The notes under the pieces are model-generated. The model ran no database searches and was not told the origin of the DNA. It was given only the letters and a program-made list of their open reading frames with translations. From assembly GCF_000007225.1 (NCBI RefSeq), contig NC_003364.1, forward strand, positions 1,590,001 through 1,622,000: a stretch of 32,000 bases of DNA. Reading direction: 5' to 3'. The translations under genes and the position numbers were made by a program. This document shows, piece after piece, positions 1 through 32,000 of the stretch. Each line of letters begins with the position of its first letter. Positions within the stretch are counted from its first letter, which is position 1. The DNA is from Pyrobaculum aerophilum str. IM2 (GTDB lineage: Archaea; Thermoproteota; Thermoprotei; Thermoproteales; Thermoproteaceae).

Positions 1-585
1 GCCAGGGCGGATTCCTATATGTTCCACGCGGTGAACGCCCGTTGGGCATTGCTCCACGGCGAGGCCATGGGAATACCGCACTACTTAGCTGGGGTTTCCG
101 GCGTTAAGGAGAGGGAAGTGGAGGAGCTGGGGGAGGTGCTGGCTAGATATAAGCGGGAATGCGGCGCAGAGGGGGTATTGACGGGGGCGGTGGCCTCGCG
201 GTATCAAAAAGAAAGGGTGGACAGGCTGGCCGAGAGGCTGGGCCTCGTCCACGTGGCCCCTCTTTGGGGGAGAGACCAGGTCGAGCTTTTATTGGCGGAG
301 GCCTCGGCGTTGGAGTTCATTATAGTCGCCGTCATGGCAATGGGCCTTGACGAGAGGTGGCTCGGGGCGAGGATAAGCCGCCTCGAGGCGCAGAAGTTGT
401 TGGAACTGAGCAGAAAGTACGGCTTCTCGCCGGTTGGCGAAGGCGGCGAGTTTGAGACATATGTAATAGCCAGCCCGCTCTTCCGCGGCAAGAGAGTGGA
501 AATACTAGAGGCAGAAATCCACTGGAGCCCCGCCGGTTGGGGCTACTATGAGATCAAGTCTGCACGCCTCACTAAAAGTATTTAA
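1..585 (+). CDS. MJ0570/Dph6-like PP-loop ATP pyrophosphatase (diphthine-ammonia ligase family), C-terminal part; 5' end lies outside the window
   Basis: Frame 1 is open from nt 1. The C-terminal motifs VHVAPLWGRD and GEGGEFETYVIASPLF are typical of this family. Confidence 0.6.
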   Translation, partial: ARADSYMFHAVNARWALLHGEAMGIPHYLAGVSGVKEREVEELGEVLARYKRECGAEGVLTGAVASRYQKERVDRLAERLGLVHVAPLWGRDQVELLLAEASALEFIIVAVMAMGLDERWLGARISRLEAQKLLELSRKYGFSPVGEGGEFETYVIASPLFRGKRVEILEAEIHWSPAGWGYYEIKSARLTKSI

Positions 586-605
586 CATCAGTACTCCCTT
601 AGTAC

Positions 606-1067
606 GTGTCCCTAGTTATTTCTTCCCCTGTAGCCGAGGTTTTGCGCAAGGCCGCCGGCGGCCGGGACGTTGAGGAGTTCCTTTTAGAGCTTGTGGCTAG
701 TAGACTTGACCCCTCTGAGAGAATTGATGTTTACCTCGCCCTTCATGAGAAGTACTTAAGAGAGGCTGAGTCGCTTTACGAGATAGGCGATTTGGCCCAG
801 GCAGGGGAGAAGTACTGGGGCGCTGTAACTGCCTTGCTCAACGCCATAGCCGAGAAGAGAGGAATGCCCCACTACAGCCACAGGGACTACGCCGTGATAA
901 TAGAAGCGCTCTACGCGGAGACTAAAGACAAAGAGCTGTTAGTGGGATTTAGCCTGGCCGAAAGGCTCCACGCTAATTTTTACCACAACTTTATGAAAAG
1001 GGAGAGTTTTGAACTCCACAGAGACGCCGTCTTGAAGCTTGTGGAAAAGCTCAAGCGGTTTTTGTAA
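606..1067 (+). CDS. PaREP1-family protein (HEPN-like helical domain), paralog 1
   Basis: GTG start. The motifs AGEKYWGAVTALLNAIAEKRG and ERLHANFYHNF (Rx6H-like) match the archaeal PaREP1/PaREP8 family. It is alignable with ORFs 21076-21621 and 23797-24285. A TATA-like AAAAGTATTTAAC lies about 25-35 nt upstream. Confidence 0.7.
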   Translation: MSLVISSPVAEVLRKAAGGRDVEEFLLELVASRLDPSERIDVYLALHEKYLREAESLYEIGDLAQAGEKYWGAVTALLNAIAEKRGMPHYSHRDYAVIIEALYAETKDKELLVGFSLAERLHANFYHNFMKRESFELHRDAVLKLVEKLKRFL

Positions 1068-1217
1068 TCCGTTAAGCGGCAAGGAGCCAGCCTTACGCTG
1101 AGATTTACGAATTGCTGACAACAAGACTGTTACCAGATCGAGTCATATGTATAAATTGCCAAGTTTGACATTTTATTTTTAAATGCAGTAAACAGTTTTT
1201 GAGGTCTTGGCCGACGT

Positions 1218-1274
1218 GTGATGAGTCCTTCCGCTTGGGATTAGTGACTTAACATGAGGCGTGCCGGCCGCTGA
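1218..1274 (+). ncRNA. Candidate C/D-box sRNA (low confidence)
   Basis: C box GTGATGA at 1218-1224 and D box CTGA at 1271-1274, 46 nt apart. A degenerate C' (ATGAGG, 1254-1259) sits 11 nt before the D box. A strong orphan A/T promoter (TTTTATTTTTAAAT, ~1172-1186) lies ~30-45 nt upstream, and no ORF follows it. The internal D' is poor and its spacing is atypical. Confidence 0.3.
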
Positions 1275-1504
1275 CTTCAGCCTACATACTTCGGAGATCA
1301 AGAAGTCTAGTGTCCCGGCGCTAAGTCGCGGCATTTGTCATCGGGCAAAAAGCGTTATAAATAGCGATTACGGTGACGCGTTGATATTATTGAGCGGAGT
1401 TCTGACGACCGTTGAAGATAAAAGAGGACTTGACAGCGTCGATAGCCGTCTCAACAGGACACTTTTTTATACAGTTGTCATCTGGGGCGAAGCTGGCGTC
1501 GTTG

Positions 1505-1882
1505 TTAACCGCCTACCACCTCCCCGGGCTCCAACCTCTTGAGATCGGTTTTGTCAAAATCCTTATCGAAACTGACAATGGGCACGCCTAATTTCTTGGC
1601 GTAATAGTAGTGGAGCCCGTCGTCGAAGTCGAGACCAACCTTAGCGGCGGCTCTGGCCGCCTCAATCTCCTCCTCCATATTGCTCTTCACGATTTCAAGC
1701 CCGCGCCATGTTGCGATCTCGCTTAGGAACGCCTCCACGAGATCTGGCCTGGCCAAAATGGCTGATATGCCATGTACGGCGAACTGCAAGACGTATCCCC
1801 TAATGTTCCCCGACTTGACCTTCTCTAGAAAGCGGTACGGTTCAACCCACTTTTGCCGCTTGTAGAGCAACTCTGGCGTCAA
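1505..1882 (-). CDS. vapC: PIN-domain VapC-like toxin (TTG start; lacks the usual N-terminal Asp strand)
   Basis: The C-terminal PIN motifs GLDFDDGLHYYYAKKLGVPIVSFDKDFDKT are present. The start overlaps the stop of the upstream small gene (TTGA). Confidence 0.7.
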   Translation of the reverse strand: MTPELLYKRQKWVEPYRFLEKVKSGNIRGYVLQFAVHGISAILARPDLVEAFLSEIATWRGLEIVKSNMEEEIEAARAAAKVGLDFDDGLHYYYAKKLGVPIVSFDKDFDKTDLKRLEPGEVVGG

Positions 1883-2127
1883 TTATCCCTCAACGCCTCG
1901 GCTAGATCCTCCCCGTTCCACCTCCTCGGTGAGGAGAGGCCGAGCCCCACGAGCCGATCCAGTCCCCCAGCGCTGGGCTGAGGGCCGCCGAGCTCCCTCT
2001 CCAAGATCTCCACAATGGCCTTAGATAGAGCGCCCCGCCTCAAGCCGTATCTCTCGGCGGCGTATTTCCTGAGCCTCTCGGCCAACCACTTGGGCACCTC
2101 CACCTTAATTACCTCTTTTTCACTCAT
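1879..2127 (-). CDS. vapB: VapB-like antitoxin (ribbon-helix-helix/CopG-like)
   Basis: Start reset to the internal ATG at 2127 (MSEKEVIKVEVPKWLAERLRKY...). A TATA-like TTTATAT lies ~25 nt upstream. The N-terminus has a beta-strand + helix pattern, and the gene overlaps the PIN gene by 4 nt. Confidence 0.6.
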   Translation of the reverse strand: MSEKEVIKVEVPKWLAERLRKYAAERYGLRRGALSKAIVEILERELGGPQPSAGGLDRLVGLGLSSPRRWNGEDLAEALRDN

Positions 2128-2308
2128 GTACAAAAGAACTTTAGTACAATATAAATCTTGTAAGGCGGCTGGCGCTCGGATCAGCCGGTGTTGATACGAT
2201 GGCGCCTTCCCGTCGCTTTGGCTTAACACCGTTCAAAAACTGCTTGGACTTATCAGGAGTCGAACAGCGGCAAAAGGAGTCAAACACCTTGTCGCGTGGC
2301 TGACATCA

Positions 2309-2833
2309 TTATCGCGGCGCTGTGGCTCTGCCCAGCGGCCTTTCGGCCAGGCGGCATATATACAGCTCACCCGCCTTGTCTAAAAACTGGCAACCAACAC
2401 ACGCCCTTGGGGTCTCAATTAACCCCTTGTCTATTAATTCCCCCACTATTTTGGCATATAGCATGTGGAGCAGAGCCCTCTCGGCATAGTTAAGCCGCGA
2501 GACGACAACTGACAGAGCATCGTATATGCTTGAGATCTCCTCCGCGGCCCTCCTCCCCGCCTCCGTCAGCCTTACCACCTTGACCCTCTTGTCCCTCCCC
2601 CTCGCCACCTCAACGTAGCCGAGCTTTATCATTGACTTTAACGACTCAGAGGCCGTTGAGATGGACACGGCGAGTTCTCTGGCTATTTGCGTCACTGATG
2701 CCTCACCCCGCTTGGCTAGATACAAGGCGATTTGCCCCTGGAGGGGGCTCAGCCCGTGTTTTTTACTCGCCTCTGCCAACAGTCTCCACAGGGCGTTAGA
2801 AAAGGCAAGGATTATATCTACTGTCCGCTCCAC
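2309..2833 (-). CDS. MarR-type winged-helix regulator with C-terminal CxxC...C extension
   Basis: The wHTH core is LSPLQGQIALYLAKRGEASVTQIARELAVSISTASESLKSMIKLGYV. The C-terminus is CVGCQFLDKAGELYICRL. The gene overlaps the upstream hemerythrin-like gene by 16 nt. Confidence 0.7.
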   Translation of the reverse strand: MERTVDIILAFSNALWRLLAEASKKHGLSPLQGQIALYLAKRGEASVTQIARELAVSISTASESLKSMIKLGYVEVARGRDKRVKVVRLTEAGRRAAEEISSIYDALSVVVSRLNYAERALLHMLYAKIVGELIDKGLIETPRACVGCQFLDKAGELYICRLAERPLGRATAPR

Positions 2834-3360
2834 GATTTCTTCAACTCCTCTAATTTGGCCATCCAGTAGTCATGTTGATTCTCCTTCTCAATGTCCTCCA
2901 CAGTCCGCGACGAGGATACCTCTGAGTAGCTTGATTCCAGCATGGGGAACAAGACGTTGTTCTCCTTCATTATGTGCTCCGATATGTGGTCTATGTACAA
3001 TTTGGCGTAGTCCGCCAGTTCCTTCAAGGCGTTTTGGTCGCCGTTTTTCCACGCAGTGTAGAGCTCCTCCATTACTCTAGCCAGATAGCGCCCGATGCCG
3101 TGTTCTGACGTCATGACGTATATAGGCGAGCCGAGGTAGGGAAAGCCCTGTCGATTAACCCCCTGGAACAGTATGTACTCCTCTATTGAGTGGTGGCATT
3201 GATCTACAAAACGCTGTATAAACTGAATTAAGAAGTGAACGGCCTCCGGGTCTGGAGATGGGCTGGACAGTACTTTATCCAACAGGGCCACTGCCTCTAG
3301 GATTTTATCGTGGTGTTCTCTAAGAGCCGACGTCACGTACTTCACTCTGACTTTAGGCAT
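2818..3360 (-). CDS. Hemerythrin-like (HHE cation-binding) domain protein
   Basis: The His/Glu ligand pattern REHHDK, CHHSIEE, SEHG and HISEHIMKEN fits a four-helix di-iron domain. Confidence 0.7.
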   Translation of the reverse strand: MPKVRVKYVTSALREHHDKILEAVALLDKVLSSPSPDPEAVHFLIQFIQRFVDQCHHSIEEYILFQGVNRQGFPYLGSPIYVMTSEHGIGRYLARVMEELYTAWKNGDQNALKELADYAKLYIDHISEHIMKENNVLFPMLESSYSEVSSSRTVEDIEKENQHDYWMAKLEELKKSWSGQ

Positions 3361-3372
3361 GTATTTTTCGTT

Positions 3373-3389
3373 GTACGGAATATTTAAAG
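3373..3389 (-). promoter_or_regulatory. 17-bp promoter module (TATA + flank), copy 1, upstream of the hemerythrin-like gene
   Basis: GTACGGAATATTTAAAG is identical 17/17 to 3915-3931. It starts 13 nt beyond the start codon at 3360. Confidence 0.7.
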
Positions 3390-3572
3390 GTTTAGAAGTA
3401 TTAAAAGTAGCGGTAAATAGTGCGTAACGCGTAAAACAGCCCTAACCCCGGACAGGCGCCGCTCGGGCTGGCTAATACGCCAAAGGCCCAGGAGATGATA
3501 ACCCTCGGCGACTCCCCGCAAGCACTCTGTAAATACGAGAACGCTTATCGTCGCTAACGCTAAAGCCGTTTA

Positions 3573-3902
3573 CTAGACACGGGCGAGCCAAATAGCCGCA
3601 AAGACGAGGAATAAAAGCTCCACAGCCTCAAAAACCGCATAGGCCGGCGCCAGGTTTTTATAACGGGCCAGCGCCCCGCGGAGGTACAGCACCGCCCCGG
3701 CCCAATGGATTAAAGCCATTACCACAGCAGGCGCCAGCAGAGGCCCCAGAGGGACTGTTAGAAGCGCCGCGTAGAAAGCCGCCTCATATACTGCAATAAC
3801 CTTCGCCGCGACGCCGCCTAGAAACCTCCCCCGCGGAGTATAAATCGTCGTCCAAAAATGTTTTAGAAACATGACGGGGAGTAAAACGAGGACTGCCTCC
3901 AT
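3573..3902 (-). CDS. Small integral membrane protein, unknown function
   Basis: Hydrophobic, with 3-4 predicted TM segments. Start reset to the ATG at 3902 because the shared promoter module lies inside the longer ORF, at exactly the same spacing as for the hemerythrin-like gene. Confidence 0.5.
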   Translation of the reverse strand: MEAVLVLLPVMFLKHFWTTIYTPRGRFLGGVAAKVIAVYEAAFYAALLTVPLGPLLAPAVVMALIHWAGAVLYLRGALARYKNLAPAYAVFEAVELLFLVFAAIWLARV

Positions 3903-3914
3903 GAACATTTTGCC

Positions 3915-3931
3915 GTACGGAATATTTAAAG
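3915..3931 (-). promoter_or_regulatory. 17-bp promoter module, copy 2, upstream of the membrane protein gene
   Basis: Identical to 3373-3389. It starts 13 nt beyond the ATG at 3902, and here forms the 8-bp palindrome CCGTACGG. Confidence 0.65.
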
Positions 3932-4158
3932 ATGACATTTCTAAGATTTCAGTCACCTATTGGCATATCATTACGGACGGCGTAAAATCATAAAGTAGGA
4001 GTCGTGCCACTTTTTAACCAATACCTCAACGGCCTGTTGCCCAAAGAGAGTAGAAAGCCAATTGCAAAATTATCAATTATTTGTGATAAAATGGGCTAAA
4101 TAGTTAAGAAGCAGTTAATGAAAAGCCGGCTGATAATCTAGACAATACGCCCGGAGTT

Positions 4159-4359
4159 CTAAAACGCTGAGTTTTCCCCCAAGAGTTTACAAAACCCCTC
4201 CTCGAAAAAGCGACAAGTTAGACACAGCTCCGCCTCTATGAGACCTCTTTTTTGAAGCTCAGCTATCAGGTCTAAAAGCTTAATTCTTAACTCCAACCCC
4301 CCAATTTTTTGGGCAATTCAATCTATTTCCGCAAATAGGCTCTTCACCTCCTCGACGGC
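4159..4359 (-). pseudogene. Out-of-frame C-terminal remnant of the MarR-CxxC regulator at 4344-4628
   Basis: A different frame reads AVEEVKSLFAEID*IAQKIGGLELRIKLLDLIAELQKRGLIEAELCLTCRFFEEGFCKLLGENSAF. This aligns with AAEEISSIYDAL...IVGELIDKGLIETPRACVGCQFLDK...YICRL of ORF 2309-2833. It needs a 1-nt frameshift near 4356-4360 and contains an in-frame TGA at 4318-4320. Confidence 0.7.
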
Positions 4360-4628
4360 TTAACGCCTTTTTCTGTGAGCTTTATCACAGTGGTCTTACC
4401 GACTCTATGCCTCGTTATAAAGCCCTTTTTCTCTAAAGCCAAGAGAGTATCTGTCGCCGTGGGCTGCGCCACCATTAGCCTATCGGCTAATTTCACCACT
4501 GTATTGACGCCCTCAGCGGCCGCCAGTAGGGCGGAGAGCTGTAATTCCGTGAGGCCCATGGATACGGCCTTTTCAATTAACATGTGCCTATAGGCCCTCA
4601 GGAGCCTATCTAAAACATCTGAAATCAC
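4344..4628 (-). CDS. MarR-type winged-helix regulator, truncated (N-terminal wHTH part only)
   Basis: Paralog of 2309-2833 (VISDVLDRLLRAYRHMLIEKAVSMGLTELQLSALL...). Start reset to the GTG at 4628, which has ATATATATA 22-32 nt upstream. The longer ATG at 4694 is possible but has no equivalent in the paralog. Confidence 0.6.
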   Translation of the reverse strand: MISDVLDRLLRAYRHMLIEKAVSMGLTELQLSALLAAAEGVNTVVKLADRLMVAQPTATDTLLALEKKGFITRHRVGKTTVIKLTEKGVKPSRR

Positions 4629-4683
4629 GCCCCCTCCCCGATGGATATATATATTGTTGCGATCGCAAGCCCCCGCGGACTGA

Positions 4684-5376
4684 CTACTTCCCAACTAGCC
4701 GGACCCCCAGCGGATCTACCACGTCTATTTCGAGGCCGAGCCTCACCTCTAGCAGGCCTGCCCCTCCACGCGGCTGGGGAACCGGCCAGGGATTAAAGGC
4801 GAAGTGGTGGTGGTAATCGCCGTAGGCCAAAAACACAGCACCTCTCCAGCGATAAGTCGTCTTAAAGCCCAAGTCGTTGTAAAACCTCTCAGCCGCCTCC
4901 ACGTCGGCAGTTCTCATGTGGATATGCCCCAGCTCCAGCCCGCCGGGCCGCGCCCCGGCTTCTCTCAACAGAGATCTCACGTCTAGAGGCAACGTGTCCA
5001 TGGCGTAGCCGCCGTTTTTCCTAGGCCACGCGTCCCTCGGCTTGTCCGCATATATCTCAATTCCTATGCCGTCGAAATCCCTGACGTATAAAGACTCGGA
5101 GACCAGATGGTCGGCGAAGCCCTCCACCACTTCTTCAAACTCCAAGGCCCTTCTCAACACGGCGCCTAGACTCCTCCTATCGGGCACCCTCAAGGCCACG
5201 TGGTATAAATACGAGCCCTCCGGGTGGCGGGAAGCGCCCTCTACTAACATCAACGGGCAGTCGCCGACGCACAGCCCCTCCCCCCTCTGTTTAACCTCAA
5301 GGCCGAGGATTTTGCCGTAGAACTCAGCCGCGTCTTTAAGACTGGATACCGCCAATACCGCCGTTTTTAAGACCAT
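4684..5376 (-). CDS. Two-domain VOC (glyoxalase/bleomycin-resistance/extradiol dioxygenase) family protein
   Basis: Two tandem VOC modules are present: AVSSLKDAAEFYGKILGLEV... and LGHIHMRTADVEAAERFYNDLGF... Confidence 0.7.
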   Translation of the reverse strand: MVLKTAVLAVSSLKDAAEFYGKILGLEVKQRGEGLCVGDCPLMLVEGASRHPEGSYLYHVALRVPDRRSLGAVLRRALEFEEVVEGFADHLVSESLYVRDFDGIGIEIYADKPRDAWPRKNGGYAMDTLPLDVRSLLREAGARPGGLELGHIHMRTADVEAAERFYNDLGFKTTYRWRGAVFLAYGDYHHHFAFNPWPVPQPRGGAGLLEVRLGLEIDVVDPLGVRLVGK

Positions 5377-5399
5377 ATATTACACGAAATTGATTATAT

Positions 5400-5780
5400 T
5401 TAATCTAACGCTTGGGCGACCGCCCTTGCCACCTCCTCGTCCTGGTCGCCAGTGCCGCCGCTGACTCCCACCCCGCCGGAGAACTCCCGCTTTGCCACGT
5501 AAATACCCCCCTTTCCGAATATTAAGCCGGCGTGTACAGTCAGCCCGATGTAAAAGGGGAGGTTCTGCGCCGCCCTCTCCATAAGCTCGGCCGTGGGCCT
5601 TTTGAAAATAGCCGCAGTCCTCGCCTTTAGGAGGGCTATTTTTGGGGAGAAGGGATAGGCGCCGGGCATTTTGTACAAGGCCACTACCTCCCCCGCCTCG
5701 TCCACTAGGGCGATGGCCACCCTCACCCCTAACTGCTCCGCCTTGGCCACGCCGGAGGCGATGGCTTGGAATACCTTCAT
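5400..5780 (-). CDS. GlcG/HbpS-like (DUF336) putative heme-binding protein
   Basis: Family-typical C-terminus GGVGVSGGTGDQDEEVA. The gene overlaps the upstream dehydrogenase gene by 4 nt. Confidence 0.7.
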   Translation of the reverse strand: MKVFQAIASGVAKAEQLGVRVAIALVDEAGEVVALYKMPGAYPFSPKIALLKARTAAIFKRPTAELMERAAQNLPFYIGLTVHAGLIFGKGGIYVAKREFSGGVGVSGGTGDQDEEVARAVAQALD

Positions 5781-6772
5781 GGCGCTATTAGCACTTTGCC
5801 CACTCTCTCTGGGGATCGGAGCTCTTCCAGCGCCTTCCTCACGTCGGCGAGGGGATAGACGTTGTGTAAAAACGCCTTAATCCTCCCCGCCTCAAGCAAC
5901 CTCACCACTGTATTGAAATCGGCTCTGCGGCCGCCGGTGGCTCCTATTACTAATATCTGCATCCCGTAAAGCCTCCTCAAGTCCAGCCTCACCTCGGCTC
6001 CCGTCAGGGCGCCAGCCGTGACGTATCTCCCCCCTCTTCCCAACACGCCGAAGCTCAGATCCCAGCTGGCCGAGCCGGTGGGGTCAAGCACGACGTCGAA
6101 AGGAGCCGCCGATTTCGCCTCGTCGGGGGTGAGGACGGCGTCTGCGCCGGCGGACTTCAATATCGACTCCACCTTCGCCTTCCTGCGGGAGATGGCGTAA
6201 ACCTCCCCGCCGAGCAGCTTGGCAAATTGCACCGCATATATCCCCACGTTGCCCGTGGCTCCCACCACGGCCACCTTCTCCCCAGGGGATATGGAGGCCC
6301 TATAGGCCATGTTCCAAGCGGTTAAAGCGCCGATGGGCAGAGTGGCCGCCTCCTTGAGATCGGCCCTCGTCGCCACGGCGTTTTTGGCGGGGACTACGGC
6401 GTATTCGGCGTATCCCCCCTGGGTCACAATGCCTATTATGCCGCCTCCAGTCACTTCGCACATCTGAGTCCAGCCGGTCAAGCATTGGCGGCAGTGGCCG
6501 CAGTACAGCCTGTTGTAAACCACGACGGGATCGCCTCTCGACACGCCGGTCACCCCGGGGCCCGCCTCCTCGACGACGCCGGCGAACTCGCTGCCGGGTA
6601 TGTGGGGCATTGGAGAGGCCTTGACGGCCCCCGCCACTACGTTGTAGTCCAACGGGTTTACCCCGGCGTATTTAACTCTTATTAAGACCTCCCCGGGGCC
6701 GGGCCTCGGCGTCTCCGCCTCTACCAGCTTTAAATTCTCAAGCCCTGGGGTTGAGAACGCGGCCGCCCTCAT
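5777..6772 (-). CDS. Zinc-type alcohol dehydrogenase / MDR-family oxidoreductase
   Basis: Motifs: PHIPGSEFAGVV, the structural-zinc Cys cluster CGHCRQCLTGWTQMC, and the Rossmann motif VAVVGATGNVG. Confidence 0.8.
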   Translation of the reverse strand: MRAAAFSTPGLENLKLVEAETPRPGPGEVLIRVKYAGVNPLDYNVVAGAVKASPMPHIPGSEFAGVVEEAGPGVTGVSRGDPVVVYNRLYCGHCRQCLTGWTQMCEVTGGGIIGIVTQGGYAEYAVVPAKNAVATRADLKEAATLPIGALTAWNMAYRASISPGEKVAVVGATGNVGIYAVQFAKLLGGEVYAISRRKAKVESILKSAGADAVLTPDEAKSAAPFDVVLDPTGSASWDLSFGVLGRGGRYVTAGALTGAEVRLDLRRLYGMQILVIGATGGRRADFNTVVRLLEAGRIKAFLHNVYPLADVRKALEELRSPERVGKVLIAP

Positions 6773-7689
6773 TTCATGCCCTCCTCCACCACGTAGTTCC
6801 TTAAAACGCCTATTTTCTCCACCTCGGCCTCTACCACGTCGCCGTGTTTTAAGAATTTGCCCTTGGGGAATCCAACGCCGGGGGGCGTCCCGGTGAATAT
6901 AAGGTCCCCGGGCTTGAGGGTTATGCCCTGGGAGGCCCAGTGTATGAGCTGTTGCACGTTGAAAATAAGCTCTGAAGTGTTGCCCTCTTGCTCCAACTGG
7001 CCGTTGACCCTCAGCCGAAGGCCCAGCCTATTGGGGTCTTCAATTTCGTCTTTCGTCACTATGTAGGGCCCCACGGGAGCCGCCGTGTCCATGGACTTGC
7101 CCCATATCCAGTTCTGCCCGTATGGGTTGAGCTGTTGCGGCCAGCCGGGGGGGAACTGCCAGTCTCTAATTGATATGTCGTTTCCCACAGTGTAGCCGAA
7201 GACGTAGTCGAGCGCCCTCGCGGGGTCAATATACTTGCCGGCCCTCCCGATTACCACTACCAGCTCCACCTCCCAATCTACCTTTTGGGTTACCTTGTGT
7301 TTAATTACGGGCTGCTCGTGTCCCACCAGCGCGTTGGGGAACTTGGGGAAAAAATAGGGCCTTTCCGGCGGCTTCACGCCGGCCTCTTGGCCGTGTGCTT
7401 TGTAATTCACCGCCACGGCGAAGATTTTCTCAGGGTTCGTGACGGGGGGCTCCCAGACTATCTCCTTGGGGCTCAGCTTTGCCTCCTCCGGGGCTTTACG
7501 CGCCAAGTAGTCTACTATCTCCAGCGCGGGCCTGCCCACTGCAATCAGCTTCTTCATGTCGTAGAGAAAGTCCGGCGCCTCAAAGGCGTCGTAAACGGCT
7601 AAATACGCCTTGGGCAGGTCAATAATTACATCGCCTTGTAGAACCCCAACCCTTCTCACCTCCCCCTTTCTGAACGTCAACAGCTTCAT
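6769..7689 (-). CDS. Fumarylacetoacetate hydrolase (FAH) family hydratase/isomerase/decarboxylase
   Basis: FAH-fold motifs PYFFPKFPNAL, GYTVGNDISIRDWQ and GDLIFTGTPPGVG. A TATA-like TTTTAAATATT lies ~25 nt upstream of 7689. Confidence 0.85.
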   Translation of the reverse strand: MKLLTFRKGEVRRVGVLQGDVIIDLPKAYLAVYDAFEAPDFLYDMKKLIAVGRPALEIVDYLARKAPEEAKLSPKEIVWEPPVTNPEKIFAVAVNYKAHGQEAGVKPPERPYFFPKFPNALVGHEQPVIKHKVTQKVDWEVELVVVIGRAGKYIDPARALDYVFGYTVGNDISIRDWQFPPGWPQQLNPYGQNWIWGKSMDTAAPVGPYIVTKDEIEDPNRLGLRLRVNGQLEQEGNTSELIFNVQQLIHWASQGITLKPGDLIFTGTPPGVGFPKGKFLKHGDVVEAEVEKIGVLRNYVVEEGMK

Positions 7690-7756
7690 GGGATCACGGC
7701 CGAAGCCCTCTTTTAAATATTACCTTTAATTATATGGCTGATTAGTTAAATAAAGG

Positions 7757-8872
7757 TTAAGTGTGTTGCTCAGATACGATTTTTAAAATCTTGTCGTCAC
7801 CTGCCCTCAGAGAGCCTCTGCCGTCTCTATTACTTGTGCTTATGAGTATCCCCCCGTCGTCGTCAATAACCACGTCGCGGAGCCTCCCGAACACGTTTTT
7901 GAAAAAAGTGGATATTTTGCGCACCTCCATATTATCGCCAAAGTTTACTGCCGCCAGCATGCTACCTCTGAGACACGCAATTAACAACCAGCCGCGAAGC
8001 CCTGGAAACATGTCCCCGTGGACAAAGGAGGCGCCTGAAGGCGCCCAAGTCTCACTGCCCGTGTCAATTACGGGATCTACAAACTCCCCTCTTCCCGCCT
8101 TACCCGTGGCGAGAGGCCACCCGTAATTCCCTCCCTTTAAAATTATATTAACCTCGTCGTGTCCCACTGGGCCGTGTTCCGTTGCCACCATAACGCCGCT
8201 GGCCCTGTGCCAGTCTATGCCCTGGGGATTTCTATGGCCGTAAGACCAAATTGGGCTGTTGGGAAAGGGATTGTCAGCAGGTGGCCTCCCCTCCTCGTCT
8301 ACCCGCAGGATTTTGCCGGCTAGACTTGATAAGTCTTGGGCAAGCCTAGGGTCTGCGGCATCTCCCGTGGTGATGTACAACATTCCATCGGGGCCGAACC
8401 TAATTCGCCCCCCGTTGTGAATATAAGCCCCCGGAATGCCGTCAATTAAAGTCTTCACCTCCTTTAGCTTAAAAGTAGAGCCGTCTAACCTCCCCCTAAT
8501 TACCCTGTTCCTAATATGTCCCCCCTCGGCGAAATAAGAGGCATATAGATATACCCATGACTTTTTGGGGAACTCCGGGTGTAGCGCCAAGCCCAGTAAG
8601 CCCGCCTCGCCGACATTTGCCACGTCAAAAGACGCTACCAGTTTCTTGCCGCTTGGGCTTATTAACACAAGGCGGCCTGGCCGCTCAGTCACTAAGTACC
8701 GCCCCCCGCCCAAGGGGGCAATTGACCACGGCACTTCTAAATCAGACGCCACCTCAGAGATTTTAAATTTCCACTCCTCAGAAGGCCCCTTTCTTATCAA
8801 CGCGGTCAACAAGCCCAGACTCGCCGATAGGCTAACCAAGACTGCCAGCGTTAAAAACGTACGCCGGCGCAT
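7757..8872 (-). CDS. PQQ-dependent soluble aldose/sorbosone dehydrogenase, exported (twin-arginine-like signal)
   Basis: N-terminus MRRRTFLTLAVLVSLSA. Beta-propeller motifs GLLGLALHPEF, HNGGRIRFGPDGMLY, SYGHRNPQG and GGNYGWP. Confidence 0.85.
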   Translation of the reverse strand: MRRRTFLTLAVLVSLSASLGLLTALIRKGPSEEWKFKISEVASDLEVPWSIAPLGGGRYLVTERPGRLVLISPSGKKLVASFDVANVGEAGLLGLALHPEFPKKSWVYLYASYFAEGGHIRNRVIRGRLDGSTFKLKEVKTLIDGIPGAYIHNGGRIRFGPDGMLYITTGDAADPRLAQDLSSLAGKILRVDEEGRPPADNPFPNSPIWSYGHRNPQGIDWHRASGVMVATEHGPVGHDEVNIILKGGNYGWPLATGKAGRGEFVDPVIDTGSETWAPSGASFVHGDMFPGLRGWLLIACLRGSMLAAVNFGDNMEVRKISTFFKNVFGRLRDVVIDDDGGILISTSNRDGRGSLRAGDDKILKIVSEQHT

Positions 8873-8972
8873 TATCTAACACAGACTTTCATTTATAACA
8901 GTTAAGCGGCTGGCGTCAATTAATTAAATTAAATTTTTGATAACTATATATTTCAGCAAGAATATAATTTCC

Positions 8973-9437
8973 GTGTACAAGGTCGAGGTGCTATGGCATA
9001 GGTGTAGGGGCTGTCCAGATTGTGAAAAGGCGGCGGGGTTGTTCAAGGTGGTCCCCACAGAACATGGGATGAAGGCCACAGTTAAGGGGAGTAGAAAGGC
9101 CGTAATTTCAAGCGAAGAGCTGTATCAGCCTGGGCGTGATGAAAAACCTCTCGCCGAGCTTTACCCCGGCGGCGTATCTTATGTACAAGAGTACCACGTA
9201 GATGTGGGAGACGGCAAAATCACAGTGCTGGACTTACTCATAAAGGTTAAGGAGGATTTAGACGGCACTCTTGTATTCCGCTACGCGTGTAGAATGGGCC
9301 TCTGCGGCGCGTGCACTGTGAAAATCAACGGGAAGCCGCGGCTGGCCTGTATGACTATGGTGGCCGATTTAGGAAGCGAAATAACCGTGGAGCCCATTAC
9401 TGAAAAGGTGATTAAAGACCTCGTCGTTGACGCCTAA
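8973..9437 (+). CDS. Stand-alone SdhB/FrdB N-terminal-type [2Fe-2S] domain protein with N-terminal CxxCxxC extension
   Basis: VLDLLIKVKEDLDGTLVFRYACRMGLCGACTVKINGKPRLACMTMV...VIKDLVVD matches the plant-type 2Fe-2S domain of succinate dehydrogenase Fe-S subunits. GTG start chosen because CTATATATTT lies 20-29 nt upstream. The ORF track starts at 8937. Confidence 0.6.
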   Translation: MYKVEVLWHRCRGCPDCEKAAGLFKVVPTEHGMKATVKGSRKAVISSEELYQPGRDEKPLAELYPGGVSYVQEYHVDVGDGKITVLDLLIKVKEDLDGTLVFRYACRMGLCGACTVKINGKPRLACMTMVADLGSEITVEPITEKVIKDLVVDA

Positions 9438-9846
9438 TCGGCACTATTTCGTCAAGTGCGCCTCCCTCCACGGCCTGCTTCAGCTGGAGGACTTCGTTGA
9501 CAATATCCCTAACCGACACGACTCCGTAGAGCTCGCCCCCTTTAGTGACCACCAAGTGTCTGACGCCGTGCTCCCTCATTAATTTAGCCGCCTTTATCAC
9601 ATCTTCATCAGCCTCTATTGTGACCACCCCTCTAGTTGCTATTAGCGACGCAGGCTCTTCCGGCGAAATGCCCTGGGCCACAGCTCTTATAATATCCCTC
9701 TCAGAAACAACACCAAACAGCCTTCCCTCTCTCACCAACACCAGCAGTCCTATTCGCTTTTTCGTCATTATAGACGCAGCCTCTTTAATGCTGATATTAT
9801 ACGGCGCCGTAATGGGATGCCTCCTCGCAATTACCCCAATCTTCAT
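9412..9846 (-). CDS. CBS-domain pair protein
   Basis: Two CBS repeats ([24 protein letters not shown]). The gene overlaps the upstream dehydratase gene by 4 nt. Confidence 0.8.
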
Positions 9847-11354
9847 TTCTCAGAGTCTGTTTGTCTGTGCGGCTCTACCTTGAGGTCTGGGGCCATTGCC
9901 GTTTTAATGCCGGCTAAGCTACTGGCGATTTGCTCAACTTTTTGGAAGTCGTATACCCTCTGGATAGACAGGCGCTGGGCTTGCGGGCTGCCCGCGCCGT
10001 GTACTGATTCTATTAAATAAGCCACGCTGATGCTGGTGTTTTCAAGGAGGCGCAGAAGCCTGAGCCTCTCCTCCGCTGGGAATTCGGGCACGCCTTGTAG
10101 GTACTTCTCCAACAGGGGCCGGAGCTCGGGGTTTTTGAAGTCTGCCTCGCTGGGGGCCGTGCCGAGGAGACCCCCCGCAATGTCGTGGGCTAGGCGGGAT
10201 ATCTCGTAGGGGAATCTCGTCACTAAGTGTTTAGTCACGTTGGCGTACATGGGGTTGACCCACCAGCCGCCGTCTCTTAAAAGCTTCCTCGCCTCCCAAC
10301 TAGCCGCGAGGCCCGCGGAGTACATTGTCTCGTTGAGGAACGCCATCTCCGTCAGTTTTTCTTGTATGTGTGGCTTGTCAGCCACGCCGAGTCTCCTGGC
10401 CAGGCCGTACGACGCGCCTATTATAACGTCCCCAAGCCCCGACTTACAGCCGGCGTATCCCTGTCTGTGGTAGTTGGAGAACACCTCAACGAAAACTCCC
10501 GACCACCTCCACTCCTTATAGAAGAAGACCCTCTCCCAGGGCACGAAGACGTCTTCAAAAATGAGGAAGCCCTCGTGGTTGAACATATAGGGCAGTCCGT
10601 CGATCTCTCCCTCTTCAAACCTCCTGGAGTCGTTTAACTGCCTGCCCACGACTACTTTGACGCCGGGGGTGTCCAGCGGTATGGCAAAGGATATGGCGTA
10701 CTCCGCGTCTTTTTCAGTCATGGCCCTCGTGGGCATGACAATTACCTCGTCCACAACGGCGATGCCTGTTATATTCGCCTTAGCCCCCCTAACCACAATT
10801 CCGTCCTCCCTCTCCTCCACCACTCTGACGTAGGCGTCTTTATTGGGCTGTTCGCTGGGCCTCAGAGTCCTGACTCCTTTGACGTCAGTCATGGCGCCTG
10901 CGAGGGCCAAGTCGTTTTTCTGGACGTATTTCAAATACTCAATAAACCTCTCGACATACTCCCTCCTCCCCTCCCTCTCGGCGATTTTCCCAGTGATAAT
11001 ATAAAGAGTATTTAAGGCGTCCCACCCAACGCACCTCTGGAAACAAGTCCCCGTCTTGTGGCTGAGCTTTCTCAGAAGCTTCACCTTAGCCACTAAATCC
11101 TCAGGGCCTTGGTGGATGTGGACAAACCTATTTACCACCTCTCCAATAAAGGGGCTGTAGGCCCTGGCGAGGCCGCGGGTATCCTCGTCAAAAGCCGCGT
11201 CAAATGTGGCCTTAAAAGACTTCACAGAGGGTTTGAGAAAGGGGTGAGCAGTGACGTCCTCCACCCTCTTACCCATTACGTATATTTCTACGTGCTTCCT
11301 CTTCCTAAGCCCCTCCACGTACTGATCCCCAGTTCTTAAACCCATGGACCACAT
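9843..11354 (-). CDS. 4-hydroxybutyryl-CoA dehydratase / vinylacetyl-CoA isomerase family (HpaB-like fold)
   Basis: About 500 aa. The Cys pair in [13 protein letters not shown] resembles the [4Fe-4S] ligand region of AbfD-type dehydratases. A TATA-like TTTAAATA lies ~24 nt upstream. Confidence 0.7.
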
Positions 11355-11629
11355 AAGATTACTATATTTAAACTTTCCCCTTAATTGACATAGAGATATA
11401 ATTTAAAATAATGATAAAAATGAAATTAATACTGTGTACAACTAATTTAGAATTGAGTAAAGAGAGAAAAGGTTCCGTGGAGAGAGCCTCTGGGGAACGG
11501 CCAGGTAACGGTGCCTACAATAGTACGAATTTCACTTATCACAGCGCCGACACTCCTTTGCCCACACGCCCCCACATGAACGGCGTCTGTGTAGCACAAG
11601 GGAAAAACATAGCCCAATTAAAAAGAGGC

Positions 11630-12082
11630 TTAGAGATACATTACGATACCACCGTAAACTTCTTCGAGAAAGTATTCGGCGCCTCTCACGTCGTCAACTA
11701 CATCGACTAAATCCCCCTTTGATATGCCGTAAAGTTGAGACGCCAGCGGGCATGCGTATATTTTAAACCTTTCACCATATTGAGCCTTCAACTCCTTAAG
11801 AAAATCATACCACGTTTTTAAAGCGCCCTTGGCCACGGCCTCTTTCAAATTTTTCAGATATACTTGGACATATGGGGTATACATCGCAGGCGATATAGTA
11901 GTCTCCACATCACCCGCATTAAGCCTAGGCAAAACGTCTTTCCTAAATGCCACTAACCCCTCATTAACTAAATGAACAACTACTCTATAGCCCGAGGCTA
12001 AAGCCGCAGCACTGTACACCACCAGACAACAAATCCTATTCGAGGCACCAGAGGCAAACACTATTCCTAACTTTCGATCCAT
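11630..12082 (-). CDS. DsrE/DsrF-like (DrsE_2-type) sulfur-relay family protein, paralog A
   Basis: Alignable with ORF 19397-19858 (KLGIVFASG.../KLAIIAWSG...; KIYACPLASQLYGI...VVDDVRGAEYFLE / RVYACSTTMEMFGI...FVDDVVGAATFLE). The YAC cysteine is conserved. Confidence 0.55.
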   Translation of the reverse strand: MDRKLGIVFASGASNRICCLVVYSAAALASGYRVVVHLVNEGLVAFRKDVLPRLNAGDVETTISPAMYTPYVQVYLKNLKEAVAKGALKTWYDFLKELKAQYGERFKIYACPLASQLYGISKGDLVDVVDDVRGAEYFLEEVYGGIVMYL

Positions 12083-12370
12083 GATATCTATTTTAACTCC
12101 ACGTATATATTATGTAAATTTATGCAAAAATTTCATTTAATTAATTTTAATATTTCTTAATAAATTTCATATCAAAGAATGAGCATAAACTTAAATTAAT
12201 TGTATTATTTATGTTGTGCGCCGTGCATAATTATACGTCGCTGGATGGCTATTAGTACAAGTTAGGAAATTTCCCCAATAACACTGTTAATACACGTGGT
12301 GCTGTGATTACGACCAGGCAGTATATAATTATTATTATTCCGTTGCAATCAAAGCGTTATTTTTTAGCTA

Positions 12371-12392
12371 TTAACAAAGTTAATATTTAAAA
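12371..12392 (+). promoter_or_regulatory. Palindrome TTAACAAAGTTAA + TATA (TATTTAAAA) module of the Mn catalase promoter
   Basis: Nearly identical to the two modules in the phnC/phnD divergent region (ATTAACAA[A/T]GTTAATA[C]TTTAAAA). Confidence 0.65.
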
Positions 12393-12413
12393 ATGAATTT
12401 CGAATTGAGTCCT

Positions 12414-13310
12414 ATGTACCTAAGAATCGACAGGCTCCAAATAGAATTGCCTGCGCCGAAAGAGCCGGATCCAAACGCCGCGGCTGCTGTGCAGGAGCTT
12501 CTCGGCGGCAGATTTGGGGAAATGAATACTTTAATGACATATACATATCAATCCTTCAACTTTAGACTGCACAAAAACCCTGCGTTAAAACCCTTCCGCG
12601 ACTTGGTCGCAAATATCGCCACGGAGGAGCTGGGCCACATAGAGCTGGTTTCGGCTGTGGTAAATGCGCTATATGTGGGAGCCACAAAGCCCGGCCCGCC
12701 CGAGAGCGCGCCGCTAAAGCCGCTGAAAGACGCGAGAAATACCTACCACGCGACAATGACGGGGCTAACGGCTTTTCCATTCGACTCCCACGGCGCGCCG
12801 TGGAAAGGCGAATACATTTTCGTGAGCGGGAACTTAGTCCTAGACTTCTTATATAACTTCTTCCTAGAGGTAGGCGCCAGGCTTGTCAAAATTAGGGTTT
12901 ATGAAATGACCGACAACCCGGTGGCAAGAGAGATGATAGGCTATTTATTAGTAAGAGGCGGAGTACACGCCCTGGCCTATGGAAAAGCGCTTGAGGCATT
13001 AACTGGGGTTGAGGTGTGGAGAATGCTCCCAATTCCAAACATACCAAATAGTAAATTCCCCGAGGCTGCAAAATATGAGAAAATGGGCATTCACAGGACA
13101 TTGTACCGCTTCAGCCCCTCAGATTATAAAGATATTGAGAAGATCTGGCGCGGGACTCATCCAGAGGATGGACAACCTTTGCAAGTATACGACGGCCCGC
13201 CGCCGGGCGGCGAATATTTTGAACTCCCCGAGGTGCCTGAGGAGTTCGCCCCAGGCCTATCAGCTGACGACTTTAGAAGAATAGCAAAGCGACTTGGTAT
13301 AGAACTATAA
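12414..13310 (+). CDS. Manganese (non-heme, di-Mn) catalase
   Basis: Family signatures GGRFGEMNTLMTYTYQSFNF and ATEELGHIELV. Start reset to the ATG at 12414 (MYLRIDRLQ...) because the TATA box abuts the ATG at 12393. Confidence 0.85.
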   Translation: MYLRIDRLQIELPAPKEPDPNAAAAVQELLGGRFGEMNTLMTYTYQSFNFRLHKNPALKPFRDLVANIATEELGHIELVSAVVNALYVGATKPGPPESAPLKPLKDARNTYHATMTGLTAFPFDSHGAPWKGEYIFVSGNLVLDFLYNFFLEVGARLVKIRVYEMTDNPVAREMIGYLLVRGGVHALAYGKALEALTGVEVWRMLPIPNIPNSKFPEAAKYEKMGIHRTLYRFSPSDYKDIEKIWRGTHPEDGQPLQVYDGPPPGGEYFELPEVPEEFAPGLSADDFRRIAKRLGIEL

Positions 13311-13313
13311 TTT

Positions 13314-14045
13314 TTAACCTTTTAAAACTTTTTTTCTAAAAATATAACTAATTATATCTATTACTCCAACAAATAGAAATGTTAATAAAACTAGGGTAAA
13401 AACAGCATCGTATCGCAATAGGCTAATGTATTGGGAAATGTAATAGCCAATGCCTCCTGCGCCGACGAATCCGATTACTGCCGCTGTCCTTAAATTATAT
13501 TCAAATATAAACATTATATTTGTTATAAACTGTTTTCGTAACTTGAGATAGACTAAATGGGCCAATAGCGGAAGGCTGTGAGTAAAAGTCCTCATGACGT
13601 CTAAAAATTCTTTATCTACATTTTCAAAAGTCTCGTAAAATAATTTCGCTAAGTAGCCTGTGGTATATATCGTTAAGGCTAGCGCACCGGCCACAGGCCC
13701 GGGTCCTACCATTATTACGCCTATAACAGCGTATAAAAGAGATGGCACAGTTCTAATAAGCGACGTGAACATTCTCATCACTGACGCTATGGGCGCAGGC
13801 GCTATAGATGGCGTTGATAAGGCGGCTAGGGGGAAGGCTATTAAAGTGCCGGCGGCGGTGGCAAAGGCCGAGATATACATTGTGTCTAACAATGCGTATA
13901 AACCCTCAGCGACAACGTCTGTGTTAAAACCGCCTTCAGAAATCCACGTAATAAGATTAGACATAGCCCTGCTCCAATTCACTTGGTGGAAGCCTAATAA
14001 AAACGCAGAAATAATCACAAGAGCGGCCAGTAGTGGTATTACCAT
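13314..14045 (-). CDS. phnE: ABC transporter permease, PhnE-like (phosphonate/phosphite family)
   Basis: Polytopic membrane protein with the PhnE-type loop LRTAAVIGFVGAGGIGY. Overlaps the upstream ATPase gene. The symbol is a family-level call only. Confidence 0.7.
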   Translation of the reverse strand: MVIPLLAALVIISAFLLGFHQVNWSRAMSNLITWISEGGFNTDVVAEGLYALLDTMYISAFATAAGTLIAFPLAALSTPSIAPAPIASVMRMFTSLIRTVPSLLYAVIGVIMVGPGPVAGALALTIYTTGYLAKLFYETFENVDKEFLDVMRTFTHSLPLLAHLVYLKLRKQFITNIMFIFEYNLRTAAVIGFVGAGGIGYYISQYISLLRYDAVFTLVLLTFLFVGVIDIISYIFRKKVLKG

Positions 14046-14662
14046 ATTCTATAGGCCTTCCCCCCCTCTAGGCGGTAGCCCTTGTCGAAATATTTTATCG
14101 CTAAATCGACGTCGTGCAATACGGCGAGTACAGCGCCATTTTCCTTAAACGCTATTAGTAACTTTAGTACGTCCTCGGCTGTTTGTAAATCGAGGTTTGA
14201 GACAGGCTCATCCGCTAGAATTATTTCGGCGCCGTATATGAGCGCCCGGGCGACGGCGACTCTCTGCTTCTCCCCGCCGCTGAGATTGGCCACGGGCTCT
14301 CTTAACCTGTCCCCCAGGCCAACTTGGCGCAAAACCTGCACTGCCTTTTCTATTAAATGTCGCGGCCAGCGCCCGGTGAATATGCCCAATGGATTCCCGC
14401 TGGCTATTAACACGTTTTCTAAAACGGTAGCCCCCTCAATTAGGCCAATGCTCTGGGGGATGTAGCCAATACGTGAAACATGTCTTTCAATTATGCCAGA
14501 GGTTGGCTTTAAGATTCCGGCGCCAATTTTTAAAAGCGTCGTCTTGCCCGCCCCGCTTTTGCCTAAAAGTGCTACTGCCTCTCCTCTGTTTATTTCAAGA
14601 GTAACATCTCTAAGAATTGTCTTCCCATTTACGGCATACGACACATTTATGTAGCGGAGCAC
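14039..14662 (-). CDS. phnC: ABC transporter ATP-binding protein, PhnC-like
   Basis: Walker A GKSGAGKTT, signature LSGGEKQRVAVARAL, Walker B IILADEP. GTG start. Confidence 0.8.
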   Translation of the reverse strand: MLRYINVSYAVNGKTILRDVTLEINRGEAVALLGKSGAGKTTLLKIGAGILKPTSGIIERHVSRIGYIPQSIGLIEGATVLENVLIASGNPLGIFTGRWPRHLIEKAVQVLRQVGLGDRLREPVANLSGGEKQRVAVARALIYGAEIILADEPVSNLDLQTAEDVLKLLIAFKENGAVLAVLHDVDLAIKYFDKGYRLEGGKAYRIW

Positions 14663-14680
14663 ATGTGGTTTAGCATATTA

Positions 14681-14704
14681 CTTTAAAAGTATTAACATTG
14701 TTAA
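14681..14704 (-). promoter_or_regulatory. TATA (CTTTAAAAG) + palindrome TTAACATTGTTAA module for phnC
   Basis: Mirror image of 14757-14779. The palindrome begins 30 nt from the GTG at 14662. Confidence 0.65.
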
Positions 14705-14756
14705 TAGTTCTAAGTAGAAACGAGTTCTAACCTGAAGTTTTTTCTTCAAAAAAGCA

Positions 14757-14779
14757 TTAACAATGTTAATACTTTAAAA
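14757..14779 (+). promoter_or_regulatory. Palindrome TTAACAATGTTAA + TATA (TACTTTAAAA) module for phnD
   Basis: Mirror image of 14681-14704. The palindrome ends 30 nt from the ATG at 14799. Confidence 0.65.
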
Positions 14780-14798
14780 TTCAAAACGCCAATGGGGC

Positions 14799-15785
14799 AT
14801 GGCAATCGGAAAAAAGGCGTTAATAATAGCAGGAGTATTAGCCGTTGTCATAGTGGCGGCGGTATTGGCGTTACAGAATTACCCCGCGCAGACGCCGCAA
14901 TCCGGCGCCGCGCAGGGGAAGTTCCGTATTGTCGTTAACCCGGGGGTAGCTGAGAAAGTTAGCATCAAGGAGGCCCAGGAGCTGGAAAAGTATTTAGAGG
15001 ATTTGATGGGGATGGACGTGGAGCTGTCATATCCAGCTTCTTCAGCGGCTCTCATTGAGGCTTTGAGGTTTGGGCACGCAGACGCGGCCCTTGGGCCAGG
15101 CGCCTTAGTTGGAGCGCTGGCGGTCAGCTTAGCTAACGCAGAGCTCGTCGCTGTGGAGTACAGAGAGGTTATTATTGACGGAAAGAGGGAGACGGCTCCT
15201 TATTACTACAGTTATTTTATTGTGTTAAAAGAATCCCCCTATGTCTATATAGACGAGCTTAGAGGAAAGAGAGTTTGTTTTCCGTCTGAGACCTCAGTGT
15301 CGGGCTTTATAATGCCTCTAAAGGCCTTGGCGGATAGGGGCTATATAACGCCGGGGGAGGTTGAACGCCCGAGAGACTTGGCGTTGCAATTCTTCGGCGA
15401 CGTGGTATTTGGCGGGGGCTATGCCCAGTGCTGGGCCGCTTTAAAGGAGGGCAAGGTAGACGTAACTGTCATGGCGGGCGACGTGGCCGCCAGTTTATAC
15501 TGGGAGGCTATGAATAACAGCAGAGTTTTGAAATGGAAAGACGGGGGATATGCAATTGCCGGCCCCAACCCCAGCCATGTGGTATTAGTCAGAGGGGATC
15601 TGCCAGAGGATGTCAAAACTAAATTTGTAAATGCCATATTCGCCTTGAATAATAAGCCGGAGTTAATGAGGAATTACGTCTCTGCAATATTTGTAAGATT
15701 TGAGCGAAGAGATGTAAATGAACACCTAAAACCGTTAATTGACGCACTGGACTATTTAAAAATTAAAGAGTTCTATCTAAGGTAA
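14799..15785 (+). CDS. phnD: ABC transporter substrate-binding protein, PhnD-like, N-terminal membrane anchor
   Basis: Hydrophobic N-terminus. PhnD-type motifs FRIVVNPG..., SSAALIEALRFGHADAA and SVSGFIMP. Confidence 0.7.
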   Translation: MAIGKKALIIAGVLAVVIVAAVLALQNYPAQTPQSGAAQGKFRIVVNPGVAEKVSIKEAQELEKYLEDLMGMDVELSYPASSAALIEALRFGHADAALGPGALVGALAVSLANAELVAVEYREVIIDGKRETAPYYYSYFIVLKESPYVYIDELRGKRVCFPSETSVSGFIMPLKALADRGYITPGEVERPRDLALQFFGDVVFGGGYAQCWAALKEGKVDVTVMAGDVAASLYWEAMNNSRVLKWKDGGYAIAGPNPSHVVLVRGDLPEDVKTKFVNAIFALNNKPELMRNYVSAIFVRFERRDVNEHLKPLIDALDYLKIKEFYLR

Positions 15786-15820
15786 AGGTAAAACTTATAA
15801 ACCTGTATTTTTTTAATATT

Positions 15821-16312
15821 ATGGCCGAATTCATAGAACCTGTCGATAAACAAAAGATTATAAATATGTTACTATCGGCATATGCAGACGAGTGGATTGC
15901 CGCCTACTATTATACTCTAACCGCCTATGCCATTAAAGGCCCTCTATCGGAAGAGGTCGCGGAGCATTTCCTAGAGGAGGCTAAGGAGGAGCTGGAAAAA
16001 CACGCGAGGCTTATTGCAGATAGACTACAAGACTTCGACATAGATCCCCCCAGAGACTTTACAAAACTGTGGGAGATCTCAGGCTGTAAATATCCGCCTA
16101 TTCCCAACGATCCCTACGACATAGATGGGTGGATAGCCGCGGCAGTGAAGGCGGAGGAATGTGCCATAAGAGCCTATAAGGAGCTATATCAATACACTCA
16201 CGGCAGAGATCCTGTAACAGAGGAGTTGGCAGAGGAGATCTTGAGAGATGAGGTTAAACACCGCACAGACTTGATAAATCTCCTTACAAAAGAGGGGGCG
16301 AAGAGGCTGTAA
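15821..16312 (+). CDS. Ferritin-like di-iron carboxylate protein (Dps-like/bacterioferritin-like)
   Basis: E...ExxH...E...ExxH pattern (ADEW, ELEKH, AEEC, EVKH) in a four-helix bundle. Confidence 0.6.
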   Translation: MAEFIEPVDKQKIINMLLSAYADEWIAAYYYTLTAYAIKGPLSEEVAEHFLEEAKEELEKHARLIADRLQDFDIDPPRDFTKLWEISGCKYPPIPNDPYDIDGWIAAAVKAEECAIRAYKELYQYTHGRDPVTEELAEEILRDEVKHRTDLINLLTKEGAKRL

Positions 16313-16369
16313 GAGCCCTCAAATTCCCATTTTTAACAACATTTTAATAGACGTATCGGACTTTATCTA

Positions 16370-16801
16370 ATGAAAATTGCAATAGCGTGCGACTTGGAGG
16401 GAAACGTCTTTCCGGGGCACTTCGCCCACGCTCCCAAGTATAGAATATATCAGTACGAAAATGGACAATTAAGGCTTTTGGAGGAGAGGGAAAACCCCCT
16501 TGGCTCTCTGCCTGACTACGACGAACATCACGGCCATGAGATAACAAGGCTTAACGCGGACTTCCAGGGGGAGGAGATGCCCCCAGCCCACGGCCTGCCT
16601 AAATACTCCTGGCTGAGGAGCAAGGTGTTGCCCGACGTGGACGTAATTATTGCAGGTGGGGCGTGTCAAACAAGTTATAGGTACTTCACCAGCCAGGGAG
16701 TGAAGATGTTGTTCACAGAGCCTGTGGAGGTGTCCGCCTTGGAAGAGTACATTGCCAGTGATCCGGTATCGTTTGAAGAAGCTCTTAGACAAGCGGAGTA
16801 A
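16370..16801 (+). CDS. NifX/NifB-like (dinitrogenase FeMo-cofactor-binding fold) domain protein
   Basis: The N-terminus MKIAIACDLEGNVFPGHFAHAPKYRIY is typical of this domain. A TATA-like ATTTTAATAG lies ~25 nt upstream. Confidence 0.55.
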   Translation: MKIAIACDLEGNVFPGHFAHAPKYRIYQYENGQLRLLEERENPLGSLPDYDEHHGHEITRLNADFQGEEMPPAHGLPKYSWLRSKVLPDVDVIIAGGACQTSYRYFTSQGVKMLFTEPVEVSALEEYIASDPVSFEEALRQAE

Positions 16802-16960
16802 AGAACTAATTTTTATAGAAATCAAAAATTTATAGTAGAAAATTTTTAAATAATATAAAGGAAGGACTTTTTAAAGATAATAATCATATATTTAAAGTTA
16901 ATGGAAATTATTAAATTTGTTGATTCTCATTATTTATTAAGGTGCATTAAATTGCGTTGT

Positions 16961-18058
16961 ATGTATGTTGTAGTTGGCGGTGGGGTTGTCGGGCTTTTCA
17001 CCGCCTATTATTTAAGCAGAGAGGGAGCAGATGTTGTTCTCATAGAGGCCGAGTCTTTAGCCCACTCCTCAAGGGCTGCGGCCGGGGTTTTGGAGTTTAC
17101 AAAATTCGAGCTTAATAGGATAAACGTGAGGGGCTACGCCTCTAGATATCTAAAAATGATAATAAACGGCAAGGCCGCAATACGCCGTATTGACCCGCTG
17201 TGGTTGTTGACATATCTAAAAGTATATGGCAGAGATCCTGACCCCAGCGTCTGGACTTTTATGAGCGAAATGGCCCAGTTCTCAAAGAGGGAGTATTTCA
17301 GACTGGCGGAGGAGTCTAACGATTTTGAGCTCCGGGAGGAGCCCGTGTTTGAAGTGGTGGAGGATGTAGAAAAAGAGGTGGAGGCGCTTAAGAAAGACCC
17401 CCTCAGGCCTAGGTTTGAAGTGGGGGAGTTAGACGGCCGTCAAGTCATTGTTTACCTCGACGCGGTCATTGTCTCCACAGACCTCCTCGCAGAACGGCTG
17501 TCTAGGGAGTTGAAAAACGTGAGAATATTAAAGGGCCGCGTTGCGCATTACGGCGACGGCTACGTAGTGCTTGAAGACGGCAGTAAAATCGAGGCCGAGG
17601 GGGTTGTCTTTTCAAGCGGCTGGTGGTGTAGAAAGCTGGGGATTCCGGTGGCCCCGCTGAAGGGATACGGCGTGAGGGCCACGACTTCTAAAAGGCCGAG
17701 TAGAGCCATTGCGGATTTCGTAAGGGGGGTTTTCGTAGTGCCGTTTACTAAATGGGTGAAAATAACGGGCAGATTCGACGTGGATCCCTACGGCGATTTG
17801 AAATACCTCCCGCCGGTGTTGGAGGCAGCGAGGCATTGGGCTGGGGACATCAACGCCTTTGACATAGCCGTCGGCTTTAGGCCCTGCACTCCCGACGGCC
17901 TCCCGGTTTTAGAAAAACGCGGCGGTGTCGTGATAGCAACGGGGACCTGCCGGCTAGGCTGGACCTACGGCCCTGCCATGGGGAAAATCGCGGCTGAGCT
18001 GGCCTTGGGGAAGCGTGGAGACTCTCCGCTATCTGCGCGACGTTTCGCCGCTAGATAG
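16961..18058 (+). CDS. FAD-dependent oxidoreductase (DAO / glycine-D-amino-acid oxidase family)
   Basis: Dinucleotide motif VVVGGGVVGLFTAYYLSREGADVVLIE right at the reset start. TATTTATTAA lies 21-30 nt upstream of 16961. Confidence 0.8.
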   Translation: MYVVVGGGVVGLFTAYYLSREGADVVLIEAESLAHSSRAAAGVLEFTKFELNRINVRGYASRYLKMIINGKAAIRRIDPLWLLTYLKVYGRDPDPSVWTFMSEMAQFSKREYFRLAEESNDFELREEPVFEVVEDVEKEVEALKKDPLRPRFEVGELDGRQVIVYLDAVIVSTDLLAERLSRELKNVRILKGRVAHYGDGYVVLEDGSKIEAEGVVFSSGWWCRKLGIPVAPLKGYGVRATTSKRPSRAIADFVRGVFVVPFTKWVKITGRFDVDPYGDLKYLPPVLEAARHWAGDINAFDIAVGFRPCTPDGLPVLEKRGGVVIATGTCRLGWTYGPAMGKIAAELALGKRGDSPLSARRFAAR

Positions 18059-18236
18059 GCCTTATCTCTACAACCCAGCCCTTTTCCACGACCCGAGTGG
18101 ACCCGTCGGCTTCTATTAAAAACTTGTCTTTTGTCTCGTGGACTACCACCCCCTCTATTACTATTAGATCTGTGGTCTGGTCGCAACGGGCGAGGACAAG
18201 CCTAACCCGGCGCCCGACTAGTCCACCGGAGCTCAT
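18051..18236 (-). CDS. Small Sm/SH3-like barrel protein, Rpp29 (RNase P/Pop4)-like core
   Basis: LVGRRVRLV...IEGVVVHETKDKFLIEADG...VEKG resembles the Rpp29 core (L.G..V.V...G..G.VVDET.NTL.IE). Start set at the ATG at 18236, which forms an ATGA overlap with the ferredoxin stop. Confidence 0.4.
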   Translation of the reverse strand: MSSGGLVGRRVRLVLARCDQTTDLIVIEGVVVHETKDKFLIEADGSTRVVEKGWVVEIRPI

Positions 18237-18547
18237 TGCAACGACGCCATCAATCCCCTCCTTAAGCTTCTCAACCACTTCCTCAACTCGGCGTTGGCAT
18301 CTTCTCTGGAGAGCTTATACCACGGCACTAGGGGGAGCCTCTCGGCTTGCGAGGCTCTCCTTATAGCCGCCACTGGGCACACGAAAACGCAGGCAAAATC
18401 GTCGTTACACCTGTCCCAGAGGAGAATTGGCTTTCCCTCCTCGTCGGGAATCAAGGCGCCGTAGGGGCAATAGGCTATACAGGCGCCGCAGGCAATACAA
18501 TTCTCCCTATAGATCACGACTTTCTCCACGGGTATATTTTTAGCCAA
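18233..18547 (-). CDS. 2x[4Fe-4S] ferredoxin-domain protein with basic C-terminal tail
   Basis: Cluster motifs CIACGACIAYCP and CNDDFACVFVCP. Confidence 0.8.
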   Translation of the reverse strand: MAKNIPVEKVVIYRENCIACGACIAYCPYGALIPDEEGKPILLWDRCNDDFACVFVCPVAAIRRASQAERLPLVPWYKLSREDANAELRKWLRSLRRGLMASLQ

Positions 18548-18594
18548 GTTTATAAATCTTATTACAGATTTATCTGAAAATATACACTAACGGC

Positions 18595-18885
18595 TTAGCC
18601 CTTGTTGCAAGCCTCTTTTATGAGCTGCGCCAAATTGGCCAGCCCCATTTTTAACGTGTAGAAGACTAAGACGTAAGTCCTCTCCCCGTCGCTAATTGCA
18701 AGACACTCGCCGGAACAAAGCCGCTCTTTAACCTCTTTAAAATCCGCCTTTGTAAAGGCAGGGGGGAGCTTCACAATACTCCCCTCGGCGTATATCAAAG
18801 TCTTTAAGTTGCAAGTACAGACTAGTTCAAACACCACATCTTCTACACACCGCCTTGCGTCTGCCACGTTTATTTCCACGTACAT
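18595..18885 (-). CDS. Hypothetical Cys-rich small protein (96 aa)
   Basis: The ORF is coupled to the upstream ORF by a TAATG overlap. It has 6 Cys and I recognised no family. Confidence 0.4.
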   Translation of the reverse strand: MYVEINVADARRCVEDVVFELVCTCNLKTLIYAEGSIVKLPPAFTKADFKEVKERLCSGECLAISDGERTYVLVFYTLKMGLANLAQLIKEACNKG

Positions 18886-19151
18886 TACACCACTAACACG
18901 GGCCTATTGGCGCAAATTTCTAAAAAAGTCAACGGCCCGCTGGCCTTAAACCCCGGGGGGATCTCCCAAGGGAGGTAAGTGCAGATTCTCACTTCGCCGA
19001 GAGCAGCCGCCTTGGCCGCAAGCCTTCTGCCCTCCATGGCTAGAAATATATGCCTGGGTTTGAAAATTTTCAATATCTCCAGCGCGTTTTCGTCGGGGGT
19101 TGTAACAAGGGCGCAGATTACCTCGTCCTCTTTATTAAAAACCTCATCCAT
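18885..19151 (-). CDS. Hypothetical small protein (88 aa), possibly DsrH/TusB-like fold
   Basis: Lies in an operon with the tusA-like gene. The pattern VICALVTTPDENALEILKIFKPRHIFLAMEGRRLAAK is loosely reminiscent of DsrH/TusB N-termini. This is weak evidence. Confidence 0.35.
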   Translation of the reverse strand: MDEVFNKEDEVICALVTTPDENALEILKIFKPRHIFLAMEGRRLAAKAAALGEVRICTYLPWEIPPGFKASGPLTFLEICANRPVLVV

Positions 19152-19342
19152 CCCCCCTCAAGCTCGTTGAACTCAACCAGCTCGTTTTTTGTAAACCTAC
19201 ACCACGTTGGTATGTCTTCTTTCGCACAGGGGTCGTTAGTTATAACCTCTAGAAAACCCCCTATTGGCACGTCGGCAATTGCCTTTTTTAACTCCACCGG
19301 CCCTAGACAGTGGGCCCCGCTTATTTTAATGGTTTTAATCAC
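19118..19342 (-). CDS. tusA: TusA/SirA-like sulfurtransferase
   Basis: About 74 aa. The N-terminal active-site-like ISGAHCLGPVELKKAI stands in place of the CPxP motif, and the overall TusA pattern is present (GGFLEVITNDPCAKEDIPTWC). Confidence 0.6.
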   Translation of the reverse strand: MIKTIKISGAHCLGPVELKKAIADVPIGGFLEVITNDPCAKEDIPTWCRFTKNELVEFNELEGGWMRFLIKRTR

Positions 19343-19396
19343 AACTCCTCCTCAATTTAAACAAAAAAACCTTATTTCCCCAGATGCTGGGAATGT

Positions 19397-19858
19397 CTAT
19401 ATAAACAGAGTAACTGCCGCGTCTTTCGCCCTTTCTAAAAACGTGGCGGCGCCGACTACGTCGTCAACGAAATCCGCCAGGGCTGATTTGTCTTTTATGC
19501 CGAACATCTCCATTGTAGTGGAGCAGGCGTAAACCCTGACATTGCCCATCGCCTTTGCCTGCCTGAGTAATTCATGCCAAGCGGGGAAGTTCATCTGTTT
19601 GATTGCCTGCGCCACCGCCGGCCCATATTCAGCAAAGTCCGCGGAGATTTTCGGCGGAGCGTTTAACATCTCTTTCCTAATGGCGTTTAGACCCCAGAAG
19701 GTGAAGAAGACTTCCACCTCCCAGCCCCCGGCGGCCGCGGCGCTGGACAGTATAGCCACGGGGTATAGTTTATCTACAGTGCCGGACCACGCAATTATTG
19801 CTAATTTATTTTTCTTTTCCACTTTTTCAGAACATACTCTACTTACGAATATTGTCAT
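19397..19858 (-). CDS. DsrE/DsrF-like (DrsE_2-type) sulfur-relay protein, paralog B
   Basis: See paralog A. It lies directly upstream of the tusA-like gene, an arrangement known from archaeal DsrE3-TusA pairs. Confidence 0.6.
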   Translation of the reverse strand: MTIFVSRVCSEKVEKKNKLAIIAWSGTVDKLYPVAILSSAAAAGGWEVEVFFTFWGLNAIRKEMLNAPPKISADFAEYGPAVAQAIKQMNFPAWHELLRQAKAMGNVRVYACSTTMEMFGIKDKSALADFVDDVVGAATFLERAKDAAVTLFI

Positions 19859-19920
19859 TTAAAAAAGTTGCGAACGAGTCCTTAGGAATAGGTATAAATA
19901 GCCCACTCGCATGTTATTTT

Positions 19921-20178
19921 ATGAGGAGGGAGGAGTACATCGTCTACAGGATTAAGTTCAAGAACTACCTCGACGCTGTGAAGTTTTTAGGAGACTTGGC
20001 CCAAATCGCCGAGAGGCTGGGCCACCACCCAGATGTGGAGTTGAAATACGTAAACCTAGTTCTCAAGCTCACTACTCACGACGCCGGGAATAGAGTTACC
20101 GATAGGGATTTGGCCCTGGCCAGGGAAATAGACAGACTTGTAGAGAGCTATAGGGATAGGATATCGGCAGTTGAGTAA
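19921..20178 (+). CDS. Pterin-4a-carbinolamine dehydratase (PCD/DCoH)
   Basis: Motif ERLGHHPDVELKYVNLVLKLTTHD. Start reset to the ATG at 19921, which has TATAAATA 21-28 nt upstream. Confidence 0.8.
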   Translation: MRREEYIVYRIKFKNYLDAVKFLGDLAQIAERLGHHPDVELKYVNLVLKLTTHDAGNRVTDRDLALAREIDRLVESYRDRISAVE

Positions 20179-21008
20179 TGGAGGCCAGGCTCATTGCCGC
20201 TGCGGCGCTGGCGTGGGGAGCGACGGCCGTAAGCGCGTTGGGATACGTCTTTTCCAACAGCGTGGTGGTTTTAGGCGATTTTCTACACGGCGTTGCCGAC
20301 GCTTTGGGCATCACCTTAGCCGTTCTAGCCGCATGGCTTGTCGCAAGAGATCCCGGCGGGGTGTTTACCTACGGGTATCACAGAGCGGAATCTCTGGCCA
20401 TATTTACAAACGCAGTGATGATACTCTTCGGCTCTATCTACGTCGCTTATGAAGCCGCGCTGAGGTTTTTTAAAGGAGTTGAGATCGACCCACTATGGAT
20501 GTTGTACTCCTCCTCTGCGGCTTTAATCCTCAGCGTCGTGTCTGCGGTGTTGTTGAAAGGGAGGAGTGAGGCGAATTTAAAAGCGGCTTATTTACACGCC
20601 TTAGCCGATTCTTTAACGTCAATTATAGCGCTTGCCTCCGCCGTCTCTATAATATTGGCGGGGATCCCCCTAATTGACGCCGTCTTAGGCCTGGGAATTT
20701 CGGCTTATTTATTCTCCAGAGCGCTTCCCCTGTTTGAAAGCTCTCTATTATCGCTACTGGACGCATCGCCTATAAACCCAGAGGCGTTGAAAAAAGAGAT
20801 TGGGCTACACGTACACGATATGCACATCTGGTCCCCGTGTCCCGATTTCAAAATAGCCACTCTACACATTGTAGTGCCCGAAAACTACACGTTAACAGAA
20901 CTGGAGGAGATAAGGAAGAGGGTGGAGCACACGCTGAGGAGCAGAGGTATAAACCACGTGACTATACAGTTCGAAAGCGGGCATTGTTCAAACAGCCACA
21001 GACACTAA
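20178..21008 (+). CDS. Cation diffusion facilitator (CDF) family metal efflux transporter
   Basis: Motifs HGVADALG, YGYHRAESLA and HALADSLTS, with a His-rich C-terminus. TAATG overlap with the PCD gene. Confidence 0.85.
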   Translation: MEARLIAAAALAWGATAVSALGYVFSNSVVVLGDFLHGVADALGITLAVLAAWLVARDPGGVFTYGYHRAESLAIFTNAVMILFGSIYVAYEAALRFFKGVEIDPLWMLYSSSAALILSVVSAVLLKGRSEANLKAAYLHALADSLTSIIALASAVSIILAGIPLIDAVLGLGISAYLFSRALPLFESSLLSLLDASPINPEALKKEIGLHVHDMHIWSPCPDFKIATLHIVVPENYTLTELEEIRKRVEHTLRSRGINHVTIQFESGHCSNSHRH

Positions 21009-21075
21009 GCCCTCAAAGCGCCTAAGACAAGAGTCGGCTACTAAATATTAAAAAGTAAGTTTAGAACCGGTACAT

Positions 21076-21621
21076 ATGGAGATTTTAGAAAGGCCTCTTC
21101 CCAAGCCGTGTACTGAGGATTATGTCTCTGCGCGTTTGTTAGAGTCTCTCGTGGAGGCTGGCTTGGCCTTGAAATTCCTCGAAGATGGTTTAGTTAGAAA
21201 CGCCGCTGGGAAGGCTTTTCAAGCATGGCGGGCGTTTTTGGCGGCTCTTCTCAGGCTTGAGCTTGATAGGCTTAAGGCCGTTGTAAAGACGGAGGAGGAA
21301 AGGCGCTGGCTTGAGTCCACTGCAGTGCCGAGAGTGCCCACTGGGAGAATGACTTCCCTATCGCAAATGCTAGAGGAGGTGGGACATGGGGGCATTTCTT
21401 TCGGCACTGACAAGGCGCTTAAATTACACGATTATCAATACCACGGCCCAGATCCGGACATGGCGTTGAGCAAATACCGCAACAGAGAGGAGGCGGCTAG
21501 AGACGTCGTGTTGCTTCTGAAAGAACTGGCTAGGCGCGTCGAGGCATTGAAACAGAGGGTTAAGTGGAGCGACGACTTGGAGAGGGCTCTTAGCGCTTTG
21601 AGGGCTGAAATAGGCGCGTAA
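21076..21621 (+). CDS. PaREP1-family protein, paralog 2
   Basis: RNAAGKAFQAW and LKLHDYQYHGPDP align with paralog 3 and, more distantly, with paralog 1. Confidence 0.6.
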   Translation: MEILERPLPKPCTEDYVSARLLESLVEAGLALKFLEDGLVRNAAGKAFQAWRAFLAALLRLELDRLKAVVKTEEERRWLESTAVPRVPTGRMTSLSQMLEEVGHGGISFGTDKALKLHDYQYHGPDPDMALSKYRNREEAARDVVLLLKELARRVEALKQRVKWSDDLERALSALRAEIGA

Positions 21622-21631
21622 ACGCGCTGGC

Positions 21632-23635
21632 TTACAGCGGGAGGGCGTATTTCGTCTTCATAAACTCCTCAATTGTTTTCTCCAACCTTTCCGGCTCTCT
21701 GACTGGGAGGCTACACGCCCCGCCTGCGCATATATACGCCGCTGGCTTGGGGCCGTTGAGCATGGCCCTAACGGCGGGGTCCTTGTAGGGCCAGTTCCCT
21801 GTGATTGGCACTACCACGTGCCAGGGCCTATACGCCCTTAACGCCGCTGTTATTAACTCCGGCGATTCGCCGACAATTACCGTGCGCGGCACGCCCAGCG
21901 TCAAGAGGTCCAGAGCTATCCAGAGGCCGGAGGCGGCCGGGCCCACCCTTTCCATTTTCCCATACAGCGCCGACACGGCCCTATAGGCTGCCTCCTTGTA
22001 CTTAGCGTCGCCCGTCACTTCTGACAGCGTTGCGAGGGCAATTGCGGCAACGGCGTTGCCAGAGAAATTAGGCGTGTCGAGTGCGGGGTAGTTTGGCGTT
22101 GGGATTATCTCGTCCACTGTCTCCACGTCTTTAAACCCGCCCTCCTCTAGGAATTTAGCGAGCAAGATCTCGCCCGCCGATTCAGCTACCTTTAAGAACT
22201 CCAGCTTCGCCGTGTGAGAATACCCCTCTATCCACGCCAGAATGCAGTAGGCGTAGTCCTCCAGCGCCGCGATTCCCACCGGCCCGCCGCCTCTGAACCC
22301 CCTCGGCAACCTCCCGCGTTGCCCCAGCTCGACACCGAACCGCTCAAGGGTTCTCACCGCGTGATACTTGTTGCCCACTGAGGCGAGTCTGCTGGCCAGC
22401 AATTCGGCGTAGGCCATGGCACAGCTCCACCCCACATATACAGTTGTGTCGGTAAACGGCGGCTTCCTCTTCCTCCTGGCTTCTATAAGGATTTGATAAA
22501 TTCTCTCCGCCTCGGGGCCTTCCAAAGGCCTAGCCACTCTTAACGTGGCCTTCCCCTCTGGCCAGGGGTATTCCTCGAGCCCGAAGTGTTTAGAGGCAAC
22601 TGGATACAGCTCTCCGAGGAGCTCCTTCAACTCTTCTAACGACCAGCGGTAGTAGCCCCCCTCCTCCCCATCCACGTCGGCGTCTTGACTGGCGTAATAG
22701 CCCCCCTCAGGGGCTCTCATAAACTCGTCAAGCCACTTCACGATGCCCTCGGCAGTCCTCTTGTAGAGCGCCTTGCCGAACTGCCTATACGCCTTTGTAT
22801 ACACGGCGAGCAACTCGGCGTTGTCTATCAACAACTTCTCGTAGTGCGGGATAAGCCACGACCTGTCAGTGGAGTATCTGAAAAAGCCGCCGAGTAGCTG
22901 GTCGTAGACGCCGCCTAGGGCCATGGCATCGAGAGTCCTCTCCGCCATTTTGCCGTAAATCCCAACCCCGTCGTAAAAATGCCTCATCATTAACAACTCC
23001 AGCTGGGTAATAGGCGGGAACTTCGGCGCGCCTCCAAAACCGCCGTACTCCTCGTCGAAAGACGCCGCCAAGGCGGCCAGGACCTCCGCCTGCCCCTCCC
23101 TCCTGGGCTCCCCGGGCGACGGCGAGTGCCACTTCTTGAGCTCTCTGGCCAAATCCTCGTGGAACTTCTCCACCTCCCCTCTCTTCTCTCTATATGCCCG
23201 CAATACCGCCTCGAGGACTTCCAACATGCCGGGGAGGCCCATTTCTCTACGCGGGGGGAGGTATGTGGCGGCCCATATCACCTGCCCCTTAGGCGTCATG
23301 AAGACGGTAAGAGGCCAGCCGGACTGCCCCGATATCAGCTGGGCGGCCTCTTGCAGACGCCTATCAACGTCGGGCCTCTCGTCGCGGTCGACCTTCACGG
23401 GGATGAAGTGTTTATTAATGAACTCGGCCACTTCCTCGTCGTTGTAAGTCCTCTCGTCCATTACGTGGCACCAGTGGCACCATACGGCGCCGACGTCCAC
23501 CAACACCGGCTTGTCCTCCCTCTCAGCGGCCTCAAAGGCCTCTTTGCACCAGCCCCACCACTTCACTCTGCTCTTAAGCCCCTCCAGCACGAAGGGGGAG
23601 GATGACGAGGATAGGCATCTCTCTCTGGCGTCCAT
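21632..23635 (-). CDS. Thioredoxin-domain protein of the DUF255/YyaL (SSP411-like) family with (alpha/alpha)6 barrel
   Basis: EDKPVLVDVGAVWCHWCHVMDERTYNDEEVAEFINKHFIPVKVDRDERPDVD is the family signature. About 670 aa. Confidence 0.85.
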   Translation of the reverse strand: MDARERCLSSSSSPFVLEGLKSRVKWWGWCKEAFEAAEREDKPVLVDVGAVWCHWCHVMDERTYNDEEVAEFINKHFIPVKVDRDERPDVDRRLQEAAQLISGQSGWPLTVFMTPKGQVIWAATYLPPRREMGLPGMLEVLEAVLRAYREKRGEVEKFHEDLARELKKWHSPSPGEPRREGQAEVLAALAASFDEEYGGFGGAPKFPPITQLELLMMRHFYDGVGIYGKMAERTLDAMALGGVYDQLLGGFFRYSTDRSWLIPHYEKLLIDNAELLAVYTKAYRQFGKALYKRTAEGIVKWLDEFMRAPEGGYYASQDADVDGEEGGYYRWSLEELKELLGELYPVASKHFGLEEYPWPEGKATLRVARPLEGPEAERIYQILIEARRKRKPPFTDTTVYVGWSCAMAYAELLASRLASVGNKYHAVRTLERFGVELGQRGRLPRGFRGGGPVGIAALEDYAYCILAWIEGYSHTAKLEFLKVAESAGEILLAKFLEEGGFKDVETVDEIIPTPNYPALDTPNFSGNAVAAIALATLSEVTGDAKYKEAAYRAVSALYGKMERVGPAASGLWIALDLLTLGVPRTVIVGESPELITAALRAYRPWHVVVPITGNWPYKDPAVRAMLNGPKPAAYICAGGACSLPVREPERLEKTIEEFMKTKYALPL

Positions 23636-23796
23636 GATAAAATCGAATTCTACATTAAAATACCACCTCTCGCCGCGGAGGTGGGCGCGTGGCCCCCGCT
23701 TGAGTTTACAGAGCGGCAGACGCCGTTGATCCAGGCGGCGTTATGTACCCCCGCTTGGGGCAATTAAATAATTTATACCAGTCCGCGGTAGCCTTT

Positions 23797-24285
23797 GTGG
23801 ACGTGGTAGTAGAAAAGCCCTGGAGGAATTTACAGGAGTACATTAAGGCGAGGCTTGAAGAGGCTGCTGTCGAGCTACAGCTGGCCTTAATTTTAATGGG
23901 GGAAGGCTATACGAGAAACGCCGCCGGGAAGTTATTTCAAGCGTTCAAGTCCTATTTGGCCGCGGCTGCCGGCGAGAAGAGGGAGGAACTCGCCGCCCGC
24001 CTAAGAGATGTGGACAAGTTAATTGCCTATATGCCAACGAGGGCTTTGGTAAAAATTTCAACGCTTTTAGGCCTTGAGAGAGAGGCCCGCGTGGCCCTAG
24101 CCTTACGCCAATATCAATACAACGGGCCAGACCCCGAGGGGATAACGTCGTTATACCCAGACAGAGAATCCGCCAAACGCGACTTCTGCTGGCTTGCCAA
24201 AAGGCTGATAGAGCTAACCGGCTCTGAAAAAGATTTGTATACTAAAGCCTGCGGAGCGCCAGAGGTAGACTCAAAATCCGATTAG
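23797..24285 (+). CDS. PaREP1-family protein, paralog 3
   Basis: Motifs RNAAGKLFQAF and LALRQYQYNGPDP. The GTG start at 23797 gives the same N-terminal length as paralog 2 and has AATAATTTATAC 18-29 nt upstream. The ORF track starts at 23743. Confidence 0.6.
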   Translation: MDVVVEKPWRNLQEYIKARLEEAAVELQLALILMGEGYTRNAAGKLFQAFKSYLAAAAGEKREELAARLRDVDKLIAYMPTRALVKISTLLGLEREARVALALRQYQYNGPDPEGITSLYPDRESAKRDFCWLAKRLIELTGSEKDLYTKACGAPEVDSKSD

Positions 24286-24997
24286 CGTTTTACAAGTCTG
24301 TTTCAATACTATAAAGCAGACGCGCTGAGGTGCCCAGGCTTTTTACTCCCAGACGTTGCGTACAACAGCCAAAGCGCTTGATATAGCCAACACGCCACTT
24401 CCATCTACAGACAAGCAGTGGCCAGGGCAGAGTTATAAGCCCTACGGCTACAGTCCCCTATATCTCCTCGGTGAAGAGAGAATAAAGCTTAGAAGATGGC
24501 CGCAGAGAAACCACATTAGGAGTACCGGAAATAGACAAAAACGAGCTGGACTTATTATCATACTAGATAAGTGTCTAAGAAGTTGACCAAAGCCCCTAAA
24601 GCGTTTATAACGACATACTTCAAAGGCGCATTCGCTACGTTTAATGAGGGAGATAGGGAAAAGAGATCTTGAAGTAGCTGAAATTTTAGGAGGCTGGAGG
24701 TTGCACATCTACCTTTACAATGCGGAAGTATTAACGCCAATAAATTGAGCTCTCCTTATTCTAACGCCCCTGGTGCTGGAATATAGCCCTCTAGAAAAAG
24801 CCTAGGAAAGGAGTTGCGGTCGGCAGTTACCCACATCCCTTTTATCCCCTGCAATTACTTGATGGGGCATCTGCAATTAGAGCTAATACCCAAAGGGAGC
24901 GCTTCGCATTTTTCCGCATCCATCCTCCTTTTTACTGAGAACACCTTGTTGGCGACGCCTCTTTACAAAAGCGCCTCTGACACCACGACTAATGGTC

Positions 24998-25483
24998 TTA
25001 TCTACGGTTGCCCCTCCCCCTTGAGAATAAGCGAAGCAGGAGGTAGTGCGCCGCAAGCCCCGAGAGGCCTACGGAGAGAACATCGGCCCACAAAGCCCTT
25101 GGCAACGGCGCGTGAAATACATAAGACAGCGCCCACGACAGCGTCAACCAGAGCACTATGTGCAAAACCCCCTTAAACACGCCGTGGCGCCACCCCAAGT
25201 AAAGCGGCATTAAAAGCACAAATGCCGCCGCAAAAATAGCGGTCAGCACAAGCGGAGGAATCATGTAAAAAGAGGCGAAGAGCACCACAATGGCGAGGGC
25301 CTCTAAAAGCCGCATTTTTAAATTAGGCACCTCGTGGAAGAAAAAGACCGTCCCCAATAAGGCTAGGTAAATACCGGCTAGGAAAAAGCCTGCAGTTAAT
25401 GGGTATATGACACCGTCCCCAACCCTATAAGCAAGAAGGAGGAGAAATAAAAAAGAGGACAAAAAAACGAGTTTTGAAATCAC
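24998..25483 (-). CDS. Polytopic membrane protein (about 5 TM), unknown function
   Basis: Strongly hydrophobic 161-aa ORF. Its start overlaps the stop of the 533-aa ORF by 1 nt. Confidence 0.5.
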   Translation of the reverse strand: MISKLVFLSSFLFLLLLAYRVGDGVIYPLTAGFFLAGIYLALLGTVFFFHEVPNLKMRLLEALAIVVLFASFYMIPPLVLTAIFAAAFVLLMPLYLGWRHGVFKGVLHIVLWLTLSWALSYVFHAPLPRALWADVLSVGLSGLAAHYLLLRLFSRGRGNRR

Positions 25484-27084
25484 TATCTCCCTACGCTATA
25501 AACGTCAGTTCCCACATAGGTCTGTCCGCGCCATGTCCATATCTTTGCAGCCACCGGCGAGTTAGTGCTAGAGCTCGGCGGCAAATACATATTCGTACCC
25601 ACATTGTAAACAAGTGTCTGAATACAATCCGGAGAGTATGCATTTTTATAGTAGACGCTGAAACTCTCCCATGTCATGTAAGTTGAGCCACCAAGACGTC
25701 TTAATATGATATTTACCAGGGGAGGTGAACTTTCTGCCCATCCCTTGATCCAGACTACTTCTGTTTTATCTCCGCTACTTGATATACGTAAATAGGCACT
25801 AGCAGATTGAAAGATATTTTGAACGATTTTTAACGCAATAGAATAATAATCAGAATTCTGATTATTACGACCTAATATGGCTAATATCCAGTCTATAGCA
25901 TCTATAACCCCCTGGCCTAAAGCGGCCCACCACTTTTCTTCAACCGCCTCATCACCATAGAGTACAACATTTCCTCCGACTTGCGGACCTCTTATTACCC
26001 ACTTTGCACCACAGTGCAATGAGTTTGTAGCCATAGATAGAACTATTTCACTGCTACTTGCTCTTATTTCAGAAATAACATTTAGCCGAGAGGTATAATT
26101 CACGGGATCGAGAGCTTGTAGTGTGTTTAAAATTAACATTTCACCCCAATGCCCATAAGGCACACCTACTACAGGGTTAATGTATTGAGAAGAAAATGGC
26201 TCCACCCAGCGATCAAAAATAACCTCAAGTGGTTGATCAGGCGAAAAGCTAATGCTCCCGCCGTAATTTAGGTAATCACCATAGACAATTGAAACTGATA
26301 AACCACCGCCAGTGCTTATTGCCTTCGAAATAATATATCCCCTTAGCGGTATTTTCAACTCCACAGTTGATATGTTATACGTGCATGTCCACATATGTGG
26401 CGTGGAGGATGCAGGAGCGATAAATCTGAAGCCGTAGTAAATCTGGTTTATATAATAGTACATCGCCAAGTATGGGCATATACTACCATACCATGTCACC
26501 TTCACAGTATGGGCAGGTATTCTTACAGTGCTGTAAGTAGTACCGCCATTAGCTGACACTATACCATCATAAGCCACATAGGGGCCAAAGAGTATAGCGA
26601 CTTTGCCATTACTCTGATCAAAGTTAATTGTTGTCAATGGATGCGTCGTTGCCTTCGAGGTGGCGACTTGAGCCAAGTTATTAACTGTCTTTTGATACTT
26701 CACAGCAACATAGACATTTATACTTGCCAACTCTGCGATCCCACTTGCTTTAATTCTTAACCCTATCTGGCTGTTCTGCGGCAGATTGGGCGATAGATTA
26801 GTCCATCCATTGCCGTAATTTGGTAGGGATATTGACATTGTGGTGATCTGCGAACATGTATCTAAATTGTAAAACTCTAAAGTGAGGTAGCCGCCAGTAA
26901 TATAGCCGTCAACCTTAACTCCGACAGTAAGGTTTTGCACCTCATACCCTACCCAGTGCATATTTTCTCGGCAAATGTAGGTGTTCCCTACTGGAGAATC
27001 CACTGGTAAGTATTCGCTAAAAGTGCGGGCTACGCTCACGGATTTGAAATACAAGCTCCCCACAGGGTATACCGTCATGCCCAC
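25483..27084 (-). CDS. Orphan 533-aa protein, Y/S/T/N/G/V-rich (beta-rich), low-GC gene
   Basis: Long uninterrupted ORF. Two hand-counted 120-nt samples gave 33% and 43% GC, against roughly 55-60% (estimated by eye, not counted) in neighbouring genes. No signal peptide and no family recognised. Confidence 0.55.
   Translation of the reverse strand: MGMTVYPVGSLYFKSVSVARTFSEYLPVDSPVGNTYICRENMHWVGYEVQNLTVGVKVDGYITGGYLTLEFYNLDTCSQITTMSISLPNYGNGWTNLSPNLPQNSQIGLRIKASGIAELASINVYVAVKYQKTVNNLAQVATSKATTHPLTTINFDQSNGKVAILFGPYVAYDGIVSANGGTTYSTVRIPAHTVKVTWYGSICPYLAMYYYINQIYYGFRFIAPASSTPHMWTCTYNISTVELKIPLRGYIISKAISTGGGLSVSIVYGDYLNYGGSISFSPDQPLEVIFDRWVEPFSSQYINPVVGVPYGHWGEMLILNTLQALDPVNYTSRLNVISEIRASSSEIVLSMATNSLHCGAKWVIRGPQVGGNVVLYGDEAVEEKWWAALGQGVIDAIDWILAILGRNNQNSDYYSIALKIVQNIFQSASAYLRISSSGDKTEVVWIKGWAESSPPLVNIILRRLGGSTYMTWESFSVYYKNAYSPDCIQTLVYNVGTNMYLPPSSSTNSPVAAKIWTWRGQTYVGTDVYSVGR
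25844..25867. repeat. Perfect 24-bp palindrome inside the 533-aa ORF
   Basis: TAATAATCAGAATTCTGATTATTA is self-complementary about GAATTC. Confidence 0.9.
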
Positions 27085-27090
27085 AGACGT

Positions 27091-27261
27091 CCCCTATCCC
27101 CCCCGGGCGCCCCGGGGGACACGGGGCCCCGGATCGCCAGAGGCTTCCGGGGCGGGCCGCGCCCGGGGCGTCGGCAACCCCCTCGGCGGGCTCTCCCCGC
27201 CTTCGGCCCGCGCGCCAGGGCCGCCCCGCCCTGCCCGGGGCGGGGTGGGGGGCGTAGGGGG
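27091..27261. other. GC-rich structured element 1 (candidate ncRNA or 5' leader; about 87% GC)
   Basis: My hand count gave 139 G+C in 27101-27260. The termini can pair (CCCCT/AGGGG plus CCCCCC/GGGGGG). G-quadruplex-type tract GGGGCGGGGTGGGGGGCGTAGGGGG at 27237-27261. The 61-bp core 27194-27254 is homologous to 28376-28436. Confidence 0.4.
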
Positions 27262-27495
27262 ACTCCATGTCTCTAATTCAACTGGTATTTAACATTGATT
27301 AACTGTGGGGGTGGCTGTTGTTCAAGGCTAGAACTGTGCCGTGTGCCGTCGGCGTTGTGGACAGTTTTGAATAAGAGCGGTACCGGATAGGTGTCTTTTG
27401 CCGTTCAAAAGAGGCGCTTCCCGCGTGGCTGGCGTTGTAGGCGGCTTTGAACAAAGACGGGGCGGAAGCCGCCTTGCTCAGCAATTTGCCAGTCG

Positions 27496-27653
27496 TCCTG
27501 ATATTGGCATTTGTCAAGAGGGTACACGCTTTCCTGATACGATTTCCTGATTTACATTTTTCGTGAATCAGGTAATCTATCAGGAACCTGAGTCAGGTTC
27601 CTGATACGTTTCCTGATCGATGAAAAAAGTTTGTCAGGAAACGATGTCAGGAA
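27496..27653. repeat. Array of TTCCTGAY boxes; the 123-bp dyad-symmetric core is 27531-27653
   Basis: Forward boxes at 27531, 27544, 27598 and 27610. Reverse boxes at 27567, 27579, 27633 and 27646. A 7-mer at 27496. Perfect 27-bp palindrome at 27579-27605. Confidence 0.9.
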
Positions 27654-27677
27654 AGCGCAAGTTCTCTTTACATTTGG

Positions 27678-28211
27678 CTATTTTTCCCTGCGGCTCACTC
27701 CGTATATCTTCACGTAGTTGCACATCTCCCCGCAGTACAGGCCGTATTGCTTGCAGTAGCGCTCCTCCACGGGGCGGCCGGGCGGCGGGGGCGGCTCCAC
27801 CAGCTCGGCCTCGGTGCCTGTGCACTTAAGGTACCGTCTGAACGCCTCGTAGGCCGCCCTCGTTATGTCCACTACGACGCGGCGCGTGCCGTTGTCCACC
27901 TCAAGAGTCCACCTCTCAAAGCCGCGGGGGAGCTCACCCCTGCCGCGGGGGAAGAGCGCCTCTCTAGGCAAGCGGAGGATATAGCGAGAGGCGTTGTAGT
28001 ACGGCATTGTGGTCCACTCCCCAGTGGCTACGATATATGTCTCTACAGACTGCGGCACGTATACTACCTCCACGGGCTCCCACCTCTGCCCCACCCAGAC
28101 GTAAATATGCAAACCGTCTACGTCTGGTCCGTTATCTACGTAAACTTCTATTTGCGTAGCGTAGATTAACGCCACTAGCGAAATCACTGCCAGCGCCCAA
28201 TTTGACAACAT
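27678..28211 (-). CDS. Orphan secreted/membrane-anchored protein with Pro-rich linker and Cys-containing C-terminal tail
   Basis: Start reset to the ATG at 28211 (MLSNWALAVISLVALIYA... signal anchor). The palindromic TATA TTTATAAA lies at 28228-28235. C-terminus: PPPPPGRPVEERYCKQYGLYCGEMCNYVK. Confidence 0.5.
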   Translation of the reverse strand: MLSNWALAVISLVALIYATQIEVYVDNGPDVDGLHIYVWVGQRWEPVEVVYVPQSVETYIVATGEWTTMPYYNASRYILRLPREALFPRGRGELPRGFERWTLEVDNGTRRVVVDITRAAYEAFRRYLKCTGTEAELVEPPPPPGRPVEERYCKQYGLYCGEMCNYVKIYGVSRREK

Positions 28212-28255
28212 GAATGGAAAAAAGGAGTTTATAAAGATTACGGAAAGTCTCAACC

Positions 28256-28438
28256 GGCCCCCACCCTGTTAGACGGCTTTAACAATAGCTCTCCGGAGAT
28301 CCTCCGGGACTCGGAGGCCGGGCAGGCTCATATCAACGCGCCGAGAGCTTGCCAGTGGGACTGACCCCCGACGATTCCCCGCCTTCGGCCCGCTTGCGGG
28401 GACCGCCTTTACCTGCCGGGGGCGGACAGAGGGGCGCC
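28256..28438. other. GC-rich structured element 2 (related to element 1)
   Basis: The 61-bp core 28376-28436 matches 27194-27254 (18/18 identical block TCCCCGCCTTCGGCCCGC; 47/61 overall, ungapped). A 9-bp stem GGCAGGCTC/GAGCTTGCC lies at 28321-28353. An oligo-T run lies at 28453-28457. Confidence 0.4.
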
Positions 28439-28626
28439 AGAACCTTCATGAGTTTTTCTTACCGCCGTAGAGAAGATCCTACTGCTGTTGTCGCAACCGC
28501 TGTTGCCTAGGAAATTCGGCTTTTTACCTTGCACTCAACTACTGCCTCAGCCACCGCGAGCGGGTAGCCAGTATTGTAAATACCGCGAGCCTGTGAAGAC
28601 ATTTAAAATCTGGCATAAACTATGGC

Positions 28627-29313
28627 ATGTTAGAGGTAATTCTCCTCTTCATTGTAATAGTCCTGGCGCTCGTGCTCTACCACGAAAGGGCGAAAGTAAG
28701 ACTAATCCAGCAAGAGTTTGAGATGCAGAAACGCGCCTTGGAGGAACAACTGAGGAGAGAGATCGCCGCCAGGGAGGAATTATTGAGGAGAGAACTCGCC
28801 GTCAAGGAGGAGCAGCTGAGGAAGGAGGCGGAGCTCAAACTCGCCGAGTGGATCAAGGAGAAGGAGCGGGAGATTAGAGAGGACGCCATCAGGAGGTCTG
28901 TGGCAGTTCTGCTGGGCAGAGTCGGCGAACAGATGGCGCCTCTCCTCATGTCCCGAGAGCTCAACTTCGACCCGAGGGACTGTAGGTACATCGGAACTCC
29001 CGTGGACTACGTCGTATTTAAGGGCCTCAGCGATAGGGGAGAGGTCGAGGAGATTTTGTTCGTGGAGGTGAAGACCGGCAAGTCATCGTCTCTGTCAGAG
29101 AGGGAGAGGGCTGTCAGAAAGGCCGTGGAGAACAAGAGGGTTAGGTGGGTTACGTATAATCTGAGAGGCGCTGTGGAAAAAATCGGCACATTTCTGGAGC
29201 GGGATATAAAGAGCGTAGTTGAGGGCCAAATGCAAGAGCGCCTGAGGGAAAGTGCTCAATCCCCCGCTGAGAAAGTCCCCGAGCCGGCAATTTTCTCCAT
29301 TGAAAATTCATGA
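28627..29313 (+). CDS. Membrane-anchored coiled-coil protein with C-terminal Hjc-like (archaeal Holliday-junction-resolvase-related) nuclease domain
   Basis: N-terminal TM MLEVILLFIVIVLALVLY, then an E/R/K-rich heptad region. The nuclease-like motifs GEQMAPLL...PVDYVVF...FVEVKTGK fit the E-D-ExK pattern of COG4741/Endonuc_Holl-type proteins. TATA CATTTAAAATC lies ~25 nt upstream. Confidence 0.65.
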   Translation: MLEVILLFIVIVLALVLYHERAKVRLIQQEFEMQKRALEEQLRREIAAREELLRRELAVKEEQLRKEAELKLAEWIKEKEREIREDAIRRSVAVLLGRVGEQMAPLLMSRELNFDPRDCRYIGTPVDYVVFKGLSDRGEVEEILFVEVKTGKSSSLSERERAVRKAVENKRVRWVTYNLRGAVEKIGTFLERDIKSVVEGQMQERLRESAQSPAEKVPEPAIFSIENS

Positions 29314-29651
29314 ATTTTTTCAGGTAAACAAAATTTGGGAAATTCTCAAGAAGGTTGCGGGCGAAATGGAGAGACGAGGGGGCCATTACCCCAATATGTT
29401 AGCTGAAAATAAAGACGTTTCTCAACTCTTGGAACCAGTAAAGGCGGCTGAGATTTATTTTCAACGCCTCAGCGAGAAAAACCGCATAGTCAGCACAAGA
29501 CGGTAATTAGCCCCCGGGCGAAGTGGCTTGCGGCTTACGCAATATGCGGCTTCGGCATTACGCCGTGGCATTTCGGGTAATTATGTGCCAATGGGGTACT
29601 GAAAAAAGTTCATTTTTAAAAATATTTTTATAAAAAAATCGATTTTTTCAC

Positions 29652-31037
29652 ATGGCTAAACTCAAGCCGGATCCCACTTTCTACCCAACGCCTAGAGACG
29701 CCATGCGCGCCCCTCCTGAGGATATTGCCTATGTAGCGGCTTTATATGTGGGTACTGGCGTGAATGCGCCGGACTTCCTCGCGGTAGTTGACGTTGATCC
29801 CAAATCCCCCACATACGGCAAGGTTATCTACAAGCTGGATTTGCCCTATATAGGCGACGAGCTACACCACTTCGGCTGGAATGCCTGTTCCTCTGCCTAC
29901 TGCCCAAACGCCAAGCCGTTTTTAGAAAGGCGGTATTTAATCGTCCCCGCGCTTAGATCTTCGCGAATTTATATCGTAGATACCAAGCCCGATAAGAGGA
30001 GGCCCGCTGTGGCTAAAATCGTTGAGCCGGAGGTAGCCGTGGGGAGGACCGGCTATACGAAATACCATACTGTTCACTGCGGCCCAGACGCCATATACAT
30101 CTCGGCGTTAGGAGGCCCCGACGGCAGGGAGGGGCCGGGCGGAATATTCCTACTGGATCACGACACTTTTGAGCCAATAGGCAGGTGGGAGGTCTACAGA
30201 GGCCCTCAGTATTTCGCCTACGACTTCTGGTGGAATCTTCCCAGCGGCGTTATGATTACAAGCGAGTGGACCGTGCCGAGGTGTTTTGAGGAAGGCTTTA
30301 GTTTAGAGTGCTTAAAAGAAGGCGCCTACGGGAATAAGCTTCATGTATGGGACTTGGCAAAGAGAAGGCATTTATACGCCATAGATCTCGGCCAGGAGCA
30401 CAGAATGGTGTTAGAGGTTAGGCCTCTCCACGATCCCACTAAACTAATGGGCTTTGTAAACGTAGTGCTTAACACTAAAGATCTGTCCAGTTCCATATGG
30501 CTCTGGTTTTATGAAGATGGGAAGTGGCAGGCGGAGAGGGTAATTGACATTGAGGCACAGCCTTTTGAGGGACCTCTGCCGCCTGTGTTAAAAGATTTTA
30601 AAATGGTCCCGCCGCTTGTCACAGATATAGACATATCCCTCGACGACCGCTTCCTATACGTCTCTCTGTGGGGGCTTGGGGAGCTTAGACAATACGACAT
30701 TACAAACCCGCACCAGCCTAGGCTGGCAGGCAGGGTGAAAATCGGCGGCTTGTATCACAGAGAGCCGCACCCCTCGGGGGCCGAGGCCACGGGGGCGCCG
30801 CAGATGATCTCAGTGAGTAGAGACGGGAGGAGGGTCTACATCACTAACAGTCTTTACAGCAGTTGGAATAACCAGTTCTACCCAGGCCTCAGGGGCTGGA
30901 TGGCAAAAGTAAACGTAAATCCCGAGGGGGGTTTAGAGTTAGAAAAGGAGTTTTTCGTGGACTTCGGCAGGGCCAGGGCCCACCAAGTGAGGCTTTGGGG
31001 CGGCGACGCCTCCACCGACAGCTTCTGCTACCCATAA
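29652..31037 (+). CDS. Selenium-binding protein (SBP56) family / methanethiol-oxidase-like
   Basis: N-terminus KPDPTFYPTPRDAMRAPPEDIAYVA, plus HHFGWNACSS and RIYIVDTKPD, typical of SBP56. Confidence 0.85.
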   Translation: MAKLKPDPTFYPTPRDAMRAPPEDIAYVAALYVGTGVNAPDFLAVVDVDPKSPTYGKVIYKLDLPYIGDELHHFGWNACSSAYCPNAKPFLERRYLIVPALRSSRIYIVDTKPDKRRPAVAKIVEPEVAVGRTGYTKYHTVHCGPDAIYISALGGPDGREGPGGIFLLDHDTFEPIGRWEVYRGPQYFAYDFWWNLPSGVMITSEWTVPRCFEEGFSLECLKEGAYGNKLHVWDLAKRRHLYAIDLGQEHRMVLEVRPLHDPTKLMGFVNVVLNTKDLSSSIWLWFYEDGKWQAERVIDIEAQPFEGPLPPVLKDFKMVPPLVTDIDISLDDRFLYVSLWGLGELRQYDITNPHQPRLAGRVKIGGLYHREPHPSGAEATGAPQMISVSRDGRRVYITNSLYSSWNNQFYPGLRGWMAKVNVNPEGGLELEKEFFVDFGRARAHQVRLWGGDASTDSFCYP

Positions 31038-31040
31038 CCC

Positions 31041-31577
31041 GTGGATCTTTTTTCCCTATATCCCGTCTTATTGGGAGTTTTACACGGAGTAGACCCCAGC
31101 CGTGGGTGGCTCTTCGTGGCTTATGCCTATCATTTGGGCAAAAGCAGACTGAGGGCTATTGCCGTACTCCTGGCCCTTTGGTATGGACACAGCGCGGGCC
31201 TTTATCTCAGCTATGTGTCCTACAACCTCTTCGCCGCAGTGAAGCCGGCGCTGGCCGTAGCCCTTTTAGCCGTATCACTACTGCCGCTTTTCGTGAAGAC
31301 GCACGGGTTTATAAGGCCGTGGAGTAAGACAGGGGCGCTGTTTACAGCCGCCTTATTAGCCGGAGTTATACACGGCGGGGGGTTAATGCTCGGGGCGCTG
31401 TGCGGCTTTTCAAATGCGGCGTTTTTTATACACATAGCGACAACTCTAGCAGTAATGGGGGCCATGGCCGCCATAGCCTCGCTGTCTTTATCAATTATAA
31501 GACGTGTGTGGATAAACTACGACTATATTTATGCGGCGACTGGAATAGCCATATCCATATATCTCCTCCTGGCTTAA
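31041..31577 (+). CDS. Polytopic membrane protein, unknown function (possible transporter)
   Basis: GTG start 4 nt after the SBP56 stop. About 5-6 hydrophobic segments. LGVLHGVDPSRGW is faintly reminiscent of DsbD_2/UreH-like TM motifs, which is weak evidence. Confidence 0.45.
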   Translation: MDLFSLYPVLLGVLHGVDPSRGWLFVAYAYHLGKSRLRAIAVLLALWYGHSAGLYLSYVSYNLFAAVKPALAVALLAVSLLPLFVKTHGFIRPWSKTGALFTAALLAGVIHGGGLMLGALCGFSNAAFFIHIATTLAVMGAMAAIASLSLSIIRRVWINYDYIYAATGIAISIYLLLA

Positions 31578-31590
31578 AAATGGGCGAGGG

Positions 31591-31596
31591 AAAAAA
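31591..31596 (-). terminator. Oligo-T tract (T6 on the minus strand) downstream of the peroxiredoxin gene
   Basis: A6 on the plus strand, 20 nt past the TAA at 31616-31618. Archaeal termination commonly uses oligo-T runs. Confidence 0.3.
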
Positions 31597-31615
31597 GGGG
31601 TTATTTCTAAGGGGG

Positions 31616-32000
31616 TTATTTCTGAGCGCCTATTTTCTCAGCCTCTTTTATAACCTCATCGTATGGAGGCTCGTCGCGCGGATCGTCGCTGTACCACACG
31701 TATCTGATAGTGCCGGTGGGGTCTATAATATACACAGCTCTTTTCGCCAGATGGTAAAGCGGCAGGCCGAGGAGGTTGGCTTGAACCACGTCGTACATGC
31801 CTATAACAATACGGTTGTAGTCTGACAGAAGCGGGAAGTTGAGTCTGTTGGCGTCTTTAAACGCTTTTAGCGCGAAGGGGCTGTCTACCGATATGGCTAA
31901 AACCTCGGCGTTGGCCTTGTTTAAAAGCGCCATTTTATCTCTAAATGTACACAGCTCCTTGGTGCAGACAGAGGTAAACGCGCCTGGGAAGAACAGAAGC
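31616..32000 (-). CDS. Peroxiredoxin (Bcp/AhpC-TSA family), 5' end outside the window
   Basis: The reading frame continues upstream of the ATG at 31933 to the window edge: LLFFPGAFTSVCTKELCTFRDK (peroxidatic Cys motif). Confidence 0.8.
   Translation of the reverse strand, partial: LLFFPGAFTSVCTKELCTFRDKMALLNKANAEVLAISVDSPFALKAFKDANRLNFPLLSDYNRIVIGMYDVVQANLLGLPLYHLAKRAVYIIDPTGTIRYVWYSDDPRDEPPYDEVIKEAEKIGAQK

Follow-up and report, generated by a model that had tools for sequence, protein, structure and literature searches.

Introduction

Bacterial Fur, PerR and Zur repressors bind boxes such as TGATAATnATTATCA and TTATAATnATTATAA, known from the work of the Helmann laboratory, and Baichoo and Helmann are said to have described in 2002 the 15-bp 7-1-7 architecture of these boxes. 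In Crenarchaeota, the regulation of metal homeostasis and oxidative stress has barely been mapped, and the one PerR studied there has no defined DNA motif. This protein, SisPerR of Saccharolobus islandicus, is the only crenarchaeal Fur-family regulator that has been studied in vivo (PMC11724291). It represses dps, mntH, nirD and vit1, and these genes are de-repressed by H2O2 (PMC11724291).

We analysed a 32,000-nt window of the Pyrobaculum aerophilum genome, in which a palindrome had been noticed next to the TATA boxes of a manganese catalase gene and of a divergently transcribed PhnCDE-like ABC importer. The comparison across genomes indicates that this palindrome, a predicted operator, is a genuine and evolutionarily conserved switch site, which ties the catalase and importer genes to iron/zinc transporters in heat-loving Pyrobaculum. 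The candidate regulon resembles that of SisPerR (PMC11724291) in its theme, metal transporters together with oxidative defence, and the two Fur-family proteins share an unusual pattern of two lone cysteines. The two systems differ: the study of SisPerR did not define a motif for its binding and placed ROS-scavenging enzymes outside its regulon (PMC11724291), whereas Mn catalase is a core member of the candidate regulon here. The gene sets do not overlap, being MntH, Dps, VIT1 and NirD for SisPerR (PMC11724291) and, as predicted here, FeoB, a ZIP transporter, the PhnCDE-like importer and an MscS-like channel. The motif string was not found in the literature that we searched. Two further observations are new: a second dyad, TAGAA-N5-TTCTA, and a PhnD-like subfamily with an altered ligand motif.

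Results and discussion

Palindromic sites at the catalase and phn promoters

The 15-base palindrome ATTAACAnTGTTAAT (core TTAAC-N3-GTTAA) was read in three promoters of the window, and each copy abuts a TATA box. At the Mn catalase gene (12414-13310, + strand; Pfam PF05067, E 5e-78), the proximal copy ATTAACAAAGTTAAT (12370-12384) covers the BRE position and lies directly 5' of the TATA box ATTTAAAAA (12385-12393, + strand), which is found 21-29 nt 5' of the ATG at 12414. Because all orthologues begin at the corresponding MY... codon and align from this methionine, ATG 12414 was taken as the start rather than the ATG at 12393 chosen by the ORF finder, which falls inside the TATA box. The spacing between TATA box and ATG would fit a leaderless transcript. 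The proximal copy is located at -44 from the ATG in eight of nine Mn catalase orthologues (one genome each). A distal copy, AATAACACTGTTAAT (12277-12291; one mismatch; 19.9 bits in a position weight matrix, PWM), lies 93 bp 5' of the proximal one; it is the fourth copy in the window and was absent from the original prediction. The catalase promoters of relatives likewise contain one or two additional dyads of the form TTAAC-N3-GTTAA, situated near -79 and -119.

The phn intergenic region contains two perfect 7-1-7 palindromes, each scoring 27.1 bits and each kept at the orthologous promoters. On the phnC side, ATTAACATTGTTAAT (14691-14705) adjoins the TATA box CTTTTAAAGT (14681-14690, - strand); on the phnD side, ATTAACAATGTTAAT (14756-14770) is directly followed by the TATA box ACTTTAAAAT (14771-14780, + strand), and the TATA consensus over 23 promoters of the phnD-promoter class is gCTTaAAAAT. 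The two modules are reverse complements of each other, identical at 23 of 25 positions and separated by 50 bp, and the near-perfect inverted repeat described in the original prediction is thus real. The same is true of the predicted constant arrangement of palindrome, TATA box and start codon: from the last base of the palindrome to the start codon there are 30 nt at the catalase gene (ATG 12414), 29 nt at phnD (ATG 14799) and 29 nt at phnC (GTG 14662). The perfect dyad ATTAAC-N3-GTTAAT is common to all three copies. A weaker relative that had been proposed at 27288-27302 scored 8.5 bits, a value equalled or exceeded at 159 genome positions and therefore at chance level; with such a background score, its link to the same motif was not upheld.

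The palindrome is rare in the genome and conserved at orthologous promoters

When one mismatch was allowed, six occurrences of TTAACNNNGTTAA were counted in the window, where 1.14 would be expected, and six was reached in none of 100 shuffles. In the 2.22-Mb P. aerophilum genome, the 15-mer has four exact copies (0.006 expected), the sites at which ATTAACA-n-TGTTAAT is perfect, and five copies with one mismatch (0.27 expected), an excess of about 650-fold and about 20-fold, respectively. The PWM, built from 46 sites, is invariant at A5, C6, G10 and T11, giving the core AAC-N3-GTT; scanning the 2.22 Mb with it yielded just 10 sites of at least 19 bits, followed by a gap in the scores. The A/T-rich sequence adjoining TATA boxes could in principle be a coincidence or simply the consensus of strong promoters in general, and a genome-wide motif search had been suggested. 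The motif proved rare, and hence is no generic consensus; given the two excesses, the ten high-scoring sites in all and the retention of the motif at orthologous genes in three genera, we consider the probability of such an origin negligible.

The motif was found in 19 of 27 Thermoproteaceae genomes, with 0-1 occurrence per genome for a reversed-pattern control. It lies 5' of feoB orthologues in 11 genomes, of ZIP genes in 10, of phnC/phnD in at least seven, of genes for an MscS-like channel in seven and of Mn catalase genes in eight of nine genomes. The module is therefore kept upstream of catalase and phnC/phnD orthologues, and this phylogenetic footprinting supports the earlier proposal of a single dimeric regulator acting on both Mn catalase and the PhnCDE-like importer. 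It also widens the proposed set by the ZIP transporter, FeoB and the MscS-like channel. The candidate regulon thus comprises FeoB, ZIP, PhnCDE-like and Mn catalase genes, with a hemerythrin/RIC-like gene in some genomes; the latter carries the operator in only three genomes, all of a sister genus. In P. aerophilum, the regulon would consist of six transcription units: Mn catalase (with two sites), phnC-phnE, phnD, the ZIP-type transporter, feoB and the MscS-like channel. A frameshift in the feoB of this species counts against the proposal. An operator that is conserved and so clearly delimited, with a candidate regulon of six units, offers a direct handle on the regulator.

Several extensions were considered. 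The ferritin/DPS-like gene 3' of phnD (15821-16312) was not counted as a regulon member; it has its own TATA box and no palindrome, and in relatives it does not neighbour phnD. Another family of the order also shows a numerical excess of the 15-mer; the matches there fall within coding sequence, away from any orthologue of a regulon gene, indicating that the regulon is family-restricted. An Rfam search of the MscS-like and feoB intergenic regions found nothing.

The position of the palindrome favours a repressor operator

Catalase, phn and ZIP promoters have the palindrome immediately 5' of the TATA box. Eleven feoB promoters have it immediately 3' of the TATA box and 5-7 nt from the start codon, and in seven MscS-like promoters it is 30-45 bp 5' of the TATA box. 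This variation in position, with the feoB site between TATA box and start, favours a repressor operator and argues against a special BRE. Sites directly upstream and directly downstream of TATA are both repressive in archaeal promoters. If the module were instead a palindromic core-promoter variant of the BRE, read by an alternative TFB/TBP and involving no repressor, this would account for its exact coincidence with the BRE position at the catalase, phn and ZIP genes and for the agreement of its proximal half-site, GTTAAT, with the BRE consensus of archaea, RNWAAW. The position is not fixed, however, being downstream of TATA at feoB and far upstream at the MscS-like genes; additional copies occur 35-95 bp further upstream at catalase promoters, and a BRE does not require dyad symmetry. 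We therefore regard a BRE variant as very improbable, and the specialised TFB/TBP context offered in the original prediction is not supported, given the feoB and MscS-like sites.

For a repressor, the positions suggest two modes of action. The site abuts the TATA box and covers the BRE at the catalase, phn and ZIP genes, where the bound protein would exclude TFB/TBP; at feoB, the protein bound between TATA box and start codon would block RNA polymerase. Its release from DNA upon metal shortage and/or peroxide stress would switch on the regulon genes together. As the same site is used at two promoter positions, repression can be compared between them. The Mn catalase of P. calidifontis is reportedly induced under aerobic conditions, and the operator is a candidate mechanism for the aerobic induction of Pyrobaculum Mn catalase.

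A Fur/PerR homologue is the best candidate for the regulator

The evidence makes it rather probable, in our judgement, that a single dimeric repressor uses ATTAACAnTGTTAAT as its operator and governs a small metal-homeostasis and peroxide-defence regulon of Thermoproteaceae, and that this regulator is most likely a Fur-family protein. The best candidate is the single Fur/PerR homologue conserved throughout the family, an assignment based on regulon content, operator architecture and the exclusion of DtxR. P. aerophilum has one Fur-family gene, whose PerR-like product is PAE2309 in the naming of PMC3388794. A Fur homologue was detected in 24 of 27 family genomes; the three genomes with no match are drafts (76-95% complete) in which operator copies or regulon genes are present, and so widespread a gene has little power to discriminate. 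The best NCBIfam matches of the protein are PerR models, all below cut-off, and the Pyrobaculum protein has two lone Cys residues and no CxxC.

The operator has a Fur-type architecture, a 7-1-7 inverted repeat abutting the TATA box or covering the start region. Like the bacterial Fur, PerR and Zur boxes, it is a 15-bp repeat over the core promoter, associated with metal uptake and catalase genes and, as proposed here, acting by occlusion. It differs from them in its half-site, ATTAACA, in the archaeal TBP/TFB promoter and in that no autoregulatory copy was found: none of 24 genomes had the palindrome upstream of fur, and the usual clue of autoregulation is missing. The half-site TTAACA is also unlike the bacterial Fur/PerR boxes TGATAAT, TTATAAT and TCGTAAT, and there is no TAAT-n-ATTA core. 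Among SisPerR-type targets, a DPS-like gene was inspected in a family that is less closely related but belongs to the same class; its two loci showed a different AT-rich palindrome and were uninformative.

The operator occurs in a single family, whereas Fur homologues are distributed much more widely, implying that either the specificity has drifted or another, family-specific factor is responsible. A different Thermoproteaceae-specific protein might thus act on the same operator and regulon; the ArsR/SmtB, MarR and TrmB types are examples. ArsR/SmtB-type operators have the form TGAACA..TGTTCA, to which AACA-n-TGTT is closer than to Fur boxes, and fur itself has no autoregulatory site. No candidate gene is consistently linked to the regulon genes, though; the MarR-like gene at 2309-2833 of the window, which shares its operon with a hemerythrin/RIC-like gene, occurs in only three genomes and was rejected as a general regulator. 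Metal uptake combined with catalase is the classical content of Fur/PerR regulons, and of the classical metalloregulators P. aerophilum retains only Fur. We regard a non-Fur regulator as less probable.

A DtxR-family protein (MntR/FetR/ZntR type), predicted to control archaeal FeoB, ZIP and NRAMP regulons, had also to be considered. Leyn and Rodionov reportedly described in 2015 archaeal regulons of this family (FetR/MntR/ZntR) with a content similar to that found here; the points in common are the target gene families (FeoB, ZIP, NRAMP) and palindromic promoter operators. Streptococcal DtxR-type regulators recognise AATTAAC-type half-sites, and a short DtxR-family protein is encoded in 19 of 27 Thermoproteaceae genomes. 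P. aerophilum and P. islandicum, however, lack the gene and yet have kept perfect operators at conserved promoters. A profile search found Fe_dep_repr_C (PF02742) absent from both species, and tblastn with the DtxR proteins of five relatives gave no match below E 0.006. The DtxR gene of relatives lies behind an NRAMP gene with its own canonical DtxR-like palindrome, TTAGCCTAGGCTAA (TTAGG..CCTAA type), which is different in sequence, and this NRAMP promoter has neither dyad of our analysis. The absence from two species and the different box at NRAMP exclude DtxR as the regulator, to which we assign only a minute probability. Fur/PerR remains our preferred candidate.

The PhnCDE-like importer is most likely a metal transporter

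The importer is encoded by genes for a PhnE-like permease (13314-14045, - strand; PF00528), a PhnC-like ATPase with a GTG start at 14662 (14039-14662, - strand; PF00005) and a PhnD-family substrate-binding protein of the 'GGY...PSH' subfamily (14799-15785, + strand; PF12974, E 4e-32; AF2 pLDDT 94). All three miss the equivalog cut-offs: PhnE scores 171 against 216.7 bits (TIGR01097), PhnC 151 against 266 bits (TIGR02315) and PhnD 93 against 261 bits, the last protein passing only the broad subfamily model TIGR01098 (116 against 112 bits). In a Foldseek search with the AF2 model, the nearest folds were ArrX, PtxB, AioX and PhnD (E 1e-18 to 1e-15), with transferrin lobes next. The ligand motif of PhnD/PtxB is STS-H (PMC5700983). 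Here, S166-[V/T]-S168 is kept, the ligand His is replaced by an invariant Tyr (GGY) and the capping Tyr of PtxB by an invariant His (PSH). With the oxyanion binders PhnD, PtxB, HtxB, ArrX and AioX (PF12974; PMC5700983), it has in common the fold, the PhnC and PhnE partners and the S-x-S anion-binding helix; the two substitutions and the scores below all equivalog cut-offs set it apart, as do a promoter in a metal/peroxide regulon and subfamily neighbours that are DtxR or TonB-ExbBD genes and not phosphorus genes.

The subfamily, with the signature YY ... S-x-S ... GGY ... P(S/T)H, is widespread in archaea, Chloroflexota, Planctomycetota and Acidobacteriota. Among its best 80 loci, 25 are clustered with DtxR or TonB-ExbBD genes: a divergent DtxR/IdeR gene is present in 13 and a TonB-dependent receptor gene in 12, with ExbB and TonB also in the cluster in seven and ExbD in six. 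These bacterial clusters point to metal uptake. In the P. aerophilum genome, no match to PhnJ was found, and the best score for phosphonatase (TIGR01422) was 29 bits against a cut-off of 220. Together with the His-to-Tyr change and the neighbourhoods, this strengthens the doubt already voiced about phosphonate as the substrate and suggests that the importer carries a metal instead. Its fold and S-x-S helix speak against a metal importer, being those of the oxyanion binders ArrX, PtxB and AioX; the substrate is most likely a metal or a metal-oxyanion species, and the metal is probably iron. On the strength of the regulon and of the gene neighbourhoods in distant bacteria, the widespread annotation "phosphonate ABC transporter" is re-assigned here to probable metal uptake, which affects hundreds of genomes, and the subfamily may represent a new class of iron-binding proteins.

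The similarity to transferrin was followed up. The PhnD-like protein scored 15 bits with PF00405 (threshold 20.3), and four of six orthologues matched at E <=1 (best 7e-4). The top PDB match of the profile was melanotransferrin, which covered only residues 135-190, and the similarity overall was confined to residues about 132-190, no transferrin being found in the C-terminal half. Compared by eye with the human sequence, GGY may correspond to transferrin Tyr188 and PSH to His249; the Asp63 position, also judged by eye, is not conserved. Membership of the transferrin family was rejected in view of the sub-threshold score, the partial coverage and an incomplete set of the Asp/Tyr/Tyr/His iron ligands. 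A bolder reading, which we put forward as speculative and rather unlikely, is that the subfamily uses tyrosinate and histidine ligands to bind a metal, ferric iron or another, along with an oxyanion. It would then be a prokaryotic iron importer of transferrin-like type, perhaps the closest relative that the transferrin lobe has among prokaryotes, and in Pyrobaculum it would be switched on together with Mn catalase by an archaeal PerR at ATTAACAnTGTTAAT. If this were true, ATTAACAnTGTTAAT would be the first operator defined for any crenarchaeal Fur-family protein.

A second dyad at the ZIP and phn promoters

The second dyad, TAGAAACGAGTTCTA (TAGAA-N5-TTCTA; 14715-14729), is located 9 nt from the phnC-side operator and might be the site of a further factor at the ZIP and phn promoters. 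It is one of only two exact TAGAA-N5-TTCTA copies in the P. aerophilum genome, and no such dyad was found in the feoB, MscS-like or catalase promoters. With at most one mismatch allowed, 16 of 20 ZIP/phn promoters carry it, and in 10 of these it lies 9 nt upstream of the operator.

A palindrome precedes the catalase, phnC and phnD genes

The original prediction placed the same palindrome-plus-TATA module at three promoters, and reading of the sequence bore out all three. The catalase palindrome (window 12370-12384; ATTAACAAAGTTAAT) is followed by ATTTAAAAA. On the phnC side, ATTAACATTGTTAAT occupies 14691-14705, with the TATA box at 14681-14690 on the minus strand; on the phnD side, ATTAACAATGTTAAT at 14756-14770 is followed by ACTTTAAAAT. 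The dyad ATTAAC-N3-GTTAAT is common to the three copies, and the phn pair shows perfect 7-1-7 symmetry. As modules that include the TATA box, the two phn copies match each other as reverse complements at 23 of 25 positions and are spaced 50 bp apart. The window holds a fourth copy, overlooked in the prediction, at 12277-12291; it precedes the catalase site by 93 bp. Another palindrome, GGAAATTTCC (12265-12274), lies 3 bp from this distal copy.

The catalase start codon was assigned to ATG 12414, as every orthologue aligns from this MY... codon; the ORF-finder's start, ATG 12393, falls within the TATA box and was rejected. The distance from the last palindrome base to the start codon is then 29-30 nt for catalase, phnD (ATG 14799) and phnC (GTG 14662). 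This spacing is consistent with leaderless transcripts; the transcription starts are predicted ones. In all species (L055-L062), a TTCGA(A/G) motif is conserved in the TATA-ATG interval (window 12394-12413), ~10-20 nt before the catalase start codon; its role may be that of an initiator-region element or of an additional binding site.

The palindrome is rare in the genome

Within the window, six matches to TTAACNNNGTTAA with at most one mismatch were found, against 1.14 expected. The whole P. aerophilum genome (one contig of 2,222,430 bp, 51% G+C) contained four exact copies of the 15-mer (0.006 expected) and five one-mismatch copies (0.27 expected). When it was scanned with a position weight matrix from 46 sites, 10 positions reached at least 19 bits, followed by a gap. 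This genome-wide search, which the prediction had proposed, indicated that the palindrome is much rarer than a promoter consensus. A "weaker relative" predicted at 27288-27302 scored only 8.5 bits, was matched or beaten at 159 genome positions and was dropped; it adjoins an extremely G+C-rich stretch with GGGGC/CCCGG runs (27090-27270).

Perfect copies outside the window were located at 320749, followed by ACTTAAAAAT and 30 nt ahead of the ATG of a ZIP/ZupT-like gene (a 262-aa membrane protein), and at 1052524, upstream of an MscS-like gene whose 286-aa product has mechanosensitive-channel transmembrane helices. At feoB, a copy with one mismatch (183339) separates the TATA box from the start codon. 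Another one-mismatch copy, ATTAACAATGTAAAT (68688-68702, L122; 22.4 bits), is followed after 58 bp by a 185-aa ORF with no Pfam match; the surroundings appear CRISPR/cas-associated. Two high-scoring sites lie within coding sequences, one in feoB (182555) and one at 1884283, the latter probably by chance.

The P. aerophilum feoB gene itself (G000:C1:181627-183374, L121:128-1875, minus strand) consists of two ORFs in different frames, one of 106 aa for the G domain and one of 460 aa for the membrane part, whereas its relatives have a single ORF of ~500 aa. The break falls at the run GCCCCCACGTTTTAAAA. It marks a frameshift pseudogene or else a homopolymer slip, and the operator before the gene is intact. 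In the ZIP gene, an operator-like sequence, [A/G]TAAC[A/T]GTGTTAAT, occurs ~85 bp into the coding sequence (G000:C1:320834-320848) and in the same codons of three orthologues (L010, L019, L024). These codons specify a peptide that is itself conserved, G-(I/L/V)-T-V-L-I-G; constraint on the protein may account for the sequence, and dual use is possible.

The palindrome is conserved in Thermoproteaceae

Of the 27 family genomes, 19 contained the 15-mer with at most one mismatch, and a reversed-pattern control gave 0-1 match per genome. About 50 of these sites, from relatives that are non-independent samples, were fetched; they lay upstream of orthologous genes, namely feoB in 11 genomes, ZIP-like in 10 and MscS-like in 7. 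The prediction had named conservation upstream of orthologues as a check, and the palindrome was indeed kept at phnC/phnD orthologues in at least 7 genomes and, in a separate search, at 8 of 9 catalase orthologues. In the latter, TTAAC-N3-GTTAA lies at −44 from the ATG, directly before the TATA box, and the relatives' promoters carry one or two more dyads near −79 and −119. The exception is the closest catalase orthologue (95% identical; L055, G012:C6), whose gene is intact and whose promoter palindrome has been lost; this natural operator-less variant would be of use in comparisons. In three genomes of the sister genus, a hemerythrin/RIC-like gene likewise has the core palindrome upstream.

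In a count at order and class level, the pattern was raised in a second family, where the matches lay in coding DNA and without the regulon genes. No palindrome was found at the related phnD-like genes of Sulfolobales, Desulfurococcales and Nitrosocaldus MAGs. Taken together, the distribution of matches indicates that the putative operator is specific to Thermoproteaceae.

The position of the palindrome suggests a repressor operator

We aligned 43 promoters on the palindrome and found three arrangements. In the first (ZIP, phnC, phnD, catalase and a handful of further promoters), gCTTaAAAAT comes straight after the palindrome, whose proximal half-site thus falls at the BRE position, and the start codon is ~28 nt past the palindrome. 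In the second (feoB), a TATA box (TTTTTAT or TTTAAAT) directly precedes the palindrome, and the start codon follows 5-7 nt on. In the third (MscS-like), the palindrome is 30-45 bp upstream of a TATA-like box and adjoins a conserved GC-rich inverted repeat, GTGTTAGC-N8-GCTAACAC. This repeat (G000:C1:1052560-1052595, L120:1065-1092) lies 25 bp away from the operator, in the gap that separates the MscS-like gene from the AAA-ATPase gene; it occurs at the same place in six relatives (G001, G002, G004, G005, G006 and G013) and had no match in Rfam. Its arms look like everted operator half-sites.

The BRE position in the first arrangement would suit a BRE variant, or the specialised TFB/TBP context that the prediction offered as an option. 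Both readings are contradicted by the finding that the same palindrome occurs upstream of, downstream of and distant from the TATA box, and the BRE variant was rejected. Archaeal repressors act at sites over the BRE or the initiation region. Given this and the variable position, we read the palindrome as the operator of one dimeric repressor, with repression itself deduced from promoter layout. That the palindrome is an operator defining a regulon is very probable.

A second dyad marks the ZIP and phn promoters

Upstream of the palindrome, ZIP and phn promoters, along with three others, carry another dyad, TAGAA-N5-TTCTA. With at most one mismatch, it occurred in 16 of 20 ZIP/phn promoters, at 9 nt from the palindrome in 10, at 15 nt in 4 and further away in 2; it was absent from the feoB, MscS-like and catalase promoters of the aligned set. 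Only two exact copies exist in the P. aerophilum genome, one of them between the phn operators (window 14715-14729). This distribution indicates a further, putative factor whose action is confined to ZIP and phn.

A Fur-family protein is the candidate regulator

A DtxR-family protein was found in 19 of 27 family genomes, and P. aerophilum and P. islandicum were without one. No DtxR-type metal-binding domain was found in P. aerophilum, and tblastn with the DtxR proteins of five relatives found nothing in either species. In five relatives (G001, G007, G005, G002 and G024; L129-L133), the 138-aa DtxR is encoded after NRAMP (MntH) in a two-gene operon. In the operon's promoter, the TATA box is immediately preceded by a DtxR-like palindrome (CTTTTTAGCCTAGGGAAAAA or TTAGCCTAGGCTAA), and neither the TTAAC-N3-GTTAA nor the TAGAA-N5-TTCTA dyad is present. 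DtxR was thus excluded, as the gene is missing from two species and the box of the relatives is a different palindrome. A MarR-like regulator in the window (174 aa), which overlaps a hemerythrin/RIC-like di-iron protein (180 aa) in one operon (2309-3360, minus strand), was rejected since it is present in three genomes only (G000, G001 and G006).

This leaves, among classical metalloregulators, the single Fur-family protein of P. aerophilum, whose gene was named PAE2309 in a Pyrobaculum sRNA paper (PMC3388794). Such a protein is encoded by 24 of the 27 genomes. NCBIfam PerR models match the P. aerophilum protein best, each short of its cut-off, and the protein contains two lone cysteines and no CxxC pairs. 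This pattern matches the description of PerR from Saccharolobus islandicus (SisPerR), which is alone among crenarchaeal Fur homologues in having been studied in vivo; it responds to H2O2 and represses dps, mntH, nirD and vit1 (PMC11724291). No motif was defined for SisPerR, and the authors' attempts to obtain active protein failed, also for that of Thermoproteus tenax (PMC11724291). The 7-1-7 operator and a regulon of metal importers and catalase fit a Fur/PerR regulator; however, the half-site differs from those of Fur and PerR boxes in bacteria, the motif is restricted to one family, and no palindrome copy was found upstream of fur in the 24 genomes. On balance, we slightly favour the Fur-family protein as the candidate regulator.

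The PhnCDE-like importer probably takes up a metal

The prediction had questioned phosphonate as the substrate, and several results sustained this doubt. The PhnD-, PhnC- and PhnE-like proteins all score below equivalog cut-offs, and neither the C-P lyase PhnJ nor a phosphonatase was found in the genome. In PtxB and PhnD, ligand residues are contributed by an 'STS-H' motif and by two tyrosines, one at the hinge and one capping (PMC5700983). The PhnD-like protein retains the S-x-S helix and hinge Tyr-Tyr, while an invariant Tyr (GGY) takes the place of the His and an invariant His (PSH) that of the capping Tyr. By its sequence, this GGY/PSH signature marks a distinct PhnD-like subfamily.

Of 1.84 billion representatives, 517 matched (E ≤0.001), and the subfamily occupied 271 loci in a species-genome collection, from Thermoproteales, Sulfolobales, Desulfurococcales, Nitrososphaeria, Chloroflexota, Planctomycetota and Acidobacteriota. 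Among the best 80 of these 271 loci, a divergent DtxR/IdeR-type gene was directly upstream in 13, a TonB-dependent receptor was nearby in 12, ExbB and TonB were within the cluster in 7 and ExbD in 6, these counts covering GGY/PSH loci only; no phosphorus-metabolism family was among the recurrent neighbours. Both the Pyrobaculum regulon and these bacterial neighbourhoods suggest that the importer takes up metal, probably iron.

The AF2 model of the PhnD-like protein (pLDDT 94) was closest to the solved folds of ArrX, PtxB, AioX, PhnD and HtxB; transferrin lobes came immediately after these. When six orthologues were combined into a profile, melanotransferrin was the top PDB match, over residues 135-190 only; PF00405 was below threshold, and the C-terminal half alone gave no transferrin match. 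A transferrin-like Tyr/Tyr/His site is attractive but unconfirmed.

The annotation of this importer subfamily is probably wrong. The palindrome was not found in the literature searched, the incomplete coverage of which makes an earlier description possible. As it stands, an undescribed operator in a Fur/PerR-like metal/peroxide regulon, the two-dyad promoter architecture and the probably misannotated importer subfamily appear to be new.

The DPS-like/ferritin-like gene after phnD (window 15821-16312; NCBIfam Arch_DPS, 95 bits, below cut-off) was not included, as it has its own TATA box and no palindrome and is not beside phnD in relatives. Together with the catalase and importer genes, it makes up a local oxidative-stress/metal gene cluster.

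Follow-up and report, generated by a model that had tools for sequence, protein, structure and literature searches.

A Pyrobaculum aerophilum family-66 gene interrupted by a 779-bp fragment of foreign DNA

The segment at 24.3–29.5 kb of the window (the whole 32,000-nt stretch of Pyrobaculum aerophilum str. IM2 DNA analysed here) is best read as ordinary P. aerophilum chromosome with a single recently broken gene, one that is lineage-specific, encodes a secreted protein and has been split by 779 bp of foreign DNA, a reading to which we assign a probability of about 0.8. The segment is bounded by a PaREP1 gene (23743–24285) and an SBP56 gene (29652–31037), both recognized by Pfam, and all the features that a first-pass annotation had listed between them lie at the positions it had assigned. 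The features are as follows.

24286–24997, no strand: native non-coding spacer of 712 bp between PaREP1 and the family-66 operon, GC 0.461, with no ORF that has a Pfam match
24998–25483, minus strand: 161-aa polytopic membrane protein, second gene of the family-66 cassette, with a 1-nt overlap with the stop of the 533-aa ORF
25483–27084, minus strand: family-66 3′ fragment (residues 178–710 of the intact protein P0001), still open, differing from P0001 at P416S only
27089–27867, no strand: foreign fragment of 779 bp in place of 183 bp (codons 115–176) of family 66, delimited by blastn and junction reading
27089–27265, no strand: GC-rich element 1, 0.847 GC, up to 0.94 in 50-nt windows
27266–27496, no strand: insert stretch of 231 bp, with no match in the loci compared and fold z-scores of −0.4 and −1.3
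27497–27685, no strand: palindromic box-array element of approximately 185 bp, with a 119-nt core (27533–27651) and outer arms of approximately 30 nt
27678–27867, minus strand: "Cys tail", the last 62 codons and stop of a P0091-like 105-aa gene, joined in frame to family-66 codon 114
27868–28211, minus strand: family-66 5′ fragment (residues 1–114, comprising the signal/anchor helix and part of the first β domain), differing from P0001 at F55S only
28212–28626, no strand: native divergent intergenic region with GC-rich element 2 (approximately 28260–28450, 0.66 GC), shared by every strain whose family-66 gene is intact
28627–29313, plus strand: PF10107 Endonuc_Holl, a membrane-anchored coiled-coil nuclease of 228 aa related to Hjc (Pfam E = 5e-60)

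The replacement is seen directly in comparison with six near-identical assemblies (L082–L087). Window positions 15475–27088 and 27868–32000 match these assemblies at 98.5–99.9% by blastn, whereas 27089–27867 has no match in them; there, the 710-aa gene is intact, with 183 bp where the window has 779 bp, in the gene order SBP56, Endonuc_Holl, 710 aa, 161 aa, PaREP1, DUF255. The 183 bp lost encode part of the family-66 disordered linker. The interrupted allele is found on nine independent contigs that share the right junction, including one from the mock-community run SRR606249, and the left junction of the insert is also present on L001, which together rule out an assembly error.

The 533-aa and 191-aa ORFs, previously described as separate orphans, correspond to residues 178–710 and 1–114 of the single 710-aa protein P0001, with 99.8% identity and with all but residues 115–177 covered between them, and are thus two halves of one gene of the group termed P. 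aerophilum family 66. The "secreted Cys-tailed orphan" of the first-pass annotation is accordingly a chimera made by the insertion, in which a foreign tail of about 62–63 aa follows family-66 residues 1–114. Family 66 takes its name from the IM2 genome annotation and is an uncharacterized group of paralogues. It has approximately 90 members in Pyrobaculum (90 homologues at E ≤ 1e-77) and no Pfam domain, and a set of 1.84 billion representative proteins contains only 31 family-66 clusters at 50% identity. The AlphaFold model has a helix at residues 2–19 followed by β strands, and structure comparison returned weak jelly-roll matches only. The intact product is predicted to be a lineage-specific, secreted, all-β protein of approximately 700 aa. 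The window ORFs resemble the annotated family in sequence, in operon partner, and in the architecture of an N-terminal helix and all-β body; they differ in that the window gene is interrupted and its 3′ part is unusually low in GC3 beside the paralogues. The locus would thus be a recent pseudogene, read as two ORFs of which one is chimeric. Residual expression of the halves is conceivable, since both are still open and element 1 is preceded by a TATA-like minus-strand box (TTAAATA at 27286–27292, with an ATG 17 nt downstream of it at 27268), which may represent a promoter.

The membrane protein encoded by the adjacent gene has no Pfam, PHROG or PADLOC match, and its proposed translational coupling to the 533-aa ORF is in keeping with the overlap listed above. 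Genes of 161–189 aa that lack Pfam domains follow the family-66 gene in L082, L088, L108 and L110, and the pair of a family-66 gene and a 160–190-aa membrane gene is present in the window, in L082, in L088 (twice), in L108 (twice) and in L110. The cassette recurs in four other contexts, and its second gene is the conserved operon partner of family 66.

Under the earlier proposal, the whole 24.3–29.5-kb block would be one acquired island, for example a provirus or plasmid in decay or a module for defence or the cell surface, and several observations are in keeping with this. The mosaic composition is genuine: element 1 has 0.847 GC against 0.513 for the window, and the 533-aa fragment has a GC of 0.429 and a GC3 of 0.41, compared with a GC3 of 0.55–0.64 in its paralogues and 0.59–0.75 in neighbouring genes. 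Moreover, family 66 sits at different chromosomal positions in other Pyrobaculum genomes, a PaREP1 gene lies at the block edge, and SBP56 gave no close relative in the Thermoproteales in a scan of 185,579 species genomes. Yet the segments of deviant composition are not one bounded unit; the low-GC stretch starts within the family-66 gene, away from any gene boundary. The block is also fixed: all seven P. aerophilum-type assemblies examined (the window and six others) carry it in the same order and with 99.4–99.9% identity, so that only 27089–27867 differs between strains. Strains with an uninterrupted gene carry the 712-bp spacer in near-identical form, and it has no similarity to paralogous family-66 loci; for the element 2 region, no fold reached significance, and the family-66 paralogues lack it upstream.

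The Hjc-like nuclease noted at the first pass is confirmed as PF10107 (202 bits against a cut-off of 23.8, profile positions 1–158 of 159, hence over the whole domain), and its gene contains a 33-nt coiled-coil repeat in three copies, but it never adjoins family 66 in the other genomes examined and is a neighbour only, outside the interrupted gene and the insert. On these comparisons, nuclease, element 2 and spacer are all native and not linked to family 66 elsewhere. The absence of mobility genes was upheld: no integrase or recombinase Pfam family was detected in the ORFs of 21.6–31.6 kb, in the larger ORFs of 0–15 kb or in the gene lists of L082–L087; the window has no tRNA genes and no long direct repeat pairs, no att pair was seen, and no direct repeat pair brackets the block or the insert. 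A defence module is not borne out by the PADLOC models, whose one hit is a weak ZorB (MotB-like) match to the N-terminal region of the nuclease (E = 0.0028). A single acquired island is therefore decidedly unlikely, and the idea of acquired DNA survives on a smaller scale, in that a foreign piece, probably of virus or plasmid derivation, is present but extends over 779 bp rather than 5.2 kb.

The right junction of this piece shows a 3-nt GGA microhomology between target (GTGGA/GCTGG) and donor (GCGGA/CATAAC). Microhomology was read at this junction only, the left junction having no donor sequence to be set against. The 779-bp ends carry neither a terminal inverted repeat nor a target duplication. 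In the proposed sequence of events, two illegitimate joins in the window lineage (IM2) would have exchanged 183 bp of linker for 779 bp of foreign DNA, either by end-joining repair with foreign DNA as filler or by integration followed by deletion, and would have captured a donor gene 3′ end, one 185-bp ten-box element, 231 bp and a 177-bp extremely GC-rich segment. The event resembles microhomology-mediated illegitimate recombination with capture of foreign DNA in being a replacement instead of a clean insertion, in its 3-nt junction microhomology, truncated donor gene and repeat-free ends, and in having no recombinase.

The relation to a donor is established by the tail. A search of 5.8 billion clusters gave P0091 as the sole match, with 90% identity across 95% of the tail; the 105-aa donor gene is found on one metagenome contig only. 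L106 positions 921–1175 match window positions 27874–27622 at 92%, across the gene end and into the start of the box array. L107, an 8-kb contig from a relative of the donor, encodes P0093 (81% identical to P0092) and carries three box-array copies; its eight other proteins are all singleton clusters among 15 billion proteins. The donor is probably a rare virus- or plasmid-like element. Orphan gene content is the sole ground for this label, since the short metagenome contigs of the donor carry no hallmark virus or plasmid gene, and searches of phage, plasmid and IMG/VR collections, of the kind suggested by the first-pass annotation, gave nothing. In the left 408 bp of the insert, the only matched parts are two short blocks similar to native intergenic DNA of P. 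aerophilum, and part of the insert could for this reason come from elsewhere in the host genome.

The box array is composed of five CCTGA boxes (core positions 1, 14, 55, 68 and 80) and five TCAGG boxes (36, 48, 61, 102 and 115). Seven of the eight TTCCTGA sites of the window fall inside 27531–27653, within an imperfect palindrome whose 89-nt arms complement each other at all 25 box positions and at 39 of the 64 remaining ones. The L107 copies (5215–5349, 6692–6865 and 7958–8047) are 71–83% identical to the window copy, and the two complete ones among them keep exactly its box positions. Two further orphan-rich contigs, L145 and L148, have the same box plan with a 1-nt shift and share the array alone, their flanks being unrelated. 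The ten boxes most likely serve a DNA-binding protein as an array of sites.

The box element, palindromic, non-coding and intergenic, is approximately 185 bp long and has terminal inverted repeats; L107 carries three diverged copies of it inside 3 kb, and in L145 and L148 it stands among unrelated sequence. These features also invite comparison with archaeal MITEs and palindromic intergenic repeats such as the Sulfolobus SM elements. A MITE-like, non-autonomous transposition into the gene, whether of all 779 bp or of the box element alone, is nevertheless very unlikely. The event was a replacement of 183 bp and not a simple insertion, the ends of the 779 bp are bare of repeats as described above, and the box element is internal to the insert, having come with the adjacent gene end in the arrangement seen in L106. 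Moreover, none of the five complete box-element copies examined has target duplications, no transposase lies nearby, and neither the window nor any Pyrobaculum locus compared has a further copy (one in the 32-kb window, against three on the 8-kb L107). Unlike in MITEs, conservation falls chiefly on the ten boxes of 5 nt, whose spacing is fixed, and this suggests protein-binding sites over transposon ends.

Element 1, the other distinctive part of the captured DNA, is the sole tract of such GC in any locus examined, and short-read contigs end inside it or just before it. Its left 38 nt resemble L082 1265–1302, and its right 61 nt resemble element 2, with which they form a common block of 77% identity that includes 18 exact bases (local alignment score of 52, compared with 22 ± 2.6 for a shuffle null). 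Structured RNAs of hyperthermophiles typically have more than 80% GC, which favours an RNA reading of the element, as do ends that are able to pair (27091–27117 with 27224–27250) and the minus-strand TATA-like box upstream of it. On the other side, its RNA-fold z-scores are not significant (−1.6 and −2.3), it has no homologues for covariation, and Rfam gave no gathering-score match in the window and no relevant match at E ≤ 10 in 24200–29700.

Such an RNA could be one half of a captured functional module, of which the box array would be the other half as a replication origin or partition site of the donor. Archaeal replication origins consist of ORB repeats around an AT-rich element, beside an initiator gene orc1/cdc6 or whiP (PMC4010727). 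In each half of the array, a 17-nt A/T-rich spacer is similarly surrounded by two boxes in direct and two in inverted orientation, recalling origin recognition boxes around an unwinding element. The two spacers are, however, much shorter than typical unwinding elements, and the boxes, at 5–7 nt, are set beside ORBs by layout and not by ORB consensus. With three array copies within 3 kb of L107, which is unlike an origin, and no adjacent initiator gene in the window, L106 or L107, we regard this module as unlikely.

Returning to the reading of a native gene broken by captured foreign DNA, it is possible, if doubtful, that the insert samples an undescribed crenarchaeal extrachromosomal element, characterized by a protein-bound 185-bp ten-box cis-element that is repeated at gene ends and by a GC-rich (85–94%) structured RNA with its own promoter. 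Were this the case, P. aerophilum IM2 would provide a culturable handle on both the box cis-element and the GC-rich RNA. The protein proposed for the 185-bp cis-element of such an extrachromosomal element is a regulator, a partition protein or a replication protein.

Pfam, ORF, GC and repeat analyses of the window confirmed the existence of every feature that the first-pass annotation had listed between the PaREP1 and SBP56 genes. The features that frame the analysis are as follows.

23743–24285: PaREP1 gene (Pfam)
24286–24997: spacer of 712 bp, with no ORF that has a family match
24998–25483, minus strand: membrane-protein ORF of 161 aa, with a 1-base overlap with the stop of the 533-aa ORF
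25483–27084, minus strand: ORF of 533 aa
28627–29313: gene for a PF10107 Hjc-related nuclease (Pfam, E = 5e-60)
29652–31037: SBP56 gene (Pfam)

The 533-aa ORF and the 191-aa 'secreted Cys-tailed' ORF, previously read as independent orphans, are fragments of a single gene. With the 533-aa ORF as query, approximately 90 homologues of approximately 700 aa each were recovered, all of Pyrobaculum or hot-spring metagenome origin. The top match is P0001, an intact protein of 710 aa carrying the source name 'P. aerophilum family 66 protein'. The 533-aa ORF corresponds to P0001 residues 178–710 with the sole difference P416S, and the N-terminus of the 191-aa ORF corresponds to residues 1–114 with the sole difference F55S. 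P0001 is encoded in six assemblies (L082–L087; for example, GCA_003400145.1), in which the gene order is that of the window: SBP56, Endonuc_Holl, the 710-aa gene, the 161-aa gene, PaREP1 and DUF255. Window positions 15475–27088 and 27868–32000 match these assemblies at 98.5–99.9% identity (blastn), and the six assemblies carry 183 bp (codons 115–176) in place of the 779 bp at 27089–27867. The replaced codons take in a disordered linker (residues 155–173) in the AlphaFold model of the intact protein (pLDDT 75.6). An intron or intein is ruled out, because the 183 bp of coding sequence are absent.

The expectation of foreign DNA lacking a mobility gene was borne out, but its extent had been overestimated, as only the 779 bp differ. 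The region consists of native neighbours and one member, recently interrupted, of a Pyrobaculum gene family that is known but uncharacterised; it is neither an island nor a new system, and nothing within the window itself amounts to one. In a reference archaeal genome, two 'hypothetical proteins' turn out to be pieces of a single gene that was interrupted, and probably inactivated, recently; one of them is a host-foreign chimera.

Misassembly does not account for the interrupted allele: nine independent contigs encode the chimeric 177-aa product, and a further contig, L001, has the left junction. One of the nine derives from run SRR606249, which sequenced a mock community of defined composition, made up of cultured strains and taken to include strain IM2. 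All of the short-read contigs end within the insert: those from the right side between approximately 27232 and 27605, and L001, from the left side, at 27103.

A source for the right part of the insert was found through the 63-residue tail of the chimeric ORF, which has one relative only among 5.8 billion protein clusters. This relative, P0091 (105 aa), shows 90% identity across 95% of the tail and is encoded on a contig of 1,175 bp (L106; ENA ERZ1669402). L106 aligns with window positions 27874–27622 at 92% identity, spanning the gene end and the first boxes of the palindromic array described below, within which the contig terminates. Read on the minus strand, the insert therefore starts part-way through a foreign gene. 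At the right junction, the target (GTGGA/GCTGG) and the donor (GCGGA/CATAAC; slashes mark the breakpoint) have GGA in common, and the junction sequences contain neither inverted repeats at the insert ends nor a target duplication. This pattern is the signature of illegitimate recombination rather than that of transposition or site-specific integration. The event is a rare and recent case in which a hyperthermophilic crenarchaeon took up foreign DNA by an illegitimate, microhomology-associated route, and both parental states are available for comparison.

The donor-like contig L106 also encodes P0092 (212 aa), whose sole relative, P0093 (81% identity), lies on an 8-kb contig (L107; ENA ERZ1669411). 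No match to P0092 was detected by tblastn, in PHROGs or in IMG/VR. The other eight proteins of L107 all form singleton clusters among 15 billion sequences, and their only Pfam matches are to a class-II nucleotidyltransferase with an HD domain, a methyltransferase and a radical-SAM protein. This orphan-rich content suggests that the donor was a virus or a plasmid. No viral or plasmid hallmark gene was found on the donor-like contigs, with phage, plasmid, PHROG and IMG/VR searches negative, and the insert itself has no blastn match in phage and plasmid collections. Pyrobaculum spherical virus, which is present in the phage collection, is unrelated and has no box cluster. The nucleotidyltransferase (L107 890–2203; PolyA_pol and HD domains) is of bacterial or eukaryotic type, which is unexpected on this contig for a crenarchaeal context.

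Within the insert, at 27497–27685, lies a palindromic element of approximately 185 bp with ten CCTGA/TCAGG boxes. All but one of the eight TTCCTGA sites in the window are concentrated at 27531–27653, in an imperfect palindrome with arms of 89 nt. Three more copies of the array, with 71–83% identity to the window copy, are present on L107 (5215–5349, 6692–6865 and 7958–8047), each between genes and mostly at gene 3′ ends. The core, bounded by the first CCTGA and the last TCAGG, is exactly 119 nt long in the window copy and in both complete copies on L107. CCTGA occupies core positions 1, 14, 55, 68 and 80, and TCAGG positions 36, 48, 61, 102 and 115, in the window copy and at L107 5221–5339; the copy at L107 6711–6829 has the same box positions, but with CCCGA at position 55. 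The outer arms, of approximately 30 nt, are likewise conserved. Because the boxes keep fixed positions while the spacers vary, the element is suggested to be a putative array of protein-binding sites.

The strict box core had no match in JGI metagenomes. A relaxed pattern returned 42 metagenomic loci, mostly attributable to chance, and the same plan is clear only in two contigs, L145 and L148, which have a 118-nt core and otherwise unrelated flanks encoding small orphan ORFs and a MarR-like winged-helix protein. Searches of IMG/VR with the box patterns and with an 18-nt GC motif gave chance matches only. The relaxed scan also detected, on two freshwater metagenome contigs (L123 840–1060 and L149 1530–1720), a palindromic cluster of another kind, with eight GACCTGA/TCAGGTC boxes, which may be an unrelated putative binding-site array with a similar half-site.

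The left part of the insert begins with a GC-rich tract, element 1 (27089–27265), with a GC content of 0.847 and up to 0.94 in 50-nt windows; no comparable tract is present elsewhere in the window or in the related loci compared. Together with the lowest value in the block (0.35 at 25700–25899, 200-nt window), this bears out the mosaic composition proposed earlier. Apart from two short blocks, 27089–27496 has no match. One of them, the left 38 nt of element 1, is similar to an intergenic site of one of the intact strains (L082 1265–1302; score 49 versus 20.8 ± 2.6 for shuffles), whose counterpart in an IM2-like strain is more diverged. The right 61 nt resemble the native element 2 (approximately 28260–28450; GC 0.66) at 77% identity, including 18 exact bases (local alignment score 52 versus 22 ± 2.6 for shuffles). 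The ends of element 1 are able to pair, with weak fold z-scores (−1.6 and −2.3). Folding of elements 1 and 2 and of 27266–27502 on both strands gave uninformative z-scores of −0.4 to −2.3, and Rfam returned nothing for the window elements at the gathering score or at E ≤ 10. Element 1 was rejected as coding sequence: the long ORFs that cross it on both strands are to be expected at 85% GC, and the block in common with element 2 does not keep the same frame with respect to the nearby ATG. The minus strand carries TTAAATA (27286–27292), located 17 nt upstream of the ATG at 27268; this sequence could be a putative promoter for an RNA or a truncated GC-rich ORF. We consider element 1 to be real and odd. 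The residual novelty lies in this extreme GC tract and the ten-box element, both of which probably came from an unsampled extrachromosomal element; the ten-box element, found on rare contigs of orphan genes, is a pointer to something uncharacterised.

The stretch around the L082 site (1203–1420) lies approximately 5 kb past the right end of the window, is intergenic, and adjoins the pyruvate-ferredoxin oxidoreductase beta gene. The stretch carries a TATA-like box and ends in a T-run; it contains the 38-nt block in strain L082, and is only approximately 80% identical between strains that are otherwise 95–99% identical (L082, L099, L083 and L084 aligned). It may represent a rapidly evolving gene for a small RNA, although Rfam has no match to it. 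An RNase P-like RNA suspected within L082 1000–2600 gave no Rfam match.

Family 66 is narrow: a profile search of 1.84 billion proteins yielded only 31 clusters (50% identity), and no Pfam domain is present in any of them. Its AlphaFold model has an N-terminal helix followed by β-sandwich or jelly-roll domains, for which Foldseek found only generic matches in PDB and BFVD (TM ≤ 0.16); a role at the cell surface is no more than a reasonable guess. At all loci examined, the family 66 gene is followed by a membrane-protein gene of 160–190 aa. In other Pyrobaculum genomes, family 66 occurs in tandem or divergent pairs in varied chromosomal contexts, and never beside a PF10107 gene in those examined. 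The two-gene cassette is multi-copy, restricted to Pyrobaculum and probably a cell-surface module. The GC content drops within the window gene (25483–27084 versus 27868–28211), also in the intact strains, whereas its paralogues show only a mild gradient; GC3 of its 3′ part is 0.41, compared with 0.55–0.64 in the paralogues. This hints that an older recombination may have given the window paralogue a foreign 3′ body, that is, a mosaic origin. Along the gene, GC is approximately 0.55–0.58 in the first 600 nt or so and 0.40–0.44 in the remainder. In L083 (GCA_026414425.1; 11022–11381), the partner membrane gene is called as 119 aa and lies apart from the 710-aa gene, while the remaining assemblies have a 161-aa partner gene that overlaps the 710-aa gene, which indicates a strain-specific frameshift in the cassette.

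The 712-bp spacer, element 2 and the intergenic region 29314–29651 are common to all strains compared and show no relation to paralogous family 66 loci. Searches of the window found no tRNA, Rfam family or bracketing direct repeat, and the sole match to a defence model is a weak one of the nuclease to ZorB/MotB (E = 0.0028). The nuclease gene carries three tandem 33-nt (11-codon) repeats in its coiled-coil segment (28734–28832). The remaining window genes have ordinary redox and metabolic functions. The best of 597 matches to SBP56, of the selenium-binding protein family, are from Metallosphaera (66%), a Marsarchaeota MAG (67%) and many bacteria (55–62%). A scan of the genome collection gave 80 loci at ≤67% identity, in bacteria, Metallosphaera and Marsarchaeota; as it gave no close relative in Thermoproteales species genomes, the gene may have been horizontally acquired in P. 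aerophilum. In GCA_003400145.1 (L082 1203–2465), the 317-aa oxidoreductase beta subunit is not called; it is intact in sister assemblies (L083 343–1296 and L084 1576–2529), and the missing call is probably due to a frameshift or an assembly error.

Follow-up and report, generated by a model that had tools for sequence, protein, structure and literature searches.

The described systems that come closest to the array treated here are, in bacteria, the REP/BIME and REPIN repeats, including the CGTC-tagged REPs, which are extragenic, lie mostly downstream of genes, and consist of short palindromic units alternating head-to-head and tail-to-tail with defined linkers, in mosaic variants and in clusters (PMC3733652). 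The array has all these traits, together with a CGTC-type motif at the base of its inner units. It differs from a REP, which is a stem-loop of 20–40 bp, in repeating a 5-nt core ten times in fixed phase over 115–123 bp, in having stems without compensatory covariation (66.5% of the cells paired versus 64.9% in shuffles), in the absence of any RAYT to be seen (no Y1_Tnp match in ~90 kb of island loci), and in its archaeal host, in which the copies are, as far as seen, limited to mobile islands.

The attC repeats of Vibrio cholerae measure 123–126 bp. Integron attC sites share with the array the form of a ~120-bp imperfect palindrome located after small ORFan genes at high density, as well as conserved recognition sites, a variable centre and chimeric variants; the array, in contrast, has none of the RYYYAAC/GTTRRRY cores, its consensus ending in CCTGAC and GTCAGG, while the island gene tables contain no Pfam match to an IntI-type integrase, the neighbouring genes lie in both orientations, and homology between strains does not break consistently at the arrays. 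The omega heptads of pSM19035, the ParR iterons and the ParG boxes are multi-repeat arrays at promoters beside par genes; such plasmid centromere and operator arrays are similar to ours in their many direct and inverted short boxes, the several arrays per replicon and the free spacers, whereas the copies of our array stand mostly at gene 3' ends, and no gene of ParA type was seen. ORB and mini-ORB origins likewise place inverted recognition elements around A/T-rich DNA, but the array is multicopy, has neither an adjacent initiator nor an unwinding element of useful length, and is not conserved at the orthologous site.

Within the genus, the MITE-like C/D-box sRNA element of Pyrobaculum calidifontis, which carries canonical C and D boxes and was not detected in P. 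aerophilum or P. oguniense (PMC6009581), resembles the array in its multiple copies, its inverted-repeat flanks, its unstable non-syntenic surroundings and its CUGA motifs; the array differs in having no RUGAUGA box, and with the spacing also wrong we rejected it as a C/D-box sRNA. In the published literature we found no description of such an array, nor did Rfam give a match, and the ~120-bp CCTGA-box palindromic repeat family is apparently undescribed.

Layout of the array within its window

The array lies in a window of 32,000 nt (51.3% GC) from the chromosome of P. aerophilum IM2, the relevant features of which are collected in Table 1. It is 100% identical to contigs that include one from a mock-community run, and the closest protein with a named source comes from P. 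aerophilum. A first-pass annotation, made from the letters of the DNA, had described forward and reverse TTCCTGAY boxes—plus a TCCTGAT at 27496—forming two 56-bp units on either side of a perfect 27-bp palindrome. Upon re-reading and recomputation every coordinate proved right: unit 27531–27586 agrees with the reverse complement of unit 27598–27653 at 42/56 positions, and the palindrome has the form 13+1+13. The CCTGA cores stand at offsets 0, 13, 35, 47, 54, 60, 67, 79, 101, and 114, including those of two extra half-boxes at the array centre, AACCTGAG and CTCAGGTT. The 123 bp are self-complementary at 94/123 positions, and a repeat search extends the dyad to arms of 89 nt (27503–27591 and 27593–27681) that are 72% complementary around G27592. 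The T5 tract of spacer 1 is reversed in orientation between family members, and the position of the outlying box F0 is shared by some of them only.

Table 1. Features of the array, the inserted fragment and the interrupted gene, in positions of the window
Feature	Position	Strand	Basis or remark
Host gene 3' part, read as a 533-aa ORF, 40–43% GC	25483..27088	-	
Foreign segment, 779 bp	27089..27867	.	blastn against L138 and protein comparison
GC-rich (~75%) element, 170 bp, ~17-nt inverted ends	27089..27258	.	fold
Insert part between GC-rich element and array	27259..27494	.	no Rfam match
Outlying box F0, GTCCTGAT	27495..27502	+	36 nt outside F1
Extended imperfect palindrome, the full repeat unit with a ~28-nt conserved flank on each side	27503..27681	.	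repeat search
Core array, 123 bp	27531..27653	.	ten CCTGA cores
Forward boxes, TTCCTGAT	27531, 27544, 27598, 27610	+	sequence reading and script
Reverse boxes	ATCAGGTA 27567; ATCAGGAA 27579; GTCAGGAA 27633 and 27646	-	sequence reading and script
F1 (27531–27538) and F2 (27544–27551)	27531..27551	+	13 nt apart
Spacer 1, 15 nt, T5 tract	27552..27566	.	
R1 (27567–27574; weak, TACCTGAT) and R2 (27579–27586)	27567..27586	-	
Central 27-nt palindrome: R2, two overlapping half-boxes, F3	27579..27605	.	script
F3 (27598–27605) and F4 (27610–27617)	27598..27617	+	
Spacer 2, 15 nt, A6 tract	27618..27632	.	
R3 (27633–27640) and R4 (27646–27653)	27633..27653	-	
3' end (63 codons and stop) of the 105-aa mobile-island gene, joined in frame to the host gene 5' part	27678..27867	-	
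Host gene 5' part, signal/TM-like N-terminus	27868..28211	-	blastn, protein comparison

That so ordered an arrangement is not a product of chance, as the first pass had maintained, was borne out by shuffling: all 7 of the exact TTCCTGAY occurrences in the 32 kb fall within 27531–27653, the shuffles giving a mean of 1.46 and a maximum of 5 over the whole 32 kb, while 11 CCTGA/TCAGG cores are packed within 160 nt (maximum of 6 in 300 shuffles). The 8-mer fared less well as the repeating unit; its sites stand, but the TT prefix is specific to the lineage, and the unit common to the entire family is CCTGA, usually CCTGAC. A profile HMM of that family matches the window at 27495–27691 (E 3e-44).

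Elsewhere in the window we observed three PaREP1 genes (606–1067, 21076–21621 and 23743–24285), along with a PIN-domain ORF (1505–1882) that may form a toxin–antitoxin pair with a small upstream ORF (1879–2229), which company fits a variable chromosomal region. Pfam scans of the gene-like ORFs of at least 100 aa across the window revealed no Orc1/Cdc6, WhiP, Rep, ParA-type, integrase or transposase gene, in keeping with the first-pass remark that no initiator, ParA or integrase gene lay nearby; of the 105-aa protein considered below, these scans covered the C-terminal 63 residues, which are contained in a window ORF. Rfam gave no match at the gathering score—only chance matches of the miRNA type, with E ≥ 0.03—and a tRNA scan found none.

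The interrupted gene and the provenance of the fragment

In L138 and L139, the assemblies of two sister strains of P. aerophilum whose flanks are ~99% identical to those of the window, the site is occupied by one intact gene of 710/715 aa, whose counterpart in the window consists of a 533-aa ORF (25483–27084) and a 191-aa ORF (27678–28253). By blastn, at ~99% identity, window 24001–27088 corresponds to L138 5971–9058, and window 27868–30000 to L138 9242–11376, so that, from the ends of the alignment on L138, the 779 bp in the window stand in place of 183 bp of coding sequence. This insert comprises two-thirds (the 3' part) of a 105-aa gene together with the array, ~240 bp of further sequence and the 170-bp GC-rich element with its inverted ends; the final 63 codons of the 191-aa ORF are supplied by it. 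Judged from these alignments, the array is not native here, a piece of a mobile island having split the 710-aa gene into two ORFs. The cognate gene would accordingly not be expected nearby, since the fragment that holds the array is foreign and missing from the sister-strain site.

The 63 residues encoded by the insert have 90% amino-acid identity to the C-terminal two-thirds of P0042, a protein of 105 aa from a metagenomic contig (L140) on which a 212-aa gene, the 105-aa gene and an array follow one another, the contig terminating inside the array. On L140 the sequence TTTCCTGACATCGTTTCCTGACAAACTTTTTTC, which is the reverse complement of window 27620–27652, begins 15 nt past the stop of the 105-aa gene, and window 27622–27874 is 92.5% identical in nucleotides to L140 1175–921. 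Because the same junction is found on L140, the 105-aa gene and the array travel together, with the window holding a truncated piece of the pair. AlphaFold2 gave an unusable model of the 105-aa protein (pLDDT 56).

As to the other components of the locus, the interrupted gene (L138 7453–9585) has a GC-rich 5' part and a 3' part of 40–43% GC, belongs to no family in Pfam, NCBIfam or PHROGs, and may itself sit in a variable region, since the neighbourhoods of the two sister assemblies differ. The GC-rich element ends in GTCCCCTATCCCCCCC and GGGGGGCGTAGGGGGAC, its left end being the exact left junction of the insert. Other assemblies of the same strain begin inside it, at 27232 and 27251, and because these assemblies break there the element is probably a separate multicopy repeat, which suggests one of MITE-like type; its 16-nt GC palindrome CCGGGCGCCCCGGGGG recurs on a second island contig (L141 728–743) at the point where homology between L140 and L141 stops. 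Between the GC-rich element and the array there is also a 24-nt direct repeat (27351–27374 and 27431–27454, 79% identical) with small inverted repeats and no Rfam match.

An array family in Pyrobaculum islands

The 8-kb contig L141 encodes a homologue of the 212-aa protein with 81% identity and bears three arrays in 3 kb, all with the exact offsets of the window's array. A profile search with the L141 protein retrieved P0054 in the chromosome of P. oguniense TE7, where six arrays are spread over 30 kb (1,825,717–1,855,769). According to a table in the genome paper, P. oguniense 1,825–1,870 kb is a paREP2-associated region; such regions, which are large, are related to the largest deletions in P. 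arsenaticum, where they are absent (PMC3558965). Orthologous arrays are also borne by a Pyrobaculum MAG contig (L152) and by two more contigs. An HMM constructed from eight arrays picked up all the known copies, and no other sequence, in the archaeal loci searched: the window gave a single array, 35 kb of sister-strain sequence gave none, and in 67 kb of P. aerophilum-type chromosome there was none apart from the relic; nor were arrays present at the other loci of the 210-aa protein family (L148–L151 and L156). The restriction to islands is thereby founded on ~150 kb of sequence, and several of the copies compared come from metagenome assemblies, where repeats may be mis-joined. By this comparison the window's array is evidently one of the composite, palindromic, intergenic repeats that make up a multicopy family in the mobile or variable islands of Pyrobaculum. 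The conservation in related genomes on which the first-pass annotation had made its reading depend consequently fails at this locus, the sister strains being without the array, and holds for the family elsewhere.

The islands carry genes for a RadA paralogue, for DprA-like, radical-SAM/SPL-like and STIV B116-like proteins (the last being Pogu_2112 in P. oguniense), for a winged-helix protein of 85 aa (Pogu_2104) and for PaRep2b, besides six ankyrin-repeat genes and a large number of small ORFans; the 210-aa protein has no Pfam family. Searches of phages and plasmids with the array (blastn) and with 11 island proteins (tblastn) returned nothing relevant, those of IMG/VR and of related loci with three island proteins gave no match, and strict box patterns in metagenome and viral contigs yielded chance matches or none; a dense pattern match in genome contigs (L044) was rejected as a simple AATCAGG tandem repeat, the other matches listed being bacterial and due to chance.

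Several side observations concern these islands. The six ankyrin-repeat genes (233–486 aa) are tandem paralogues at L155 306–8498 (P. oguniense 1.847–1.855 Mb), with no arrays between them. At L141 890–2203, on a contig of archaeal type, there is a class-II tRNA nucleotidyltransferase (PolyA_pol head plus HD; match to phage family phrog_2244, 1e-64); the known archaeal CCA-adding enzymes are class I. Two assemblers stop contigs at the centre of array a3 (L141 8035–8049; end of L146), and L140 stops, at 1175, 33 nt into its array; these ends may be due to a perfect palindrome or to breaks induced by the repeat, a physical hairpin end being also possible. A member (L156 682–3097, labelled P. aerophilum) of the cluster of P0055, which is itself remotely homologous to the 210-aa family, adjoins a Piwi-domain (pAgo) gene, with no array.

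The numbers and positions of these copies bear on what an array might do. As a replication origin of the ORB or iteron type, for a chromosome or for an island, it would have in its favour the inverted repeats on either side of A/T tracts and the 6-mer CAGGAA, which we take to occur also in crenarchaeal ORB cores. Three copies in 3 kb and six in 30 kb are nevertheless not what an origin would call for; the A/T runs, of 4–7 nt, are far too short for an unwinding element; L138 and L139 have an intact gene and no array at the orthologous site; and neither the window nor the Pfam tables of L141, L147 (P. oguniense), L152 and L155 showed an Orc1/Cdc6, WhiP or Rep. On these grounds we abandon the origin put forward in the first pass, which we consider highly improbable.

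The operator array entertained in the same annotation, in which the boxes would be the sites of a regulator controlling the neighbouring promoters, finds some encouragement in two P. oguniense copies between divergent gene starts (L147 4536 and 13727), in an 85-aa MarR/TrmB-like gene that in four contigs runs exactly up to array d, and in the location of L141 a1 at 67 nt upstream of a radical-SAM gene. Most copies, however, follow gene 3' ends or sit between convergent genes (the window and L140, L141 a2 and a3, L147 a, d and e, and L155 169), and in L141 no array stands in the short promoter regions between divergent genes (6141–6188 and 7271–7374), so that an operator role is, in our estimation, improbable. 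For the centromere-like partition site that the first pass had likewise named, no ParA-type gene was seen.

Our main rival explanation is a selfish mobile palindromic repeat of the REP/BIME, REPIN, ERIC or MITE type, which would spread itself between genes and whose cores would be transposase sites. The copies are indeed multiple, strictly intergenic and in both orientations; they often abut stop codons, downstream of genes or between convergent ones; assemblies break within the arrays; the palindromic units alternate in orientation with defined linkers; and the CGTCAG/CTGACG at the inner boxes recalls the CGTC-tagged bacterial REPs (PMC3733652). Against a selfish repeat stand the lack of a common target-site duplication at the symmetric boundaries (k 4–9, three copies), the sharing of orthologous sites by the copies of P. 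oguniense, of the MAG and of the metagenome contigs, the absence of a Y1/RAYT, IS or integrase Pfam match in the island gene tables, the lack of any array, the relic excepted, in 67 kb of P. aerophilum-type chromosome, and a likeness of just 70–85% among copies within one genome, in which the cores are nonetheless invariant. With regard to a MITE in particular, terminal inverted repeats and a small size are there (a unit of 179 bp with 89-nt arms), but single copies do not vary in presence, since P. oguniense and L152 both have arrays c, d and e, two of which (d and e) L154 has as well; the presence/absence polymorphism at the window involves the larger 779-bp fragment and not a single array. 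Nor did the array turn out to match the termini of any known IS or MITE, a match that the first pass had named as fatal to its own reading. A selfish repeat is in sum a serious possibility, though not the one that we would expect to prevail.

Constraint, turnover and a proposed role

Among the window's array and L141 a1 and a2, pairwise identity was 98.7% for the core pentamers and 87% for the 8-mer boxes, falling to 47% for the remaining array columns and to 22–31% for the far flanks; a contrast as large between the cores and the rest was obtained in 0 of 20,000 permutations (p<5e-5). Over 15 arrays the main-box cores are perfect CCTGA in 113/120 instances and are fixed to ±1 nt, at positions 0, 13, 34/35, 46/47, 53/54, 60/61, 67/68, 79/80, 100/101 and 113/114, the layout of the family being two cores in direct orientation, a spacer with an A/T tract, two cores in inverted orientation and a double palindromic centre, followed by the mirror image. 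In the P. oguniense copies the box reads NNCCTGAC and the centre TCAGGATCCTGGGCCCAGGATCCTGA; the geometry persists even though the 210-aa protein common to both islands is only 31% identical. From these alignments, it is the CCTGA pentamers and their spacing alone that are held constant in the family and thus evidently under constraint. Mobile repeats that keep their transposase sites, or concerted evolution among the ten copies of the motif, could also account for the conservation of the cores.

The 179-nt single strand folds at -46.9 kcal/mol (z = -10.9), which figure, along with the location at gene 3' ends and the run of 4–7 A or T in each spacer, speaks for an element acting in the transcript, either a terminator that works in both directions or a stable hairpin RNA at the 3' end. 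Yet several of the upstream genes have their own T5–T7 run ahead of the array; a T run faces incoming transcription on 11/19 sides (versus 2/8 of the sides without an incoming gene); and there is no Rfam family and little covariation beyond the invariant cores. Since those cores alone explain the pairing and the complementarity of the spacers is low (38–54%), the selected feature is the symmetric set of sites rather than a helix, and a role in the transcript appears to us very improbable.

Whereas the cores are held, the interior of the arrays changes rapidly. In array d, 19/119 positions differ between the near-identical contigs L154 and L152, mostly in one half, as opposed to 4 differences in a flank of 600 nt. 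The P. oguniense array d matches its orthologues at 80–85% when reversed and at 70% in the forward direction, its asymmetric end markers CACGTCCG and CAGATTAG having exchanged sides; the flank on the side of the 85-aa gene is collinear, while between L147 and L152 the opposite flank shares no homology. The spacer A/T tracts, moreover, flip in orientation between copies, and orthologous arrays are inverted in place or converted in patches with flanks that are still 99% identical. All this is consistent with inverted cores undergoing inversion and conversion, either through a recombinase or through template switching at the palindromes, and the array interior is by all appearances recombinogenic, with fast-changing spacers. 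As cassette boundaries, for their part, the arrays were rejected, given that just ~2 of the 6 homology breaks between L147 and L152 touch one.

The explanation that we favour, with moderate confidence, makes the array a mobile-island module with multiple protein-recognition sites, present at this locus as an inactive relic, and neither an origin nor primarily a promoter operator. The CCTGA cores would be the predicted recognition sites of one sequence-specific DNA-binding protein, of which ~8–10 protomers—that is, 4–5 dimers—may assemble per array. In its native island the array would serve as a repeated cis-module of architectural or recombination type between transcription units, a platform for a nucleoprotein complex, whereas at the present locus it would be an inactive remnant, unless the protein is still encoded elsewhere in the genome. 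From the first-pass reading, a multi-site recognition array of archaeal mobile elements, we accordingly retain the likeness to mobile-element arrays, which the presence of the family in islands supports, and drop the origin and the promoter operator.

A bolder proposal, which we put forward with considerable reserve, is that the arrays may be the working sites of a dedicated DNA-processing system—a recombinase, or a hairpin or cruciform enzyme recognising the CCTGA cores—that belongs to a new family of Pyrobaculum islands, flips and exchanges the array halves and possibly shuffles small genes; this would be an archaeal counterpart of the attC and REPIN-type systems with an architecture of its own.

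For the locus itself, what appeared to be an orphan origin would become a dated scar, a gene broken by a fragment of a mobile island. The interest of the finding is moderate with regard to the family and low with regard to a functional element at this particular site. The arrays would be useful for recognising such islands in genomes, and the combination of a strict geometry with a fast turnover of the interior may provide a way to trace, in hyperthermophilic archaea, a new protein that binds or recombines DNA.
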